Shown one piece after another: positions 1 to 47,740 of a stretch of DNA of 47,740 bases (the first letter of the stretch is position 1; each line of letters starts with the position of its first letter). The notes under the pieces were generated by a model. It made no database searches and was not told the DNA's origin. It saw only the letters and a program-made list of their open reading frames with translations. The position numbers and the translations under genes were made by a program. This DNA comes from a virus (taxonomy: Duplodnaviria > Caudoviricetes). The stretch lies in IMG/VR virus record IMGVR_UViG_3300033485_000026, positions 1 through 47,740 of that record; one strand, 5' to 3'.

Positions 1-396
1 GATCACGAGGCGCGTGTCGCCCTTGTACTTGCGGAGTTTCAAGACACCGTCGCCATAGGAGACGGTGTCGCCGACGCACTCATGGAGACTGCGCCATAGG
101 TCGAGACGCCTCACGAGGTCATCAACATACGGCTGCTGCTCCTCGTCCTTGCTCCGTATGCGCCCCGGCTCACCACAGAGAAGGTCCGCGAAGATGAGGC
201 GCGTCTTGCGGACCCAGGGGAGGTCTATCTCGATGATGGTCCCGTCATCGCGCATGAGACGCATGAACGACTGGACGAAGACCTCGCCGTGATCCCCCTC
301 CAGCAGTTCGTCCACCTGCTCGTAGGTTTCGAGCCGTTCCTCGTCGGCGGGCGGGAACACGGCACCCTCTTGGATCGCGTCGAGTCGCGTCAGCAT
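1..396 (-). CDS. Portal protein, N-terminal part (continues across the circular join into 47740-46742; ~461 aa total)
   Basis: ATG at 396 just after the terL stop. Open frame MLTRLDAIQEGAVFPP...GDTRLVI runs to base 1 and joins in frame (LVI|QPPGYWFP) with the 46742..47737 ORF through the 9-nt terminal overlap. Confidence 0.85.
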   Translation of the reverse strand, partial: MLTRLDAIQEGAVFPPADEERLETYEQVDELLEGDHGEVFVQSFMRLMRDDGTIIEIDLPWVRKTRLIFADLLCGEPGRIRSKDEEQQPYVDDLVRRLDLWRSLHECVGDTVSYGDGVLKLRKYKGDTRLVI

Positions 397-400
397 ATCC

Positions 401-1843
401 TCACCAACCTCGCGGTTTGCCGATGGTTCCCGCGATACGGCGCGGTGCCTTAGTCGGTGCGAGCGCGAGTGCGAGCGCATCCGACTTGTCGGGGCTTCGG
501 CCCAGACGCTTCTTGATCTCTGCTTTCGCCTCTAGGACGATCTTCCCGTTGCGTACAAGGTAACGCACGGCGCGGAGTTCAGACAGTAGTTCATCATCAG
601 CCGGCAGCGAGAGTTCCCCGCGCTCGGCGAGCAGTTTGAGGTTCCAGTACACCTCGGCGCGGCGGTTGATGAACTTCTCGGGGTGCATCGCGGTCATGCC
701 GACATTGATGCCATCGACCGGCAGTCCTGCCGATGCGAGGATGTCCACGACGCCGCCGCCGACGCCGATGTCGTCGATGCGGATACTCTCGGGGGTATCC
801 TCCGACGCCTGGTAGAACGCCTCGATGTCGTCCGCGACATGCTTCGTGCTCTTGCGCTCCCAGGACGAGAGGCCCACGACGCGGGTCCCGCGGCAGCGCC
901 AGAGGACCGTGTTGTCGTCGCCGAAGCGGGCTACGTCCACTCCCCAGTTATGGGGACCATCGACTCCAGGGGCTCCGACACATCGCCTAAGAACCATAGG
1001 GTCAATGAGTTTATCGGCACTACCAACCATCCCCCAAACACCGTCGATGTAGGCGTCCATGAGTTCAGGGGTATCGGAGTAGAGTTCCCGTATGCGTTCC
1101 TCATAGCCTGGGGGCAGGAACGTGTTATCGCGCATGAGTGACTGCACGAACGCCTCGTCGTTGTGGGGATCGTCAACCATCCGTTGCAGCCAGCAGTCCT
1201 CCGGGTTCGAGGTGATGATGACGTATCCATACTTGAGGCTCCGTTCCGATCGGCCAGGACGGGTGATGAGGAGTCTCGCCGGCGTCTCCTCGGTGTCCGA
1301 CGCCTCCTCGATGACCGCGGCGTCGAGTTCCATCGACTTCACGCGCTCCGCGTCCTCGGTCGATCCGAGGCCGCCGTACTCGATCCTGCTCCCGTTGTCA
1401 TGGCGGAAGACCATGTCGTGTTTGAGGTGCTTCCACCCGGGCCGGCTGACTATGTTGATCTGCCGGAGCATCGTGTCGAGCGTCGTGCGCGTGAACGCCT
1501 TTGCCTCGTTGCGGCACATATATACACGGAAGCCGGGGACGTGCTCGCAGGTGACCGCGGTCTTCGCGCAGACGTAGAACGACTTGCCGCCACCGACCGC
1601 CCCGCCGAACAGGACGACCGGGATTCCGCCGACAGCGCCGGTACGGGCGGCGATCTCCGCCCGCTTCTCCTCGATGACCCGGCTGCACTCGGCCTGCCGG
1701 TCGGTCCAGGTGAACTCGAGTTCCTTCGCCTGCTTGTAGCGGGCGAGGAGCATGGCGAGCGCCTCGCGCTCGGGACGGGACAGTTGCGCGATGGCCCGCT
1801 TGCGATCGGGGAGATCGAGTTCGAGGAACTCGGCTAGTTGCAC
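401..1843 (-). CDS. terL: Terminase large subunit
   Basis: Walker A GGAVGGGKS, Walker B AAVIEEASD, coupling motif TSNP, RNase H-like nuclease motifs GVDVARFGDD / RIDDIGVGGGV / SPDKSDAL. Likely GTG start at 1843 overlapping the upstream stop. Confidence 0.95.
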   Translation of the reverse strand: MQLAEFLELDLPDRKRAIAQLSRPEREALAMLLARYKQAKELEFTWTDRQAECSRVIEEKRAEIAARTGAVGGIPVVLFGGAVGGGKSFYVCAKTAVTCEHVPGFRVYMCRNEAKAFTRTTLDTMLRQINIVSRPGWKHLKHDMVFRHDNGSRIEYGGLGSTEDAERVKSMELDAAVIEEASDTEETPARLLITRPGRSERSLKYGYVIITSNPEDCWLQRMVDDPHNDEAFVQSLMRDNTFLPPGYEERIRELYSDTPELMDAYIDGVWGMVGSADKLIDPMVLRRCVGAPGVDGPHNWGVDVARFGDDNTVLWRCRGTRVVGLSSWERKSTKHVADDIEAFYQASEDTPESIRIDDIGVGGGVVDILASAGLPVDGINVGMTAMHPEKFINRRAEVYWNLKLLAERGELSLPADDELLSELRAVRYLVRNGKIVLEAKAEIKKRLGRSPDKSDALALALAPTKAPRRIAGTIGKPRGW

Positions 1844-2403
1844 GTTCTCTCCAACAGGATGAAATCGCAGATCATGTCCGGCTTCGGCGCTTCTACGATA
1901 CGCAGTATGCGGAAGTCTGGATACCTCTCCAGGTATGGAAGGAAGTCGCGGTGCCATTCCTGGGTGCCCTCCCCGTGCGGACGGGCTTCGAGCGTCGTCT
2001 GGATGAGCACCCCTTTGGATGCGTGTCCGAAGATGTCATCGAGCGTCCTCACGAACTCGCTTTCATCGCTGACGTGCATCAGGACCTCGAGGCAGATGGT
2101 CGCATCGTACATGCCCAGTCCCAGGTCGCCAGGTTCGTAGAGCGACAACTCGGCCCTCGGATGGCGCTTGCGGCACAACTCGATTGCCTTCCGTGAGACA
2201 TCCAGCCCCCGATAGACCGGGATGTGGTAGTAGGAGAGTTGGTTGCCGTCGCCGCATCCGAACTCGAGTACACTCGTCGCCCCGATCTCGGCGAGGAACG
2301 TGTTGACGACCGACGCCTTATACTCGGCGTTCTTCCCGTAACTCCCCGCTCCCGAGGTCTGCCCGGAAGCATACCGCCAGTCCCAGTAGGCGGCGTCTGT
2401 CAT
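1834..2403 (-). CDS. Class I SAM-dependent methyltransferase
   Basis: VLEFGCGDG SAM-binding motif, GLDVS, and N-terminal YWxxRY..G.TSGAGSYG as seen in glycan-cluster MTases. Confidence 0.85.
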   Translation of the reverse strand: MTDAAYWDWRYASGQTSGAGSYGKNAEYKASVVNTFLAEIGATSVLEFGCGDGNQLSYYHIPVYRGLDVSRKAIELCRKRHPRAELSLYEPGDLGLGMYDATICLEVLMHVSDESEFVRTLDDIFGHASKGVLIQTTLEARPHGEGTQEWHRDFLPYLERYPDFRILRIVEAPKPDMICDFILLERTCN

Positions 2404-3299
2404 GGGCGCACCATCGCCCGATAGTCACGCATCCAGGCATAGGTGCGCTCGATGCCTTCCTCCAGCCCGACGCTCGGGGTATGCCCTAGCGCCCGCATGT
2501 CGGAGAAATCGGCCCGCTTCACCGCCGAGACGAGGAACTCGGGCGGCTCCTCCACGCGGTAGGTGCCACGCCCCACTACCTCGATGATGATACTGGCGCA
2601 CTCCTCCATCGTCCGATATTCCTCCGTCCCGATGCAGTATGCGCGGTAGCCGTCTGCCCAGACAGGCCCATCCTCGAGAAGCAGCAGGATGCCATCGACG
2701 AAATCATCCACATAGCACCAACTCCGCACACATCCGGCGTGTGCCACGATCTCCTCGTCACGCATGGCGCGGTCGATAAAGTTCGACACCGCCGAGCGGT
2801 ACTCGCCGGCGGGGACCTCGTGCGGACCGTAGACCATAAACGGGCGGACGGAGACGGCCCGCAGTCCCTTGTAGCGCGACAGGTGCGCGATGATCCCCTC
2901 GGCTGCCAGTTTCGTGATGCCGTAGATGCCGTTCTGCTCGAGGATGTCCGGCAGACCGTACTCGCTGTTGTGCCCGTAGACCTCGGAAGTGGAGAAGTTG
3001 ACCATCCGGCATCCCGTGACCTGGCACTCGGATGCCACACGGTAGGTGCCGATGACGTTGGACGCGACCGACACGTCGGGATACATCTCCCCGTTCAGCC
3101 GCCCCACCTGTGCCGCCATGTGGATACAGACATCTGGGGCGAAGTCGGAGAACGTGCGCCTGAGCGATGCGGAGTTGTTCACGTTGGCGAAGAAATCGTC
3201 TCGGATGTCGAACCCGCGCACCTGATGACCTTCGGACAGGAGGCGCGGGACGAGCGTCTGCCCGATGACGCCGGCTGATCCGGTCACGAGTATCCTCAT
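2400..3299 (-). CDS. NAD-dependent nucleotide-sugar epimerase/dehydratase (extended SDR)
   Basis: MRILVTGSAGVIG Rossmann motif, HMAA, FSTSEVYG, catalytic YGITK, RSWCYVDD. ATG at 3299 in an ATGA overlap. Confidence 0.92.
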   Translation of the reverse strand: MRILVTGSAGVIGQTLVPRLLSEGHQVRGFDIRDDFFANVNNSASLRRTFSDFAPDVCIHMAAQVGRLNGEMYPDVSVASNVIGTYRVASECQVTGCRMVNFSTSEVYGHNSEYGLPDILEQNGIYGITKLAAEGIIAHLSRYKGLRAVSVRPFMVYGPHEVPAGEYRSAVSNFIDRAMRDEEIVAHAGCVRSWCYVDDFVDGILLLLEDGPVWADGYRAYCIGTEEYRTMEECASIIIEVVGRGTYRVEEPPEFLVSAVKRADFSDMRALGHTPSVGLEEGIERTYAWMRDYRAMVRP

Positions 3300-3985
3300 C
3301 CGGCGGGCATCCCTTCTGTGAGCGCGACCCGCATCACCTCTGCGGCCACCTTCGGTCGGTCGATGGCGTTCGTGCGTTGCCGCGGATGCTGTCTGAACGC
3401 CAGGAACGGGTCGGGAGAATAAGCGAGCGTCGGACGCTCCTTGCACCAATCTATCGCCGTCCGCATGTCGGTCGCGAGGGCCATGCTGTCCCACGCCCTC
3501 CAGCGCAGACCTCTGACCCACTTCGTCAGATATACGCCTCCTGACGGCATCGGCATCATGGGTATGCCGGCGAGGGCCGCATCCGTGAACTTGGCGAAGC
3601 AGGCGTCGGCCTCGAGCGGCCAGTCGGGGTAGCGGCGGACCCGTGTCTGGCGGCCACGCGCATCGACGAGCGCGATCGCCGCGAAGGTGTAGTCCGCCTC
3701 AGTGACGGGTGGCGGGCCGATGAGGAAGTTGTCGGCATCGACGAACACCAGACGATCAGAGGTCGCCTGCTCGATCCCGAGGTTGCTGCCCCAGACGGGG
3801 CTGCCGCTCATATCGGGGCGGTGGGTGACCTTCACCTCGGGGTAGGCGGCTGCTACCTCGAGCGAGTCGTCGGTAGAGCCATCATCGTAGAGCAGCACCT
3901 CGTCGCAATAGTGGGTCGTCGTCGAGAGGCACTCGGCCAGATAGCAGCCGTAGTCATGATTCGTGATGATGGCGGTCACGCTCAT
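3296..3985 (-). CDS. GT2/GT-A glycosyltransferase
   Basis: VTAIITNHDYGCYLAECL, YDDGSTD, FVDAD (DxD). Confidence 0.88.
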   Translation of the reverse strand: MSVTAIITNHDYGCYLAECLSTTTHYCDEVLLYDDGSTDDSLEVAAAYPEVKVTHRPDMSGSPVWGSNLGIEQATSDRLVFVDADNFLIGPPPVTEADYTFAAIALVDARGRQTRVRRYPDWPLEADACFAKFTDAALAGIPMMPMPSGGVYLTKWVRGLRWRAWDSMALATDMRTAIDWCKERPTLAYSPDPFLAFRQHPRQRTNAIDRPKVAAEVMRVALTEGMPAG

Positions 3986-4797
3986 GTCGTGTAGTCTCCC
4001 GAGAACAGTCGCGGATGGAACCCTGGCCGGTTGAGGCGGACGAGGTCATAGCGGTCGCAGGAGAGGTCGCCCGTCTCCGTCATGTGGACGCACTCCACGT
4101 CCCAGGCCGCCGCCAGGTGGTAGCCCGCGAGTTTCATGCGATAGGTGACCGAGGTGTCGTGACCGAAGGCGTTGTCGTACTCGTCCCACGGCACGGATGC
4201 GTAGACCTCAGGGCGCGATAAGACGCAGTAGACGCCCGTGGCATCCACCGGCGCGATGCCCTTGCCGGGCTTCGCCGAAGCGAGGATCGTCGGGCTCTCC
4301 ATGCCGCTTATCTGCCAGAGTCCCGGCTTGCGGAGGGCCCACCGACCGACCTCGAAACCGCAGACCCAGTCGTACCCCATCTTGATGCCGGCCAGTAGTG
4401 ACTGCCAGGTGTGGGGCGGGATCAGGGTGTCGTCCTCGAGCAGCAGGATGCGCGACACGTCCCGCGGCATCAGCCCGATCGAGGTGACCCGCATGACGGT
4501 GTGCCGGGCACGGCGGAGTCGGACCAACCTCCCGTCGTCCACCCTCTCGGAGCCGGACGCCCAGTCCGAGTAGTGGACACTGAGCGATGGCACGGGAAGC
4601 GGGGTCGCTCTCCTGACGACCGCCTCGAGGAGCGAGAGGTCGTCAGAGTCGATATAGACGGTGAGGCGGCAGCGCGAGAGCGGGACATCGGATGAGACGA
4701 GCGCATCGAAGAACCTGTCAACGCACCACTCCCGCGTGAACGGGACGAACACCCAGACATCTCCGCCGCCGTCTCTCAGTACCTCGGTCGTCCTCAA
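3982..4797 (-). CDS. Putative GT-A fold glycosyltransferase
   Basis: VFVPFTR N-terminal strand, ILLLEDD, VDATGVYC, GHD and a late WDVECVH, the typical layout of phage GT-A proteins. Lies in the sugar cluster. Confidence 0.65.
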   Translation of the reverse strand: MRTTEVLRDGGGDVWVFVPFTREWCVDRFFDALVSSDVPLSRCRLTVYIDSDDLSLLEAVVRRATPLPVPSLSVHYSDWASGSERVDDGRLVRLRRARHTVMRVTSIGLMPRDVSRILLLEDDTLIPPHTWQSLLAGIKMGYDWVCGFEVGRWALRKPGLWQISGMESPTILASAKPGKGIAPVDATGVYCVLSRPEVYASVPWDEYDNAFGHDTSVTYRMKLAGYHLAAAWDVECVHMTETGDLSCDRYDLVRLNRPGFHPRLFSGDYTT

Positions 4798-4919
4798 CGG
4801 CGCTTCCTCTTACGCTTCCTCGGGCGTGGCTTGGACCCATACTTCCTCGTCCAGCGAGCCGCGATGCGTGGATGTCGAGCCCACATGAAACGGCGGTGCT
4901 TCGCGCTGCGGAAGGGCAT
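4794..4919 (-). CDS. Small highly basic protein (41 aa), below the ORF-track cutoff
   Basis: MPFRSAKHRRFMWARHPRIAARWTRKYGSKPRPRKRKRKRR*. Start overlaps the upstream stop (TGATG) and stop overlaps the next start (TTGA). Resembles small MPFxSxxQRR-type phage ORFs. Confidence 0.75.
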   Translation of the reverse strand: MPFRSAKHRRFMWARHPRIAARWTRKYGSKPRPRKRKRKRR

Positions 4920-5908
4920 CAGACCCACCTCTCGATCGCCTCGATGCAGGCGAGCCCCGCCTTCCCGTCGCCGAAGGCATCACTCCTCGGCCCGGTCGGT
5001 CGCGACCGCACCGCGATGGCGAGGTCCTCGGGTTCGGTGAGGCGGTTCCAGCCGCCCTCGAGCGTCTCGGGCCATTCAGTCCTGTCACGCAAGGTATAGC
5101 ACGGCACCCCCGCGAAGTAACACTCCCTCGTGACCCCGCCGGAGTCGGTCACCACGCAGTACGCGCCCCGGATCAGGACGTGCATCTGTTCGTAGGTGGC
5201 GGCCTCGCAGAACACCTTGCGCTTGAACCCCATCTCGCGCATCCCCCTCATCGTGCGGTGGTGCGCCATCCAGTATACGGGGAGGGGTATATCCGAGATG
5301 CCGAGGATGCAGGCGGCCAGGCGTGGGACGTTCTCCACGTTGCTCTGGCGATGGAGGGTCACGAGGCAGTAGCCGCCGCGCTCTAATCCCCGATGCGCGA
5401 GGATGGCGGCGATCTCCCGATCGTCCACGATGCTCTCGAGGCTCGTGTAGGCGTCGAGCATCACATCGCCCGTGATGACCGAGGACAGGCCCTCCTTCCA
5501 GAGGTTCTCCGAACACGCCTTCGTCGGGGCGAGGCGGAGCGATGCCACCTTGTCGGTGAAGATTCTGTTGCGCTCCTCGGGCATGGATGGGTCCCGCGAC
5601 CGGCAGCCGGCCTCCACATGCACGACCGGGATGCCCTCTAAGGATGCCGCGGTCGCGCCGTAGACGGTGGAATCGGTGTCGCCGTAGACGATGACGGCGT
5701 TCCCGCCGAGTTCTCCCCGGAGGTGCGGGAGCGTCCAGTTCTTGCGGAGGATCACGTCGGGGCGGGGGAAGCCGCCTATCATCGCCCGATCGTAGTGCTG
5801 CCCGGTGTCGATGATGCGGTGGAGGTGTCCGAGGGTCTTGGCTGCGGCGTCTAGGACCCGCACCTTGACGTAGTTCGGGCGGGTCCCGATGACGGATGTG
5901 AGGAGCAT
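4919..5908 (-). CDS. wecB: UDP-N-acetylglucosamine 2-epimerase (non-hydrolysing)
   Basis: GTRPNYVK, DTGQHYD, YGDTDST, HVEAGCRS, MPEERNR, VTLHRQSN, TDSGG, RDRTEWPE, FGDGKAG. Confidence 0.95.
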   Translation of the reverse strand: MLLTSVIGTRPNYVKVRVLDAAAKTLGHLHRIIDTGQHYDRAMIGGFPRPDVILRKNWTLPHLRGELGGNAVIVYGDTDSTVYGATAASLEGIPVVHVEAGCRSRDPSMPEERNRIFTDKVASLRLAPTKACSENLWKEGLSSVITGDVMLDAYTSLESIVDDREIAAILAHRGLERGGYCLVTLHRQSNVENVPRLAACILGISDIPLPVYWMAHHRTMRGMREMGFKRKVFCEAATYEQMHVLIRGAYCVVTDSGGVTRECYFAGVPCYTLRDRTEWPETLEGGWNRLTEPEDLAIAVRSRPTGPRSDAFGDGKAGLACIEAIERWV

Positions 5909-6198
5909 CAGTGGGTGATGGTGAACATCGGTTGGGTGAGCGTCAGGTCGACGTGCTGGTCCTTGCCCACATGGTACGGCGTCCGGTCGCGTCTGCTGTA
6001 CCAGCCGGCAAGCATCCCGTACTCGATCTCATAGATCGTCTCGATGCGCTTCCGCGACTGTTTCTTGGTGAACTTCATCTTCGGCGGGGGATCGTCGGCA
6101 TAGAACCCCCACCCGCGCCATTCTCCGGAGCACTCGTAGACCGCATAGACCTCGCCGCCCACGAGTACCGTCACCTTGATGAGCCCGCGCTCACTCAT
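5908..6198 (-). CDS. Hypothetical protein (96 aa, starts MSERG)
   Basis: ATG at 6198 inside the junction repeat. Stop overlaps the wecB start. Confidence 0.65.
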   Translation of the reverse strand: MSERGLIKVTVLVGGEVYAVYECSGEWRGWGFYADDPPPKMKFTKKQSRKRIETIYEIEYGMLAGWYSRRDRTPYHVGKDQHVDLTLTQPMFTITH

Positions 6199-6442
6199 GG
6201 CGCACCCCTTCCCATTCGCCGCACCAGTCAGTCTCGTGTACCAACGGGAATGAACCTCGTCGCGCTCTGAGTTGCAGGTCGGGCTCGTCATAGTGGCGCA
6301 CTTTCGGCGGGTGGGCACGGCACTCGTGGTAGATGGCATCCACCGGTATCGGACACCAGAACCGACACGATGAGCATGGGCCCCATCCGTCACTCGGCTT
6401 CTTGCGATGATGATAGAAGTAGCCCTCCGGTGGCTCACTCAT
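6191..6442 (-). CDS. Small Cys-rich hypothetical protein (83 aa)
   Basis: MSEPPEG...CSSCRFW...CRAHPP...FPLVHETDWCGEW. This CxxCxxW / CRxxPP / WCGE pattern is common in phage ORFs. Confidence 0.7.
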   Translation of the reverse strand: MSEPPEGYFYHHRKKPSDGWGPCSSCRFWCPIPVDAIYHECRAHPPKVRHYDEPDLQLRARRGSFPLVHETDWCGEWEGVRHE

Positions 6443-6662
6443 GGCGCACCGCTTCCTCAACGTGATAGCGGAACGTGAGCGTCTGGAAGCCGGTGTGCTC
6501 CTTGTCCCACCAGATGCCGTCACGAGGTACGTCCATTGTGTCGTACTCGATGGTGAACTCCCTCGGGTGTATGTGTCCCGATTCCAACCCAGCGAGAATC
6601 TGGCGCAGCGCGAGCATGGCTGCCGTTCGGACTTCCTCACTCGTTCGTAGTCGCTCACTCAT
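6435..6662 (-). CDS. Hypothetical protein (75 aa)
   Basis: Bounded by junction repeats at both ends (starts MSE, ends VRHE*). Confidence 0.65.
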   Translation of the reverse strand: MSERLRTSEEVRTAAMLALRQILAGLESGHIHPREFTIEYDTMDVPRDGIWWDKEHTGFQTLTFRYHVEEAVRHE

Positions 6663-6996
6663 GGCGCACCGCTTCCTGGGCTTCTTTCAGGCGCATCTCT
6701 GTCGTGCCGTAGGTGTGTCGTGACGCCAGCCACCGTGCCACGGCTTCCCACTCGTTGCGCTCGGCTGCTACGCGCTTGACATTACGCATCATGGCAAGAA
6801 TCTCGTCCTTTGCTTGCGCGTTCTCCGCTTCCAGCCGCTCGATGTGGCCCTGCAAGTACCCCCTCGCGTCGTATTCCGCGACACCCTTAGTAGGGATACA
6901 CGCCATCAGGAAGTCCAATCGCCGCATCGCGTCCTCGTGGGTGTATGCCTTCTTCGGCAACTCGAACCCGTCCATGCTGTGCTCCCACTCCTTCAT
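6655..6996 (-). CDS. Hypothetical coiled-coil protein (113 aa), paralogue of 15653..15910
   Basis: SD AAGGAGCGG before the ATG at 6996. Shares YTHxDAMR, IERLEAE, RWLA and AQEAVR with 15653..15910. Confidence 0.7.
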   Translation of the reverse strand: MKEWEHSMDGFELPKKAYTHEDAMRRLDFLMACIPTKGVAEYDARGYLQGHIERLEAENAQAKDEILAMMRNVKRVAAERNEWEAVARWLASRHTYGTTEMRLKEAQEAVRHE

Positions 6997-7565
6997 GGCC
7001 GCTCCTTCCCGTCGCACGGGAAGACCTCGAACAGGGGTCCTCCGCAGCGGCATTTCTCGATCCTGATGGTGGCGATCTCCACCGGGTCGTGGGAACTGCG
7101 CTTGCCCGATGCACTCTGGCGCTTGATGGTCTTGGTGGAGAAGGTGACGGTCCCGTCGATCGGGTGGGGATGGCTCCCGGTCATCAGCGTATCCCCGATG
7201 ACGCGGTTGCGCTTCCCGTCGAGTTGGACCGTGCGGGACCGCTGCTGCGTCCGGGCACCACAGAGGACACATACCCTCATCGGGTGCTGCTCTAAGGTGT
7301 CCTCCCTGCCGGCCTTCCACGCGGCCTCCGCGCACGAGGGGCAGTAGACGAAACCCGCTGTCGGGCGTCCGCAGCAGATACACGCGCCCTCGCGCTCCTT
7401 CGCCGCATGGGTCGCCCGGGCCTTCCACTTCTCCGTCGCCTCGGCCTTGCTGATGATCCCCACGACGTAGGCGAGCATGGAAGCAGCCCGCTTCTCGTCG
7501 GCCCCGGACTTCTCGAGATCGGCGCAGAACTCCTCGAACCCGTACTGGCGCTTCCCCGATGTCAT
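6993..7565 (-). CDS. Hypothetical protein with zinc-ribbon motifs
   Basis: CICCG...CPSC, CVLC, CRCG. Coupled to both neighbours. Confidence 0.6.
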   Translation of the reverse strand: MTSGKRQYGFEEFCADLEKSGADEKRAASMLAYVVGIISKAEATEKWKARATHAAKEREGACICCGRPTAGFVYCPSCAEAAWKAGREDTLEQHPMRVCVLCGARTQQRSRTVQLDGKRNRVIGDTLMTGSHPHPIDGTVTFSTKTIKRQSASGKRSSHDPVEIATIRIEKCRCGGPLFEVFPCDGKERP

Positions 7566-7566
7566 C

Positions 7567-8346
7567 TTACCCCTCCCCGAAGTCCATGATCTCCTGGTTC
7601 TCGTCCCCCGCTGGACTGCGTTCGGTATTCATCCACCAGTCGTACATGTCGTCCGAATCGTAGCGCCATCCTCCGCGCTCGAGCCCGTCGTCGATCGCAC
7701 GGTTGAGCGAGCGCCGGCAGGAGCGGCGGTAGGCGTCCGCGTACTTCGGCCACCGTTCGACATCACGCTGCCGCAAGGGGTTGTACATCATCGGACACAT
7801 GATGCAGCCGATCCGGGTGAATCCCTCGTCATAAAGCGAGCAGTACGGAAGGCCGCGGTCGCGGATGTATGCCCAGACCTCCTCGTCGGTCCAGTTGATG
7901 ATGGGATTGAGGTAGTTCTTGCGCCCGGTGTAGCAGACCTCGATCTGCCGGCGCTTGCTCCGCTTCACGGACTCCGCCCACCGGATGCCCGTGACGACCG
8001 TGCGCCCCTCCCCGCCGCGCTCCTTGAGCGCCTCGCAGCAGTAGCGGGCAACTCTCGTCGGGGGATACCGCTTCTTCACGATGAGGGCCCACATTGTCGT
8101 GTCGGCGAAGTCCCACGCGACATCGGGGTAGTGCTCGCGAATGTGCCGCCTGAGTTCGGGTGGGTCGGGGACCGAGGCGCTGTAATGGGCATCGAAGGCC
8201 ACACCGCTGCGGACGGCGAGATCGTAGATCACACTCGAGTCTTTACCGCCACTGAACGCGAGCCAGTAGCCCTCAGCGGGCTCTAACTCGCGCAGGAGTT
8301 CTATCGCCGCCTCGTCCTTCCGCTCCCCGAACAGGTCCGCGTCCAC
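7567..8346 (-). CDS. PAPS-reductase family protein
   Basis: PP-loop AFSGGKDS, RYCCEALKE, TGIRWAES, NPIINWT, LYDEGFTRIGCIMCP. Confidence 0.92.
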   Translation of the reverse strand: MDADLFGERKDEAAIELLRELEPAEGYWLAFSGGKDSSVIYDLAVRSGVAFDAHYSASVPDPPELRRHIREHYPDVAWDFADTTMWALIVKKRYPPTRVARYCCEALKERGGEGRTVVTGIRWAESVKRSKRRQIEVCYTGRKNYLNPIINWTDEEVWAYIRDRGLPYCSLYDEGFTRIGCIMCPMMYNPLRQRDVERWPKYADAYRRSCRRSLNRAIDDGLERGGWRYDSDDMYDWWMNTERSPAGDENQEIMDFGEG

Positions 8347-8705
8347 GTTCCTCCGCCCCGAGATGACCGTTCGTCGGAAAGGGTATACCTACCCCGGTAT
8401 CGGGTCAACTTTGGGTACTTGCAGGGCACGGATTCTGGTGGATGATGGATGTACCAGACGCCAGACGAGAGGGGAATCCGTGGGCCATCGCTGAACCTCC
8501 CCGGCACCTCTCCGAACCCGTCGAGCGCACAGGTGACACGCCTGCTCCGGGGCATGAATCCGCCGGGAACACAGTCTGGTCTTGTCCACCGACCCACTAG
8601 CCGTCAGAGGGCCACAGTTCGGTCATGGGTGAGGATACCGCCGCCCAGGTAGGACATCCCCACAACACCCCCGATCAGAGAAACGTGTAGCAACTCGCGG
8701 GAGGG

Positions 8706-8830
8706 GGGTAGGGGGGAGGGAATGCCTTTCGCCGCAGGTCAGCATGGTTACAGCGCCTTTCGAGTCAATAATCTGCGAGAAGGATGGTTCGCGGGGTTCC
8801 CGATCTCGCTGTGGAGTGCCCGGGGTAGGG
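8706..8830 (+). other. Three KOPS-like octamers (GGGNAGGG) pointing toward the dif-like site
   Basis: GGGTAGGG 8706-8713, GGGGAGGG 8713-8720, GGGTAGGG 8823-8830. Confidence 0.55.
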
Positions 8831-8835
8831 CCCTA

Positions 8836-8863
8836 GCATGACGTAAGGTACATTATCGCGAGT
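8836..8863 (-). other. dif-like XerC/XerD recombination site
   Basis: Minus strand reads ACTCGCGATAA-TGTACC-TTACGTCATGC (11-6-11), compared with E. coli dif GGTGCGCATAA-TGTATA-TTATGTTAAAT. Intergenic. Confidence 0.65.
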
Positions 8864-9131
8864 TCGTTTGTGCTCACGATCGGCGCTGATGTATCAACCC
8901 GGCCCCGATATACACTACCGGCCCGAATCTACCCGAACCCATGCCCGATCGTTTGCCCGGGCCGCGCCTACGATCGGTGTCAATCTACCCTGCCCCAACC
9001 CACGATCACTGATCGCTTGCGACCCTTCGGATGATGAACCCGACCCTACCATCAGCGACCCCGGCCGATGGTCCGCATGGGGCATTGTAGGGCTCGCAGG
9101 GTACCATCCGAGACGGCCGCCCGAATCATGG

Positions 9132-9160
9132 TTGACCCTGCCGATACCCGGGTATATAGT
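9132..9160 (+). promoter_or_regulatory. Sigma70/SigA-type promoter for the early block
   Basis: TTGACC-17 nt-TATAGT. Confidence 0.8.
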
Positions 9161-9272
9161 GACTGGTGTAACGATGATCGGCCCGGCCGATACGACCCCG
9201 GCCGATCGGCAACTTGATAGTCGAATATGGGAGTAGTCTCAGGGCCCCGATAGTGATTGGAGCGGGTCACTG

Positions 9273-10571
9273 ATGACACGAAAGAAGATCAGACTATGGT
9301 TGGAAGCGTACAAGTACGATGTATGGGTACCGACCCCGGGCACCGATCAACCCTGGCATGATGGCAAGTTGACCCGGGCCGATAGCAGGGTTCGGGTTGT
9401 CCCATACGATCGCCCGAAGGGTACGACCGGCCGTTGGACCGGTGGAGCGAACTACCAACCCCGAACCGGGGCCGATATGTACCGGGCCCTTGATACGTGG
9501 TTGGGCGCGAAGGGTTACCGGCCCGGGCCGGGGCATCCGAAGACGGTTGAAGTGTATCGGTTGTACCGTAATCCCGGGCAGGAGCAAATCGGGGTTCGGT
9601 TGTATTCGACTACCGTTGTGCGGGTTCATCCGAACGGGTCAATCGAACTCGACTGGTCGGGTTGGTTCACGCAAACAACCAACCGAATCATCAATGAGTA
9701 CCTGCCCCGGGATTGGTCGGTATTCGGCACCCGAATCCCGATACTGCGAGCCCCGAACGGTACCATGTACCGGGTTACCGGTTCGCTCATGATCGGACCC
9801 CGGGGTCACGTTACCCCGACCGATGGTGGCCGGTACGCATGGGCCAAACCCGGCAACTATCAGTGGTACGACCGGGCCCGAACCCCGTACCCGAACGGTA
9901 CCGAACCGTTCAAGTTCCGAAACTGGGAAGGGTATCACCAGTACGAACTCGCACTCCGGGCAACCGAACGAAAGAGCGAACGCGACCGGGCCCGGGCTGC
10001 CGCCGACCGTGAACGGGAAGACGCGGCCCGACGTGCCGAATGGGTATCGATCCGGCCGGTACGACCGAAGACGGCCCCCGGGTACGGTTGGAAATTTCTG
10101 AACCATGAGCGAACCGGCCCGGAGTTCCGGTTGGTTTCGGCGTTCGACCAGCGGTCGCACGGTTGGGGAAGCGGCCCCTATTGGCCCGAACCCGGGTCGT
10201 GGCGCGATGATGAACTCCGGGCCCCATGCGTCGGGTTGAACTGCTCGACCGACGCTGATTCGGCCGCCGGGTTCGTGAACGGTAGCGTAATCGCCCGGGT
10301 CGCATGGGCGGGCCGGTATCACGACGATTCGACCAATGGGAAGATCACCAGCGACAGCATGAGTATCCTGGCCGCATGGGTGGTCCGGGGTTCCAGCGAT
10401 ACCACGGCCGATATGTACCACGCGCCGATGGTCCGTGAACCCGATCTCATGGTTGATGGTTGGGCATGGGCCCCGGGCAAGTTGATTGCCCCGAACGGCC
10501 GCATTGACGATCTAACCCCGACCCTGCCGAAGATCGGCCCCGAACTGAACCCGTCTTTACCGAACGGGTAA
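9273..10571 (+). CDS. Hypothetical protein (432 aa), first gene of the early block
   Basis: Long ORF downstream of the promoter with SD GGAGCGG. Atypical codon usage. No family recognised. Confidence 0.75.
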   Translation: MTRKKIRLWLEAYKYDVWVPTPGTDQPWHDGKLTRADSRVRVVPYDRPKGTTGRWTGGANYQPRTGADMYRALDTWLGAKGYRPGPGHPKTVEVYRLYRNPGQEQIGVRLYSTTVVRVHPNGSIELDWSGWFTQTTNRIINEYLPRDWSVFGTRIPILRAPNGTMYRVTGSLMIGPRGHVTPTDGGRYAWAKPGNYQWYDRARTPYPNGTEPFKFRNWEGYHQYELALRATERKSERDRARAAADREREDAARRAEWVSIRPVRPKTAPGYGWKFLNHERTGPEFRLVSAFDQRSHGWGSGPYWPEPGSWRDDELRAPCVGLNCSTDADSAAGFVNGSVIARVAWAGRYHDDSTNGKITSDSMSILAAWVVRGSSDTTADMYHAPMVREPDLMVDGWAWAPGKLIAPNGRIDDLTPTLPKIGPELNPSLPNG

Positions 10572-10781
10572 CGAGTACCGGCCCGAACTACTCCCGAACG
10601 ACTATCAACCGGCCCCGGCCCCGATCAATGGGACCGGGGCCGATCTTCAATCGAACCGACCCCGACCGGGTACCCTGCCCGGCCGGGTACTCCCATGCCC
10701 GAACCCATGCGGCCCCGGTTGCCGATCTTCGGCCCGGGGCCCTACCATGCCCGGCCCCGATCGTAACCCCGGCCCTGCTCA

Positions 10782-10824
10782 TGATCGGCCCCGGGGTTGC
10801 CGATACCCTACCCGGGGCCGATCA
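10782..10824. repeat. 14-bp perfect inverted repeat (hairpin)
   Basis: TGATCGGCCCCGGG 10782-10795 / CCCGGGGCCGATCA 10811-10824. Confidence 0.85.
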
Positions 10825-11033
10825 CCGAACCGGCCCGGCCGGGGCCCCGACCCCGACCCCGACCCGGGGCCGCTGGACACCGAAGAAACTTGAAGCGCCT
10901 AGCGTTGAAGTCCGTGGGCGTGAAGTCCTTGCGCTCGCCGTCCGTGAGGCGATCGCCAGTGAAGTATCGAGAGGGACGACGGATCGTGGCGGCCGGATTG
11001 GGGGTGAGTTGGTATGGCCGACGATTGAAGTGT

Positions 11034-11062
11034 TTGACACCGGATTCCATCGGGTATACAGT
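11034..11062 (+). promoter_or_regulatory. Second sigma70/SigA-type early promoter
   Basis: TTGACA-17 nt-TACAGT. Shares CGGGTATAyAGT with the 9132 promoter. Confidence 0.8.
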
Positions 11063-11113
11063 TGTCACAATGAGGGGACCGGAGCGGACCCCCATGAGAG
11101 TTAGGAGCGGACC

Positions 11114-11326
11114 ATGCGTACACTTACCATGCGGGAACACGTCAGGGGCACTCACCCTGCCGAGTACCGCGAGCGCGAACTGTCGGCTACACGGCTCGCC
11201 GACGTTCGACGCGCTATCACCCGGGGCCGTGATCTGTTCAACGGCGGCAGGTGCGGGGCGGCCGCTATCTACTTCGAGTGGGTCACCGACGCACTCCGCG
11301 AGCGGGCCGGGGGGTGTGCCCGATGA
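11114..11326 (+). CDS. Hypothetical protein (70 aa)
   Basis: SD TAGGAGCGG. ATGA overlap with the next gene. Confidence 0.7.
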   Translation: MRTLTMREHVRGTHPAEYRERELSATRLADVRRAITRGRDLFNGGRCGAAAIYFEWVTDALRERAGGCAR

Positions 11327-11841
11327 AGTCGTATGACGCGATCGGTTACGTTCACCTGTCCGACACCTACTGCGATGGTTGTGGGGCCCGACTCATGCCG
11401 GGGCCCGACGACCCGGAGTGGTACCCGATCTTCGCCGACTCCGAGTGGGATTACATACCGGCGTGTAACGAGTGCGGTTGGCCGATCGAAGACGTGTCAC
11501 TCACGAGCGAAGGGCTCGCCTACACCCGGGCGGCCCTGCTCGGCGATTGGAACGGCGAACCCGATCATCGTGACGCATGGGTGCGGTGCTTCGACGCCAA
11601 CGGCGGGTCACTGACGCGCTACGGCTACGGTATCGGTTCTTCCGGGTGTCTGTACGATTCGGTGAGCGGCCCGTATGACACCGAAGCCGAAGCGATTGAG
11701 GCGCTACGCGAGACGATGAGCCCGACCGATGACGAGCCGACCGGGTGGACCGAAGTGGGCCCGGGATACTGGAACGGCCCCGGGATACAGACGGCCGAAG
11801 TGTTCTCATCCGACGAGCCCGGCGACGATTGGGGTGAGTGA
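11323..11841 (+). CDS. Acidic hypothetical protein with CxxC pairs (172 aa)
   Basis: MKSYDAIGY...YCDGC...PIFADSEWDY.PACNECG. SD GGGGGTG. Confidence 0.7.
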   Translation: MKSYDAIGYVHLSDTYCDGCGARLMPGPDDPEWYPIFADSEWDYIPACNECGWPIEDVSLTSEGLAYTRAALLGDWNGEPDHRDAWVRCFDANGGSLTRYGYGIGSSGCLYDSVSGPYDTEAEAIEALRETMSPTDDEPTGWTEVGPGYWNGPGIQTAEVFSSDEPGDDWGE

Positions 11842-11844
11842 ACC

Positions 11845-12129
11845 ATGCGCGAACACGTTGCCTATGTACCGGTGATCGGCTCGACGGGTATCACGCTTGG
11901 GTTGGCCGACGCCGATGAGCGCGGGTACTACCGGCTCAACTGGTGCGGAGACTACCCGACCATGCAAGCGGCCCGGAGCGCGGCCGACGAACTCAATGCC
12001 GATCTGGGAGTGACCCCGGCCGAGGCGTATGCGGTGCAAGTGTGCTCGATGTTTCGGCCGGGCGAGTTTACCGAAGTGTTGGAGTGGGTCACCCGTCCGG
12101 GTGGCCCGAGTCTACCGAAGGAGCGGTGA
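11845..12129 (+). CDS. Hypothetical protein (94 aa)
   Basis: SD GGGGTG. Tightly packed in the operon. Confidence 0.7.
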   Translation: MREHVAYVPVIGSTGITLGLADADERGYYRLNWCGDYPTMQAARSAADELNADLGVTPAEAYAVQVCSMFRPGEFTEVLEWVTRPGGPSLPKER

Positions 12130-12132
12130 GCG

Positions 12133-12435
12133 ATGAGCAGGTACTACGGCAACATACTCGGCAACCGGGGTGAGGCGACCCGGCAGGGCACGGCGTCGAG
12201 CGGGTTTCGGGCGTCGGCACGATCGTACATCGGAAGTGTGACGGTCCGACTCTGGGAGAACGATGAGGGCAAGCGCGGCCGCAAGGACTACCGCGAGCGC
12301 GACGAGATCACGATTGACGTGGGCAGGGGGTCGATGGTCGGCGGCCGTGAAGTGTTCAGGTCCGATCTGCGTTCGCTTGTTGAAGCCGTCGAAGCCGGGG
12401 CCGTGTTCCAGTTGGTGTACCCACCTGACGAGTAG
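12133..12435 (+). CDS. Hypothetical protein (100 aa)
   Basis: MSRYYGNILGNRGEATRQGT, a motif seen in phage early genes. SD AAGGAGCGG. Confidence 0.75.
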   Translation: MSRYYGNILGNRGEATRQGTASSGFRASARSYIGSVTVRLWENDEGKRGRKDYRERDEITIDVGRGSMVGGREVFRSDLRSLVEAVEAGAVFQLVYPPDE

Positions 12436-12524
12436 CCGGGCGGCACCCGGCCGAATACCCCGGGTTGAGGGGCCCGGGGTCGTGGGATAGCCGATGGGCC
12501 GCAAGCGCGGCCGGTTAGGAGCGG

Positions 12525-13175
12525 ATGAGGATGGAACCCTACGAGACTGAGAAGGTCGGACGGTTCACGATCAAGTTGTACCCCGACGAAGCCGGGAACT
12601 CGCCCCGCGACTGGGACAACCTGGGCACGATGGTATGCTGTCACCGCGACTACGATCTGGGCGACGAGAAACCGGACCCGCGCATTGATCGGATTGAAGT
12701 GCTCGTCCGGTACTACGCCGGTACGGGGGGCGAGTGGTTCCCGCTGTACCTGCTCGACCACTCCGGGTTGTGGCTCAGAACCGGCACGTTCGCTTGCGAT
12801 TCGGGTATCGGCGGGCCGGGGCCGGGTGGCGGGTGGGATACGTCACTGGTGGGCATTATCTACGTCACCCGTGAGCAGATCATCGCGGAGTACGGCGACG
12901 ACTCGGCCGAGAACCGGGCCCGGGCTCGTGAAGTGCTCCAAGCCGAAGTCAAGGTGTATTCCCAGTGGCTTGAAGGCGACGTGCGCGGATGGGTCCTTGA
13001 AGACGCCGACGGCAACACGATCGACTCGTGTTGGGGGTATTACGACGATGGGGACGCACTCGCCGACGCACGGTCGGAAGCGGCCGGGGAGATCGAGCGC
13101 GAGCGCGTCGAGAAGCAGGAGCGCGTCAAGCGGTTCATCAAGTCCGGTGTGCCGCTGATCTATCGGACGGCGTAA
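12525..13175 (+). CDS. Conserved hypothetical protein of phage/mobile-element early regions (216 aa)
   Basis: SPRDWDNLGTMVCCHRDYDLGD, PLYLLDHSGL, WDTSLVG, EVKVYSQWLEGDV, DSCWGYY. Confidence 0.8.
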   Translation: MRMEPYETEKVGRFTIKLYPDEAGNSPRDWDNLGTMVCCHRDYDLGDEKPDPRIDRIEVLVRYYAGTGGEWFPLYLLDHSGLWLRTGTFACDSGIGGPGPGGGWDTSLVGIIYVTREQIIAEYGDDSAENRARAREVLQAEVKVYSQWLEGDVRGWVLEDADGNTIDSCWGYYDDGDALADARSEAAGEIERERVEKQERVKRFIKSGVPLIYRTA

Positions 13176-13189
13176 AGGAGCGTGGAGCG

Positions 13190-13600
13190 GTGAAGGTACT
13201 AGTGGGCACGACTGAGGGGCAGGGCAAGCGGGCCAATGACTTCTCGTTCACGAACGAGTTGGAGTTGGTCGGGTTCGGGTTCGAGTGCGACGGCGAAGCG
13301 GTTGACGGCTCGTGCGGCTGTCGCCGGTCGATGGTCGGGCTCGAATCAGGCAAGGCGACGACGACCATGCGGGTAGTTGAAGCACTCACGGTTGATTCGG
13401 TCGCGGACCTTGCCGAGCGGGTGTTCGGGGGGCTCGACCGGGGCGGGTGGGTGGCGCTCATGGGCGAATCGGAAGCGCGGGAACAGGCACTCACCGACGC
13501 GCAGGAGATCGTCCGTATCGCTGACGTGTTCCCGGTCGGCACCATCGTCGAGAAGCGGGGCAACCGCTTCCAGATCAGGGAAGGAGCGGAGCAGTCATGA
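13190..13600 (+). CDS. Conserved hypothetical Cys-containing protein (136 aa)
   Basis: KVLVGTTEGQGKRANDF...CDG...GSCGCRRSMVGLESGKATTT. Resembles an actinobacterial uncharacterised family. GTG start at 13190. Confidence 0.75.
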   Translation: MKVLVGTTEGQGKRANDFSFTNELELVGFGFECDGEAVDGSCGCRRSMVGLESGKATTTMRVVEALTVDSVADLAERVFGGLDRGGWVALMGESEAREQALTDAQEIVRIADVFPVGTIVEKRGNRFQIREGAEQS

Positions 13601-13908
13601 CGATCGCGAAGTTCACCCCGGGGCCGTGGGTCAATGAGGGCTGCAACATTAGGAGTGCGGCCACCAACACGGGTATCGCGATTGTCGGTACTACGTGGGG
13701 CGACGGGGCGTTGAGCCACGATCAGAACGTGGCGAACGCCGTTCTGATCGGAGCGGCCCCGGAGTTGTACGGCGCTCTGCGGGAGTGCGTGTTCCAGTTT
13801 GGCCTACTGGAAGAAGCCGGGATGCTTGGAACCGCAGACGTGGAGGCACTCAGCGCGGCACGATCGGCATTGGCGAAGGCGGAAGGGGGCAACGGTGGAA
13901 CCCGATGA
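13597..13908 (+). CDS. Phage hypothetical protein (TPGPW / ANAxLIxAAPEL family)
   Basis: FTPGPW and ANAVLIGAAPELY motifs. Confidence 0.8.
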   Translation: MTIAKFTPGPWVNEGCNIRSAATNTGIAIVGTTWGDGALSHDQNVANAVLIGAAPELYGALRECVFQFGLLEEAGMLGTADVEALSAARSALAKAEGGNGGTR

Positions 13909-14161
13909 GATGATCTTCCCCAAGACGTTCTGGCACGTCTTCTCGCCAGATAACGACGACTATGACTTCTGGACCGACGTGGAAGATCAGGCGGAAGCGG
14001 AGTTTGACCGATGCAAGGAGCGGTTCGGGTCCGCCCGTCTCTACTCCGAGACGTACCAGACACGCGAAGACTATGACGAGATGAGAGGCCAGGAAGAACT
14101 AGAAGACTGGTGCGATCGTGACGGCGACGGCACCGATGAGGGGGTGAGTGATGGGGCATAG
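13895..14161 (+). CDS. Highly acidic small protein (88 aa)
   Basis: GTG at 13895 with upstream GGGGG. D/E-rich. Confidence 0.65.
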   Translation: MEPDEMIFPKTFWHVFSPDNDDYDFWTDVEDQAEAEFDRCKERFGSARLYSETYQTREDYDEMRGQEELEDWCDRDGDGTDEGVSDGA

Positions 14162-14190
14162 CCGACGCGCTCAGTCCTGATCGTGAGAGC

Positions 14191-14216
14191 GGCCCGGGGG
14201 TTACGGCCCCCGGGCC
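14191..14216 (+). terminator. GC-rich hairpin, possible terminator or processing site
   Basis: GGCCCGGGGG-TTACG-GCCCCGGGCC, intergenic, no U-tract. Confidence 0.4.
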
Positions 14217-14233
14217 AGATTGGAGCGGTTGCG

Positions 14234-14437
14234 ATGAGACGCAAGCCGCACGGCTACTGGACGACGTGCCGCCGGTGCGGACGGCCGGTGTGGACCAGCG
14301 GGGGCATCATCGGCGGGGCCGCGCTGTACGAGCGGTACGGCCGTATCTGCGACGAGTGCATCACCCCCGATGAGGAACACGCGATACTTCACGGGCAAGC
14401 CGGTGACCTGATCGGCCGGGCAGGTGGAGCGAAGTGA
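14234..14437 (+). CDS. Small zinc-finger-like protein (67 aa)
   Basis: CRRCG...ICDEC. SD GGAGCGG. Confidence 0.7.
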   Translation: MRRKPHGYWTTCRRCGRPVWTSGGIIGGAALYERYGRICDECITPDEEHAILHGQAGDLIGRAGGAK

Positions 14438-14526
14438 AGCGGGAACTGCTCGCCGACGTGCTCACCCTTGCCCTGCTCGCGGTGTGCTTCTACCTGACCT
14501 ACTGTCTGCTCGCCACGATGAAGTGA
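14434..14526 (+). CDS. Small membrane peptide (30 aa)
   Basis: VKRELLADVLTLALLAVCFYLTYCLLATMK*. GTGA and TGATG overlaps with its neighbours. Confidence 0.55.
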   Translation: MKRELLADVLTLALLAVCFYLTYCLLATMK

Positions 14527-14936
14527 TGGGAGTTGAAGTCCTGATGGGTGACTTGATAACGGTTGCACGGGCCGCTCGTGAACTTGGAGTCGAGCGCCAG
14601 ACGGCGTATCGGTACATCAAGTGCGGCCGGCTGCCGGCCCGGGAGATCGCCGGCCGGCTCGTGGTCGATGCGGACGATCTTGAAGCCGTGCGCGTCGGCG
14701 TCCGCGGATGGCCCCCGGTCCACAAACCGGACAAGCGCGAGTGGACGAAGGCGATGGTTCGCCTGCGCTCGCGCCAGTGGAACGACGCGGTTGAGTCGGG
14801 CCTATTCGACGATCCGATCACCGGGGAGATCGACCCCGGGCTCATAGCCGCGTGGGAGATCGAGCACGGCTGGACACATGAAGAACTACGGCACATGGCC
14901 GAGAAGATCGTCACTCCACGCGACCCGTTTCAGTGA
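14526..14936 (+). CDS. Xis/MerR-like helix-turn-helix DNA-binding protein
   Basis: LITVARAARELGVERQTAYRYIKCGRLPA. Start at 14526 or 14544. Confidence 0.8.
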   Translation: MGVEVLMGDLITVARAARELGVERQTAYRYIKCGRLPAREIAGRLVVDADDLEAVRVGVRGWPPVHKPDKREWTKAMVRLRSRQWNDAVESGLFDDPITGEIDPGLIAAWEIEHGWTHEELRHMAEKIVTPRDPFQ

Positions 14937-14947
14937 GAGGAGAGCCG

Positions 14948-15145
14948 ATGCTGAGGCCCGATCAGATCACCGATGTTGAAGTCCTGCGCCACGCCGTCGC
15001 GCTGCTCGCGGAAGAAGCCGCGGACGTTGGGTGCGACCGCTGTTGTGCGAGCGCCCTATGCGCGATAGGCGAGGACCAGGATGAGGAGTGCGCCGTCACG
15101 ATCGCGTCGTGGGCCGTGACGGTCGCTGAGGAGGAACCCGCATGA
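14948..15145 (+). CDS. Hypothetical protein (65 aa)
   Basis: SD GAGGAG. Cys cluster CDRCC. Confidence 0.6.
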   Translation: MLRPDQITDVEVLRHAVALLAEEAADVGCDRCCASALCAIGEDQDEECAVTIASWAVTVAEEEPA

Positions 15146-15207
15146 TGAAGTGGCTGGAACGGCTCATAGACCGGCTCACGATCGCCTTCTGGAAGGGGAC
15201 GCGATGA
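15142..15207 (+). CDS. Possible 21-aa peptide
   Basis: MMKWLERLIDRLTIAFWKGTR*. SD GAGGAGG and ATGA overlaps at both ends. Confidence 0.45.
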   Translation: MMKWLERLIDRLTIAFWKGTR

Positions 15208-15656
15208 GAACGACAAGTCCTGAGACGATAGTTGAAGTCCTGGCGGGCCAATGCCTCACCGGGGCGGTGATGCTCCCGAACGGGATGCTCGGGCTCCTGT
15301 TCGACGACGGGCACCTGCTCGCCGTGAGCGAGAAACTCTATCTGATGCACGAAGGCCCGGCCGCCGATGTGCTTGTGGCCGCGCAGGATCGTCTGAGAGA
15401 CGCGAAGGCGGAACTGGCGACCCTGGACTCGTTCATGGGATTACCGGCCGTCTCAGAGCCTTCTGTGCGCGAGAGGGCCACACGGATGCGGGACGATGCC
15501 GCGATCCATACGCCACGGCGGAAGATTGAAGCCGTGTTGGGTGAAGTCCCTGAGCCTGAGTTCATCGGCGACGACCATCCCGGCCTCGAGATGGACGACG
15601 TTCAGAAGCGGGCGCGGCTCGAGAAGGCCAGCCGCGGCGTACCGGACGTACTGTGA
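15204..15656 (+). CDS. Hypothetical protein (150 aa)
   Basis: ATG at 15204 with SD AAGGGG. Operon packing. Confidence 0.65.
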   Translation: MRTTSPETIVEVLAGQCLTGAVMLPNGMLGLLFDDGHLLAVSEKLYLMHEGPAADVLVAAQDRLRDAKAELATLDSFMGLPAVSEPSVRERATRMRDDAAIHTPRRKIEAVLGEVPEPEFIGDDHPGLEMDDVQKRARLEKASRGVPDVL

Positions 15657-15910
15657 TGAGCGACTACACCCACGACGATGCGATGCGTGTTGAGGCGATT
15701 GCGGCGTTGACCGCCATACAACTCGTGTCGGCCTTCGATGTCGTCCCCGTATTCGCCTACATCGAGCGGCTGGAAGCGGAGAAGCGGTGGCTGGCGGAGG
15801 AGATGGCGGGTGCGCTCAACGGCGATACCGTGGTTTACAGCGACGGACGGCGAATGGGGACGGCTACACAGTGGCTCGATGCCGCCCAGGAAGCGGTGAG
15901 GAAGGGCTAG
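15653..15910 (+). CDS. Hypothetical protein (85 aa), paralogue of 6655..6996
   Basis: Shared motifs YTHDDAMR, IERLEAE, RWLA, AQEAVR. Stop overlaps the convergent stop at 15907. Confidence 0.7.
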   Translation: MMSDYTHDDAMRVEAIAALTAIQLVSAFDVVPVFAYIERLEAEKRWLAEEMAGALNGDTVVYSDGRRMGTATQWLDAAQEAVRKG

Positions 15911-16344
15911 TCCTGGCGCTCCCGCGCCTCTTTGGGAGCCTCGACCGCGACCCTCGAGAGGATGCTCTCGACCTCGCGGGCGAGGCTCTCGGCGTCTGTC
16001 GAGACGGTGCTCGAGATGTCCGTGGCCTCTCCGCGGATCAGGCGGAGTTTGTCGAACGCGATGCCGGCACCGATGAGCGCGTCCCGAGGGCTCATATCCT
16101 CGATCTTGGCCCGGGCGACCTGGAGGCATGAATCATGAAGTTCCTGCCACCACGCCTCTTGCCGCTTCTTGGCGATCAAGAGGTACTCCTGGCGCTGATC
16201 CTCGTTGAGCGCGTTCCACCACTTCTCGAGCGTCCGGCGCGGGATGCCCGTCGCGGATGAAGCCTTGCGGGTGGAACCGTCGAGCCTCGCGACCTCGATC
16301 AGGAGTTCGCTCTTGTCGATGTCGGAGTAGACGCGGCTCATCAT
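15907..16344 (-). CDS. HTH protein, probable terminase small subunit
   Basis: N-terminal HTH (ASSATGIPRRTLEKW) plus helical GIAFDKLRLIRGEAT segment typical of TerS-like proteins. No other TerS candidate seen. Confidence 0.5.
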   Translation of the reverse strand: MMSRVYSDIDKSELLIEVARLDGSTRKASSATGIPRRTLEKWWNALNEDQRQEYLLIAKKRQEAWWQELHDSCLQVARAKIEDMSPRDALIGAGIAFDKLRLIRGEATDISSTVSTDAESLAREVESILSRVAVEAPKEARERQD

Positions 16345-16682
16345 TCCTCCGTGGGTTCAGGTGCCGGCGGTTGCGCGTCCGCTTCCGCCGGCGGTTCGTC
16401 AGCCGACTCTGCGATGGGGGGCGGCTCGCGGTCAGGCTGGACGACGGGTTTGATGCGCGTCGTCAGATACGACGCGACCGTGCGGGGCGGGAGCAGGAGC
16501 CCTCCGTAGAAGACCTCGCCTCCGCGATGCTGGTTGAGGAGTACGACGAGTGCGCGATTGGGGTCTGTCGAGTAGGCCGCACGGCTGCCGATCTTCGCGT
16601 ACCAGTTGCCGTTGCCGTCCTGTCGGAGCAGCCAGCCGTTCTCTTTGGCGATCTCCTGCGCTGTCGGGGCATGTTTGCCCAT
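16341..16682 (-). CDS. Hypothetical protein with Pro/Glu-rich tail
   Basis: SD GGAGGTG before the ATG at 16682. Confidence 0.65.
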   Translation of the reverse strand: MGKHAPTAQEIAKENGWLLRQDGNGNWYAKIGSRAAYSTDPNRALVVLLNQHRGGEVFYGGLLLPPRTVASYLTTRIKPVVQPDREPPPIAESADEPPAEADAQPPAPEPTEE

Positions 16683-16739
16683 GAGACACCTCCCGGGGTA
16701 TCCGTCGGCCATAGTATGCCCCCGGGGTGAAGCGCCCCG

Positions 16740-17105
16740 CTAGTCCCACCGGAGCGTTACGACCGTCTCGGCCTTCTCGCCGCGCATGAGGGTCAAGGAG
16801 CCTCTGACGAACTGGTCGCCGCTGTCGTCACGGATGATGCCGGCATAGACGAGCCCGTCGGCGATGACCTCGAACGCCATCTCGAGGTTGTGGCGGTCTG
16901 GCAGCGGCCCCGGCTTGTCCCACAACACGACCACATGGCAGGTGACTGACTCCAGGGGCCTCGGCATCCGCTTCGGAGCCGCATTGACCCCCGCCCAGAC
17001 GTATTCGTGCCATTCCTGCTTGATGCGGTTGCGCTTCGCCCAATGGAGCCGCTGCCAGACGTTCTTACTCTCAGGGAGTGCCGGTATCGAGAAGGAGCGC
17101 CTCAC
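16740..17105 (-). CDS. RusA-like Holliday junction resolvase
   Basis: PESKN...HWAKRN, PDRHNL, IADGLVYAGIIRDDS. GTG start at 17105. Confidence 0.7.
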   Translation of the reverse strand: MRRSFSIPALPESKNVWQRLHWAKRNRIKQEWHEYVWAGVNAAPKRMPRPLESVTCHVVVLWDKPGPLPDRHNLEMAFEVIADGLVYAGIIRDDSGDQFVRGSLTLMRGEKAETVVTLRWD

Positions 17106-17986
17106 CTGTCGTACTCCTCCCACGCCACGGTCTTGAAGATCGCTTTGTGGTTGACGTATCGGGCAAACCGGCGCTGGTAGGGATCGGTCTTGTCGAACGG
17201 CATGACGAATGGGTCCGCCCCGAGGCTCTTGAGGACCATCGCCCGGTGAAGGTCCTCCTCCGGTGTCGTGTTGAAGCCGATGAGGACGTAGAAGGTCGCC
17301 GCCCAGATCGGGAAGCCGCCCGCCTTGAGCGCCTCGATGCCGCGTCTGACGGCCGGCTCGTCTGCGGGGGTGTCCCAGGCGAAGTGAACGGCCCCGCGGG
17401 TGCATCCGCTCTCCTGCATCCATCGCCTGACCCCCGCGAGGGCCCGGGCCATGTCCTCGTCCATCAGGCGTATGTCGAGCGACTCGAACTTGACCTGGGC
17501 TTTACGAGCGGAGATCTCCGCGCATGTCTTGATGAACAAGTCGGGAAGCGCCGTGAGATTGTCGTCCAGCAGCCGTATGCGGTCCTGGCCTCGCCAGAAG
17601 TCCTCGAGTTCCGCGACCTGGCGCACCTTCCCGTCCTGACGCCATACGACGCACCACGGGCATCGCCGAATGCATCCTCTCGTCAGCCTCCCGAGAGCAT
17701 GGTCGCAGGAGAGGATCGGGTAGTCGGGGTAGATCGTGTCTTGCTCGGGCGTGAGAAGCGTCGTGAGGTCATACCCCGTCCCACCGCTCACGACCTCGCA
17801 GGGCCAGGGCACCATGTCGTCCACGGTGTAGTCGAACTGCTTGGAGCGGTACACGCGCCCGTAGGTATCGGCTGCGAGCGGGAACGCGATCTCGACCTCG
17901 TCTCCTTGCGCCTTGTGCCAGGCCGACAGGCGCATGAGAGCCAGATTCGGGATCAGGCTATCGACCGGGAGGAGCCCTACTCGCAT
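17102..17986 (-). CDS. Radical SAM superfamily protein
   Basis: TRGCIRRCPWC (CxxxCxxC), PNLALMRLSAWHK N-terminus, LLDDNL, FYVLIGF. Confidence 0.85.
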   Translation of the reverse strand: MRVGLLPVDSLIPNLALMRLSAWHKAQGDEVEIAFPLAADTYGRVYRSKQFDYTVDDMVPWPCEVVSGGTGYDLTTLLTPEQDTIYPDYPILSCDHALGRLTRGCIRRCPWCVVWRQDGKVRQVAELEDFWRGQDRIRLLDDNLTALPDLFIKTCAEISARKAQVKFESLDIRLMDEDMARALAGVRRWMQESGCTRGAVHFAWDTPADEPAVRRGIEALKAGGFPIWAATFYVLIGFNTTPEEDLHRAMVLKSLGADPFVMPFDKTDPYQRRFARYVNHKAIFKTVAWEEYDR

Positions 17987-18258
17987 CGGCGCTTCACGAA
18001 GATGGGGGTCTGTTCTCCCACCCATCCTCCGACGACGTTGTACTCCATGTGCTCGATCGCATCTTCCTCGGAGGAACCCTCATCCATGAGAATCTCGACG
18101 GCCTTCTCGTAGTCGTAGATGAGAAGCCCTGTCCTCACGCCTGTCGAGCATCCGATGATCGCTTCATCGAACCCATCAGCGAACAAGAGTTCCTCCTCGA
18201 TGGCGTACTCACAAGTGCGACATTTCACCGAGTTATCCACAGGTTCAGAGTTATCCAC
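17977..18258 (-). CDS. Conserved phage hypothetical protein
   Basis: FADGFDEAIIG...YDYEKAVEIL...EYNVVGGWVGEQTPIF. Start uncertain because the 5' end overlaps the DnaA boxes. Confidence 0.75.
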   Translation of the reverse strand: MDNSEPVDNSVKCRTCEYAIEEELLFADGFDEAIIGCSTGVRTGLLIYDYEKAVEILMDEGSSEEDAIEHMEYNVVGGWVGEQTPIFVKRRCE

Positions 18259-18350
18259 AGGTTATCCACAGCCCTTCGGCTATAAGACCTTTATTCTCTT
18301 ATCTACTCTCTTCTTATCTATGCGTTACGCCGCGTTACACATCGTTACAG
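18233..18350. promoter_or_regulatory. Putative replication origin: three perfect DnaA boxes, AT-rich tract and short iteron-like repeats
   Basis: TTATCCACA at 18233, 18251 and 18262. AT-rich 18281-18321. CGTTAC three times within 18323-18348. Confidence 0.75.
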
Positions 18351-18356
18351 AGCCCT

Positions 18357-18764
18357 TTATGGAGAAGCGGGGCGCGAAACGGATGAGCCTTTCCCAGACG
18401 AAGGGGGGGTCTTCTGCTCACGGTGTTTCCGCACCCGTTCCTTGACCGCTTCGGGCCGGCTCGAGGGGTTGTCGTACTGGCGCTCGGCGAACTTCACGAA
18501 GTAGATGAACGGGTCCTCCTGGGCGACGATCTTGAGCCTCGTGAGTTTCGCGACCGTCCGATCGAGAAGTTCCATGTCGTCTTTCGCGCACTCGAGGGCG
18601 ACGAGTTCACGGTCGGTCATGTCTATCATGCCCCGCACCTCGTTCTCCGCGGCATAGCACAACAGATGGAACCACACGCGATGCTCGTCGTCCTCGAGTT
18701 TCCCGAGTTTCTTGTCTGTCCTGGCCTCACAGTACGCCCGGAACCAGGGGAGCCGCGCCGCCAC
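18357..18764 (-). CDS. Phage replication initiator / replisome-organiser N-terminal domain protein (135 aa)
   Basis: WFRAYCEARTDKKL...WFHLLCYA...FAERQ...ERVRKHRE. Lies between recT and the DnaA boxes. Confidence 0.75.
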   Translation of the reverse strand: MAARLPWFRAYCEARTDKKLGKLEDDEHRVWFHLLCYAAENEVRGMIDMTDRELVALECAKDDMELLDRTVAKLTRLKIVAQEDPFIYFVKFAERQYDNPSSRPEAVKERVRKHREQKTPPSSGKGSSVSRPASP

Positions 18765-19682
18765 CTACTCCTGGGAGTCGATCAGGGACCCCTGCACCCC
18801 CTCGTCCCCCTCCACGACCTCACCCTCGAGTGCAACCTCAGTTTCGTCTACGTCGTCAGGGGAACCCTCGAGTACGGCTCCAAGCGCCTCCGGCTCGACC
18901 TTCTCGTCCTCGTGGTCGGGGAGCAGCACCATGTCAGGCACCAGTTCCCGGCGCACCGTCCCATCACTGGCGATCGCCCGCTGGACCTCTGCCGAGAGCG
19001 GCAGCATCTTACACAGGCGGATCACGACCGTCTTCTTCGCCATCTCGACCGCCCCGAGGTCGTCGCTCCACGGTGATACCTTCCAGCCGCGGGAGTAGCG
19101 GTTGCGGTGCTTCACGATCTCATCCTTCGTCATGACCGCGAACTGCGTCTCACCCGTCGCCAGCCGTGCCACCGCATAGACCGCCCCGAGGTTCTCGAAC
19201 GAGCCGCGGTCAACCGACCACTCGGGTTCGTGGACGATCTGCGGGTTCGTCCCCATGACCACCTTGAAGATGTCGCCCTCGTAGACCGCCTCGGCCCAGA
19301 GCGCCGTCACGTCACCCGAGTTCCGGGCCAACTTCACGACGCCCTTGTAGCCCATCTGGAACGTCGCCTCGTGCTTGTACGGGATGATGTACGCCTCGCC
19401 CAGACCGCTCCCAGGCTCGAGGCCGAGTTGTGCCGACTGCATCGTCGCCGCGAGGATGCTCATAGGGTCGCACGACAGCAGGTCGGGGTTCGTCCGCACC
19501 GTGGTCAGCACGATGCGCGTGAACCGATCCACGTCGATGTTGCGCGGTAGCGCCGACATGATGGCCGGCTTCTGGCGCTCCAGATACGTCGCGATCGTCA
19601 TGCTCTTTGGGCTGCCGGCGGCCTGTTCCTGTGTCGCGAGCGCCGCCTTCGTCCCCTCGTTCGATGCTGTTCTCGGATTCAT
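18765..19682 (-). CDS. recT: RecT-family single-strand annealing recombinase
   Basis: SAQLGLEPG.GLGEAYIIPY, FQMGYKG, VYEGD, PW...EMAKKTV. Confidence 0.95.
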   Translation of the reverse strand: MNPRTASNEGTKAALATQEQAAGSPKSMTIATYLERQKPAIMSALPRNIDVDRFTRIVLTTVRTNPDLLSCDPMSILAATMQSAQLGLEPGSGLGEAYIIPYKHEATFQMGYKGVVKLARNSGDVTALWAEAVYEGDIFKVVMGTNPQIVHEPEWSVDRGSFENLGAVYAVARLATGETQFAVMTKDEIVKHRNRYSRGWKVSPWSDDLGAVEMAKKTVVIRLCKMLPLSAEVQRAIASDGTVRRELVPDMVLLPDHEDEKVEPEALGAVLEGSPDDVDETEVALEGEVVEGDEGVQGSLIDSQE

Positions 19683-19690
19683 GTCGCTCC

Positions 19691-19948
19691 TCACCTCCTG
19701 ATGATGAACAGTCTGCTGTCAATCACGTCCAACTTGAACTTCGTCAGATAGCCGCTGATGACCTCGCGCTCCGCCAGGTGCATCTTGCCCATCTGCTGTG
19801 CCGTCCACGGATCGTTGTACTCATGTCCGACGATCTCGGCATACGGCTCGAGGCTGATGTCGAACTCGTCGAAGATGTCGAACCACTCCTGGGAACTGTT
19901 CTGCCCGATCTTGCGCCGAGGCAGGTTCGGCAACGCCTCCATCCTCAC
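19691..19948 (-). CDS. Hypothetical protein (85 aa)
   Basis: Coupled between yqaJ and recT. Confidence 0.65.
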   Translation of the reverse strand: MRMEALPNLPRRKIGQNSSQEWFDIFDEFDISLEPYAEIVGHEYNDPWTAQQMGKMHLAEREVISGYLTKFKLDVIDSRLFIIRR

Positions 19949-20925
19949 TCCTCATCCGCTCCCTTCGGTTCCCTGACCGAGAACACGCGGTAGTCGGTCG
20001 TCTTGCGATACTGCTCGGCGATCGCGGGCTGCTCCTCGGCGAGGCGTTTCGTGTCGTAGGACACCCGTGTCCGCGGCTTCCAGTCGATCTCGTAGCCCGA
20101 TGGGGTCGCTACGACCGCGTGAGAGCCCGCCAGAGCCTTGAGTTCGTTTGCGATGGTATCCACTATCGTCTGGGCACCCGCAAGCGCCTGACGCGCCTCC
20201 AGGTACGCTCTAGCGAGGGATTCTGCTTCTGGCATCACCGGCACAGGCTCGAGAACGGCGTCCTCGGCGGGATAGAGGCGGTCGAGCAGCCTCCCCGACG
20301 CCTCGGAGCCGTCTATCGCCGGCGGGGTGCGGTCCTCGACGAGTCTCCAGAACTCTTGCGCCTTGTTCTGGAGCATGGTGATGACCTCGTCGTCGCGCTC
20401 GATCACGAACTCGCGGTAGGCGTTCCCGCCGATGAGGACCGACAAGTACCACCGCGGCCACCCGCTGACGCCCATGTACCACTGGCATTGAAGGTAGTAT
20501 TCGTCGGGCACGTCCGCCCCGTCCCACTCCTTGCGCTTGAACGAGGACGCGGTCTTGCCCTCCCACCCGGCGACCGGCTCCGTATCGGGGTCTTTGAGTT
20601 CGCCGCGCTCATCGAAGGCGTCCGGCTCCCAACAGATGCCGTCATAGGTGGCGACCATCCAACTGTACTCCGGGTTGGCAGCAACGCCGCCGTAGAACTC
20701 AGCAACTTCTAGTTCGGGATGCTCGGCAGCGAACCGCTCCCGCAGCAGGCCCTCGATCGCGCTGCCCCAGTACATCGCCTCGTTCTGCTCGACCTCGGAT
20801 GCCGCCCCGATCTTGTCGAGGTAGACATCCATCGGCGACTTCCACCTCGAGAGCCCGCAGATCGCGGCCACGTCGCTCCCGCCGATGCCCTTACGCCTAG
20901 CCTCTAGCCATTCGTTCCGCTCCAT
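19945..20925 (-). CDS. YqaJ-like viral recombinase exonuclease (lambda-Exo family)
   Basis: WLEARRKGIGGSD, ATYDG, WEGKT, YYLQCQWYM. Confidence 0.95.
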   Translation of the reverse strand: MERNEWLEARRKGIGGSDVAAICGLSRWKSPMDVYLDKIGAASEVEQNEAMYWGSAIEGLLRERFAAEHPELEVAEFYGGVAANPEYSWMVATYDGICWEPDAFDERGELKDPDTEPVAGWEGKTASSFKRKEWDGADVPDEYYLQCQWYMGVSGWPRWYLSVLIGGNAYREFVIERDDEVITMLQNKAQEFWRLVEDRTPPAIDGSEASGRLLDRLYPAEDAVLEPVPVMPEAESLARAYLEARQALAGAQTIVDTIANELKALAGSHAVVATPSGYEIDWKPRTRVSYDTKRLAEEQPAIAEQYRKTTDYRVFSVREPKGADEE

Positions 20926-21469
20926 CCCTCTCCTTCCTTAGTGCCTCGATGAGATTGTCGAACGTGGTAGTGAGGTCTATGGGGCAGCAGTACCACGTTG
21001 ACTTGTACCCTCGGTTCTCACGACTATCCCTCGCAGTCCTGGTCGTCCAGAACTCTTGAGTCCTCGGACTGATGACCAGCCGTGCGCCGGTGATCTGCGA
21101 GGTGTTCACCACGGCGAATGGAATCTGATCCTTCGCGTTCCAACTCTTGATCGTGTTGACGTAGATACCCCACGGGTACGGCCAATCGTCCTTGCTGGTG
21201 AACGGGACCCGTATCGCCTTCGACTCGATGTAGAGCGTCCTGTCGGGGAAGTAGACATGGACATCCTGTTCACCCGTGTACTGACTCGGACCGTCGATCT
21301 TCTCCCTGACCGGCCTGTGGTAGCAGTAGGCATCGAAGCCGGCATCACGCAGGTCCTTCGCCAGCCTCTCCTCATACTCGCCCCCGATCGCCAGTTCGCG
21401 CTTGAACCCTTCGTGCATGGCATCCCAGTCGGGTTCGTCGTTGAGCATACTCAACTGCTCTGACATCAC
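20897..21469 (-). CDS. Putative PD-(D/E)xK nuclease-fold protein
   Basis: GGEYE...QDVHV...IESK pattern. Confidence 0.5.
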   Translation of the reverse strand: MMSEQLSMLNDEPDWDAMHEGFKRELAIGGEYEERLAKDLRDAGFDAYCYHRPVREKIDGPSQYTGEQDVHVYFPDRTLYIESKAIRVPFTSKDDWPYPWGIYVNTIKSWNAKDQIPFAVVNTSQITGARLVISPRTQEFWTTRTARDSRENRGYKSTWYCCPIDLTTTFDNLIEALRKERDGAERMARG

Positions 21470-21624
21470 TCGGTCACATCCTTGCCCGTCTCCTGCTGCT
21501 CGATCTCGTCGAGGACGGCGTAGAGAGTCTCGAGAGCCTCCCAGAAGGAAGCCCCCTCACCCTCGGCATCTCGGTCCCTGACTGCCCGCGCCGCCTCGAG
21601 GAGCCTAGTCGCAAGTGTCTTCAT
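21466..21624 (-). CDS. Hypothetical protein (52 aa)
   Basis: TGATG coupling at 21624. Confidence 0.55.
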   Translation of the reverse strand: MKTLATRLLEAARAVRDRDAEGEGASFWEALETLYAVLDEIEQQETGKDVTE

Positions 21625-21869
21625 CAGAACTCTTGCCCCGTGTAGATGAACGCCCCGTCGCGGGTCTTCGAGGTGACGACCCTGTTGAGCACGATGTCGC
21701 GGACCGCGTCGAAGCACTTGGGACACAGGTCGGCGAGGCCGTATTGACCCTCATCAGCCGCCGGCATCACGCCGACCTCCTCGTTCGCGTTCTGCAAGTA
21801 GAGGCGCAGGGTCCCTCGCTCTCCCGGGAAGATAGCCGCCCCGCACCTATCGCACACGAATCCCTCCAT
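21624..21869 (-). CDS. Small zinc-ribbon protein (81 aa)
   Basis: VCDRCG...DLCPKC. SD GAGGAG. Confidence 0.75.
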   Translation of the reverse strand: MEGFVCDRCGAAIFPGERGTLRLYLQNANEEVGVMPAADEGQYGLADLCPKCFDAVRDIVLNRVVTSKTRDGAFIYTGQEF

Positions 21870-21881
21870 GCCGTACTCCTC

Positions 21882-21977
21882 TCACTGAGACTTCTGGATT
21901 TCGTTCATCGCGATCAGGAACACGACAAGGACGACTATCGCCACGCTGCCGCAGCAAGCCGTCGCCAACTCAGCCAT
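21882..21977 (-). CDS. Small membrane peptide (31 aa)
   Basis: MAELATACCGSVAIVVLVVFLIAMNEIQKSQ*. SD GGAGGT. Confidence 0.5.
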   Translation of the reverse strand: MAELATACCGSVAIVVLVVFLIAMNEIQKSQ

Positions 21978-22158
21978 TCCTGACCTCCTTCTTGGTACGG
22001 ATGAACCAGCGGACGGCGTCCATGACGAACTCCGTCCGGGTCTGCTTCCGTTCCTTGATGATGGGCTCGACCACTTCCTCCCACCAGGGGACCAACTCCG
22101 CCTTCACGCTCACGTTGAACACCCGCTGGCGTGAGGTCGGAAGACGTTTCCTGCTCAC
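21970..22158 (-). CDS. Ribbon-helix-helix-like DNA-binding protein (62 aa)
   Basis: VFNVSV strand followed by helices, TRTEFVMDAVRWFI. Confidence 0.55.
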   Translation of the reverse strand: MSRKRLPTSRQRVFNVSVKAELVPWWEEVVEPIIKERKQTRTEFVMDAVRWFIRTKKEVRNG

Positions 22159-22162
22159 TCAC

Positions 22163-22402
22163 TCACCTCCCCTGCTCACCGAGGAGCCTGGCGACGTGCG
22201 TCGTGAGCGCGTCGTCGTACTCGCCGATCGCCTGACGCAGCCGGGCGGAGATCGCCGCGGCCTTGCTCGGGTCGGTATCGGTATCGACCGTGAGCCTGGC
22301 GCGATCCCCGAGGATGAGGATGGGCTGCGCGTCGTCGTAGGTGAACACCTGGATGGTGTCCTCCTCGCCCAGTCGGATGCCGATGGATGTGTACCCCGCC
22401 AT
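22163..22402 (-). CDS. Hypothetical protein (79 aa)
   Basis: SD AAAGGAGCGG. First gene after the 22487 promoter. Confidence 0.7.
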   Translation of the reverse strand: MAGYTSIGIRLGEEDTIQVFTYDDAQPILILGDRARLTVDTDTDPSKAAAISARLRQAIGEYDDALTTHVARLLGEQGR

Positions 22403-22486
22403 GTCCGCTCCTTTCCTGCCCCCGCCCCCGCGCCTTCAACGAAGGCGGGGGCAATCCCTCATGCTCCAATACGTCCTGCATCCATG

Positions 22487-22514
22487 ACTATACACATAGA
22501 TACGACAAAGGCAA
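22487..22514 (-). promoter_or_regulatory. Promoter for the recombination/replication operon
   Basis: Minus strand TTGCCT-16 nt-TATAGT, with TG dinucleotides just upstream of the -10. Confidence 0.65.
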
Positions 22515-22545
22515 GAGCCGCACCCGGAGCGGTGGGTGCGGCTCT
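22514..22545 (-). terminator. Late-operon terminator hairpin
   Basis: 12-bp perfect stem AGAGCCGCACCC/GGGTGCGGCTCT downstream of the holin, followed by a T-rich tract on the minus strand. Confidence 0.7.
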
Positions 22546-22606
22546 AGTCCTGGCTGGCCCCTCTCACTAACGCCAGGACGCGACGAGGGGGGTCGCGTCA
22601 GATATT

Positions 22607-22831
22607 CTACCCCGTGCTGCCCAGATTCATCAAGGCAGCGATGCCCGCAGCGATCCCGGAGATGATGCCGCCGTAGAGCAGCGTATCCCAATCGAACGCA
22701 TGAGTCTCGCTCATGTTCGTCAGAACGGCGATGAGTGTGGCACCGAACACGCCCGCGAACGACTGCGCGAAAGTACGCAGGGCGCGGAACGCCCACTCGG
22801 GCATCCAGTCTGCTTTCACGAAGAACATCAC
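22607..22831 (-). CDS. Holin (r1t-like)
   Basis: RALRTFAQSF motif and two hydrophobic segments. Follows the endolysin. Confidence 0.8.
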   Translation of the reverse strand: MMFFVKADWMPEWAFRALRTFAQSFAGVFGATLIAVLTNMSETHAFDWDTLLYGGIISGIAAGIAALMNLGSTG

Positions 22832-22836
22832 GCCTC

Positions 22837-23553
22837 CTATGCCTGGGTCGGCGGCCACGACTGCCAGGAGCCGGGTGCGGCTGCCGGGAGTGACACCGCC
22901 GTCTTGTAGAACCGGATCGCGTTGCCCCGCGATGCCGCTGATGCCTTCGCGGATGCGATCTCGCTCTCGCGCATGTGCTCACACGCCTGCCAGACGGGAT
23001 CAGCGACGACGGGCGGGCGATATGCCTTGCCGTAGAACTTACACATCCCCTTGACGGTGGCCTCGGCGTACTCATCCAGCGATCGGCGAATCTCCTCGGC
23101 GGTCGCTGGACCATCGTGGAACTGATATTCGATGATGACCGCGATCGCCTCTGTGTATTTCAACTCGCCATAATACTGAGATGCCTTCACGCCGCGGTCA
23201 GGTGTGTCGGAGGCCGGGGCGATGAACTCGTACAGGCAGGTCGCCAGCCGCTTGCCCTCGGCGCTCCCCGTCCAGTAGTAGATTTCGGTGCCCGTGCCGC
23301 CGCCGGCGTTCGTATGCTGCGCGATGTGATGGGTCACATTGAGGGCGTTGGAGCGGTAACACTGACCCATGATCGACCCCGTGTTGAGGATCGTGTCAGG
23401 GATGCCCGTGCCCTGCCGCAGCCATGCGGCGTGAGTCTTGGCCGCCAACTGCTCCATCCAGTAGTGCTCGGAGTCCTCGAACACCCCCGGCGGCAGCCCT
23501 CCCGCATAACTGTTCCCCGATTGCTGGCTCGGGCTCCATCCTGCTAGTGCCAT
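22837..23553 (-). CDS. Endolysin, N-acetylmuramoyl-L-alanine amidase (Amidase_3-like)
   Basis: SPSQQ...SE, HIAQHTNAGGGTGTE, ELKYT.AIAVIIEYQFHD. ATG at 23553 with SD GGAGG. Confidence 0.85.
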   Translation of the reverse strand: MALAGWSPSQQSGNSYAGGLPPGVFEDSEHYWMEQLAAKTHAAWLRQGTGIPDTILNTGSIMGQCYRSNALNVTHHIAQHTNAGGGTGTEIYYWTGSAEGKRLATCLYEFIAPASDTPDRGVKASQYYGELKYTEAIAVIIEYQFHDGPATAEEIRRSLDEYAEATVKGMCKFYGKAYRPPVVADPVWQACEHMRESEIASAKASAASRGNAIRFYKTAVSLPAAAPGSWQSWPPTQA

Positions 23554-23567
23554 GTCCTCCCCCTTCT

Positions 23568-23867
23568 CTACGGTGCCGTGTGTCCCTGCAAGAACCAGAA
23601 CAGGAAACCCAGGATCGCCACGCCTACCGTGCCGCCGAAAGCCCATAGGAGTTTGACGAAGTTCTGCTCGCACTCCTTGATCCGGTCGGTAATGCCGCGC
23701 ATGTCGTTCTCCCACTCGGCATCTTGTCGGCGCACGACGGCGAGGAGTTCCTCGTGTCGGCGCTCGTATTCGTCCCGGCGCAGGAACGTCTCGGGCAACC
23801 TGTCGAGTTTCGTCTCGATCCGAGCCAGTTGTGTGAGTATCAGGTCGTAGGCGCTCGGTTCTGGCAC
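23568..23867 (-). CDS. Coiled-coil protein with C-terminal transmembrane helix (lysis cassette)
   Basis: LARIETKLD coiled coil and LLWAFGGTVGVAILGFLFWFL. Confidence 0.75.
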   Translation of the reverse strand: MPEPSAYDLILTQLARIETKLDRLPETFLRRDEYERRHEELLAVVRRQDAEWENDMRGITDRIKECEQNFVKLLWAFGGTVGVAILGFLFWFLQGHTAP

Positions 23868-23875
23868 GGGACCTC

Positions 23876-25078
23876 CTATTGGTTGAGCGACCGCTTGATG
23901 ACCGTGATGTCGCGCATGAAGTCGGACAGCCGCTTCTTCGGCACCCCCAGTGTAAGGCTGTCGCGGCTCGGGTCGCTATACGAGCGCCGAATCTCCACGA
24001 CGCGGGCCTCCGCCTGGTAGGGCGGGTAGCATCTACTGTCGCGCACGACGACGGTGTCGCCCACGCCGATCGGCTGATGTGATGGCACCCCGTCGCCCTG
24101 CTTCTGCTCAGGGTAGAGTTCGAGCGCGATGAGTTCCACGTCGTAGGTGTACTGCGGTGTCGTCCGCTCTTGGAGCCAGTTCCAGGTCTTCGTGAGCAAG
24201 CGCCCGCCGACCGTCTCCTCGCTGTCGCGATAGACACCGTAGCGGTGGTAGAGTGTGCCGCCCGATCCCCGGATGCCGTAGGTCTGGACAGCCGTCGGGT
24301 CCTCGACCCATGTCTCGCCCACCGGCTTGTCGGCGGGGTCACCACCGGCGATCGTCCACTCCGTCGCGCTGAACGTCGTCAGGGCACCGCCGACTGTTGC
24401 TCCCAGGCCATAGGCCGCCGTGTAGACCTCGCCGCCCTGACCGCTACGCCTCATGCTTGCCGTGTCCCTCGCGTAGGAGAGCATCCTCCCGCTGTATGTC
24501 CCGCGCTGCTGGACGAGGTCGATGTATCTGGCGCTCACCTGGCCGCCGGCGACATCGGCACGGGTGCGTATCTCGAGATTGAACTCCTCCGCGATCCAGA
24601 TGACGCCTTCCCATACGCTCTCGTAATCCGTCCACTCCTTCGTGCGGTACTCAGTGGTCGGGGACTCCACTACTCCCGCTTGCCAGCGTGTGCCCGCCAG
24701 GATGCTCGTGAGAATCTCCGAAGCCGTGTCGTCCGTGTTGGTGACTGGCTCGATGATGCAGCATAGGAGTTCATCCTGCGCGGAGTCCTCGCACATGACC
24801 CGCTTCGTCGTTCCCTCGATGGCGGTGTCTATATCGACATCCTTGATGATGAACGCCCGCGTCACGCCGGACGCATCGCGGATGAACACCTCGGCCTTCT
24901 CGACGACGTACTGGGAGTCCTGGTGATCCGCAGGCATCGAGAACTCGTAAGTGTTGTAGAACTCCGCCCCGATCCCGGCGCGTTCCGCGTGGACATCGTC
25001 GAAGAACGGAGCCGAAAGGAGCGGGGTGACCCGAGGGGATTGCCAGTAGCCTGCCTGTACGAAGTCGGTCTGGTACAT
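23876..25078 (-). CDS. Minor tail / Tal-like baseplate hub protein
   Basis: LTSILAGTRWQAG, RYIDLV, VYTAAYGLG, IGVGDTVVV, EARVVEI. Position downstream of Dit. Confidence 0.8.
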   Translation of the reverse strand: MYQTDFVQAGYWQSPRVTPLLSAPFFDDVHAERAGIGAEFYNTYEFSMPADHQDSQYVVEKAEVFIRDASGVTRAFIIKDVDIDTAIEGTTKRVMCEDSAQDELLCCIIEPVTNTDDTASEILTSILAGTRWQAGVVESPTTEYRTKEWTDYESVWEGVIWIAEEFNLEIRTRADVAGGQVSARYIDLVQQRGTYSGRMLSYARDTASMRRSGQGGEVYTAAYGLGATVGGALTTFSATEWTIAGGDPADKPVGETWVEDPTAVQTYGIRGSGGTLYHRYGVYRDSEETVGGRLLTKTWNWLQERTTPQYTYDVELIALELYPEQKQGDGVPSHQPIGVGDTVVVRDSRCYPPYQAEARVVEIRRSYSDPSRDSLTLGVPKKRLSDFMRDITVIKRSLNQ

Positions 25079-25087
25079 GTACGTCCT

Positions 25088-26359
25088 CTACGACTCGATG
25101 GCCCCAAAGCCCTTCCATGTACCGGGGGTGCCTGCGCTCACACAGACCCATCCTGCGTAGGTGCCTGGGCCTGCCGACGGTTCCGTGTTCCACACCCTCG
25201 CTCCGCGTATCCACGTCCCGGTCGAGGGCGCTGCCGTGTCGTAAGTCTCATGCGCGATGGTCACCGCATCCACGCCGGTATACTTGAGGACCGAACGACC
25301 ACCGACGTTGTCGTAGATGTGGGCACAGAGCACACCGTCGCTGCCGTAGACGGTGTTCTGGGTCGCGATGAGATTGCTGCCGTTGAAGGTGAGGGATGGA
25401 ATATGGTCGGCTAGTGAGGCATCGACCGTCGGCGTCTCGTAGGTGCCGTTCACGCTCCAGTAGCCGCCGATGAACGTGTTGGGGCCGACCCATGTCGCCG
25501 CCGTGTCGTAGGCGAAGTAGATGCCCTTGCTCCCGCTGAGGCCGGCCAACTCGCAGTAGGTCCCGACGAATGTATTGCCGATGGCGTAGTAGTGGCTGTC
25601 GAACTGGATACCGATGGCCGTGGCTGGGTAGCCGGTGGTGACCAAAGGGTTCTCGATGCGCGTACCATGGAACGTGTTGGTGCCGCCACGGACTCTGATG
25701 CCAATCTGGTGCGCCTTCAACTCACAGGAGAGGAACGTATTGACGTTCGCGCCATCGTTCGTGGCATCTCCGCCCAGGTATATTCCTGTGACGCCGCCGA
25801 ACGAGCGGAAGTTGTCGATGTGGTTGTAGTAGGTCTGGTAGGTGGAGTAGCCGAGGTTCAGGTGCGTCTGCCACTGATGGGTATGGACATCGCGGATGGT
25901 GCTGTAACTGATGCCTGTGAGGTCGATGGCCGTGTAGTCCGCATAGTCCATCCCGTTCTCACCTGGATGGTCATGGATCGCTGATGCCGACGGGTAGATG
26001 TACAGCCCCTCGATGAGGCAGTTCTCGATAGCAGCGGCCTGGGCGTCGTCGGCTTTGATGGCCCCCGTCGCGCACTTGAGGTTCGAGAGTCCGCGCCCCT
26101 CGCCCCGAAGCCCTTGACCGGATGCCCTGAGTTCGACCGGCGTGGCGAGGTAGTACGTCCCCGCAGGTACGAACGCGATCCCCGCCGCGACGATGGCGGC
26201 CTGGAACGCAGCCGAGTCATCCGTCGTCCCGTCGCCGACAGCGCCGTGGTAGAGGACGCTCGTCGTGTCGTCGTGGTCGGCGTTCCAGTTCGACGGGCGC
26301 ACGAGTGTCGCATCCGTGCCGTCGGGATAGGTGGTCTGGAACGCATGTTTGATGCTCAT
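25088..26359 (-). CDS. Tailspike / receptor-binding protein with pectate-lyase-like beta-helix
   Basis: GAVGDGTTDDSAAFQAAI, FVPAGTY, repeated NTF beta-helix rungs, C-terminal GWVCVSAGTPGTWKGFG. Confidence 0.8.
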   Translation of the reverse strand: MSIKHAFQTTYPDGTDATLVRPSNWNADHDDTTSVLYHGAVGDGTTDDSAAFQAAIVAAGIAFVPAGTYYLATPVELRASGQGLRGEGRGLSNLKCATGAIKADDAQAAAIENCLIEGLYIYPSASAIHDHPGENGMDYADYTAIDLTGISYSTIRDVHTHQWQTHLNLGYSTYQTYYNHIDNFRSFGGVTGIYLGGDATNDGANVNTFLSCELKAHQIGIRVRGGTNTFHGTRIENPLVTTGYPATAIGIQFDSHYYAIGNTFVGTYCELAGLSGSKGIYFAYDTAATWVGPNTFIGGYWSVNGTYETPTVDASLADHIPSLTFNGSNLIATQNTVYGSDGVLCAHIYDNVGGRSVLKYTGVDAVTIAHETYDTAAPSTGTWIRGARVWNTEPSAGPGTYAGWVCVSAGTPGTWKGFGAIES

Positions 26360-26371
26360 GTCGTCATCCCT

Positions 26372-26893
26372 TCACCGTGCATTTCTCAAGACGACCGCGC
26401 CGCCCGCAGCCTGGACGAAGATGTGCGGTGAACGTCGGGCGATCTGCGCCATCACACCGCTGATGGAGAACACCAGAGCATCTCCCCGGACCGCTCCGGT
26501 CCCGTAGTCGAGGATGATCCTCCCTACGGCGTCCGCATCGTTCCCGTGAGAGAACCCAGTCGTGAACGCCGTCGTGGTTGACTCGAAACTGAAATAGAGT
26601 TGCCACACCTCTCCGACGTAGCCGAGCGTGGGCGTCGTCGTGTCCAGGGTGTGCGTCCCGACCGTGTGGACGGCAGGCGTGTCCCACGCACATCGGATGT
26701 TGTCGTCGGGGTCCTTGAGGTAGACCTGGGTGTCGTGCATCGTGACGGCGGGCGCGGTCGTGATGGTGTACTCGACCGAGGTGATGTGGCAATCGTAGGG
26801 CAGGGTGAACTCCTGCCCGAAGTCCAGGTGCAGGTTAGACGACGACAGCAGCAGTTCGCCGTCGTTGTCGGTCTGGGATACGATGACGGCCAT
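26372..26893 (-). CDS. Minor tail protein (beta-rich, 173 aa)
   Basis: Lies between Dit and the tailspike. FGQEFT resembles LGQAFT in 37347..37943. Confidence 0.6.
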   Translation of the reverse strand: MAVIVSQTDNDGELLLSSSNLHLDFGQEFTLPYDCHITSVEYTITTAPAVTMHDTQVYLKDPDDNIRCAWDTPAVHTVGTHTLDTTTPTLGYVGEVWQLYFSFESTTTAFTTGFSHGNDADAVGRIILDYGTGAVRGDALVFSISGVMAQIARRSPHIFVQAAGGAVVLRNAR

Positions 26894-28428
26894 CAGAGCC
26901 AGCGTTCCTTGTGGACGCAGTACCCGGTGACGTTGACGCCCGTGTCGGCGTAGACGCTGAGGAGGTTGTCGCCCGGCTGGAGCGCCCAGAACTGGCTGTT
27001 GACATCAAGCAGGGCGTTCATCGGGATGCGCTGTCCGTTGTAGCCACTGACGTTGCTGTATGGCCCGTTGTTGAGCGTCACGGCTCCTGCGGCCATATCA
27101 ACCTGTATCTGGTCGCCGGTGTCGAAACAGTAGATGAGATCCTGCGATGGCATCGACTCGAGCGTGACACCGTAGAACAGCACATAGTCAACCGTGCCAT
27201 AGGTATACAGGTCCATCGTCGAGATGACCACCTTGTCGAGGTTGGCCCCGAAGGTCCCATCGGTATCGACATAGGTGAAGGTGATGGTGTCGTTCGTCGG
27301 GCGGGCAGCAGACCAGACGTGGAACTCCCACACATCGTTGATCCTGGTTATCTGCATGTGTGTGTCGTCCATCTCCAAGTCCCAGTGACCGTAGTCATAG
27401 TTCTTGCCCTGGAACCCAGCGGTCCAGGTCGCGTTCACCATCTGTTCACCCATCCATGCGCCGAACTGCGGGTAGGGGTAGCCGACACCTGTGCTGATGA
27501 CCATAGCAAAGAGGCAGGCGAGGTCGTTGTCCATCGCGTCTCGGAGCGTGACGGCGAGCAAGCCGTCGCCCGATCGCGTGAATGTCTTGTTGGCGACGTG
27601 GGCATCGACCCGGAAGTTCTCGATGGGGGTCGTGGCCGAACGGTAGACGCTTGGGCCGTGCCAGGCGTCCCCCTCGCCGGGGTCGCCATCACCGACCTGA
27701 TGCGAGAAGTAGACGCCGTCCGTGCCCATCTCCATAGGGTTCGTCGGGTCGGTATCCAGGGTCGAATAGAACTTCGGGTTCGCGGTGTTCATCGTGGTCG
27801 GCGTCCAGTCCATCTCCGAGCAGTCATCGAACCAGTCGAGCGTCCATGCTTCCACGGGTGTCCCGATGGTTGCGCTCAGGTCGAGTGGGATGCCGACCTG
27901 GAGGCCCTGCTGCGTGGACACGTTCTCGAAGATAAGCGACGTCGAAGGGGCGTCGATGTCAACCGTGAAGGTCGGGTAGCACTCGAAACCGCCGTTGTTC
28001 GTGACCGTCGTCTCGCCCTCCGTCACGGCGGTCGATACGGCTGTGTCCTCATACGCGAACGGGTCGGGGCAGAGGAAGCGCAGCGTACCGTTGCGGTGCG
28101 CCCCGATCGCGGTGAGATCGCTGTCGCTCGAGAGCATGGCGTAGTAGATGAGGGCGGGTTCGTCATCGAAGACCAGCGGGACGGGGCTGGTGGTGTAGAG
28201 CCAGGTCGCCAGGGCATGTGTGTCGGTCCGGGCGTCGGCCAGCGATGTGCCGTCATAGTGGACATCGACCTCGATGGCCCGCTCGGAGATGCGGCTGCCA
28301 TAGGTATACGCCCCGTGCATCGTCGCAACCGCTTGTAGGTGTACGTCTATCCCCGGAGCGAGCGCACGGCGGATGTCCGTGACGGTCAGGCCCATGCTGT
28401 CCGATGTGATGCTGTTGAAGGTGAACAC
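26893..28428 (-). CDS. Distal tail protein (Dit) with large internal insertion
   Basis: FTFNSITS, LVFDDEP..YYA, FLCPDPFAY, C-terminal FWALQPGDN. Follows the tape measure gene. Confidence 0.85.
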   Translation of the reverse strand: MFTFNSITSDSMGLTVTDIRRALAPGIDVHLQAVATMHGAYTYGSRISERAIEVDVHYDGTSLADARTDTHALATWLYTTSPVPLVFDDEPALIYYAMLSSDSDLTAIGAHRNGTLRFLCPDPFAYEDTAVSTAVTEGETTVTNNGGFECYPTFTVDIDAPSTSLIFENVSTQQGLQVGIPLDLSATIGTPVEAWTLDWFDDCSEMDWTPTTMNTANPKFYSTLDTDPTNPMEMGTDGVYFSHQVGDGDPGEGDAWHGPSVYRSATTPIENFRVDAHVANKTFTRSGDGLLAVTLRDAMDNDLACLFAMVISTGVGYPYPQFGAWMGEQMVNATWTAGFQGKNYDYGHWDLEMDDTHMQITRINDVWEFHVWSAARPTNDTITFTYVDTDGTFGANLDKVVISTMDLYTYGTVDYVLFYGVTLESMPSQDLIYCFDTGDQIQVDMAAGAVTLNNGPYSNVSGYNGQRIPMNALLDVNSQFWALQPGDNLLSVYADTGVNVTGYCVHKERWL

Positions 28429-31137
28429 CTATACCACCACTCCTGCCGCACGAAGTTCCCTGTTGATGAGGTTCGTCAGGTCAGCCGTGAACTGCTCAAG
28501 GTTCTTGTAGCCGTGGATGGTGACGCCACCGAAGTTGATGGTGATGTTCCTGCCGGTGGCCTTCGCCGCACCACGGGCCGTGGAAATCACACCTGCCCGC
28601 CACTCGGCGATCTCCGGTGCCATCGTGATCGAGGCTATCTGGTTGGCGATCGCCTGGCGCTGGTTGATGAGGGCGGCCCATTGTGCGGTGTTGCCGCGGG
28701 CGAGTTTGATGACCTCGTCCATCGAGGCCGTCCCGCTCGCCACGACCTCGGCGAAGACGTTTGCCGGCAGGACGGCCTGGAGTTTCTTGAGCGCATCGCG
28801 GTACTTCTCGAGTTTGCGTATCTGCGACCGGGCCGCACTCGCGAACCCTCCGACGCGCCGCTTCTCGGGCTTCTCCCAGAGGCCGGCGAAGTTCGCTATC
28901 TCCCGGGAGGCATCCTTGAACCGCTCGATCATGTCCTTCGTCTTGTCGATGACCTCGGTGAGCGCCTTCCTGAGCGCGTCAACGGCGTTCTTCATGCTCT
29001 TGGCCGCGCTCGTCCCTCCGCCACCTCCCGCCACCGCAGCAGGCTTGAACGCTGGAGGCGGTGTCATCTTCCAGTTGATCTTGGTCGCGTCTTGGAGAGC
29101 CGCGATCATCTCCTTCGTATCCGCGATCCTGCCCTCGAACAGTTTGCCGAGGGTAGCCACGCGGAGCGATCCGGACATGCTCGCTGCCGCATATTGAGCG
29201 GACTGCCCGAGTGCGGAGTACGCCCCGATCGCAGCGCCCAGTTGCCCTATCAGTTTGGCGTAGGCCGATGACGCGGCTGCCGCGCCCTGTACCGCGATGC
29301 CTGCCGCCCATGCCGCAGCCTCGCCGCTGTACTTCTGCGCGAGTTGCGTCTCGATGACCCGCACCTTGTAGGTGTCCCACGCTGTCGTCGCGGCTTCCTG
29401 GGCGAGTGTCAGTTGGGCAAGCGCCAGTTGCGCGTTGCCGGACTGCTTGCCGTAGTCGGCGACGGCCTTGTTGTACGTCTCCTGGGCCTTCGCGACGGCC
29501 TCGAGCGCGGAGAGCGCGTCCACCTCGACCTGCGCCATGCTCGCCGCTGAGTTGGCGTATGCGTTGAGCGCGTCGGCCTGCGCCTTGAGTTCGGCGGTCC
29601 ACTCCTCGGTGTCCTTGCGCCCCTTGTTGATGAGCCTCGAGTATCGTTCGAGGACATCATTCGTGTCCGTGTCGAACAGGCCCGAGTCGAGCATGGCGTG
29701 GAGCGGGTTCGCCTCGCCGCCTATCGAGGCCAGTATCTTGAGGCTGCCGATCATCCCCTCGAGGAACGGCGTGACGATCGACAGCGCGAGCAGGAACGCC
29801 TGGACACTCGCGGCCCCACCTCTGAACGCGAGCCGCAACATCTGACCTGTGGCCCCTGCTTTGTCGGTGAGTTGCGCGAACATGTCACGGATGATCGGGA
29901 GGGTCGCCGAGAACATAATCATGAGGTCCTTGAGGAACGGCAGCAGCGTCGTCCCCAGTTCCCGGGCGAACAGCGTGAGTTGGTCCTTGAAGTTCGCCCA
30001 CTGGCCCGCGAGCGTCTTCATCTGCTCACCCATGAGCCCGCCGAAGTCACGCCCGATGCCCTGGCGGATCGCGGCGATGGCAAAGTCCGCGGGTATCAGG
30101 CCCTTCTCAGTCATGTCACGGACAGCCGCGGTCGTCGTCCCGATCGCGTCCGCGACGTACTGCCAGGCCGGGATGAACGCCTCGGTGAGTTGCAGCATGT
30201 CGCGGGAGTTCATCCTGCCGGCGGAGCGCATCTGGCCGAGAGCCAGGGTGATGCGGTTGATGCCCTCTGCTCCGGTGCCGGTGGCGGCGGCGGCGTCACC
30301 CACGTCGCGCAGGATCGGGATGACCTCCTCGGCGCTGAACCCGTAGGCCCGCAGGCGGAGCGCCTGCTGCTCAACATCCACCAACTCGAACGGGGTCATC
30401 GCCGCGAACCGGGCGAGGCTCTCGAGCATCTGCTTGGCTTTGGCCGCACCGCCGTACAGATGCGTGAAGGCGACGGTCACCATCTCGAGGCGCACCGCCT
30501 GTGCGACAACCTCCTTGATGGCTGCTGCGATCCCCTGGATGACGGCCTTCACGGTCATGATGGCCGCGAAGACGAGCACGGACTTGGCGATCGTAGTCAG
30601 GAGGTGCGCGAAGGACAGTCCGCCCTCCTTCGCCCCCTCACTCGCTTTGCTGAGAGCGCCGGATGCGGCGTTGGCCTCTTTCGCGAGGCGGTTGTATTCC
30701 TTCGAGAGATCGGCGAGCGTTGCCTTGAGTTGGAGCATGTGGCGGTGGGCGTTCGCGGCTGCCTGGGGGTCTATCGTCACCAGTTTGCCGAGGCCGCCGC
30801 CCGCTCGTATGGCGGATTGGAGGCCGCTCATCGCGGTCTTCACGGTGAGGATCTGGTTGGCGATAGCGCCCATCGTCGTGCCTGGGCGCATGGCGCTCTG
30901 GAGCGCGGCCCCGGCGGTCGTGCTGGCCGCCTGGAGTTGGGAGAGCGCGTTGGTCTGGGTCTGGATCGCCCGGGTCGTGCCCGAGGTGGCGACCGCGGTC
31001 TGGGTCTGCGCGACCGCGACCTTCGGCGTAGCGACACGCTTGTCGATGGCCGCGAGTTCAGCCTTGACCCGCGCCATCGCAGCGTCGAAGGCATCGGTCT
31101 TGAGTCCGAGTCTTGCCTCTACCTCGGCAGCGAGCAT
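28429..31137 (-). CDS. Tape measure protein
   Basis: Ala-rich 902 aa with tape-measure domain FAAMTPFE...GDAAAA...ALGQM...KTLAGQWANFKD. Confidence 0.95.
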   Translation of the reverse strand: MLAAEVEARLGLKTDAFDAAMARVKAELAAIDKRVATPKVAVAQTQTAVATSGTTRAIQTQTNALSQLQAASTTAGAALQSAMRPGTTMGAIANQILTVKTAMSGLQSAIRAGGGLGKLVTIDPQAAANAHRHMLQLKATLADLSKEYNRLAKEANAASGALSKASEGAKEGGLSFAHLLTTIAKSVLVFAAIMTVKAVIQGIAAAIKEVVAQAVRLEMVTVAFTHLYGGAAKAKQMLESLARFAAMTPFELVDVEQQALRLRAYGFSAEEVIPILRDVGDAAAATGTGAEGINRITLALGQMRSAGRMNSRDMLQLTEAFIPAWQYVADAIGTTTAAVRDMTEKGLIPADFAIAAIRQGIGRDFGGLMGEQMKTLAGQWANFKDQLTLFARELGTTLLPFLKDLMIMFSATLPIIRDMFAQLTDKAGATGQMLRLAFRGGAASVQAFLLALSIVTPFLEGMIGSLKILASIGGEANPLHAMLDSGLFDTDTNDVLERYSRLINKGRKDTEEWTAELKAQADALNAYANSAASMAQVEVDALSALEAVAKAQETYNKAVADYGKQSGNAQLALAQLTLAQEAATTAWDTYKVRVIETQLAQKYSGEAAAWAAGIAVQGAAAASSAYAKLIGQLGAAIGAYSALGQSAQYAAASMSGSLRVATLGKLFEGRIADTKEMIAALQDATKINWKMTPPPAFKPAAVAGGGGGTSAAKSMKNAVDALRKALTEVIDKTKDMIERFKDASREIANFAGLWEKPEKRRVGGFASAARSQIRKLEKYRDALKKLQAVLPANVFAEVVASGTASMDEVIKLARGNTAQWAALINQRQAIANQIASITMAPEIAEWRAGVISTARGAAKATGRNITINFGGVTIHGYKNLEQFTADLTNLINRELRAAGVVV

Positions 31138-31141
31138 ACCC

Positions 31142-31444
31142 TCACTTCTCCCATCCCAACTCCCGCATCCGCTCGTGGAACGCCTCTGGCGAGGCTTCCT
31201 TGCGCGGTTCGTCCGAGAGAAGGTCGGCCAGTTCGGGCAGCCCTTCGGTTCCCATCGTGAAGGCCGCCGTGTAGTACGCCGTCATCAAGGCGAGTTGCCG
31301 TGTCCGCCAACCATACCCAGAGAACACCTCGGCGAGTTCTATCGGATCGAGGTCCCAGAACTCGGAGGGCGACAGCCCTACTCGGCAGGCGTCTCGCCAG
31401 AGTCCGTCGTAGAAACTGTCGCTTGGGTAGGGTTGCCGAACCAC
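31142..31444 (-). CDS. Tail assembly chaperone, second (frameshift) segment
   Basis: GLSPSEFWDLDP. Overlaps the upstream chaperone in the -1 frame. Confidence 0.75.
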   Translation of the reverse strand: MVRQPYPSDSFYDGLWRDACRVGLSPSEFWDLDPIELAEVFSGYGWRTRQLALMTAYYTAAFTMGTEGLPELADLLSDEPRKEASPEAFHERMRELGWEK

Positions 31445-31722
31445 CCGCAGGCCATGATTGCCTCGGATACCGCAGCGATGACCGGCGTGATGTCGCCGCC
31501 CTTCTCAAGGAACGAGTCGAGCATGTTCTCCACGTCGTCGGCGGACACCTCGGGGTGGTTGTAGACCATGCCTGCATGGAGCAGGGCCACGACCACGTCC
31601 ACCCCGAAGTTGTCAGCCAGTTCGTTGATAGGCCGTCCGAGTTCTCGCTCGAACACCCGTAGCGCCTTCGTGCCGAACGCCAGCGTGTAGGTCTTGCCGA
31701 TCTTCACCTTCACTTCACGCAT
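31378..31722 (-). CDS. Tail assembly chaperone
   Basis: YTLAFGTKALRVFERELG. Lies between the tail tube and tape measure genes. Confidence 0.8.
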   Translation of the reverse strand: MREVKVKIGKTYTLAFGTKALRVFERELGRPINELADNFGVDVVVALLHAGMVYNHPEVSADDVENMLDSFLEKGGDITPVIAAVSEAIMACGWFGNPTQATVSTTDSGETPAE

Positions 31723-31740
31723 GATGCCCCCTTCTCACGC

Positions 31741-32142
31741 CTAGAGAGTGCCGGTGAACGCGGTGATTGAACCGTTGACGCGCAGGCCGAAGTTGCAGGT
31801 GACCGCGCCGTTGACCGATGCGCTCACCTCGCGGCTCGTGATGACGCCGTCGCCCTCGAAGCCGTGGGTCCCGTCCGTGAACAACTGGAGGTGGACCTCC
31901 GTGCCGGCGTCGAACGCATCGTGGAGATCGCCCTGATAGGTGTCGGCCTGATCGTAGAACCCGCTGAATCGCAGGCTCCCGTTCTTGAACCCGGCCATCC
32001 AGACCTTGTCCGTGTCGCCGAACTGGGTGATGTCCACCTCGTCGGCGTCCGATGTCAGGGTCCACTCGTTCATCGCAGCGACGAGGTTCGCCGTTGGAGT
32101 CCCGAGTTTCACCCCACCGCCCTTGCCATGAACGATAGCCAA
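31741..32142 (-). CDS. Major tail (tube) protein
   Basis: EWTL...VDITQFGD...AGFKNGS, FEGDGVITS, synteny. Confidence 0.85.
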   Translation of the reverse strand: MAIVHGKGGGVKLGTPTANLVAAMNEWTLTSDADEVDITQFGDTDKVWMAGFKNGSLRFSGFYDQADTYQGDLHDAFDAGTEVHLQLFTDGTHGFEGDGVITSREVSASVNGAVTCNFGLRVNGSITAFTGTL

Positions 32143-32163
32143 CCTGACCCTCTCCTTCCGTTT

Positions 32164-32523
32164 CTACGAGATCGAGTGTGCCTCGACCTCTGCTACCGCC
32201 TCGAAGCGGCCTCCATCATCCCGGCCAAGAGATATGACCGGACTGACTGCAAGATAACCCATCGCGAGTAGTGCTTGGTAGCCCTGGTCGCACAAGGCGC
32301 GGGCAGCCGTCTGTGTGCTCGAGCGGGCCCGTATCGCGATGCCGTAGTGGGTGATGAGCGGAGCGTCCTCGCCGAAGCCGTGTTCCGGCCTCGTGAAGGC
32401 GAAATCGTCGAGCACCAGTATCTCGTCCAGCGACCCGTCCTCGGCGTCGGGAACGAAGCCGTGGTAGACGGTGATCCCGAGGGATGTCGAGAGCGATGCG
32501 GCGTCGTCCGCGACCGTCGTCAT
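32164..32523 (-). CDS. Tail terminator / completion protein
   Basis: Synteny and LGRDDGGRFE motif. Confidence 0.65.
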   Translation of the reverse strand: MTTVADDAASLSTSLGITVYHGFVPDAEDGSLDEILVLDDFAFTRPEHGFGEDAPLITHYGIAIRARSSTQTAARALCDQGYQALLAMGYLAVSPVISLGRDDGGRFEAVAEVEAHSIS

Positions 32524-32927
32524 GGGGTACTCCTCAGTCTCGACCGCATCGTGGCCTGGATCGCTGTCCTGGCAGCCGGCGTGAGCCCTGTCTTCCTGCT
32601 CCCGATGTAGGTGGTGAAGATGCGCCCGACGTAGTTCTTGCCTGTTCCGGGCGTCGTGTACTTGCGGAAGTGGATGACCTTCCCGCCGCGGTGCATGTAG
32701 CCCTTCTCCTGCACCTCGGCATAGCCCGCCATCTGGCCGCCGTAGACGATGCGGACGCCCTGGCCCTTCCTGAACCGCTCGGTCCTGCCGCTACGTCGCA
32801 GCGGACCGCGCTTCATCGGCGTGACGAGTTCCATGTTGGCGATCCGGACATGCTCCATGAGTTCCTCAGCGCCCTGGAGAGCGCCCTCCACGGCCACGTT
32901 CTTGACGGCTGTCCCGTACCACCTCAT
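32520..32927 (-). CDS. Neck / tail-completion protein (HK97 gp10-like)
   Basis: TPMKRGPLRRSG, YAEVQE, YTTPGTG. ATG at 32927. Confidence 0.7.
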   Translation of the reverse strand: MRWYGTAVKNVAVEGALQGAEELMEHVRIANMELVTPMKRGPLRRSGRTERFRKGQGVRIVYGGQMAGYAEVQEKGYMHRGGKVIHFRKYTTPGTGKNYVGRIFTTYIGSRKTGLTPAARTAIQATMRSRLRSTP

Positions 32928-33214
32928 AGCCACACCTCGTAGTGGTCGAGCGCATCCATGCCCCATCGCTTGAGGACGCGGATGATGGGCCAGTCCCGCC
33001 CGTCGTAGTCGATGCGGTCGCTGACGCTGACCTCGTCGAGGGTGAACATCGTGGCCTGGCTCGCCACCATCTCGCCCCTCTCGTTCGTGTACTGACGGAC
33101 CCGCGGCTCGAACCGGCACTTGATCGTCGTGTCGGTGTAGGTCCTCGAGCCGTCCGCCGCAGGAGCGCCGGCGACCTTGAGTGTCGCGGTCTGGTTCAGG
33201 TAATCGCCTATCAC
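32924..33214 (-). CDS. Head-closure (stopper) protein
   Basis: YLNQTATL...IKCRFE...NERGEMVAS...DHYEVWL. GTG at 33214. Confidence 0.7.
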   Translation of the reverse strand: MIGDYLNQTATLKVAGAPAADGSRTYTDTTIKCRFEPRVRQYTNERGEMVASQATMFTLDEVSVSDRIDYDGRDWPIIRVLKRWGMDALDHYEVWL

Positions 33215-34065
33215 GAGACAGCCACCGCCCCCAGGATGTAAGGACGCAGGAGCGCCATCGCGTCGATCGAGCGGAGTTGGTTCGTCTTGCTGAACGCCGT
33301 CGATGCGCCTCCCCCGCCGTATGTCTCGGAGAAGTCGCCGATCTTCACGCTTGTCACCCCTTGTGCCTGGAGCGTCTCGCGGTCGGTCGTGGAACTCGCG
33401 GCATCTGCGGCGAGGATCGCGAGCGCCTCCTCGCATTGGGCATCCTTGACGGACTGCGGCACGACTCCATCGCCGAACCAGCCGATCATCTTGTACATCG
33501 AGGAGTACCGCTCGTGCTCCTCGGAGTACATCTGCTCGCCCTGGCCCCAGATGTAGCGCGGGAACTGCATGGTCTGGTTCTCGTCGTCGTACTTCACGCC
33601 GCGGAGCGGGAGCGCGTCGATCCGCCGGGCCGCCATCAAGAGCGCGGACTCCTGGTAGGTGGGAGCCGCATCGTCCCAGGCGCTCGTCCCGAGGCGAGCC
33701 TGCATGTAGTCCACGGCCTCGTTGTAGGTGACGTAGGTATTCGTCGCGACCGTGAGGGTGGTGGCCCCGATGTCCGCGACGATGTCGATGGTGAACGGCT
33801 TGCGGCGGTACTGGACATCGCCGTCGATGAGGAGTTCCACGATGAACGCGCCCGACCACTCCTCCCCGATCGAGGCGACCGGGATGTCGGAGTGCTCCAC
33901 CGTGCAGCGCCACACATCGTCGGCTCCCTCGGTGAGCACCGTGGTCGGCACCGCGACGTTGTTCTCGTCGTAGAGTTCGACCGTGATCGTGGTCACGTCA
34001 TCGGGCTCGGTCGGGGTGTAGTTCAGTTCCCCGGTGCTGCCGGCGACGAGGCTTAGTTTCTGCAT
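33211..34065 (-). CDS. Head-tail adaptor (DnaT-like family) with N-terminal beta-rich extension
   Basis: NTYVTYNEAVDYM, QTMQFPR, VPQSVKDAQCEEAL, GVTSVKIGDFSETY, ALLRPYI. Confidence 0.8.
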   Translation of the reverse strand: MQKLSLVAGSTGELNYTPTEPDDVTTITVELYDENNVAVPTTVLTEGADDVWRCTVEHSDIPVASIGEEWSGAFIVELLIDGDVQYRRKPFTIDIVADIGATTLTVATNTYVTYNEAVDYMQARLGTSAWDDAAPTYQESALLMAARRIDALPLRGVKYDDENQTMQFPRYIWGQGEQMYSEEHERYSSMYKMIGWFGDGVVPQSVKDAQCEEALAILAADAASSTTDRETLQAQGVTSVKIGDFSETYGGGGASTAFSKTNQLRSIDAMALLRPYILGAVAVS

Positions 34066-37000
34066 GACGCTGCTCCGTCCTCGTAGTCCTCAGAGCGTGG
34101 ATGCCCGTGCTCCGATGGTACGGCAGCCGCGCTATGCCCTGGTAGTGGCTTGTGGTACTTCTGCCGCTTCCGCACCTTCGGCGTGTCCGTGAGCGTGATC
34201 CCGTCGCCCGTGATGACGATGAGCGTCGGCCAGAACGCCTCGGCAGAATCCGTGATGGTCACAGTGTCGGTGACCTGCACGGGAAGCGTCGGCAACAGGA
34301 CCTCGGCGGTGTCCGTCATCGTCACGGTGTCGTACTCCGTGACCGTCATCACGTCCACGCCAATCACCGGCAGGTCGCTCACATAGAGCGTCTCGCCGAC
34401 TGTCACGAGCAGGAGGTCGAACAGTTCTGCGGGGATATCAGTGATGGTTACCGTGTCTGTGGCGATGACCTCGAGGTCCTTCGCGGCGCTCGCCGAATCC
34501 GTGAGGGTCACGGTGTCGGAGGCCGTCGCCTGACGGTCGGTGGACACGGTCGCGGTATCGGTCAGTGTCACCGTGTCAGAGCCGATCACATCGCCCACAT
34601 CGCCCTGGCGGAGCACGTCAGGGTCGTCCGTGAGTGTCACCGTGTCAGATGCGATGACCATGCGCTCGGAGATCGCCAGCGGCGTGTCCGTGAGGGTGAT
34701 CGTGTCGGAGGCCAGGACGGTCGGACCAGCCTTCACCGTCGCGGTGTCGGTGAGGGTCACCGTATCGGATGCCGTGACCGCCGCATCAGGCTTCACCGTC
34801 GCCGTGTCGGTCAATGTGACGGTGTCGCTGCCGATCGCCTCCTGCGGGCCGACCTCGCCCTCGAGTACCACGTCCGGGTCCTCGGTGAGCGTGATTGTGT
34901 CTCCCGCGACGACCAGGCGCTCCGCGACTGCGCTGGCGCTGTCAGTCAGCGTCACGGTGTCGGAGGCGACGACGACGTGCTGGCGCTGAACGGTCGGAGT
35001 ATCAGTCAGGGTGATCGTGTCGGACGCAGATGTTCCGTGATCCCGTTGCGCGGTGGAGGTGTCCGTGAGCGTCACGGTGTCCGATCCGACGACCGGCCCT
35101 ATCTCGCCCTCGACGGTGACTGTTGGCGGCTCTGCCGGCGTCAAGGTCACCGTGTCGGCGACAGTCGCGAGCAGGAAGTCGAGTTGCATGATGGCCGTAT
35201 CCGTCAGCGTGACCGTGTCGGCACCTGTCGCGCCATACGGCCCCTCGCCCAGTTCGACGAACACCTCATCATCGAGGAACACGGTGTCATCAACCGGGCC
35301 GAGTTGCTCCTCGATGGTGAGCGTGTCGGTGATGACGATGATGAGGTCCGCCCGGACGGTCGGCGTGTCGGTGAGTGTCACTGTGTCGATTGCGACCGGC
35401 GAGTATTCTGCGGCAGCCTCGCGGCTTACGGTCACAGAGTCGGACAGCCAGATCGTCTCGCTGTACTGCCCGAGCGCATCGGTCAACGTCACCGTATCCG
35501 TGATGCTCAGCGTGTAGCCCATGTCAGGCATATCAGTGAGCGTCACTGTGTCGGACTCCGTCACCATCAGGTCTGCGGCAACGGCAGGCGTATCAGTGAG
35601 TGTCACTATGTCGCTGGCCTCGACCGCATGGTCGCGATCCACACTCATGGTGTCGGTGAGGGTCACCGTGTCCGAGGCGGTCGTGGTCTGCGGTGGCTCC
35701 TCGCCCTCAAGCGCGACGGTGGCGGAGTCTGAGAGCCACACAGTCTCGGAGTATTGGGCGAGGCCGTCAGCGAGCGTGATGGTGTCGTCTTTCGTGACCG
35801 TCAGAGTGCCGGTGGTGACCACCTGCGGGGTAGGCACATCCTCGGTGAGCGTGACCGTGTCGCTTGAGGTGATTGCCGCATCAGGTGTGACCGTTGCCGT
35901 GTCTGTCAGGGTGACGGTGTCCGCTGCCGATGCCGCCTGCTCGGTGGATGCGGCAGGGTCCTCCGTCAGGGTCACAGTATCGCTTGTGGTGACCTCGGCA
36001 TCGGCCTGAGCGGTCGGGGTGTCGGTGAGGGTGACGGTGTCCGTCGCCTCCGCGACCCACTCGGGCTTGGCGTCTGCGGTATCGGCGATCTCTACCGTGT
36101 CGCTGGCGGTGACCTCGTGGTCGCGATCGACGGTTGGCGTGTCGGTGAGTGTGACCGTGTCGGTGTCGGGAGTGACCTCGCGGGCAGGTTCCTCGCCCGC
36201 TTCGACGCTGACGCTCACGGAATCCGACAGCCACACCGTCTCGGAATACTGCGCGAGGGAGTCGGTGAGCGTGATGGTGTCGGAGATGCCAGTGACCTCG
36301 CGGGCCGGGAGTTCGGCGCTGATGCGCTCGACGGTCGGCGGCTCGGTCGGCGTGACCTGCACCGTATCCGAGGCCGTGACCCCGTGGTCGCGCCGGACGG
36401 TGGCCGATTCCCCCGTCGTGACGTTCACGGTGTCGGATGCCGTGATGCCGTGGTCGCGCCTCACCGTGGGAGTGTCGGTGAGTTGGACCGTATCCGTGCC
36501 TGGGGTGACTTGGCGGGCAGCAGGAGCGCCCTGCGCGATGATGAAACACCGCGAGATGCAGTACCAGGTGTCGCCCGAGCCGACGGCCACTTCCACATTG
36601 ACCGCGCTCGCTACACTGCCGGTGAGCGGTGCGGTCGCCATACCGATGCCGCCACCTGTACCCGTACTCACCACATTATCCATGCGCTCAGTGAGCGACA
36701 GGCCGATAGAAACCCACGAAGAGAAGTTGGCCGTCGAGTTGGCATCCTTGTCGGTGGCGAGGAAGGCGACGAGCATGTCGCCGCTGGATGCGGTGAGTGT
36801 GCTCGCGTCCGCCAGCGTGAAGTTGCCGTTCGCGTCATCGACGGTATTACTGAGAGTCGTGTCGTCGGGGAAACTCTCGGTACTCGCGTTGTAGAACCCG
36901 ATGATGCGGGCGACCTGATGGTTGCCAGCGTCGGCGATGCTGACCGTACCTTCGGATGCGGTAGCGGTGCGCCTGAATATGGCGTAGTCGCTCGCCCCGT

Positions 37001-37190
37001 AGGTGCCGGTGTAGACCGATGTCCAGGTATCGGAAACGCCACCCGATGTCGGGGTGGCGATGGTGTCTGCGGCTGCGGCCTGGACGACGCATACGAGGAG
37101 GTCGCCCGCTTGGTATCCCGAGGGCAGTCCAGGTTCGACGGCGGCGTTGCCGCTTGCGACCGTGCCGACTGCTCTGACTTCAACGGCCAC
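34053..37190 (-). CDS. Large Thr/Asp-rich repeat protein, probable virion fibre backbone (1045 aa)
   Basis: ~220-aa N-terminal beta domain, then ~38 repeats of xDT(V/I)TLTD, mostly at a 20-aa period. Confidence 0.8.
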   Translation of the reverse strand: MAVEVRAVGTVASGNAAVEPGLPSGYQAGDLLVCVVQAAAADTIATPTSGGVSDTWTSVYTGTYGASDYAIFRRTATASEGTVSIADAGNHQVARIIGFYNASTESFPDDTTLSNTVDDANGNFTLADASTLTASSGDMLVAFLATDKDANSTANFSSWVSIGLSLTERMDNVVSTGTGGGIGMATAPLTGSVASAVNVEVAVGSGDTWYCISRCFIIAQGAPAARQVTPGTDTVQLTDTPTVRRDHGITASDTVNVTTGESATVRRDHGVTASDTVQVTPTEPPTVERISAELPAREVTGISDTITLTDSLAQYSETVWLSDSVSVSVEAGEEPAREVTPDTDTVTLTDTPTVDRDHEVTASDTVEIADTADAKPEWVAEATDTVTLTDTPTAQADAEVTTSDTVTLTEDPAASTEQAASAADTVTLTDTATVTPDAAITSSDTVTLTEDVPTPQVVTTGTLTVTKDDTITLADGLAQYSETVWLSDSATVALEGEEPPQTTTASDTVTLTDTMSVDRDHAVEASDIVTLTDTPAVAADLMVTESDTVTLTDMPDMGYTLSITDTVTLTDALGQYSETIWLSDSVTVSREAAAEYSPVAIDTVTLTDTPTVRADLIIVITDTLTIEEQLGPVDDTVFLDDEVFVELGEGPYGATGADTVTLTDTAIMQLDFLLATVADTVTLTPAEPPTVTVEGEIGPVVGSDTVTLTDTSTAQRDHGTSASDTITLTDTPTVQRQHVVVASDTVTLTDSASAVAERLVVAGDTITLTEDPDVVLEGEVGPQEAIGSDTVTLTDTATVKPDAAVTASDTVTLTDTATVKAGPTVLASDTITLTDTPLAISERMVIASDTVTLTDDPDVLRQGDVGDVIGSDTVTLTDTATVSTDRQATASDTVTLTDSASAAKDLEVIATDTVTITDIPAELFDLLLVTVGETLYVSDLPVIGVDVMTVTEYDTVTMTDTAEVLLPTLPVQVTDTVTITDSAEAFWPTLIVITGDGITLTDTPKVRKRQKYHKPLPGHSAAAVPSEHGHPRSEDYEDGAASCRN

Positions 37191-37191
37191 G

Positions 37192-37350
37192 TCACGGCCC
37201 CCTTATCGGAGCGTCACAGTCGAGATGCTCGGCGCGGGGCAGCATGAGATCGTGCAGCGGGAAGCGCACGGTCCGCGCCCTCACGCGCCGGGGGCTGCCG
37301 AACGTGTCGGTCAGCCGCACCTCGTCGGTTATGGAGACGGTGAGCGTCAT
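37192..37350 (-). CDS. Small protein (52 aa) carrying one fibre-type repeat
   Basis: MTLTVSITDEVRLTD... ATGA overlap at 37347-37350. Confidence 0.5.
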   Translation of the reverse strand: MTLTVSITDEVRLTDTFGSPRRVRARTVRFPLHDLMLPRAEHLDCDAPIRGP

Positions 37351-37943
37351 GGCGTCAGTTTCGGGGAGGCGATGTGGTAGGCCGGGTTGGAAGCGGCGAT
37401 GTTGACGGTGAGGGTGTTGTCCTCTGTGACCCAGACCGTGAAACGCAGGTCGAGTGCCGCACTCGTCCACGAGCCCCCGTATGCGATGACTCCGACGTTC
37501 CCGTCGTGTGATGCGGGGGTGTTGACCGCGCCGATGCGGAGGTAGTTGGTTGTCAGGTCGGATGACACGAACGCGGGGTCTATCGCGAGGAAGTAATACT
37601 CCCCCTGCGTGAGTGACACGGTGTCGTCGAAGGTGAACTCATAGTAACTGTACGAACCGATGGCGAAGTCGGTCACGGGCCGCGCCGTGGACGTGGCAAT
37701 GGCCGCCCCGGTCGGGAGGCTGTCGGTGCCGTAGGCGGTCACATGGGCCTCGTCGTATATCTTGAGCGATACCGTTCCGCCAGGGTCGCCGTAACGCCGG
37801 ATGTCCACTCGGGCTTTGTTGACCGTACCAGTGTAGTCAGACGTGAACGCCTGACCGAGGTCGCTGTAAGCGCCACTCACATCCGCCATCTGATAACCGG
37901 AGGTCAGCGTCACATCGCATGAGTCGGTGACTACGATTGCCAT
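37347..37943 (-). CDS. Beta-sandwich virion accessory protein (198 aa)
   Basis: LGQAFT...LKIY...LPTGAAIATS...YYEFTF...LTQGEYYFL...DLRF. SD GAGGT. Confidence 0.7.
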   Translation of the reverse strand: MAIVVTDSCDVTLTSGYQMADVSGAYSDLGQAFTSDYTGTVNKARVDIRRYGDPGGTVSLKIYDEAHVTAYGTDSLPTGAAIATSTARPVTDFAIGSYSYYEFTFDDTVSLTQGEYYFLAIDPAFVSSDLTTNYLRIGAVNTPASHDGNVGVIAYGGSWTSAALDLRFTVWVTEDNTLTVNIAASNPAYHIASPKLTP

Positions 37944-37951
37944 GTCCTACC

Positions 37952-39514
37952 TCACTTCCAGAGGATGATGCCATCGTGCGCGGGGAGTGAGAAGTCACCC
38001 GTCACTGGATCGCCGTTGTTGATGCTCGCCGCCTGTGTCCCGTCGATGCGACTGTATCCGCTGCCCAATGACGAATACGGGATGGTACGGGCGGTCGTGA
38101 GGTCTGGGTTGATGATGGCGCATCCGTGGTCGAATCTGCGGATGAAACAGTTGGTGCCGATGGATGTCGCGGCGGCAGTCGGCTGTCCGAGCCAGCCCGT
38201 CGCCGTCCCATCGCCGGTCGCTACGCCGCTTGACACCGAATACTCGTCGAACCAGGGGTATTCGTGGTTGTTGGAGGAGAAGAACCCGTCTCCGAGGAGT
38301 GTCGTACAGAGGCCATAACGCATCAGCTTGTAATCGGTGTCTCCGGTCGAGACCATGAATGTCGTGACGTGCGGCTCGTGCGCGGACGTGCTCCAATCCA
38401 TGTAGTCCCAATAGGTCATGTCGTTCGGTGTCCACGGCCCGAAGATGAGCGTGTACCATGTCGAGTAGGATGTGCTCGCATCCGGCCACGCCTCGTACAG
38501 CCGTCCGCCCGTATCGGAGTGCATGTACCTGCCGTTGCTGGTGATGGGGGCTGTCTCGCCGAGTGCTGCACGCAACTTCTCCATGTAGTCCTCTAGGCCG
38601 AGCCGCCATGCGTCGATGAAGGCGTCTTGCTCACCGGCAGTATCAGGACTGTTGTTACGGTTGAGGTCTATCACCCCGTCGTTCGTGGAATAGGTGAGAT
38701 ACCACAGATGGCCGTCGTCCCATACATCGACACCGGCACCCTCGAACCCGCAGTCCTCTATCTCCGTGACCACGCGCCTGACGTTCCACTCGTTGAACGT
38801 CTCGGGCCCGACTGACTCATCGACCGTGAGCGACGGACAGCCTGCCGTCATGTCGCACGCCACACACCCAGGCCAGGTGATGTAGGACGGCGCGATGCGG
38901 ATGCCCGCCACATGGGCCTTCGATGGGTAGAAGTAACCGAGCGTCTGCAACGTCGGGCTACGGGGGTAGAGCGTCAACTGCGTACTGCTGTCAACCGTAT
39001 TGACTACCGCCAACTCGCAGGTGCGGTTCGTCGGCGTGTCGTCGGTGAACGGGTCTGCCAGCGTGCCGCCGATGACCACGAGCTCACCAGCATCGAAGTA
39101 AGTAGTGTCGCCTACGGTGATGACCGTCTGCGTCGAGGTGATGTCGTTGGAGAGCGTCGTCCCTGGCTGACACTGTATCCAGTCACAGGAGATCGACCGT
39201 ACCTCCTCGTTCAGGATGTGGTCGTAGGCGCTGCTCCGTGACCAGTTCACGGCGTAGGCTGCAGTGTATACCCCGATCATCACATGGGGGTTATAACCTC
39301 TCATCGTGGCGACCCACGCTTGGACATCCTCGATGCTCGACCAACTGTATTGTCTGCTGGCGACGATGTAGTCGAAGCGTGCTAGTTCCTCGCTCGTCGA
39401 AGTGCCAGGTGCCCAGGTCATCACACGCGGGTAATCGAGAGGCGCGGCCTCGGTCGGCAGGCTCGCGTACCTATGCCCCAGACTCTCTCCGCGTGGCCTC
39501 AAGGGTGCGGGCAT
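37952..39514 (-). CDS. Putative glycoside hydrolase (GHL15-like TIM barrel) with inserted beta domain
   Basis: LARFDYIV, FEGAGVD, MRYGLCTTLLGDGFF, WFDEY, WLGQP, RRFDHG..IINP, IDGTQ..INNG, LPAHDGIIL. Confidence 0.7.
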   Translation of the reverse strand: MPAPLRPRGESLGHRYASLPTEAAPLDYPRVMTWAPGTSTSEELARFDYIVASRQYSWSSIEDVQAWVATMRGYNPHVMIGVYTAAYAVNWSRSSAYDHILNEEVRSISCDWIQCQPGTTLSNDITSTQTVITVGDTTYFDAGELVVIGGTLADPFTDDTPTNRTCELAVVNTVDSSTQLTLYPRSPTLQTLGYFYPSKAHVAGIRIAPSYITWPGCVACDMTAGCPSLTVDESVGPETFNEWNVRRVVTEIEDCGFEGAGVDVWDDGHLWYLTYSTNDGVIDLNRNNSPDTAGEQDAFIDAWRLGLEDYMEKLRAALGETAPITSNGRYMHSDTGGRLYEAWPDASTSYSTWYTLIFGPWTPNDMTYWDYMDWSTSAHEPHVTTFMVSTGDTDYKLMRYGLCTTLLGDGFFSSNNHEYPWFDEYSVSSGVATGDGTATGWLGQPTAAATSIGTNCFIRRFDHGCAIINPDLTTARTIPYSSLGSGYSRIDGTQAASINNGDPVTGDFSLPAHDGIILWK

Positions 39515-39555
39515 CTATCCCACCCGCTCGGCCATCTTGAGGCGCTCCGTGACCT

Positions 39556-40419
39556 CTACCGAGAGGGTTTCCGCCTCGCGTTCGGCAGATGGTCTTGAGG
39601 CGGGTACATCGTCCCGTCCGGGCTGATGTGGCGGCACAGGATGTTCGTGTCCACGAGGAACGGGTACTTGCGCTTGGCTATCTTCGGCCATCCGGCTCTC
39701 CTCAGAACGTCCTCGTCCCGAACCCGCTTGCACCATGCAAGGTCGGAGGTGCCCGACTCGCCTCGCATGGCACCTGCCTCCTCGTCGAACCACACCCGCG
39801 AGGGCTGCTCGAAGACGCGGCGGGTCTTGACGTTGCCGGCCATGTACTCGGGCGACTCGTCCCACATGATTCTGAGCACCTTGCTGTGGCACAGGAAGAA
39901 CCCGGTGGGGATACCGTCGCACCACACATGGTCGCCTAGCACGAAGTCATCATAGTACGACGTGCCGCTCCCGCGATAGATGAGCGGCTCGGGTGGCATC
40001 CCCTTCTGGTAGTACAGCCCCGATACCACCGGCACGGTGCCCTTCCGCATCCACTCGTTCACGGTCTGGAGCGCGTCCGGGGGCGGGCAGGTGTCGTCCT
40101 CGATGAGCAGCAGCCACTCGTACTCCTGCTCTACCAGGTCCTTGACGATGATGTTCTGCGCGTCGGCGGTCGAGTAGCCGATGGGCATGTTGCTGGATAT
40201 GAACGGCACGGACTGCCCGTGTGCCCAGTTGCACGGTATGACCAGGCCGAAGCGGGCAAGCGCCCACTCCATCCGTATCGTCCCGCGCGTGGGGGTGCCG
40301 ATGAGGAGCCGCGTGGTGGGCGTGGGGCGGAGGTTGCGGTTCGCCGTGAACCCGTACCCCTCCATGATGTTCAAGGGCTCCTGCTGGAATGTGTGCTCGT
40401 CGGTCATCGGCATAGCCAC
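39556..40419 (-). CDS. Putative GT-A glycosyltransferase
   Basis: LLIGTPTRG, DAQN, WLLLIEDD, VVSGLY, TGFFL, SDLAWC, VDTNILCRH. Confidence 0.75.
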   Translation of the reverse strand: MAMPMTDEHTFQQEPLNIMEGYGFTANRNLRPTPTTRLLIGTPTRGTIRMEWALARFGLVIPCNWAHGQSVPFISSNMPIGYSTADAQNIIVKDLVEQEYEWLLLIEDDTCPPPDALQTVNEWMRKGTVPVVSGLYYQKGMPPEPLIYRGSGTSYYDDFVLGDHVWCDGIPTGFFLCHSKVLRIMWDESPEYMAGNVKTRRVFEQPSRVWFDEEAGAMRGESGTSDLAWCKRVRDEDVLRRAGWPKIAKRKYPFLVDTNILCRHISPDGTMYPPQDHLPNARRKPSR

Positions 40420-41402
40420 TTCTCCCTGTTCTCGACCGTCCAGATGACCGTCTTGGCGAGCGATCTGTCGAATCCGACGGGATAGCGATAACCCGATGCG
40501 AGAAGTTTCGACGAGTCGAGCGCATAGCGCAGGTCGTGGCCCGGGCGGGACGAGTGGAAGTCCACGATGTCATACTTGAGCGGCTTGCCGATGATGGCCG
40601 CGATCCTGAGCGCCATGTCGAGGTTGTCGATCTCCTCCAAGCCGGCGATGTTCCATTCATCGTAGCCGTGGTAGCCCAGGCGGATGATGTGGAGCAGCGC
40701 GTCGGCGAGGTTGCGGGCGTGGAGGTACATCCTGCTCCCCGCGTTGCCCTTGCTGTCGCCGTGGATCGTGAGCGTGGTCCCCTCGAGCGCGGCGGTGATC
40801 GCGAGTGGGACGAACTTCTCGGGATGCTGGCGCTCGCCGATGATGTTCATGGTATGTGTCGTCACGACCGGCACCCCGTAGGTGTTCTCATACGCGATGC
40901 CCACGGCCTCCTGCGCGGACTTCGACGCCGAGTAGGGATTCGAGGGGCGGTGCCAGTCGAACTCGCTGAACGCCTTGCCAGCCGAGGCCGGCCCATAGAC
41001 CTCGTCGGTGGAGAAGTTGACGAACATCGTCAGTTCGGGGTGCGTCCTCGCGTATTCGAGCATGAACATCGTGCATCGGACGTTGTTCAGGACGAACGGC
41101 ACGGGGTCCTCGATCGAGCGGTCAACATGGCTGTCCGCGGCAAGATGGCAGATGTAGTCGATGTGGCCGATCTCCCGGTTCACGATGGGCGGCACGGGGA
41201 GGTTCAGGTCGATCGCGTAGAAACTGACCCGATGCTTCTCGCGCTCCCATATCTCGATGTCGGTGAGGCGATCGGAGGACAGCGAGGCATACCCGAGTTT
41301 GTCGAAGACGACGACATCCCAGTCGGTGTTCTTGAGGAGGTGTTCGACGAGATGGCTGCCGACGAAGCCGCGGCCCCCGGTGACGATCACCTTCTTGAGC
41401 AT
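40404..41402 (-). CDS. rfbB: dTDP-glucose 4,6-dehydratase
   Basis: VTGGRGFVGSH, DKLGYAS, HLAADSHVDRSI, FSTDEVYG, PYSASK, QHPEKF, RPGHDLRYALD. Confidence 0.92.
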   Translation of the reverse strand: MLKKVIVTGGRGFVGSHLVEHLLKNTDWDVVVFDKLGYASLSSDRLTDIEIWEREKHRVSFYAIDLNLPVPPIVNREIGHIDYICHLAADSHVDRSIEDPVPFVLNNVRCTMFMLEYARTHPELTMFVNFSTDEVYGPASAGKAFSEFDWHRPSNPYSASKSAQEAVGIAYENTYGVPVVTTHTMNIIGERQHPEKFVPLAITAALEGTTLTIHGDSKGNAGSRMYLHARNLADALLHIIRLGYHGYDEWNIAGLEEIDNLDMALRIAAIIGKPLKYDIVDFHSSRPGHDLRYALDSSKLLASGYRYPVGFDRSLAKTVIWTVENREKWLCR

Positions 41403-41410
41403 CGCGCCCC

Positions 41411-42037
41411 CTAGATGTTGATGGTCAGTACGGCCTCGGCGAGTTTCCAGTCGTGGCCGAGGTCCATGAGCGTCGGTGTCCCCTTCTCGAGGACCGCCAG
41501 GCGCGGGTACAGGTGCATCGAGCAGACGGACATCTCGTTCGTCCACTCATGCACGGTCACGTCCAGCAGCGACTTCAAGAACTCGGTGAACGGCTCGGTG
41601 TCCCCGAAGAAATCGACGTAACTCGTCTCAAGGTCCTCCACGATGTAGAGGCCGCCCTCGGTGAGGTGCGGGAACAGCACATCGAAACTCGTCCGCAGGT
41701 CGCTCCAGCGGTGGCTCCCGTCATCTATCACCAGATCGGGCTGCCCCGTCTGTGAGATGACCCGCTCGAGGAACTCGCTGTCGGCCTGGTCGCCGACGAA
41801 ATGGCACTCGTCCGGGTTCAGGTTCGGATCGTAGTCGATGCCGTACACCTTCGCCTCGGGAAAGAACGTGCGGAAGGCGCGGATGCCGCCCCCGCCAGCA
41901 ACTCCGATCTCGAGGATGATCTTCGGGTCGATGCGCGAGAACACCTCGGCGTAGGTCTGGCTGTACTTCACCTTGTCCGTGCGCTGGCGGAAGAACTCGT
42001 CATATATCTCCTGTCGGGTGAACTCATGGTTCGTCAT
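41411..42037 (-). CDS. SAM-dependent methyltransferase, sugar O-methyltransferase-like (MycE/TylE type)
   Basis: TDK...Y, ILEIGV..GG, YGID, GDQAD, DLVIDDGSH, GGLYIVEDLETSY. Confidence 0.8.
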   Translation of the reverse strand: MTNHEFTRQEIYDEFFRQRTDKVKYSQTYAEVFSRIDPKIILEIGVAGGGGIRAFRTFFPEAKVYGIDYDPNLNPDECHFVGDQADSEFLERVISQTGQPDLVIDDGSHRWSDLRTSFDVLFPHLTEGGLYIVEDLETSYVDFFGDTEPFTEFLKSLLDVTVHEWTNEMSVCSMHLYPRLAVLEKGTPTLMDLGHDWKLAEAVLTINI

Positions 42038-42542
42038 AGGAGACATCCTCCCGCCGCTTGACGAGCGAAACCTCGAGGGTGCCCGCCTCGTTCCAGACCA
42101 GGTGCTCGATCCGCCACGGCCTCGGGCGGTAGACCTTGTAGGCCGCCCCGCCGGTCCGGTCATCGAGCGGGTCGAAGTAGCACCACGTCACCTCGTTGAT
42201 GGGGTTGATGAAACACGGGTCCGCGTAGAACGGTCGGGTCCCCGGATACCATGTGACGGCGAGGAAACGCCCGTCCGGGCGCGTGATCCGCCATACCTCG
42301 TCCATGAACCGCAGCATCCCGTGGCGCTTCGGGTCTATCTGCTCCAAGAGGTGCGAGGCCATCACCGTCGAGGCGCACTCGTCGGGGAAGGGCCACGGGT
42401 GGCTCTCGAGATCGCAGACGATGTCCACTCCCTCGAGAGCCACCGCATCGACACCTATGAACCCATGCTGCTTGTTGGGACCGCAGCCCAGGTCCAGCCT
42501 GACGGCACGGTTGGCCTCAAGCACCGCCCCCACTGTGCTCAT
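42024..42542 (-). CDS. Class I SAM-dependent methyltransferase (type 11-like)
   Basis: RLDLGCGPNK..GFIGVD, DLESHPWPF, SHLLEQ, MDEVWRI. Confidence 0.85.
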   Translation of the reverse strand: MSTVGAVLEANRAVRLDLGCGPNKQHGFIGVDAVALEGVDIVCDLESHPWPFPDECASTVMASHLLEQIDPKRHGMLRFMDEVWRITRPDGRFLAVTWYPGTRPFYADPCFINPINEVTWCYFDPLDDRTGGAAYKVYRPRPWRIEHLVWNEAGTLEVSLVKRREDVSYDEP

Positions 42543-42551
42543 CGGCTTCCC

Positions 42552-43031
42552 CTATGCGTAGGCGATGTTGTAGGTGACGTTGACGGCCTGGTTGGTCGCC
42601 ACCGAAGACGATGCGTAGGTCGCCAGCGCGAACGCGGTGGCACCCGTCGTGTTGGTGGTCGAGAACAGGCCGATCTCATTGATGTTGTAGGTCCCGCCGA
42701 ACATGTTGCTGCTGAACGCCGCGGTGAACTGCGCCGAGCGGCTGGAACTCGCCGTCGCGCCGGACATGCGGATCGAGCAACTCGACGGCGTGAGGTTCGT
42801 GTCGGTCGCGGCGAACGTCTTGGTCGCGTCGTACCCCAGGCCGATTGCCGCGACAGTCGGGCTAGAACCCGCCTGGCCGACAAGCGCCTTGATGAGGTAG
42901 TAGTCGAAACCGTTGTTGGTGATGGTGTTGTTCTGCCATCCCGATTCGCCCACGACCTTGTCGTCCTCGACGATCTGGAGGCGGTAGAACCCGCGAAGGG
43001 TCATCGCGTCCTCCGTCTTGGGCTTGGTCAT
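42552..43031 (-). CDS. Small Ser/Thr-rich structural protein, probable fibre subunit (159 aa)
   Basis: NTITNNG...IGLG...ATDTNL...INEIGLF...VNVTYNI pattern, resembling tail-collar/fibre-like proteins. Confidence 0.6.
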   Translation of the reverse strand: MTKPKTEDAMTLRGFYRLQIVEDDKVVGESGWQNNTITNNGFDYYLIKALVGQAGSSPTVAAIGLGYDATKTFAATDTNLTPSSCSIRMSGATASSSRSAQFTAAFSSNMFGGTYNINEIGLFSTTNTTGATAFALATYASSSVATNQAVNVTYNIAYA

Positions 43032-43101
43032 CTCATCTCCTTGCTCTCGCCGGGCGGGTGTCTTCTCTGGCGCTAGACTACACCGCCCTGGAACGGGTGT
43101 G

Positions 43102-44343
43102 CTAGGTCTGCCTCATGGCCGCGTACTCGTCCGGGTGAGCGGACTTCATGTGGCCTTGCAGACCCAGGTTGCTCTTGAACGAGTCCTTGCCGCAGAACTC
43201 GCATTTGTGTGTCCCGAGGACCGCATCGTAGACCATGAGCGTGTGCTTGATCTCATCGTCCATGTACCGGCGATGCTCGATGGCCTCCTGGTGCAACTTG
43301 TCCCAGTCGGCCTCCTTCATCTTGGCGATGAGCGTGTCCATGTCGTTCGCGTACACCCCGGCCTTGCCATCCATGAACTTCTCGACAGCAGGGACGTTGC
43401 AGGCGGCGATCGGAAGACCCGCCATGAGGTACTCGAACACCTTGTTGGGCATACACGCATCGCCCTTGTCGGTCTTGATGTCGGTCCCGACGAATCCCCA
43501 CTTGTAGGTGGTGAGGTGCTTGACCATCGTGTGATACGGCATCATCAGGTGCGCCCCTGGATACGCGCCGAACGCATTGGTCGGCACGAACAGGTCGAAC
43601 TTGATGTCCGCTTTCGCGAACTTGTCGGCCACGACGGTATGGTCACGGAACCTGTTGGCGTTACTCGCATTGGGATGCGACCCGCCCTGGTAGACGACGC
43701 CCCTTCGGGCTCCCGTCTTCGGCATGGGCGGTGTCCACTTACGCATGGGGCATGACATCGTGATCGTCTCTGGTGCCTGCCAGCGGTGCAGTTTCCACGC
43801 GAGGTCGCGGTGTTCCTTGCCGACGTGGATGATGGCGTCTGCCCGCTCGAAGGCGAACAGTTCGTCGGGCTGCACCGAGAATGTGCGGTAATACTGCAAG
43901 TCGTGGCAGTCGTAGACGATGGGCCGGCCATTCGCCGCGGCATCGGCGTAGAGCATGAGCCGGTCGGGTTCATTGTGGACGTGGATGATCTTCGCGCCCG
44001 AGGAGGCGATGAGTTCGGTCATCTCCTGCTCGTGCCTGACTATCTCGAGCCTGTCGAAGCCCTCGAGAATCCCGGGCATGTGGAGCGAGAGCGAATCGAC
44101 CCGCCAGCCGAGCGAGTGGAGCGCGGCGGCCTGCTTCGCGACACGGGTGCAACAATGCCGCGACACCATCAGGACGTGCTTCTCCTCGCTGGACTCCCAG
44201 TCGGGCCCCGCATCCGCGAAGCCGCTGGCTATCCATCGGTCGGCAGCGTTGCTCTCTACCATGACCCAGTCCCCCGCCTGCTGTTTACGGCCATTCACGA
44301 GGAGGGGTTTCCTCAGTCTGATGGCCTTCTTGGTCCTTCTCAA
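43102..44343 (-). CDS. GT-B (GT4-like) glycosyltransferase with N-terminal head-accessory-like domain and C-terminal C2H2 finger
   Basis: IIHVHNEP, IVYDCHD, VVYQGG, PNKVFEYLMAGLPI, CEFCGK.F...GLQGHMKSAH. Confidence 0.85.
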   Translation of the reverse strand: MRRTKKAIRLRKPLLVNGRKQQAGDWVMVESNAADRWIASGFADAGPDWESSEEKHVLMVSRHCCTRVAKQAAALHSLGWRVDSLSLHMPGILEGFDRLEIVRHEQEMTELIASSGAKIIHVHNEPDRLMLYADAAANGRPIVYDCHDLQYYRTFSVQPDELFAFERADAIIHVGKEHRDLAWKLHRWQAPETITMSCPMRKWTPPMPKTGARRGVVYQGGSHPNASNANRFRDHTVVADKFAKADIKFDLFVPTNAFGAYPGAHLMMPYHTMVKHLTTYKWGFVGTDIKTDKGDACMPNKVFEYLMAGLPIAACNVPAVEKFMDGKAGVYANDMDTLIAKMKEADWDKLHQEAIEHRRYMDDEIKHTLMVYDAVLGTHKCEFCGKDSFKSNLGLQGHMKSAHPDEYAAMRQT

Positions 44344-44362
44344 TGCTCCCCCTTCGGGTGGA

Positions 44363-44399
44363 GCGGGACGGGATGCCAGTCACCAACAGCCCGTCCCGC
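44363..44399 (-). terminator. Hairpin after the major capsid gene (partial terminator or mRNA stabiliser)
   Basis: 10-bp stem GCGGGACGGG/CCCGTCCCGC, no U-tract. Confidence 0.55.
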
Positions 44400-44410
44400 C
44401 TAGTCCGACA

Positions 44411-45355
44411 CTACGGAGTGGCGATCGTGGTGTCGGGAGTTCCCGGCGTGTTGGTGAAGCCGGTCGTCACGAGCGCGGCGAGCGCGTCCGACTTGGTCGG
44501 ACGGAAGCCGGCGAACATCGTTGCACGGAGGGCGACCATGTCGAGTTCGGCGAGGGAGAGCGGGTTGCCGCTTCCATCGACGACCGTGGTCAGGGTTGCC
44601 TCGGTGAGCAACTTGTAGGTGATGCCTTCCACGATGGAGTAGTGGACGGTTGACCAGTCACCCAGGATCGCGGTGACGTGGTCCTGCCAGGACGCGGCGT
44701 CCGTGTAGTACACGAGGTCGGTGCCGTAGACGGTATCGACCATGTCGCGGGTCATGGCAGGCTGGAAGATCGGGGCGTCCTGCTGGTCACGCAGACCACG
44801 CAGACGGGGCTTGATGCTCCGCAGCGTGAGCGTGGCCGTGGGCGCGTAGTTGTGCGTCTCGATCTCGCCCATCGTCAGGTTGAGGTCGTCGGCCAGGTCA
44901 ACGCCTGTACCCTCGACCACGAACTGACCGCTGACGGCGATCTGCTGGAGAACGTCGGTGTTGTACGGGCTCGACGTTCCGAACAAGGCAGCCGAGTCGA
45001 ACGTGATGGCGAACGCCTCGACGATGTCCTCCTTGATCTCGCCCCACACATCGAGGGGATTCCCGATGAGGTCACGTTCCTTCACGGGAACGATGACGGC
45101 GATCTCGTGGGCGAACATGTTGATCTGCGACCAGGCCGCTGCATCGGCGGTCTTGCGCTCCAGGTCGTCCACCCAGTACCCGGACGGGCCTGAGTCGCGG
45201 ACGTTGTAGGTCTTCTGCAAGGTGCGCTGAGGCACCTGGCGGGCGACCTGCATGATCGCGGAGCGATGACGCACGTCCTTGATGATGCCGGCAGCGACCT
45301 CCTCCGGTACGAACTGGGTCGGGTCGGTGACGGCTGACCATGCGGTGATTGCCAT
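44411..45355 (-). CDS. Major capsid protein (HK97 fold)
   Basis: VPEEVAAGII, YWVDD, EIAVIVPV, FDSAALFG, LRDQQDAPIF, GDWS, DMVALRA. Confidence 0.93.
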   Translation of the reverse strand: MAITAWSAVTDPTQFVPEEVAAGIIKDVRHRSAIMQVARQVPQRTLQKTYNVRDSGPSGYWVDDLERKTADAAAWSQINMFAHEIAVIVPVKERDLIGNPLDVWGEIKEDIVEAFAITFDSAALFGTSSPYNTDVLQQIAVSGQFVVEGTGVDLADDLNLTMGEIETHNYAPTATLTLRSIKPRLRGLRDQQDAPIFQPAMTRDMVDTVYGTDLVYYTDAASWQDHVTAILGDWSTVHYSIVEGITYKLLTEATLTTVVDGSGNPLSLAELDMVALRATMFAGFRPTKSDALAALVTTGFTNTPGTPDTTIATP

Positions 45356-45360
45356 GTAGA

Positions 45361-45912
45361 CTAACCTCCTCTTACGGCTTTGATGAGAGCGGCGGCCATC
45401 TTCTCATCAGGCGAGCCGCTCATGCTTCCTGCACCTGCGGGGTTGGAGCCTGCACCGAGGGTGTTCGGAGGCTCGGCCTCTGTCGTCCTGATGAACGGCA
45501 GTAGCGCCTCCACCTCCGCTCCGATCGCCTCCTCGTCGTTGCCGACGAGTTTGTCGATGAGCGGCTCCGGCAAGCCCTTCTCTCGTCCGATCCTGGCTCT
45601 GAGGTTCGCCAGCCGCATCGACTCGGCAGCCGCCTGCGCTTCCGCAGCGGCCTTCTCGAGTTCCTCGATGCGCTTGGCTGCCTTCTCCAGTTCGGACATC
45701 TGGGCTTCTTCGAGGTCCTTCGCCTTCTTGAGCGCGGACTGCAAGTCCTCCTCGGACTTGAACCCGTGCTTCTTGAGGAAGGCTGTCCTCGCCTCCACGC
45801 GGGCGCTGCCGACCAGTCGGTTGACCTCGTCCTGCGTGAGAGTTGTCCCGCCGGGCTCTGCCTCGACGGTGGTTGTGGCGGACTCGGTGGTAGTTACGTC
45901 GTCCTCAGCCAT
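45361..45912 (-). CDS. Capsid scaffolding protein
   Basis: TQDEVNRLV, MSELEKA coiled coil. SD AAGGAGG. Immediately upstream of the capsid gene. Confidence 0.85.
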   Translation of the reverse strand: MAEDDVTTTESATTTVEAEPGGTTLTQDEVNRLVGSARVEARTAFLKKHGFKSEEDLQSALKKAKDLEEAQMSELEKAAKRIEELEKAAAEAQAAAESMRLANLRARIGREKGLPEPLIDKLVGNDEEAIGAEVEALLPFIRTTEAEPPNTLGAGSNPAGAGSMSGSPDEKMAAALIKAVRGG

Positions 45913-45973
45913 CGGTTCTCCTCCTTGAGCCGTGGGAGTCACGTTCCGCGAGCAAACATACCCCTAGCGGTAT

Positions 45974-46738
45974 TCACCCCGCAACGGGTACGAGGCTGTG
46001 GCGGCATCGGGGGTGGAAGACGCCGTACACCCTGATGGCCTCGTCCAGGCTCAGGATCGGTTCTCCGTGGTACTCCTTCGTCGCGCCTGTGACGGAGTAC
46101 GGACCTCCGAACACCGATGGCGGACAGCCGTCCGGGTAGTCCAGCGGACCCACGATCGCGACGAGGTCGCCGCCTTCTGATACCACCCGGTCTTTGACAC
46201 CGGCGAGTTCCGCATCCATCGTCGTCGTTCTGGCGGCCATCTCAGCATAGGTCTTGAGTTTCCACCTCCGGCCAGCGGCATCGGTGAATCCGGTTATGCC
46301 GTACTCCCGCAAGGTGGCCTCCATCTGGCGGGCGAGTTCGTCTGCCATGAGGCCCTGGCGGTTCGCCTGGAACTGCGCGAGCGCCTCGCGCCGGGCGGTC
46401 GCGTTCTCGAAGTTCGCCACGAGGTCATCGACGCGGCGGGCCGCAGTCAGGCTCATCTGATAGAACCGCGTGTCGGATGACTGGTAGAGGTTCTGGAAAC
46501 TCACATCCCAGAGCGGGGTCACAGAGCCGTAGAGTTGGGGGATCGCCTCTGTGTTCCAGAGGGCGCTCTCGCGGTAGGCGTCCCAGATGAGCGCCTTCGC
46601 CTCCTCGCCGGCCATGTAGACGCGCTGCGCGGAGCCGGTCGCTAGTGCGGCGATGAGGAGCGCGAGGATTGCCTCATCGACTTGCTCGTAGAGGTCATCG
46701 ACGCGACGGGCCTGGGCCTCGCGCTCCTCGTAAGACAT
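45974..46738 (-). CDS. Minor capsid protein (MuF / Phage_min_cap2-like)
   Basis: GFTDAAGRRWKLKTYAEMAART and FHPRCRHSL. Follows the portal gene. Confidence 0.85.
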   Translation of the reverse strand: MSYEEREAQARRVDDLYEQVDEAILALLIAALATGSAQRVYMAGEEAKALIWDAYRESALWNTEAIPQLYGSVTPLWDVSFQNLYQSSDTRFYQMSLTAARRVDDLVANFENATARREALAQFQANRQGLMADELARQMEATLREYGITGFTDAAGRRWKLKTYAEMAARTTTMDAELAGVKDRVVSEGGDLVAIVGPLDYPDGCPPSVFGGPYSVTGATKEYHGEPILSLDEAIRVYGVFHPRCRHSLVPVAG

Positions 46739-46741
46739 AGA

Positions 46742-47740
46742 CTACTCCTGGGCCGCTGGCTCGGATTGCTCGTTGGGAGCCATCCTGATCGCGGGCGGTG
46801 GTGCCACGGGTTCGGGTTTGTCGTCCTCGATACGCTCGAGTTCGGCCTCGAGTTGATCGCCCTCGAGTCCATCGAGTCGGATGACGGAGGATTGGATCGA
46901 CGTGTTGCCGGCTGCGATGCGCGTCTGCTCCACCTGCGCGGATTCCATCGGGTCCTCGGGGAGTCCGTCTCGCCACACGATGTCGAGGTCGGAGAGCATC
47001 GTGCCCTCGAGTTCTGCGGCGGTCGCGAGCATATCCTTGACCACCGTGTCGTAGGTGAGGCGCAGGCGGTTCACCGCAGCGAGCGGGGAGATGAGCAGGC
47101 GCTTCAAGGCCGAGCCTGATTCGGCCATGCCCTGCTCGAGTTTCCCAAAGAGCGCGGGGCAGGTGTCGGTCGCCGCATAGAGTTCCTCGCGCAGCAACTT
47201 TATCATCTCGATGTTGTTCAGGAGGTCGCCATTCCAGGTCACATAGCCTGGTGCCTGGTCTTCCTGCTCGAGCGGGTAGAACTGGCCGGCTTTGACCTGC
47301 CAGGCTCCTGTCGAGGGGTTCTGCTCAAGCGCGGCGGCGGGTCCGTACATACCAGGGTCGGTATGCTTATCAAGCACCCGAGCCATCTGACCATAGCGGA
47401 CCTCCAACTCCGAGAGGATCGAGTCGGCATCGCCAAAGATCGAGTGCCCGTAGAGTTCGGCGGAGGTGCGCCAGTTCGGGGCGTGGAACACGAGCATCCC
47501 CGATACCCCCGAGGGTACTTGCTCGACCGAGGTGATTCGCTGGATGCGGCTGCCGTCGTAGTTCAGCGTGAACGTGTAGTTGGTGACCGTCCCCGGCTCG
47601 TGCAACTCTGCCTTGCCCACCCACCGCGGCAGCGATTTCGTCCCCTGGTTGACCTTCCACGCCAGCAGGTGCCCGACGATCTCGCGAATGTCGTCCTCCT
47701 CCACGACCGGGAACCAGTAGCCGGGCGGCTGGATCACGAG
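46742..47740 (-). CDS. Portal protein, C-terminal part (SPP1 gp6-like)
   Basis: YGHSIF, YVTWNG, ESGSALK, IVWRDGLPED, ELERIE. Continues from 1..396. Confidence 0.9.
   Translation of the reverse strand, partial: LVIQPPGYWFPVVEEDDIREIVGHLLAWKVNQGTKSLPRWVGKAELHEPGTVTNYTFTLNYDGSRIQRITSVEQVPSGVSGMLVFHAPNWRTSAELYGHSIFGDADSILSELEVRYGQMARVLDKHTDPGMYGPAAALEQNPSTGAWQVKAGQFYPLEQEDQAPGYVTWNGDLLNNIEMIKLLREELYAATDTCPALFGKLEQGMAESGSALKRLLISPLAAVNRLRLTYDTVVKDMLATAAELEGTMLSDLDIVWRDGLPEDPMESAQVEQTRIAAGNTSIQSSVIRLDGLEGDQLEAELERIEDDKPEPVAPPPAIRMAPNEQSEPAAQE
47732..47740. repeat. 9-nt terminal overlap with bases 1-9 (circular assembly join)
   Basis: GATCACGAG at both ends. Merging the copies restores the portal frame. 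Confidence 0.85.

Follow-up and report, generated by a model that had tools for sequence, protein, structure and literature searches.

The only plus-strand gene block in the circular, complete 47.7-kb genome of an uncultured wetland phage (tailed, of the Dit-Tal type) lacks a series of short DNA words that occur freely elsewhere in the genome. The block covers 8.72-15.9 kb of the window, by which we mean the whole stretch of 47,740 nucleotides analysed. The loss sets in sharply at about 8.72 kb, fades across 2-7 kb and, as the controls below show, attaches to exact words in double-stranded DNA. On balance, we think it probable that the block is the first DNA into the host and that the missing words are host restriction-type sites, selected out most steeply beside a conserved non-coding element; the words would be missing here and used freely elsewhere because this end enters first and must evade host restriction. 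Restriction avoidance in leading DNA is an already known strategy (T5, Murciavirus). The present genome records selection on one part of its length with unusual clarity: the edge at the conserved element is sharp, the gaps are nested, and relatives agree.

Words missing from the block

A preliminary description had reported a GAGGT/ACCTC-free stretch at 8511-15970, and this was borne out: none of the 179 sites in the window lies between 8506 and 15971, a longest gap (p = 1.3e-11) that ranks top of the 425 five-letter words tested. The innermost zone that it described is likewise real, with none of the 714 GAGG/CCTC sites falling between 8716 and 10946 against 37.5 expected (p = 1e-12, top of 130 four-letter words). 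The words said to be abundant there all exceed their expected counts, namely CCGG (58 vs 12.6), GGCC (50 vs 13.5), GTAC (22 vs 7.6) and GATC (23 vs 11.5). Further gaps are nested, with a common start near 8.7 kb and staggered ends: AGGC (8967-10896, within the core zone), CGAGG (8310-12021), GATGC, which is GCATC on the other strand (9533-13821), AGACC (8578-15168) and ATGTC (8653-15738). The longest gap lies within 8.5-16 kb for all three Bonferroni-significant four-mers, nine of ten five-mers and five of six six-mers; the exception among the six-mers, CGGCCG, has as its gap all of the genome outside the block. The word bias weakens in the last small genes (14948-15910). Several of the most strongly purged words appear in restriction-site catalogues; for AGGC, ATGTC, GAGGT and CAGCC no catalogued site of equal length was matched, and catalogued asymmetric sites as a class did not stand out significantly from other words (p = 0.21, 0.16 and 0.06 for four-, five- and six-mers), which gives no significant support to the earlier suggestion that the missing words predict host defence specificities.

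The CTCGAG gap described earlier exists (8234-15585) but is not significant, the word ranking lower than 14th among 949 six-letter words. It occurs twice in the early genes, against 2.4 in within-block codon shuffles, and the gap is a mere by-product. A recount gave 14 copies in bases 1-8240 rather than 12.

Loss of the depletion under control for amino-acid content and strand had been named as grounds for abandoning the idea, but the depletion persists when amino acids, strand and codon usage are all controlled for. Amino-acid-controlled counts over the block's first nine genes are 9 vs 64.3 expected for CCTC/GAGG, 3 vs 18.9 for GCATC, 0 vs 10.7 for AGACC, 4 vs 17.3 for CCWGG, 3 vs 14.2 for GGGAC and 2 vs 11.9 for GCWGC. 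Synonymous shuffling within the block, which leaves the same third-base composition, gives a similar picture for GAGG (16 vs 37.3), CCTC (2 vs 18.6), AGACC (0 vs 6.0), GGTCT (0 vs 5.4) and CGAGG (2 vs 14.9), whereas TGAGG is retained (10 vs 5.2). Depletion is present on both strands and extends to non-coding DNA (GAGG 4 vs 20.0 expected in 1185 bp), and no change in folding energy was found.

The codon preferences noted earlier, GAA in ORF 9273-10571 (15 of 19 Glu codons) and GAG in the scaffold gene (21 of 26), were confirmed, and the shift depends on the following base. Before G, Glu is encoded by GAG in 13/55 early cases vs 223/247 in the backbone, with no shift before A (23/23 vs 121/125), T (24/27 vs 89/105) or C (21/45 vs 92/174). 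Similarly, Leu after C is CTC in 2/23 early cases vs 156/284 in the backbone. The 21 GAGG that survive from 8721 to 15253 are all in plus-strand orientation (21 vs 0; p 2e-5 against the backbone sense ratio); after codon control the bias is 16:2 vs 37:19 in shuffles (p ~0.03 by hand), and it is absent in the relatives examined.

Layout of the block, related genomes and genes

The features are collected in Table 1. The block is likely made up of early genes; it looks early because promoters point into it and weak homologues occur in the terminal repeat of a Caulobacter phage. The promoter scan matched 3 sites in this region, where shuffles gave 1.9 ± 1.7.

Table 1. Features of the block and its surroundings (window coordinates)
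Feature	Position	Strand	Remarks
Terminase large subunit	401..1957	-	First conserved gene of late operon running leftward from element
Outer zone	8507..15970		Without GAGGT/ACCTC; nested gaps of other words inside
Conserved non-coding element, ~125 nt	8597..8720		Single-copy; boxes 8597-8630 and 8678-8697; G-run to ~8720
Core zone	8717..10945		Without GAGG/CCTC; CCGG, GGCC, GATC, GTAC, AACC, GAAC raised
CGGCCG palindromes (30)	9062..15450		Site counts
Sigma-70-like promoter, 10/12	9132..9160	+	Upstream of first gene; consensus match only
First early gene, 432 aa	9273..10571	+	Kyano_Gp96-like N-domain, long helix, DUF7666-related C-domain
Sigma-70-like promoter, 10/12	11034..11062	+	Upstream of second early operon; consensus match only
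Small variable genes	11114-11326, 11845-12129, 12133-12435, 12525-13175, 13597-13908	+	ORFs
Acidic gene	11323-11841	+	Small variable; 34 D+E of 172 aa
DUF7715 gene	13190-13600	+	Small variable
Acidic gene	13895-14161	+	Small variable; 29 D+E of 88 aa
DUF2688 gene	14234-14437	+	Small variable
Excisionase-like HTH protein	14544..14936	+	57% identity to counterparts in two relatives, placed distally in the block
Last small genes of block	14948-15145, 15204-15656, 15677-15910	+	
HTH protein, likely terminase small subunit (weak support)	15907..16341	-	Converges on block

The conserved element lies between the divergent late and early operons and adjoins the block edge. It is 72-82% identical in three relatives whose flanks cannot be aligned, each of its boxes is single-copy in all four genomes save for one 3-mismatch match, and it has no Rfam match. 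It is a candidate packaging or terminus site, or a late promoter. Just to its right all four genomes deviate from their own Markov models (lowest z -4.0, -4.9, -3.6 and -2.5), and when the three relatives are pooled, no other four-mer of 115 is as depleted as CCTC (40 vs 89). The word profile tracks the lineage of the first gene, being alike in the three genomes that share it and different in relative L014, whose profile is uncorrelated (rho 0.05, vs 0.54 and 0.49 for the other two) and lacks the effect on Glu codons before G; CCTC is nevertheless low in its first 1.6 kb (6 vs 25.6). The first gene is 32-45% identical between relatives and terL 83-87%. Recent import of the block, the other explanation raised at the outset, is unlikely: relatives whose genes partly differ have the depletion at the corresponding position, and the variable genes on the late side have normal word counts (GAGG 18.3/kb).

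The family of the first early gene comprises 109 matches, itself included, and 44 of 69 aligned members match PF23790, though the query does not. Its structure model (pLDDT 79) has a C-domain with conserved K and C-x-G-L-N-x-S and a weak ADP-ribosyltransferase-like fold match (best VIA Z 5.7, under the tool's noise level of 7-8); such folds make up about three quarters of the 50 VIA matches listed, judged by title, and Foldseek gave no PDB match. The six of the small variable genes (11114..14437) that were searched for by tblastn are absent from the relatives' loci. The acidic small proteins are, from their composition, candidate DNA mimics, and there are three acidic candidates for a protective product. 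Profile searches gave no match for Ocr, Ard, anti-restriction or DNA methyltransferase genes, and the Lar profile reached 16 bits vs a cut-off of 39.6.

The HTH protein at the far end of the block has six homologues, one of which matches a terS PHROG (E 3.8e-4), and the weak matches include five terS families and also transposase HTH. The large subunit shows at most 40% identity, over partial coverage, to cultured or annotated phages, and no relative of it was found among 185,579 genomes. Its best profiles are PBSX/Terminase_3, a group of mostly headful terminases; this profile, and the likely terS at the opposite end of the block from the element, speak against the entry reading. Conservation of the element and the homologues in the Caulobacter terminal repeat lend indirect support to a fixed virion end. 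Contigs bridge the conserved element with no depth step there. A T5-type long terminal repeat would double the depth of the block in virion DNA; block depth was 11.6 vs 9.2-13.0 outside in contig X1, and 9.1 and 7.3 vs 7.2-9.2 outside in X2, where the DNA is in both cases possibly intracellular and the contigs may themselves be what the window derives from.

Proposed entry order and competing explanations

Under the entry reading, the virion DNA would end at or near the element and packaging would run from there toward the late genes, so that the block would be packaged last and ejected first. Host RNA polymerase would read it at once. A putative early product, or slow entry together with host methylation, might then shield later DNA from enzymes with short, frequent recognition words (CCTC, GCATC, CCWGG, GCWGC, GGGAC and AGACC), and these words would therefore need purging in front only. 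Enzymes resistant to the early product, reading mostly six-base palindromes and AGCT, AATT and TTAA, would be avoided genome-wide; the backbone is nearly without 35 six-base palindromes and these three four-mers. The reading is supported by counts, shuffles and non-coding DNA alike, in that words depleted in the leading region are freely used in the rest, and the mechanism has been demonstrated for first-entering DNA in other phages (PMC12455610, PMC10644984). It has also been argued that leading-region avoidance is inapplicable to headful phages (PMC12455610), and genome-wide surveys, in the accessible part of that source, report that Type I, IIG and III sites are little avoided (PMC6286503). 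Further points against the entry reading are the bridging contigs, the lack of a match to anti-restriction or DNA methyltransferase genes, the four backbone-banned palindromes present in the block, the class result for catalogued sites, the divergent profile of L014 and the absence of a significant gap in the leading DNA of T7. If the entry reading holds, word profiles could show, with nothing but sequence, where the genome of an uncultured phage ends and in which direction it enters; they would also supply candidate motifs of host defences and direct attention to a handful of small acidic genes as new anti-restriction proteins.

The earlier proposal that the block was stripped of targets is incomplete: four of the 35 backbone-banned palindromes occur in the block, in 40 copies (CGGCCG 30, GGTACC 6, ACCGGT 3, ATCGAT 1); the other 31 bans are retained. 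Our own prediction from the avoidance model, not taken from a paper, was that a leading region keeps every backbone ban, and these four words run counter to it. The other 40.3 kb hold one CGGCCG (17350) vs 45.1 expected, and in relative L013 the counts are 16 in the block vs 1 elsewhere, at mostly non-homologous codons. Simple stripping leaves this reversal unaccounted for, it lies outside the reach of the entry model, and no paper explaining it was found in the literature. Part of the rise in other words follows from the narrowed choice as a by-product. A model banning only the depleted words yields about 11 ± 3 CGGCCG, and observed counts exceed within-block shuffles (21 vs 8.7; 10 vs 2.8 in the L013 gene), as do those of GAAC (89 vs 65), GATC (48 vs 37) and GGCC (76 vs 60); the by-product is, however, underestimated because the ban list of that model is incomplete.

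Could the leading DNA have been selected to carry words marked by the previous host (phosphorothioate or methyl), beyond target avoidance, so that defences against unmarked DNA take the entering end for self? The excess of CGGCCG over shuffles and the ban-only model argues for this, as does the available text of two reports in which CGGCCG is the preferred phosphorothioation site of Streptomyces lividans (PMC6435447), DndFGH targets unmarked DNA chiefly early in infection (PMC10470545), and the enriched words GGCC/CGGCCG, GATC and GAAC are Dnd consensus sites (both sources). We nevertheless regard it as quite improbable. Only two of four blocks are loaded with CGGCCG, that of L014 being GGCC-poor (4 vs 11.7) and that of L007 neutral (8 vs 8.1); CCGG, GTAC and AACC rise equally and are not among the Dnd words in the same available text. 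Moreover, the by-product is underestimated, the backbone ban on CGGCCG is given no reason, and the four words were chosen post hoc with the data already seen. A leading DNA in two layers, with cut-site words dropped and self-mark words (CGGCCG, GATC, GAAC) stockpiled, is improbable to the same degree. If true, the first kilobases would carry dense credentials from the previous host that see them past defences, such as DndFGH, triggered by a missing mark, and leading-region word lists would reveal which systems, for cutting as well as for marking, unknown hosts possess. The reversal in two genomes hints that entering DNA is perhaps selected to gain words besides losing them.

Backbone-banned palindromes inside the block would also be accounted for if it were a mobile early cassette from a phage pool with other hosts, whose words record those hosts and not position. 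The rapid turnover of its genes and a profile that follows the first-gene lineage, with L014 apart, are consistent with this. It is unlikely all the same, as the block obeys its own genome's AGCT ban (0 vs 13.5 in shuffles), absent from L002 and L003, along with most palindrome bans; the gradient continues over gene boundaries and through non-coding DNA; late-side genes of equal variability are unshifted; and CCTC is low even in L014. Decidedly unlikely, too, is headful packaging from a pac site (the element or terS) with variable entry order, where words are avoided because a host or phage protein that binds or modifies them would silence the one region that host RNA polymerase must read. The terminase family, the terS-like gene at the far end and the strongest bias near the first promoter and gene suit such silencing, but profile searches found no silencing protein or DNA-modifying enzyme, the gradient is not reset at the second strong promoter (11034), and several top purged words are restriction sites. 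Removal of Shine-Dalgarno-like and anti-Shine-Dalgarno-like words (GAGG, GGAGG, GAGGT and complements) for faster early translation is highly improbable. The most strongly purged words have this character, and plasmid leading regions, in the accessible part of one report, show codon adaptation instead of site depletion (PMC13478746). Yet sense-strand CCTC falls below GAGG, TGAGG is kept while CGAGG is lost, AGACC, ATGTC, GCATC and CCWGG are unlike such sequences, and folding energy is unaltered; word identity, strand and the non-coding purge already largely refute the idea.

Comparison with known systems

In T5-like phages (Tequintavirus T5, BF23), restriction sites matter in the first-step-transfer region and not elsewhere (PMC10644984). 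The present block appears similar as a putative leading block of genes for host polymerase, and the first 9.1 kb of T5 has its own word shift in the same rate test (AGAG 12 vs 69, CGCC 98 vs 22.9). Unlike in T5, the word loss is graded, the genome is 47.7 kb, and no T5 pre-early homologues occur among the profile matches; a terminal repeat and an injection pause are T5 features. Six-base palindromes are raised here (16.5 vs 6.2/kb), whereas T5 is flat (14.2 vs 14.4). The leading 7 kb of T7 gave no significant gap in the same test. In Murciavirus (Autographiviridae), selection by the Type I system Mme2I is similarly focused on one end of the genome, in an early region that varies (PMC12455610). 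That case concerns one bipartite, bench-tested motif in T7-like podoviruses, whereas many contiguous 4-5-base words are lost here, in a nested gradient and in an uncultured Dit-Tal tailed phage.

The backbone's near-loss of palindromes resembles genome-wide avoidance of orthodox Type II sites, as described in the accessible part of PMC6286503, but on top of it comes a local layer in which most words are asymmetric, with CGGCCG, GGTACC and ACCGGT locally reversed. The surviving plus-strand GAGG recall the one-orientation bias of Type III and MANTIS systems (bioRxiv 10.64898/2026.09.23.753747); here, however, the bias is local, not genome-wide, and weak after amino-acid control. The phiCbK-like Caulobacter phage CcrRogue carries weak homologues of ORFs 12525-13175 and 9273-10571 in its annotated left terminal repeat, which has its own word shift in the same rate test. 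It differs in the words affected, with no GAGG dip and no palindrome rise, and in its 10.3-kb repeat within a 224-kb genome. If the entry reading holds, leading-region avoidance would no longer be confined to T5- and T7-like phages but would include a small tailed phage with a headful-looking terminase.

Short words lost from the early block

The preliminary description reported that GAGG, GAGGT/ACCTC and CTCGAG disappear in a nested gradient from the sole plus-strand region of the genome (the block, which likely carries early genes), and its counts were right except for CTCGAG in bases 1-8240, which occurs 14 times and not 12. In a longest-gap test over all words, GAGG (p = 1e-12) and GAGGT (p = 1.3e-11) have their longest gaps here, and the gap lies inside the block for 17 of the 19 words passing correction. 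Further lost words are CGAGG, GATGC, ATGTC, GGAGG and AGGC, with AGACC, the EcoP1I site, just short of the threshold. Left gap edges are mostly found at 8.2-9.0 kb (exceptions are GATGC at 9.5 kb and CAGC at 10.9 kb), and the right edges spread out between 10.9 and 16.0 kb, which bears out the nested gradient. CTCGAG could not be retained as an independent purged motif, as both the longest-gap test and a within-block codon shuffle show it to be a by-product.

A general bias in codon usage or strand was considered as the cause and was rejected by codon-context counts and within-block shuffles. The Glu codon GAG is avoided before G (13/55 in the block vs 223/247 in the remaining genome, or backbone) but is used as usual ahead of A, T or C, and CTC after C falls to 2/23 vs 156/284; the first gene of the block is more extreme and has its codons shifted in other contexts too. 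When amino acids are fixed and codons are drawn at backbone frequencies, 64.3 CCTC/GAGG are expected in the first nine genes and nine occur, and within-block codon shuffling leaves GAGG (16 vs 37.3) and CCTC (2 vs 18.6) below all 600 shuffles. Four-fold third bases of the block are those of the backbone, and non-coding block DNA has the same loss pattern as coding DNA. The word loss is a motif effect acting in DNA. Surviving GAGG copies are mostly TGAGG (17/31), and all 21 in the interval listed in the table are on one strand, a bias that is weak after codon control. A CRISPR reading was set aside because AAG/CTT, which we take to be the relevant PAM, is not depleted. The recurring 6-mer GAAGTG/AAGTGT and the stretch GTTGAAGT could possibly represent a short binding site; AAGTG occurs 10 times in the first nine genes against 1.0 expected.

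Depleted words were compared with the 618 sites of the Biopython enzyme table, where the most depleted entries are CCTC (MnlI), GCATC, GGGAC, GCAGC/GCWGC, CCWGG, ACGGA and GGATG, all with normal backbone rates. Asymmetric words from the table, taken together, show no significantly greater depletion than words absent from it, and so any enzyme assignment is a lead only. The protective product proposed in the preliminary description was sought by profile searches of the window's ORFs, which identified no such gene. Three small block proteins are strongly acidic, and the first gene product's C-terminal domain may weakly resemble ADP-ribosyltransferase folds, at a score below noise level.

Palindromes and the CGGCCG reversal

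The backbone is purged of palindromes, comprising 35 six-mers as well as AGCT (2 vs 91 expected), AATT and TTAA (both 0). The block observes 31 of the 35 six-mer bans and the AGCT ban; the banned palindromes that it does contain are CGGCCG (30 copies), GGTACC (6), ACCGGT (3) and ATCGAT (1). Per kb there are 25.9 six-base palindromes in the core (8717-10945), falling to 16.5 for the block and 6.2 for the backbone. Since random DNA of the window's G+C would hold about 19 per kb, using a formula from PMC13478746, the block is overall unpurged in palindrome number, yet its palindromes are concentrated in four words. No palindrome rise of this type was seen in T5, T7 or the phiCbK-like Caulobacter phage CcrRogue.

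All four backbones compared hold almost no CGGCCG, as do two further contigs, and in the blocks of the relatives it occurs 16 times in 2.0 kb (L013), once (L007) or not at all (L014). Its sites in the two first genes mostly occupy different alignment columns. Within-block shuffles give 8.7 copies where 21 are observed, and a model banning only the depleted words gives about 11, a lower bound that is also exceeded. Were a cutting enzyme behind the ban on CGGCCG in the backbone, 30 copies would not be expected in the DNA that is most exposed. Simple stripping does not account for this reversal, which the preliminary description missed and which is seen in two genomes. In the distant relatives G002 and G003 (L032, L033; L004, L009), of which 16 and 11 kb were profiled, CCGG and GATC are both at zero, so ban lists differ between lineages.

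Position effect, relatives and genome setting

The genome is that of a circularly permuted tailed phage of 47.7 kb and 63.5% G+C, and the window is the entire record. Long terminal or inverted repeats were rejected, as the window ends share only a 9-base assembly overlap and the junction is borne out by an independent contig (L001). Encoded functions include terminase, portal, scaffold, capsid, tape measure, a Dit-Tal tail tip, amidase, RecE/RecT and many sugar-modifying enzymes; each of these is coded on the minus strand, with plus-strand coding only at 8.7-15.9 kb. Two scans, of 79 and 66 ORFs, and a crude motif search revealed neither an integrase nor a DNA methyltransferase. Parts of the window are present in seven of eight listed runs from wetland and freshwater metagenomes of three studies, two runs possibly being the source. 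An alignment search of genome_contigs with the large terminase gene (terL) gave no match, so no host was assigned. Block DNA had no match among 50,697 phage records; ORF 9273-10571 (the first gene) and ORF 13190-13600 gave no match either, and pattern scans with ORF 9273-10571 and ORF 12525-13175 recovered no viral contig.

Relatives were found at 75-87% terL identity, and three share a 125-nt non-coding element at the left edge of the block whose flanks fail to align; a known RNA in the element was considered and rejected. L007, the sole relative spanning the whole locus, has the same order: a gene like that of the small terminase subunit (terS), the inverted early block, the element, variable sugar genes and terL. 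Immediately to the right of the element, the sequence of each of the four genomes deviates from that genome's own Markov model, and the deviation fades with distance. Over the first 2.0-2.2 kb, the observed and expected numbers of GAGG are 0/37, 18/34, 8/24 and 14/32, and no other of 115 four-mers is as depleted in the pooled relatives (both from rates, with amino acids uncontrolled). Two relatives have word profiles that correlate with the window's (rho 0.54 and 0.49); the profile of L014, which carries a different first gene, does not (0.05). Late-side genes next to the element, as variable as those of the block, have normal word counts. Judged from these sequences, the word loss is tied to position.

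This comparison covers three relatives, of which L013 contributes 2.0 kb of block only. It was restricted to these because G001 has RecT alone in common and no comparable block was seen, and G002 and G003 have terL or RecT in common on contigs without the element or an evident block. Scanning metagenomes for the element pattern yielded ten loci: two from the same phage, one from a relative already known, and seven dropped for lack of an element or gene match.

Several other features may be described (see table). Early genes of all four genomes carry GGAGCG(G) at the ribosome-binding position (pattern matches: window 9, L007 5, L013 1, L014 12), and minus-strand genes mostly have GGAGG/AGGAG-type sites. 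Its use as a GAGG-avoiding device was rejected, as relatives share it, at times inside GAGG; it could possibly be recognised by a translational regulator or by a nuclease acting on early mRNA. The sugar clusters, one directly behind the capsid gene, presumably serve virion glycosylation, as in actinobacteriophages, and relatives hold different sugar genes in the sugar-gene slot. DndC is a member of the PAPS-reductase superfamily, and the gene of that family beside the element matches no Dnd profile. A large repeat protein is a candidate for either a long fibre or a surface glycoprotein, and inverted matches between a late-side small gene and the block's last gene point to a recent duplication across the block.

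Coordinates of features in the window and in compared genomes
Feature	Position	Strand	Observation
Longest GAGG gap	8716-10946		
Longest GAGGT gap	8506-15971		
Surviving GAGG copies	8721-15253		
GAAGTG/AAGTGT and recurring stretch	11028-15000		
Conserved element	8597-8720		non-coding, single copy
First gene	9273-10571	plus	432 aa
GGAGCG(G) sites	9259, 11081, 11104, 12120, 12518, 13177, 13583, 14222, 14426		
Sugar clusters	1834-5908; 37952-44343	minus	glycosyltransferases, epimerases, small-molecule methyltransferases
PAPS-reductase-family gene	7567-8346	minus	missing from relatives' loci
Repeat protein	34053-37190	minus	1045 aa; ~20-aa Thr/Asp/Val-rich repeats (60-nt period); no Pfam or PHROG match
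Inverted matches	6821-6945; 15665-15783		25-nt perfect, 23-nt near-perfect; late-side small gene and block's last gene
28-nt repeat, three copies	6186, 6430, 6650 (within 6186-6677)		at gene junctions
L013 contig end	12060-12122		tandem run of 9-nt unit inside early block
T5 (L036) terminal repeat	1-9100		AGAG 12 vs 69, GCGC 53 vs 8 (amino acids uncontrolled)
CcrRogue (L028) terminal repeat	1-10300		CTGC 43 vs 108, TTAA 42 vs 2.4 (amino acids uncontrolled)

Entry order and known systems

The preliminary description read the block as the first DNA to enter the host, stripped of restriction targets. Support for first entry is indirect. Two strong promoter matches are directed into the block. ORF 12525-13175 matched 20 phage records, with four rows annotated within terminal repeats of Caulobacter phages (at 23-24% identity and E values of 2e-3 to 6e-3) and, among the other matches, several less than 8 kb from a record end and two far from any end; the N-terminal domain of the first gene product has a weak match in a Caulobacter terminal repeat and also in a Caulobacter phage protein. 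Against this reading, contigs span the element and depth neither steps nor doubles; contigs themselves cannot reveal ends. Also against it, the best profiles of the terminase are PBSX/Terminase_3, which we take to be mostly headful enzymes, and the likely terS sits at the far end of the block from the element. Were the DNA cut at the element and packaged toward terL, the block would be packaged last and ejected first, which fits the direction of the gradient. The feature itself is real and well controlled, and we lean towards restriction avoidance in a leading region as its likely cause.

By the same rate test, with only the next 30-41 kb as reference, the first-step DNA of T5 and the CcrRogue repeat have word shifts of their own; the leading 7 kb of T7 has no significant gap. 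In the literature covered, which includes PMC6286503, PMC6435447, PMC10470545, PMC12707154 and bioRxiv 10.64898/2026.09.23.753747 and mostly excludes subscription journals, neither a multi-word nested gradient nor an enrichment of backbone-banned palindromes in leading phage DNA is reported. In its workings the block resembles the first-step region known from T5 and BF23 (PMC10644984) and also the murciavirus early region (PMC12455610); membership in either would need termini and a host. T5 offers a cultured model for testing leading-region word shifts.

Follow-up and report, generated by a model that had tools for sequence, protein, structure and literature searches.

FtsK loads at KOPS octamers, travels to dif, halts at the XerCD complex bound there and activates XerD (PMC3130261, PMC5357621). 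The word GGGNAGGG serves as KOPS in E. coli, V. cholerae and P. aeruginosa, and Firmicutes use other words (PMC3384302), those of B. subtilis and L. lactis both differing from GGGNAGGG (PMC3384302, PMC5357621). Xer recombination sites are defined by well-conserved arms, the XerD arm being conserved best, and by an unconserved spacer (PMC11724359). In the literature covered, the hijacking of Xer recombination is described for non-tailed phages, islands and plasmids (PMC5357621, PMC12715192, PMC11724359); the KOPS polarity described there belongs to chromosomes and large replicons. A tailed phage with both dif and KOPS was not found among the literature matches listed (titles and abstract starts, with subscription papers mostly outside this scope).

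Here, we analyse such a locus in a window of 47,740 nucleotides, the whole stretch of IMG/VR record IMGVR_UViG_3300033485_000026 (Caudoviricetes). An intergenic dif-like site is flanked there by KOPS-type octamers converging on it within 300 bp, and the arrangement recurs in other phages.

Genome Map and Gene Content

The window is a siphovirus genome with terminase, portal, SPP1-like head genes, a Dit/Tal/tape-measure tail, an amidase, RecE/RecT and numerous sugar-modifying genes. The amidase and the Dit/Tal tail suggest a monoderm host; cultured phages match the window weakly. The database record has the status linear and 67% complete. Contig L001, which is 99.9% identical, bridges the end of the window to its start via a 9-nt overlap, and the junction restores an open portal frame of 462 aa (469–473 aa in relatives). 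Because L001 joins the window ends and restores the portal frame, the genome map is a complete circle of 47,731 bp.

The late gene block runs on the minus strand, toward the terminase large subunit (TerL; PBSX/SPP1-like families; 401–1843, minus strand), which lies on the XerD side of the site and served as the marker for finding relatives. On the XerC side begins the early block of small genes on the plus strand (9273–15,910), for which a sigma70-like promoter is predicted at 9132–9160 (plus strand; 10/12; three such promoters found versus 0.9 in shuffles). The first early gene (9273–10,571, plus strand; 432 aa) has homologues of about 26–35% identity adjoining the site in the relatives G002 and G004; it gave no Pfam or NCBIfam match, no usable atlas match and, as a query, no loci. 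The RecT and RecE/YqaJ recombination genes (18,765–20,925, minus strand) are the likely source of genome multimers.

The phage had been described as integrase-less in the first-pass annotation, and profile searches agree, revealing no tyrosine or serine recombinase family. Tyrosine recombinase PF00589 was absent from six of six records and serine recombinase PF07508 from five of five, the complete records in each set being the window and the phage G005, and resolvase PF00239 was absent from the one record searched. ParB_N was found in none of five records and ParA in none of the 72 ORFs scanned. HTH_3 (CI-type repressor) did not exceed the cut-off in any of five records, with one weak match in G005, and no CI-type repressor was found at the divergent promoter. 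The partition system and immunity repressor that mark a phage-plasmid were both missing from these searches. A plasmid state, accordingly, receives no support from a partition system.

The dif-like Site and Its Occurrence in Other Phages

The site had been placed at 8836–8863 on the minus strand, and both its sequence and its coordinates are correct. The 28-mer of 11-6-11 layout, ACTCGCGATAA-TGTACC-TTACGTCATGC, is composed of a predicted XerC arm (8863–8853), a spacer (8852–8847) and a predicted XerD arm (8846–8836), all read on the minus strand. With two mismatches, it is the sole match in 47.7 kb to the actinobacterial dif core CCGATAA-N6-TTATGTCA, which was drawn from the predicted actinobacterial sites of Kono et al. 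2011 (PMC3025954) and may not be the core of the host. Scoring against shuffled DNA, proposed by the first-pass annotation as a check, came out in favour of the site: one match stands against 0.01 expected, the mean in the shuffled window, and one of 100 shuffles gave a single match. In its two 11-bp arms, 6-bp spacer, palindromic inner bases and single intergenic copy above background, the sequence has the features of an Xer site.

A terminase search yielded six loci, of which L001 is the same phage, L006 stops short of the region and four (G001–G004) cover the locus. The site is present at the equal place and in the same orientation in three of the four covering relatives, reading ACGCACGATAA-TCGGTA-TTATGTCATGC in G002, GTGTATGGTAA-TGCCTC-TTATGTCATGC in G003 and AGGCCCGATAA-TGTAGG-TTATGTCATGC in G004. 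It is absent from the 11.8-kb fragment of G001 (87% TerL identity), where the top score was 5.1 bits. A RecT search over 8/64 of the data added G005, the sole new close locus among the best 80 of 597 loci. G005 is a complete 46-kb phage that has RecE/RecT and one glycosyltransferase in common with the window; it gave no tblastn match to the window's TerL or capsid, no blastn match at the site locus and no PF00589. Its one site, ATGTCTGATAA-TACATC-TTATGTACAGC, lies between divergent early and late genes. Conservation, the second check that had been suggested, is thereby seen in three of four covering relatives and in an independently found phage. No further relative came from a scan with the HTH gene, and a TerL metagenome scan over 34/64 of the data gave, among the matches listed, one locus that was already known.

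Over the five sites, the mean pairwise identity is 0.85 for the XerD-like arm, 0.64 for the XerC-like arm and 0.40 for the spacer; in the 40-bp flanks it is 0.29/0.37, the XerC-side flank having 0.29. Because the arms are conserved and the spacer and flanks are not, the site fits the description of Xer sites in the extract of PMC11724359. The pattern TAA-N6-TTA is invariant in five of five sites, and pairing at the fourth inner position is lost in the window and in G003. At position 4 of the XerD-like arm, the window has C and the four other phages have T; C is found at this position in none of the eight TTACGT rows of the Kono table (PMC3025954).

The G004 site matches eight plasmid stretches, all from Actinomycetota and all unannotated. 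The five that were retrieved (L051–L055) are intergenic and dif-like, and one of them has the spacer of the window. A dif-like site on a Clavibacter plasmid differs from that of the window at 5 of 28 positions, the spacer being identical. A weight matrix built from the five plasmid sites retrieved with the G004 site ranked the 28-mer top in the window at 17.4 bits, followed by a runner-up at 12.1; the matrix score of the G004 site is circular because the matrix sites were found with it. Among 78 unrelated RecT-phage loci (1.2 Mb), there was one match to the dif pattern. A viral scan with this pattern returned 26 loci: two are relatives already known, and the other 24, being unrelated, were regarded as chance matches. 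Searching cultured phages by blastn with the G004 site yielded six short matches. The element is a real feature of the phage, a predicted XerCD recombination site of the dif type.

On the XerD side, a non-coding block at 8594–8726 is conserved at 72–82% DNA identity in three relatives and more weakly in the fourth; it is a candidate packaging or terminus signal. As a structured RNA the block was rejected, having no Rfam match and covariation in only 3 of 27 pairs.

KOPS-type Octamers around the Site

The GGGNAGGG octamers reported at 8706, 8713 and 8823 (plus strand) and at 8988, 10,673 and 10,806 (minus strand) are all found at these positions. Closest to the site is GGGTAGGG at 8823–8830 (plus strand), which is aimed at it across the reported gap of 5 bp from the XerD-like arm. 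Two overlapping octamers (GGGTAGGG, GGGGAGGG) lie in a G-run at 8706–8720 (plus strand), facing the site from 115–122 bp away. This G-run is homologous in G002 and G004, where octamers are present, and in G001, where they are not; the site-less relative is therefore also without the full octamer in its G-run copy, as a single case. On the XerC side, GGGCAGGG at 8988–8995 (minus strand) faces the site from 124 bp, and two near-KOPS heptamers GGNAGGG at 9044–9050 and 9136–9142 (minus strand) also face it, the latter overlapping the −35 box of the predicted early promoter. An octamer missed by the first-pass annotation lies on the plus strand at 9925, between those at 8988 and 10,673, and faces away from the site.

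In the window, convergent and divergent octamers number 4:0 within 500 bp, 4:1 within 1 kb, 6:3 within 2.2 kb and 7:6 within 5 kb. Genome-wide, 8 are convergent versus 10 divergent, and there is no replicon-wide KOPS skew. At 2.2 kb, control words exceed the polarity of GGGNAGGG, for example GGGTNGGG with 11:0. The proposed flip of polarity at the site thus holds within 300 bp and fails for its 2.1-kb extent, given the divergent octamer at 9925 and the ratio of 6:3. The octamers at 10,673 and 10,806 were rejected as parts of the module, polarity being gone beyond about 1 kb. At about 8700–9050, the module covers about 0.4 kb, not the 2.1 kb first proposed.

Within 300 bp of the five phage sites, GGGNAGGG occurs 12 times convergently and never divergently (0.42 expected), so that KOPS orientation inverts at the site, and it ranks 1st of 14,297 octamer patterns, with all four bases occurring at N. 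The radius of 300 bp was picked after the data had been seen; G005 was examined with the radius already fixed. In the first four phages, the count is 10:0 with rank 1 of 11,526 patterns; GGGNAGGG keeps the first rank at radii of 300, 500 and 1000 bp and drops to rank 14 at 2 kb. A single homologous G-run holds five of the ten octamers of the four close phages, and the patterns placed directly under GGGNAGGG are overlapping G-rich ones. Upon removal of the G-run, GGGNAGGG remains at 5:0 in three phages (P = 0.0008, 0.0008 and 0.0096 against 2-, 3- and 4-letter shuffles), with 13 patterns tying or beating it, and the heptamer GGNAGGG reaches 10:0 over the four close phages, ranking 1st of 7,233.

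Of only five octamers in the 46 kb of G005, two stand on either side of its site, 50 and 37 bp away from the arms, and both converge on it; this flanking arrangement occurs at none of 9,029 other positions. A convergent octamer is found on the XerD side in five of five phages, full octamers on both sides in three and GGNAGGG on both sides in four. None of the 24 unrelated viral matches to the dif pattern has an octamer within 300 bp, and the same is true of the five actinobacterial plasmid sites (0/5). The predicted XerCD site with converging FtsK-type octamers, the core of the earlier proposal, has hence survived comparison with relatives, pattern ranking, shuffling and an independent phage.

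The G-run bears on another reading, in which the palindrome would serve as the operator of a phage or host regulator where early and late genes diverge, and the octamers would simply come with the G-runs of a packaging signal. Gene blocks indeed diverge from the site, which is about 270 bp off the predicted promoter, the octamer signal falls partly within the conserved G/C-run block, and the closely related G001 does without the site. The asymmetric conservation of the arms fits dif and not a symmetric operator, however; the plasmid matches of the G004 site are from Actinomycetota and the five retrieved are intergenic dif-like sites; and the octamer excess survives removal of the block and is also seen in G005, with which the block is not shared. 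We consider an operator very improbable.

Possible Recombination between Phage Copies or with the Host

With little more than even confidence, we favour the reading that the module may act as a miniature chromosome terminus, at which host XerC and XerD, activated by FtsK, would recombine copies of the phage genome with one another. XerC and XerD would bind the two arms; FtsK would load at the nearby octamers, translocate over some tens to hundreds of bases, halt at the XerCD-bound site and activate XerD. Crossover would require matching spacers, and since the spacer is private to each phage, a sister copy would be the favoured partner. The products might be monomer circles, formed from RecET-made dimers or from catenanes of a replicating or carried circle, or else, should the site fall within terminal redundancy, a genome that is closed or joined. 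Having no replichores, the phage would itself supply the signals for FtsK loading, next to its dif-like site. The site-less G001 speaks against recombination between phage copies, as do the location of half of the four-phage octamers in one G-run and the C at position 4 of the window's XerD-like arm. The earlier note had offered a terminus module for either dimer resolution or integration; its site and converging octamers stand, and the choice between the two functions leans to self-recombination. As regards lifestyle, a lytic phage wants concatemers, and what it would gain from resolution is not obvious.

The five spacers (TGTACC, TCGGTA, TGCCTC, TGTAGG, TACATC) all differ. In the rows examined, actinobacterial dif spacers end mostly in ACA and also in ACG and ATA (PMC3025954), and none of the XerD-side triplets of the phages (ACC, GTA, CTC, AGG, ATC) is among these common endings, an argument that is valid only if the host is actinobacterial-like. 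The five plasmid sites likewise do not have the common endings. To this extent, the spacers argue against the alternative that the site is an attP, by which the phage would integrate at host dif via XerCD as a tailed IMEX, with the octamers helping FtsK to work either on the circle that has entered or on the junctions of the prophage. Yet the window spacer begins with TGT, as in many actinobacterial dif sites, and IMEXs with divergent spacers exist, such as VGJ-phi (PMC5357621) and gokushoviruses, whose dif motifs vary in the spacer and which still integrate (PMC7062461). Integration would also suit a phage with no recombinase family found, a single intergenic dif-like site and a conserved excisionase-like HTH gene.

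Sequence assemblies provided further evidence. In the five of seven runs whose contigs cover the site (X1–X5, from three studies; X1 and X2 are possibly the source of the window), contigs pass unbroken through the site and contain no attL/attR junction, although contigs drop rare forms and rare junctions may be lost in this way. The sole record touching the spacer (X2, 8851–8886) is unlike the window on both sides. A GTDB scan with TerL revealed no close or prophage relative, the four loci obtained having 27–28% identity, and the close TerL and RecT homologues all lie on contigs of at most 47,740 bp, with no long host contigs among them. These results, together with the lack of a CI-type repressor at the divergent promoter, make integration at host dif possible but rather unlikely in our judgement.

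The absence of a repressor and of ParB, combined with many small early genes, gives the gene set a virulent look, which would accord with a decoy or docking site that soaks up XerCD and FtsK, tethers DNA at the septum or unloads host SMC. Titration of XerCD/FtsK by many phage copies would delay host division, a decoy would leave the spacer free to drift, and XerD unloads SMC at dif in B. subtilis (PMC13342612). A decoy is nonetheless improbable, considering that each genome has one copy and that the exact 11-6-11 geometry and both arms are retained in five phages; to an SMC unloader, moreover, the 6-bp spacing and the two-sided convergent octamers would be needless.

Position of the Site and Genome Ends

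In the window, a depletion of AG/CT sets in at about 8834 and has faded by about 14 kb. The early regions of the window, G002 and G004 are also poor in AGG/CCT, that of G001 is not, and the depletion of CCTC/GAGG is strongest in the window, G002 and G004. The composition shift in G002 and G004 starts several hundred bases off the site, so its coincidence with the site in the window should not be over-read. The gradient suggests that this is first-entering DNA; if the early region enters first, a genome end would be expected near the conserved block 8594–8726.

P1 Cre/loxP circularises incoming DNA, and loxP lies near pac. A comparable arrangement can be put forward here with reserve, being unlikely on present evidence: the site would lie within the terminal redundancy, beside the candidate packaging block, and host XerCD-FtsK would circularise or join genomes. 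In pac phages, redundant ends serve circularisation (PMC5557969). A site in the terminal redundancy would account for the crowding of octamers into 300 bp to its left and right, since either end copy has one short flank, and for its place where the composition-shifted early region begins or ends. If this is true, the linear genome would carry two dif-like sites into the cell, one close to either end, and the job of a P1-like Cre/loxP system would be outsourced to the division machinery of the host. Sequencing depth was also inspected: in X3, a unitig over 8621–9042 has a depth of 12.8 versus 3–7 nearby. This rise was rejected as a terminal repeat because at 8621 another strain, with a depth of 4.4, comes in.

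A presumed first entry of the early region also bears on a speculation in the first-pass annotation, that the module could bring FtsK to the end that enters first; FtsK would then draw in the genome. The site does border the composition-shifted region that likely enters first, and three octamers aim inward from the presumed end. FtsK, however, stops at XerCD-dif (PMC3130261), and the inward octamers reach the dif-like site within 5–122 bp (5–260 bp by a wider estimate); the following octamer aims back, and genome-wide polarity is absent (8:10). As FtsK would stop so soon after loading, a role as entry motor is barely credible.

Comparison with Known Systems

Were recombination between phage copies to be confirmed, this would be a cassette in tailed phages with different head genes, at non-homologous positions and with neither repressor nor partition genes, by which DNA processing is coupled to the septal motor of the host. 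It would constitute a minimal terminus of 0.4 kb that is open to testing, and such phages could reveal the KOPS word of uncultured hosts. It also cautions against equating an integrase-less phage with one free of site-specific recombination.

The locus resembles the chromosomal dif/XerCD/FtsK-KOPS system of E. coli and V. cholerae in its 28-bp site of 11-6-11 layout and in the inversion of GGGNAGGG, and its core is of the actinobacterial type (PMC3025954). It differs from chromosomal dif in belonging to a 47.7-kb replicon, in a polarity that extends less than 300 bp per side and in having no replichore-wide bias. Octamers are also far denser, at about one per 250 bp in the phages (12 in 3 kb) versus one per 11.6 kb in the dif region of E. 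coli (PMC3384302).

The working proposed here is similar to that of FtsK-dependent Xer sites on large plasmids (R27; replicons above 250 kb; PMC11724359, PMC13342612). On these and on the actinobacterial plasmids L051–L055, host XerCD likely resolves the replicon's own multimers, and plasmid Xer sites share with the phage a spacer unlike the chromosomal one. The phage, in contrast, is a virus with a far smaller replicon in which no partition system was found. Plasmid Xer sites of the cer/psi type have about 200 bp of accessory sequence (PepA/ArgR/ArcA) on the XerC side, where the phage sites show little conservation over 40 bp (0.29).

Two traits by which IMEXs are recognised are found in the phage, and, like CTX-phi, VGJ-phi, TLC-phi, the gonococcal genetic island, enterogokushoviruses and dif-type double jelly-roll phages, it is recombinase-less and has a dif-like site. 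The IMEXs named in the extracts of PMC12715192 and PMC5357621 are non-tailed phages or islands integrated at dif, whereas the present phage is a tailed siphovirus, no integrated form of which was seen in contigs or in the GTDB scan. It further differs from IMEXs in its near-consensus XerD arm and its own KOPS cluster.

With Cre/loxP of P1, the locus would have in common the site-specific resolution of multimers on the phage's own genome (PMC10999674). P1 encodes its own recombinase and partition system, whereas here, both the recombinase and its activator would be those of the host.

Composition of the early region

The window undergoes a sharp shift in base-word composition on both strands between 8860 and 14000, with a peak at 8880-10870. 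CCTC/GAGG was absent from both strands over 1,990 bp; AGG/CCT was reduced to about one third of the expected value in the shifted part, and CCGG, GGCC and TACC were strongly enriched there. The composition shift was likewise present in the early regions of G002 and G004, two terminase relatives of the phage carrying the dif-like site, and the loss of AGG/CCT was not found in G001, a relative without it. The early shift is what one would expect if the DNA that presumably enters the cell first were avoiding sequences targeted by a host defence.

Comparison of the window, G003 (a further site-bearing terminase relative) and G004 revealed genome-wide palindrome avoidance in a phage-specific pattern, with AGCT occurring twice in the whole window versus 105 expected, and both CCGG and GATC being absent from G003. 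Because the avoided palindromes differ by phage, this suggests hosts with different restriction systems.

Genes and conserved sequence around the dif module

The PAPS-reductase-family gene at 7567-8361 is cleanly missing from a variant contig of sequencing run X4 (794-nt skip) and is, thus, an accessory gene that is gained and lost. The non-coding block at 8594-8726 is conserved, and short matches to it in further contigs of runs X2, X6 and X7 imply that more relatives exist in those samples.

At 15907-16344 (minus strand), a 145-aa gene with an HTH-like start is 67% identical in G004, and the library search returned no match for it. Its product presumably resembles a small terminase subunit; if the gene is terS, the dif module and all of the early region lie between it and terL (401-1843, minus strand).

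Glycosyltransferase, epimerase, methyltransferase and acetyltransferase genes lie at 1834-5908 and 39556-44343. Such sets, located near terminase and capsid genes, are large and variable across the window and G001-G005 (G005 being a complete 46-kb phage found via RecT), and possibly serve virion glycosylation. A highly basic peptide of 44 codons (4794-4928, minus strand) has homologues upstream of terminase in G001, G002 and G003.

Dif-like sites elsewhere

The only dif-like match among 78 control loci was a single one near 10115 of L073, an unrelated RecT-bearing phage locus. Five loci matched by the G004 site (L051-L055) each carry one unannotated dif-like site at about 2497-2531, on actinobacterial plasmids of 78-418 kb. 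Toxin-antitoxin genes adjoin two of these plasmid sites, and the spacers differ from that of chromosomal dif.
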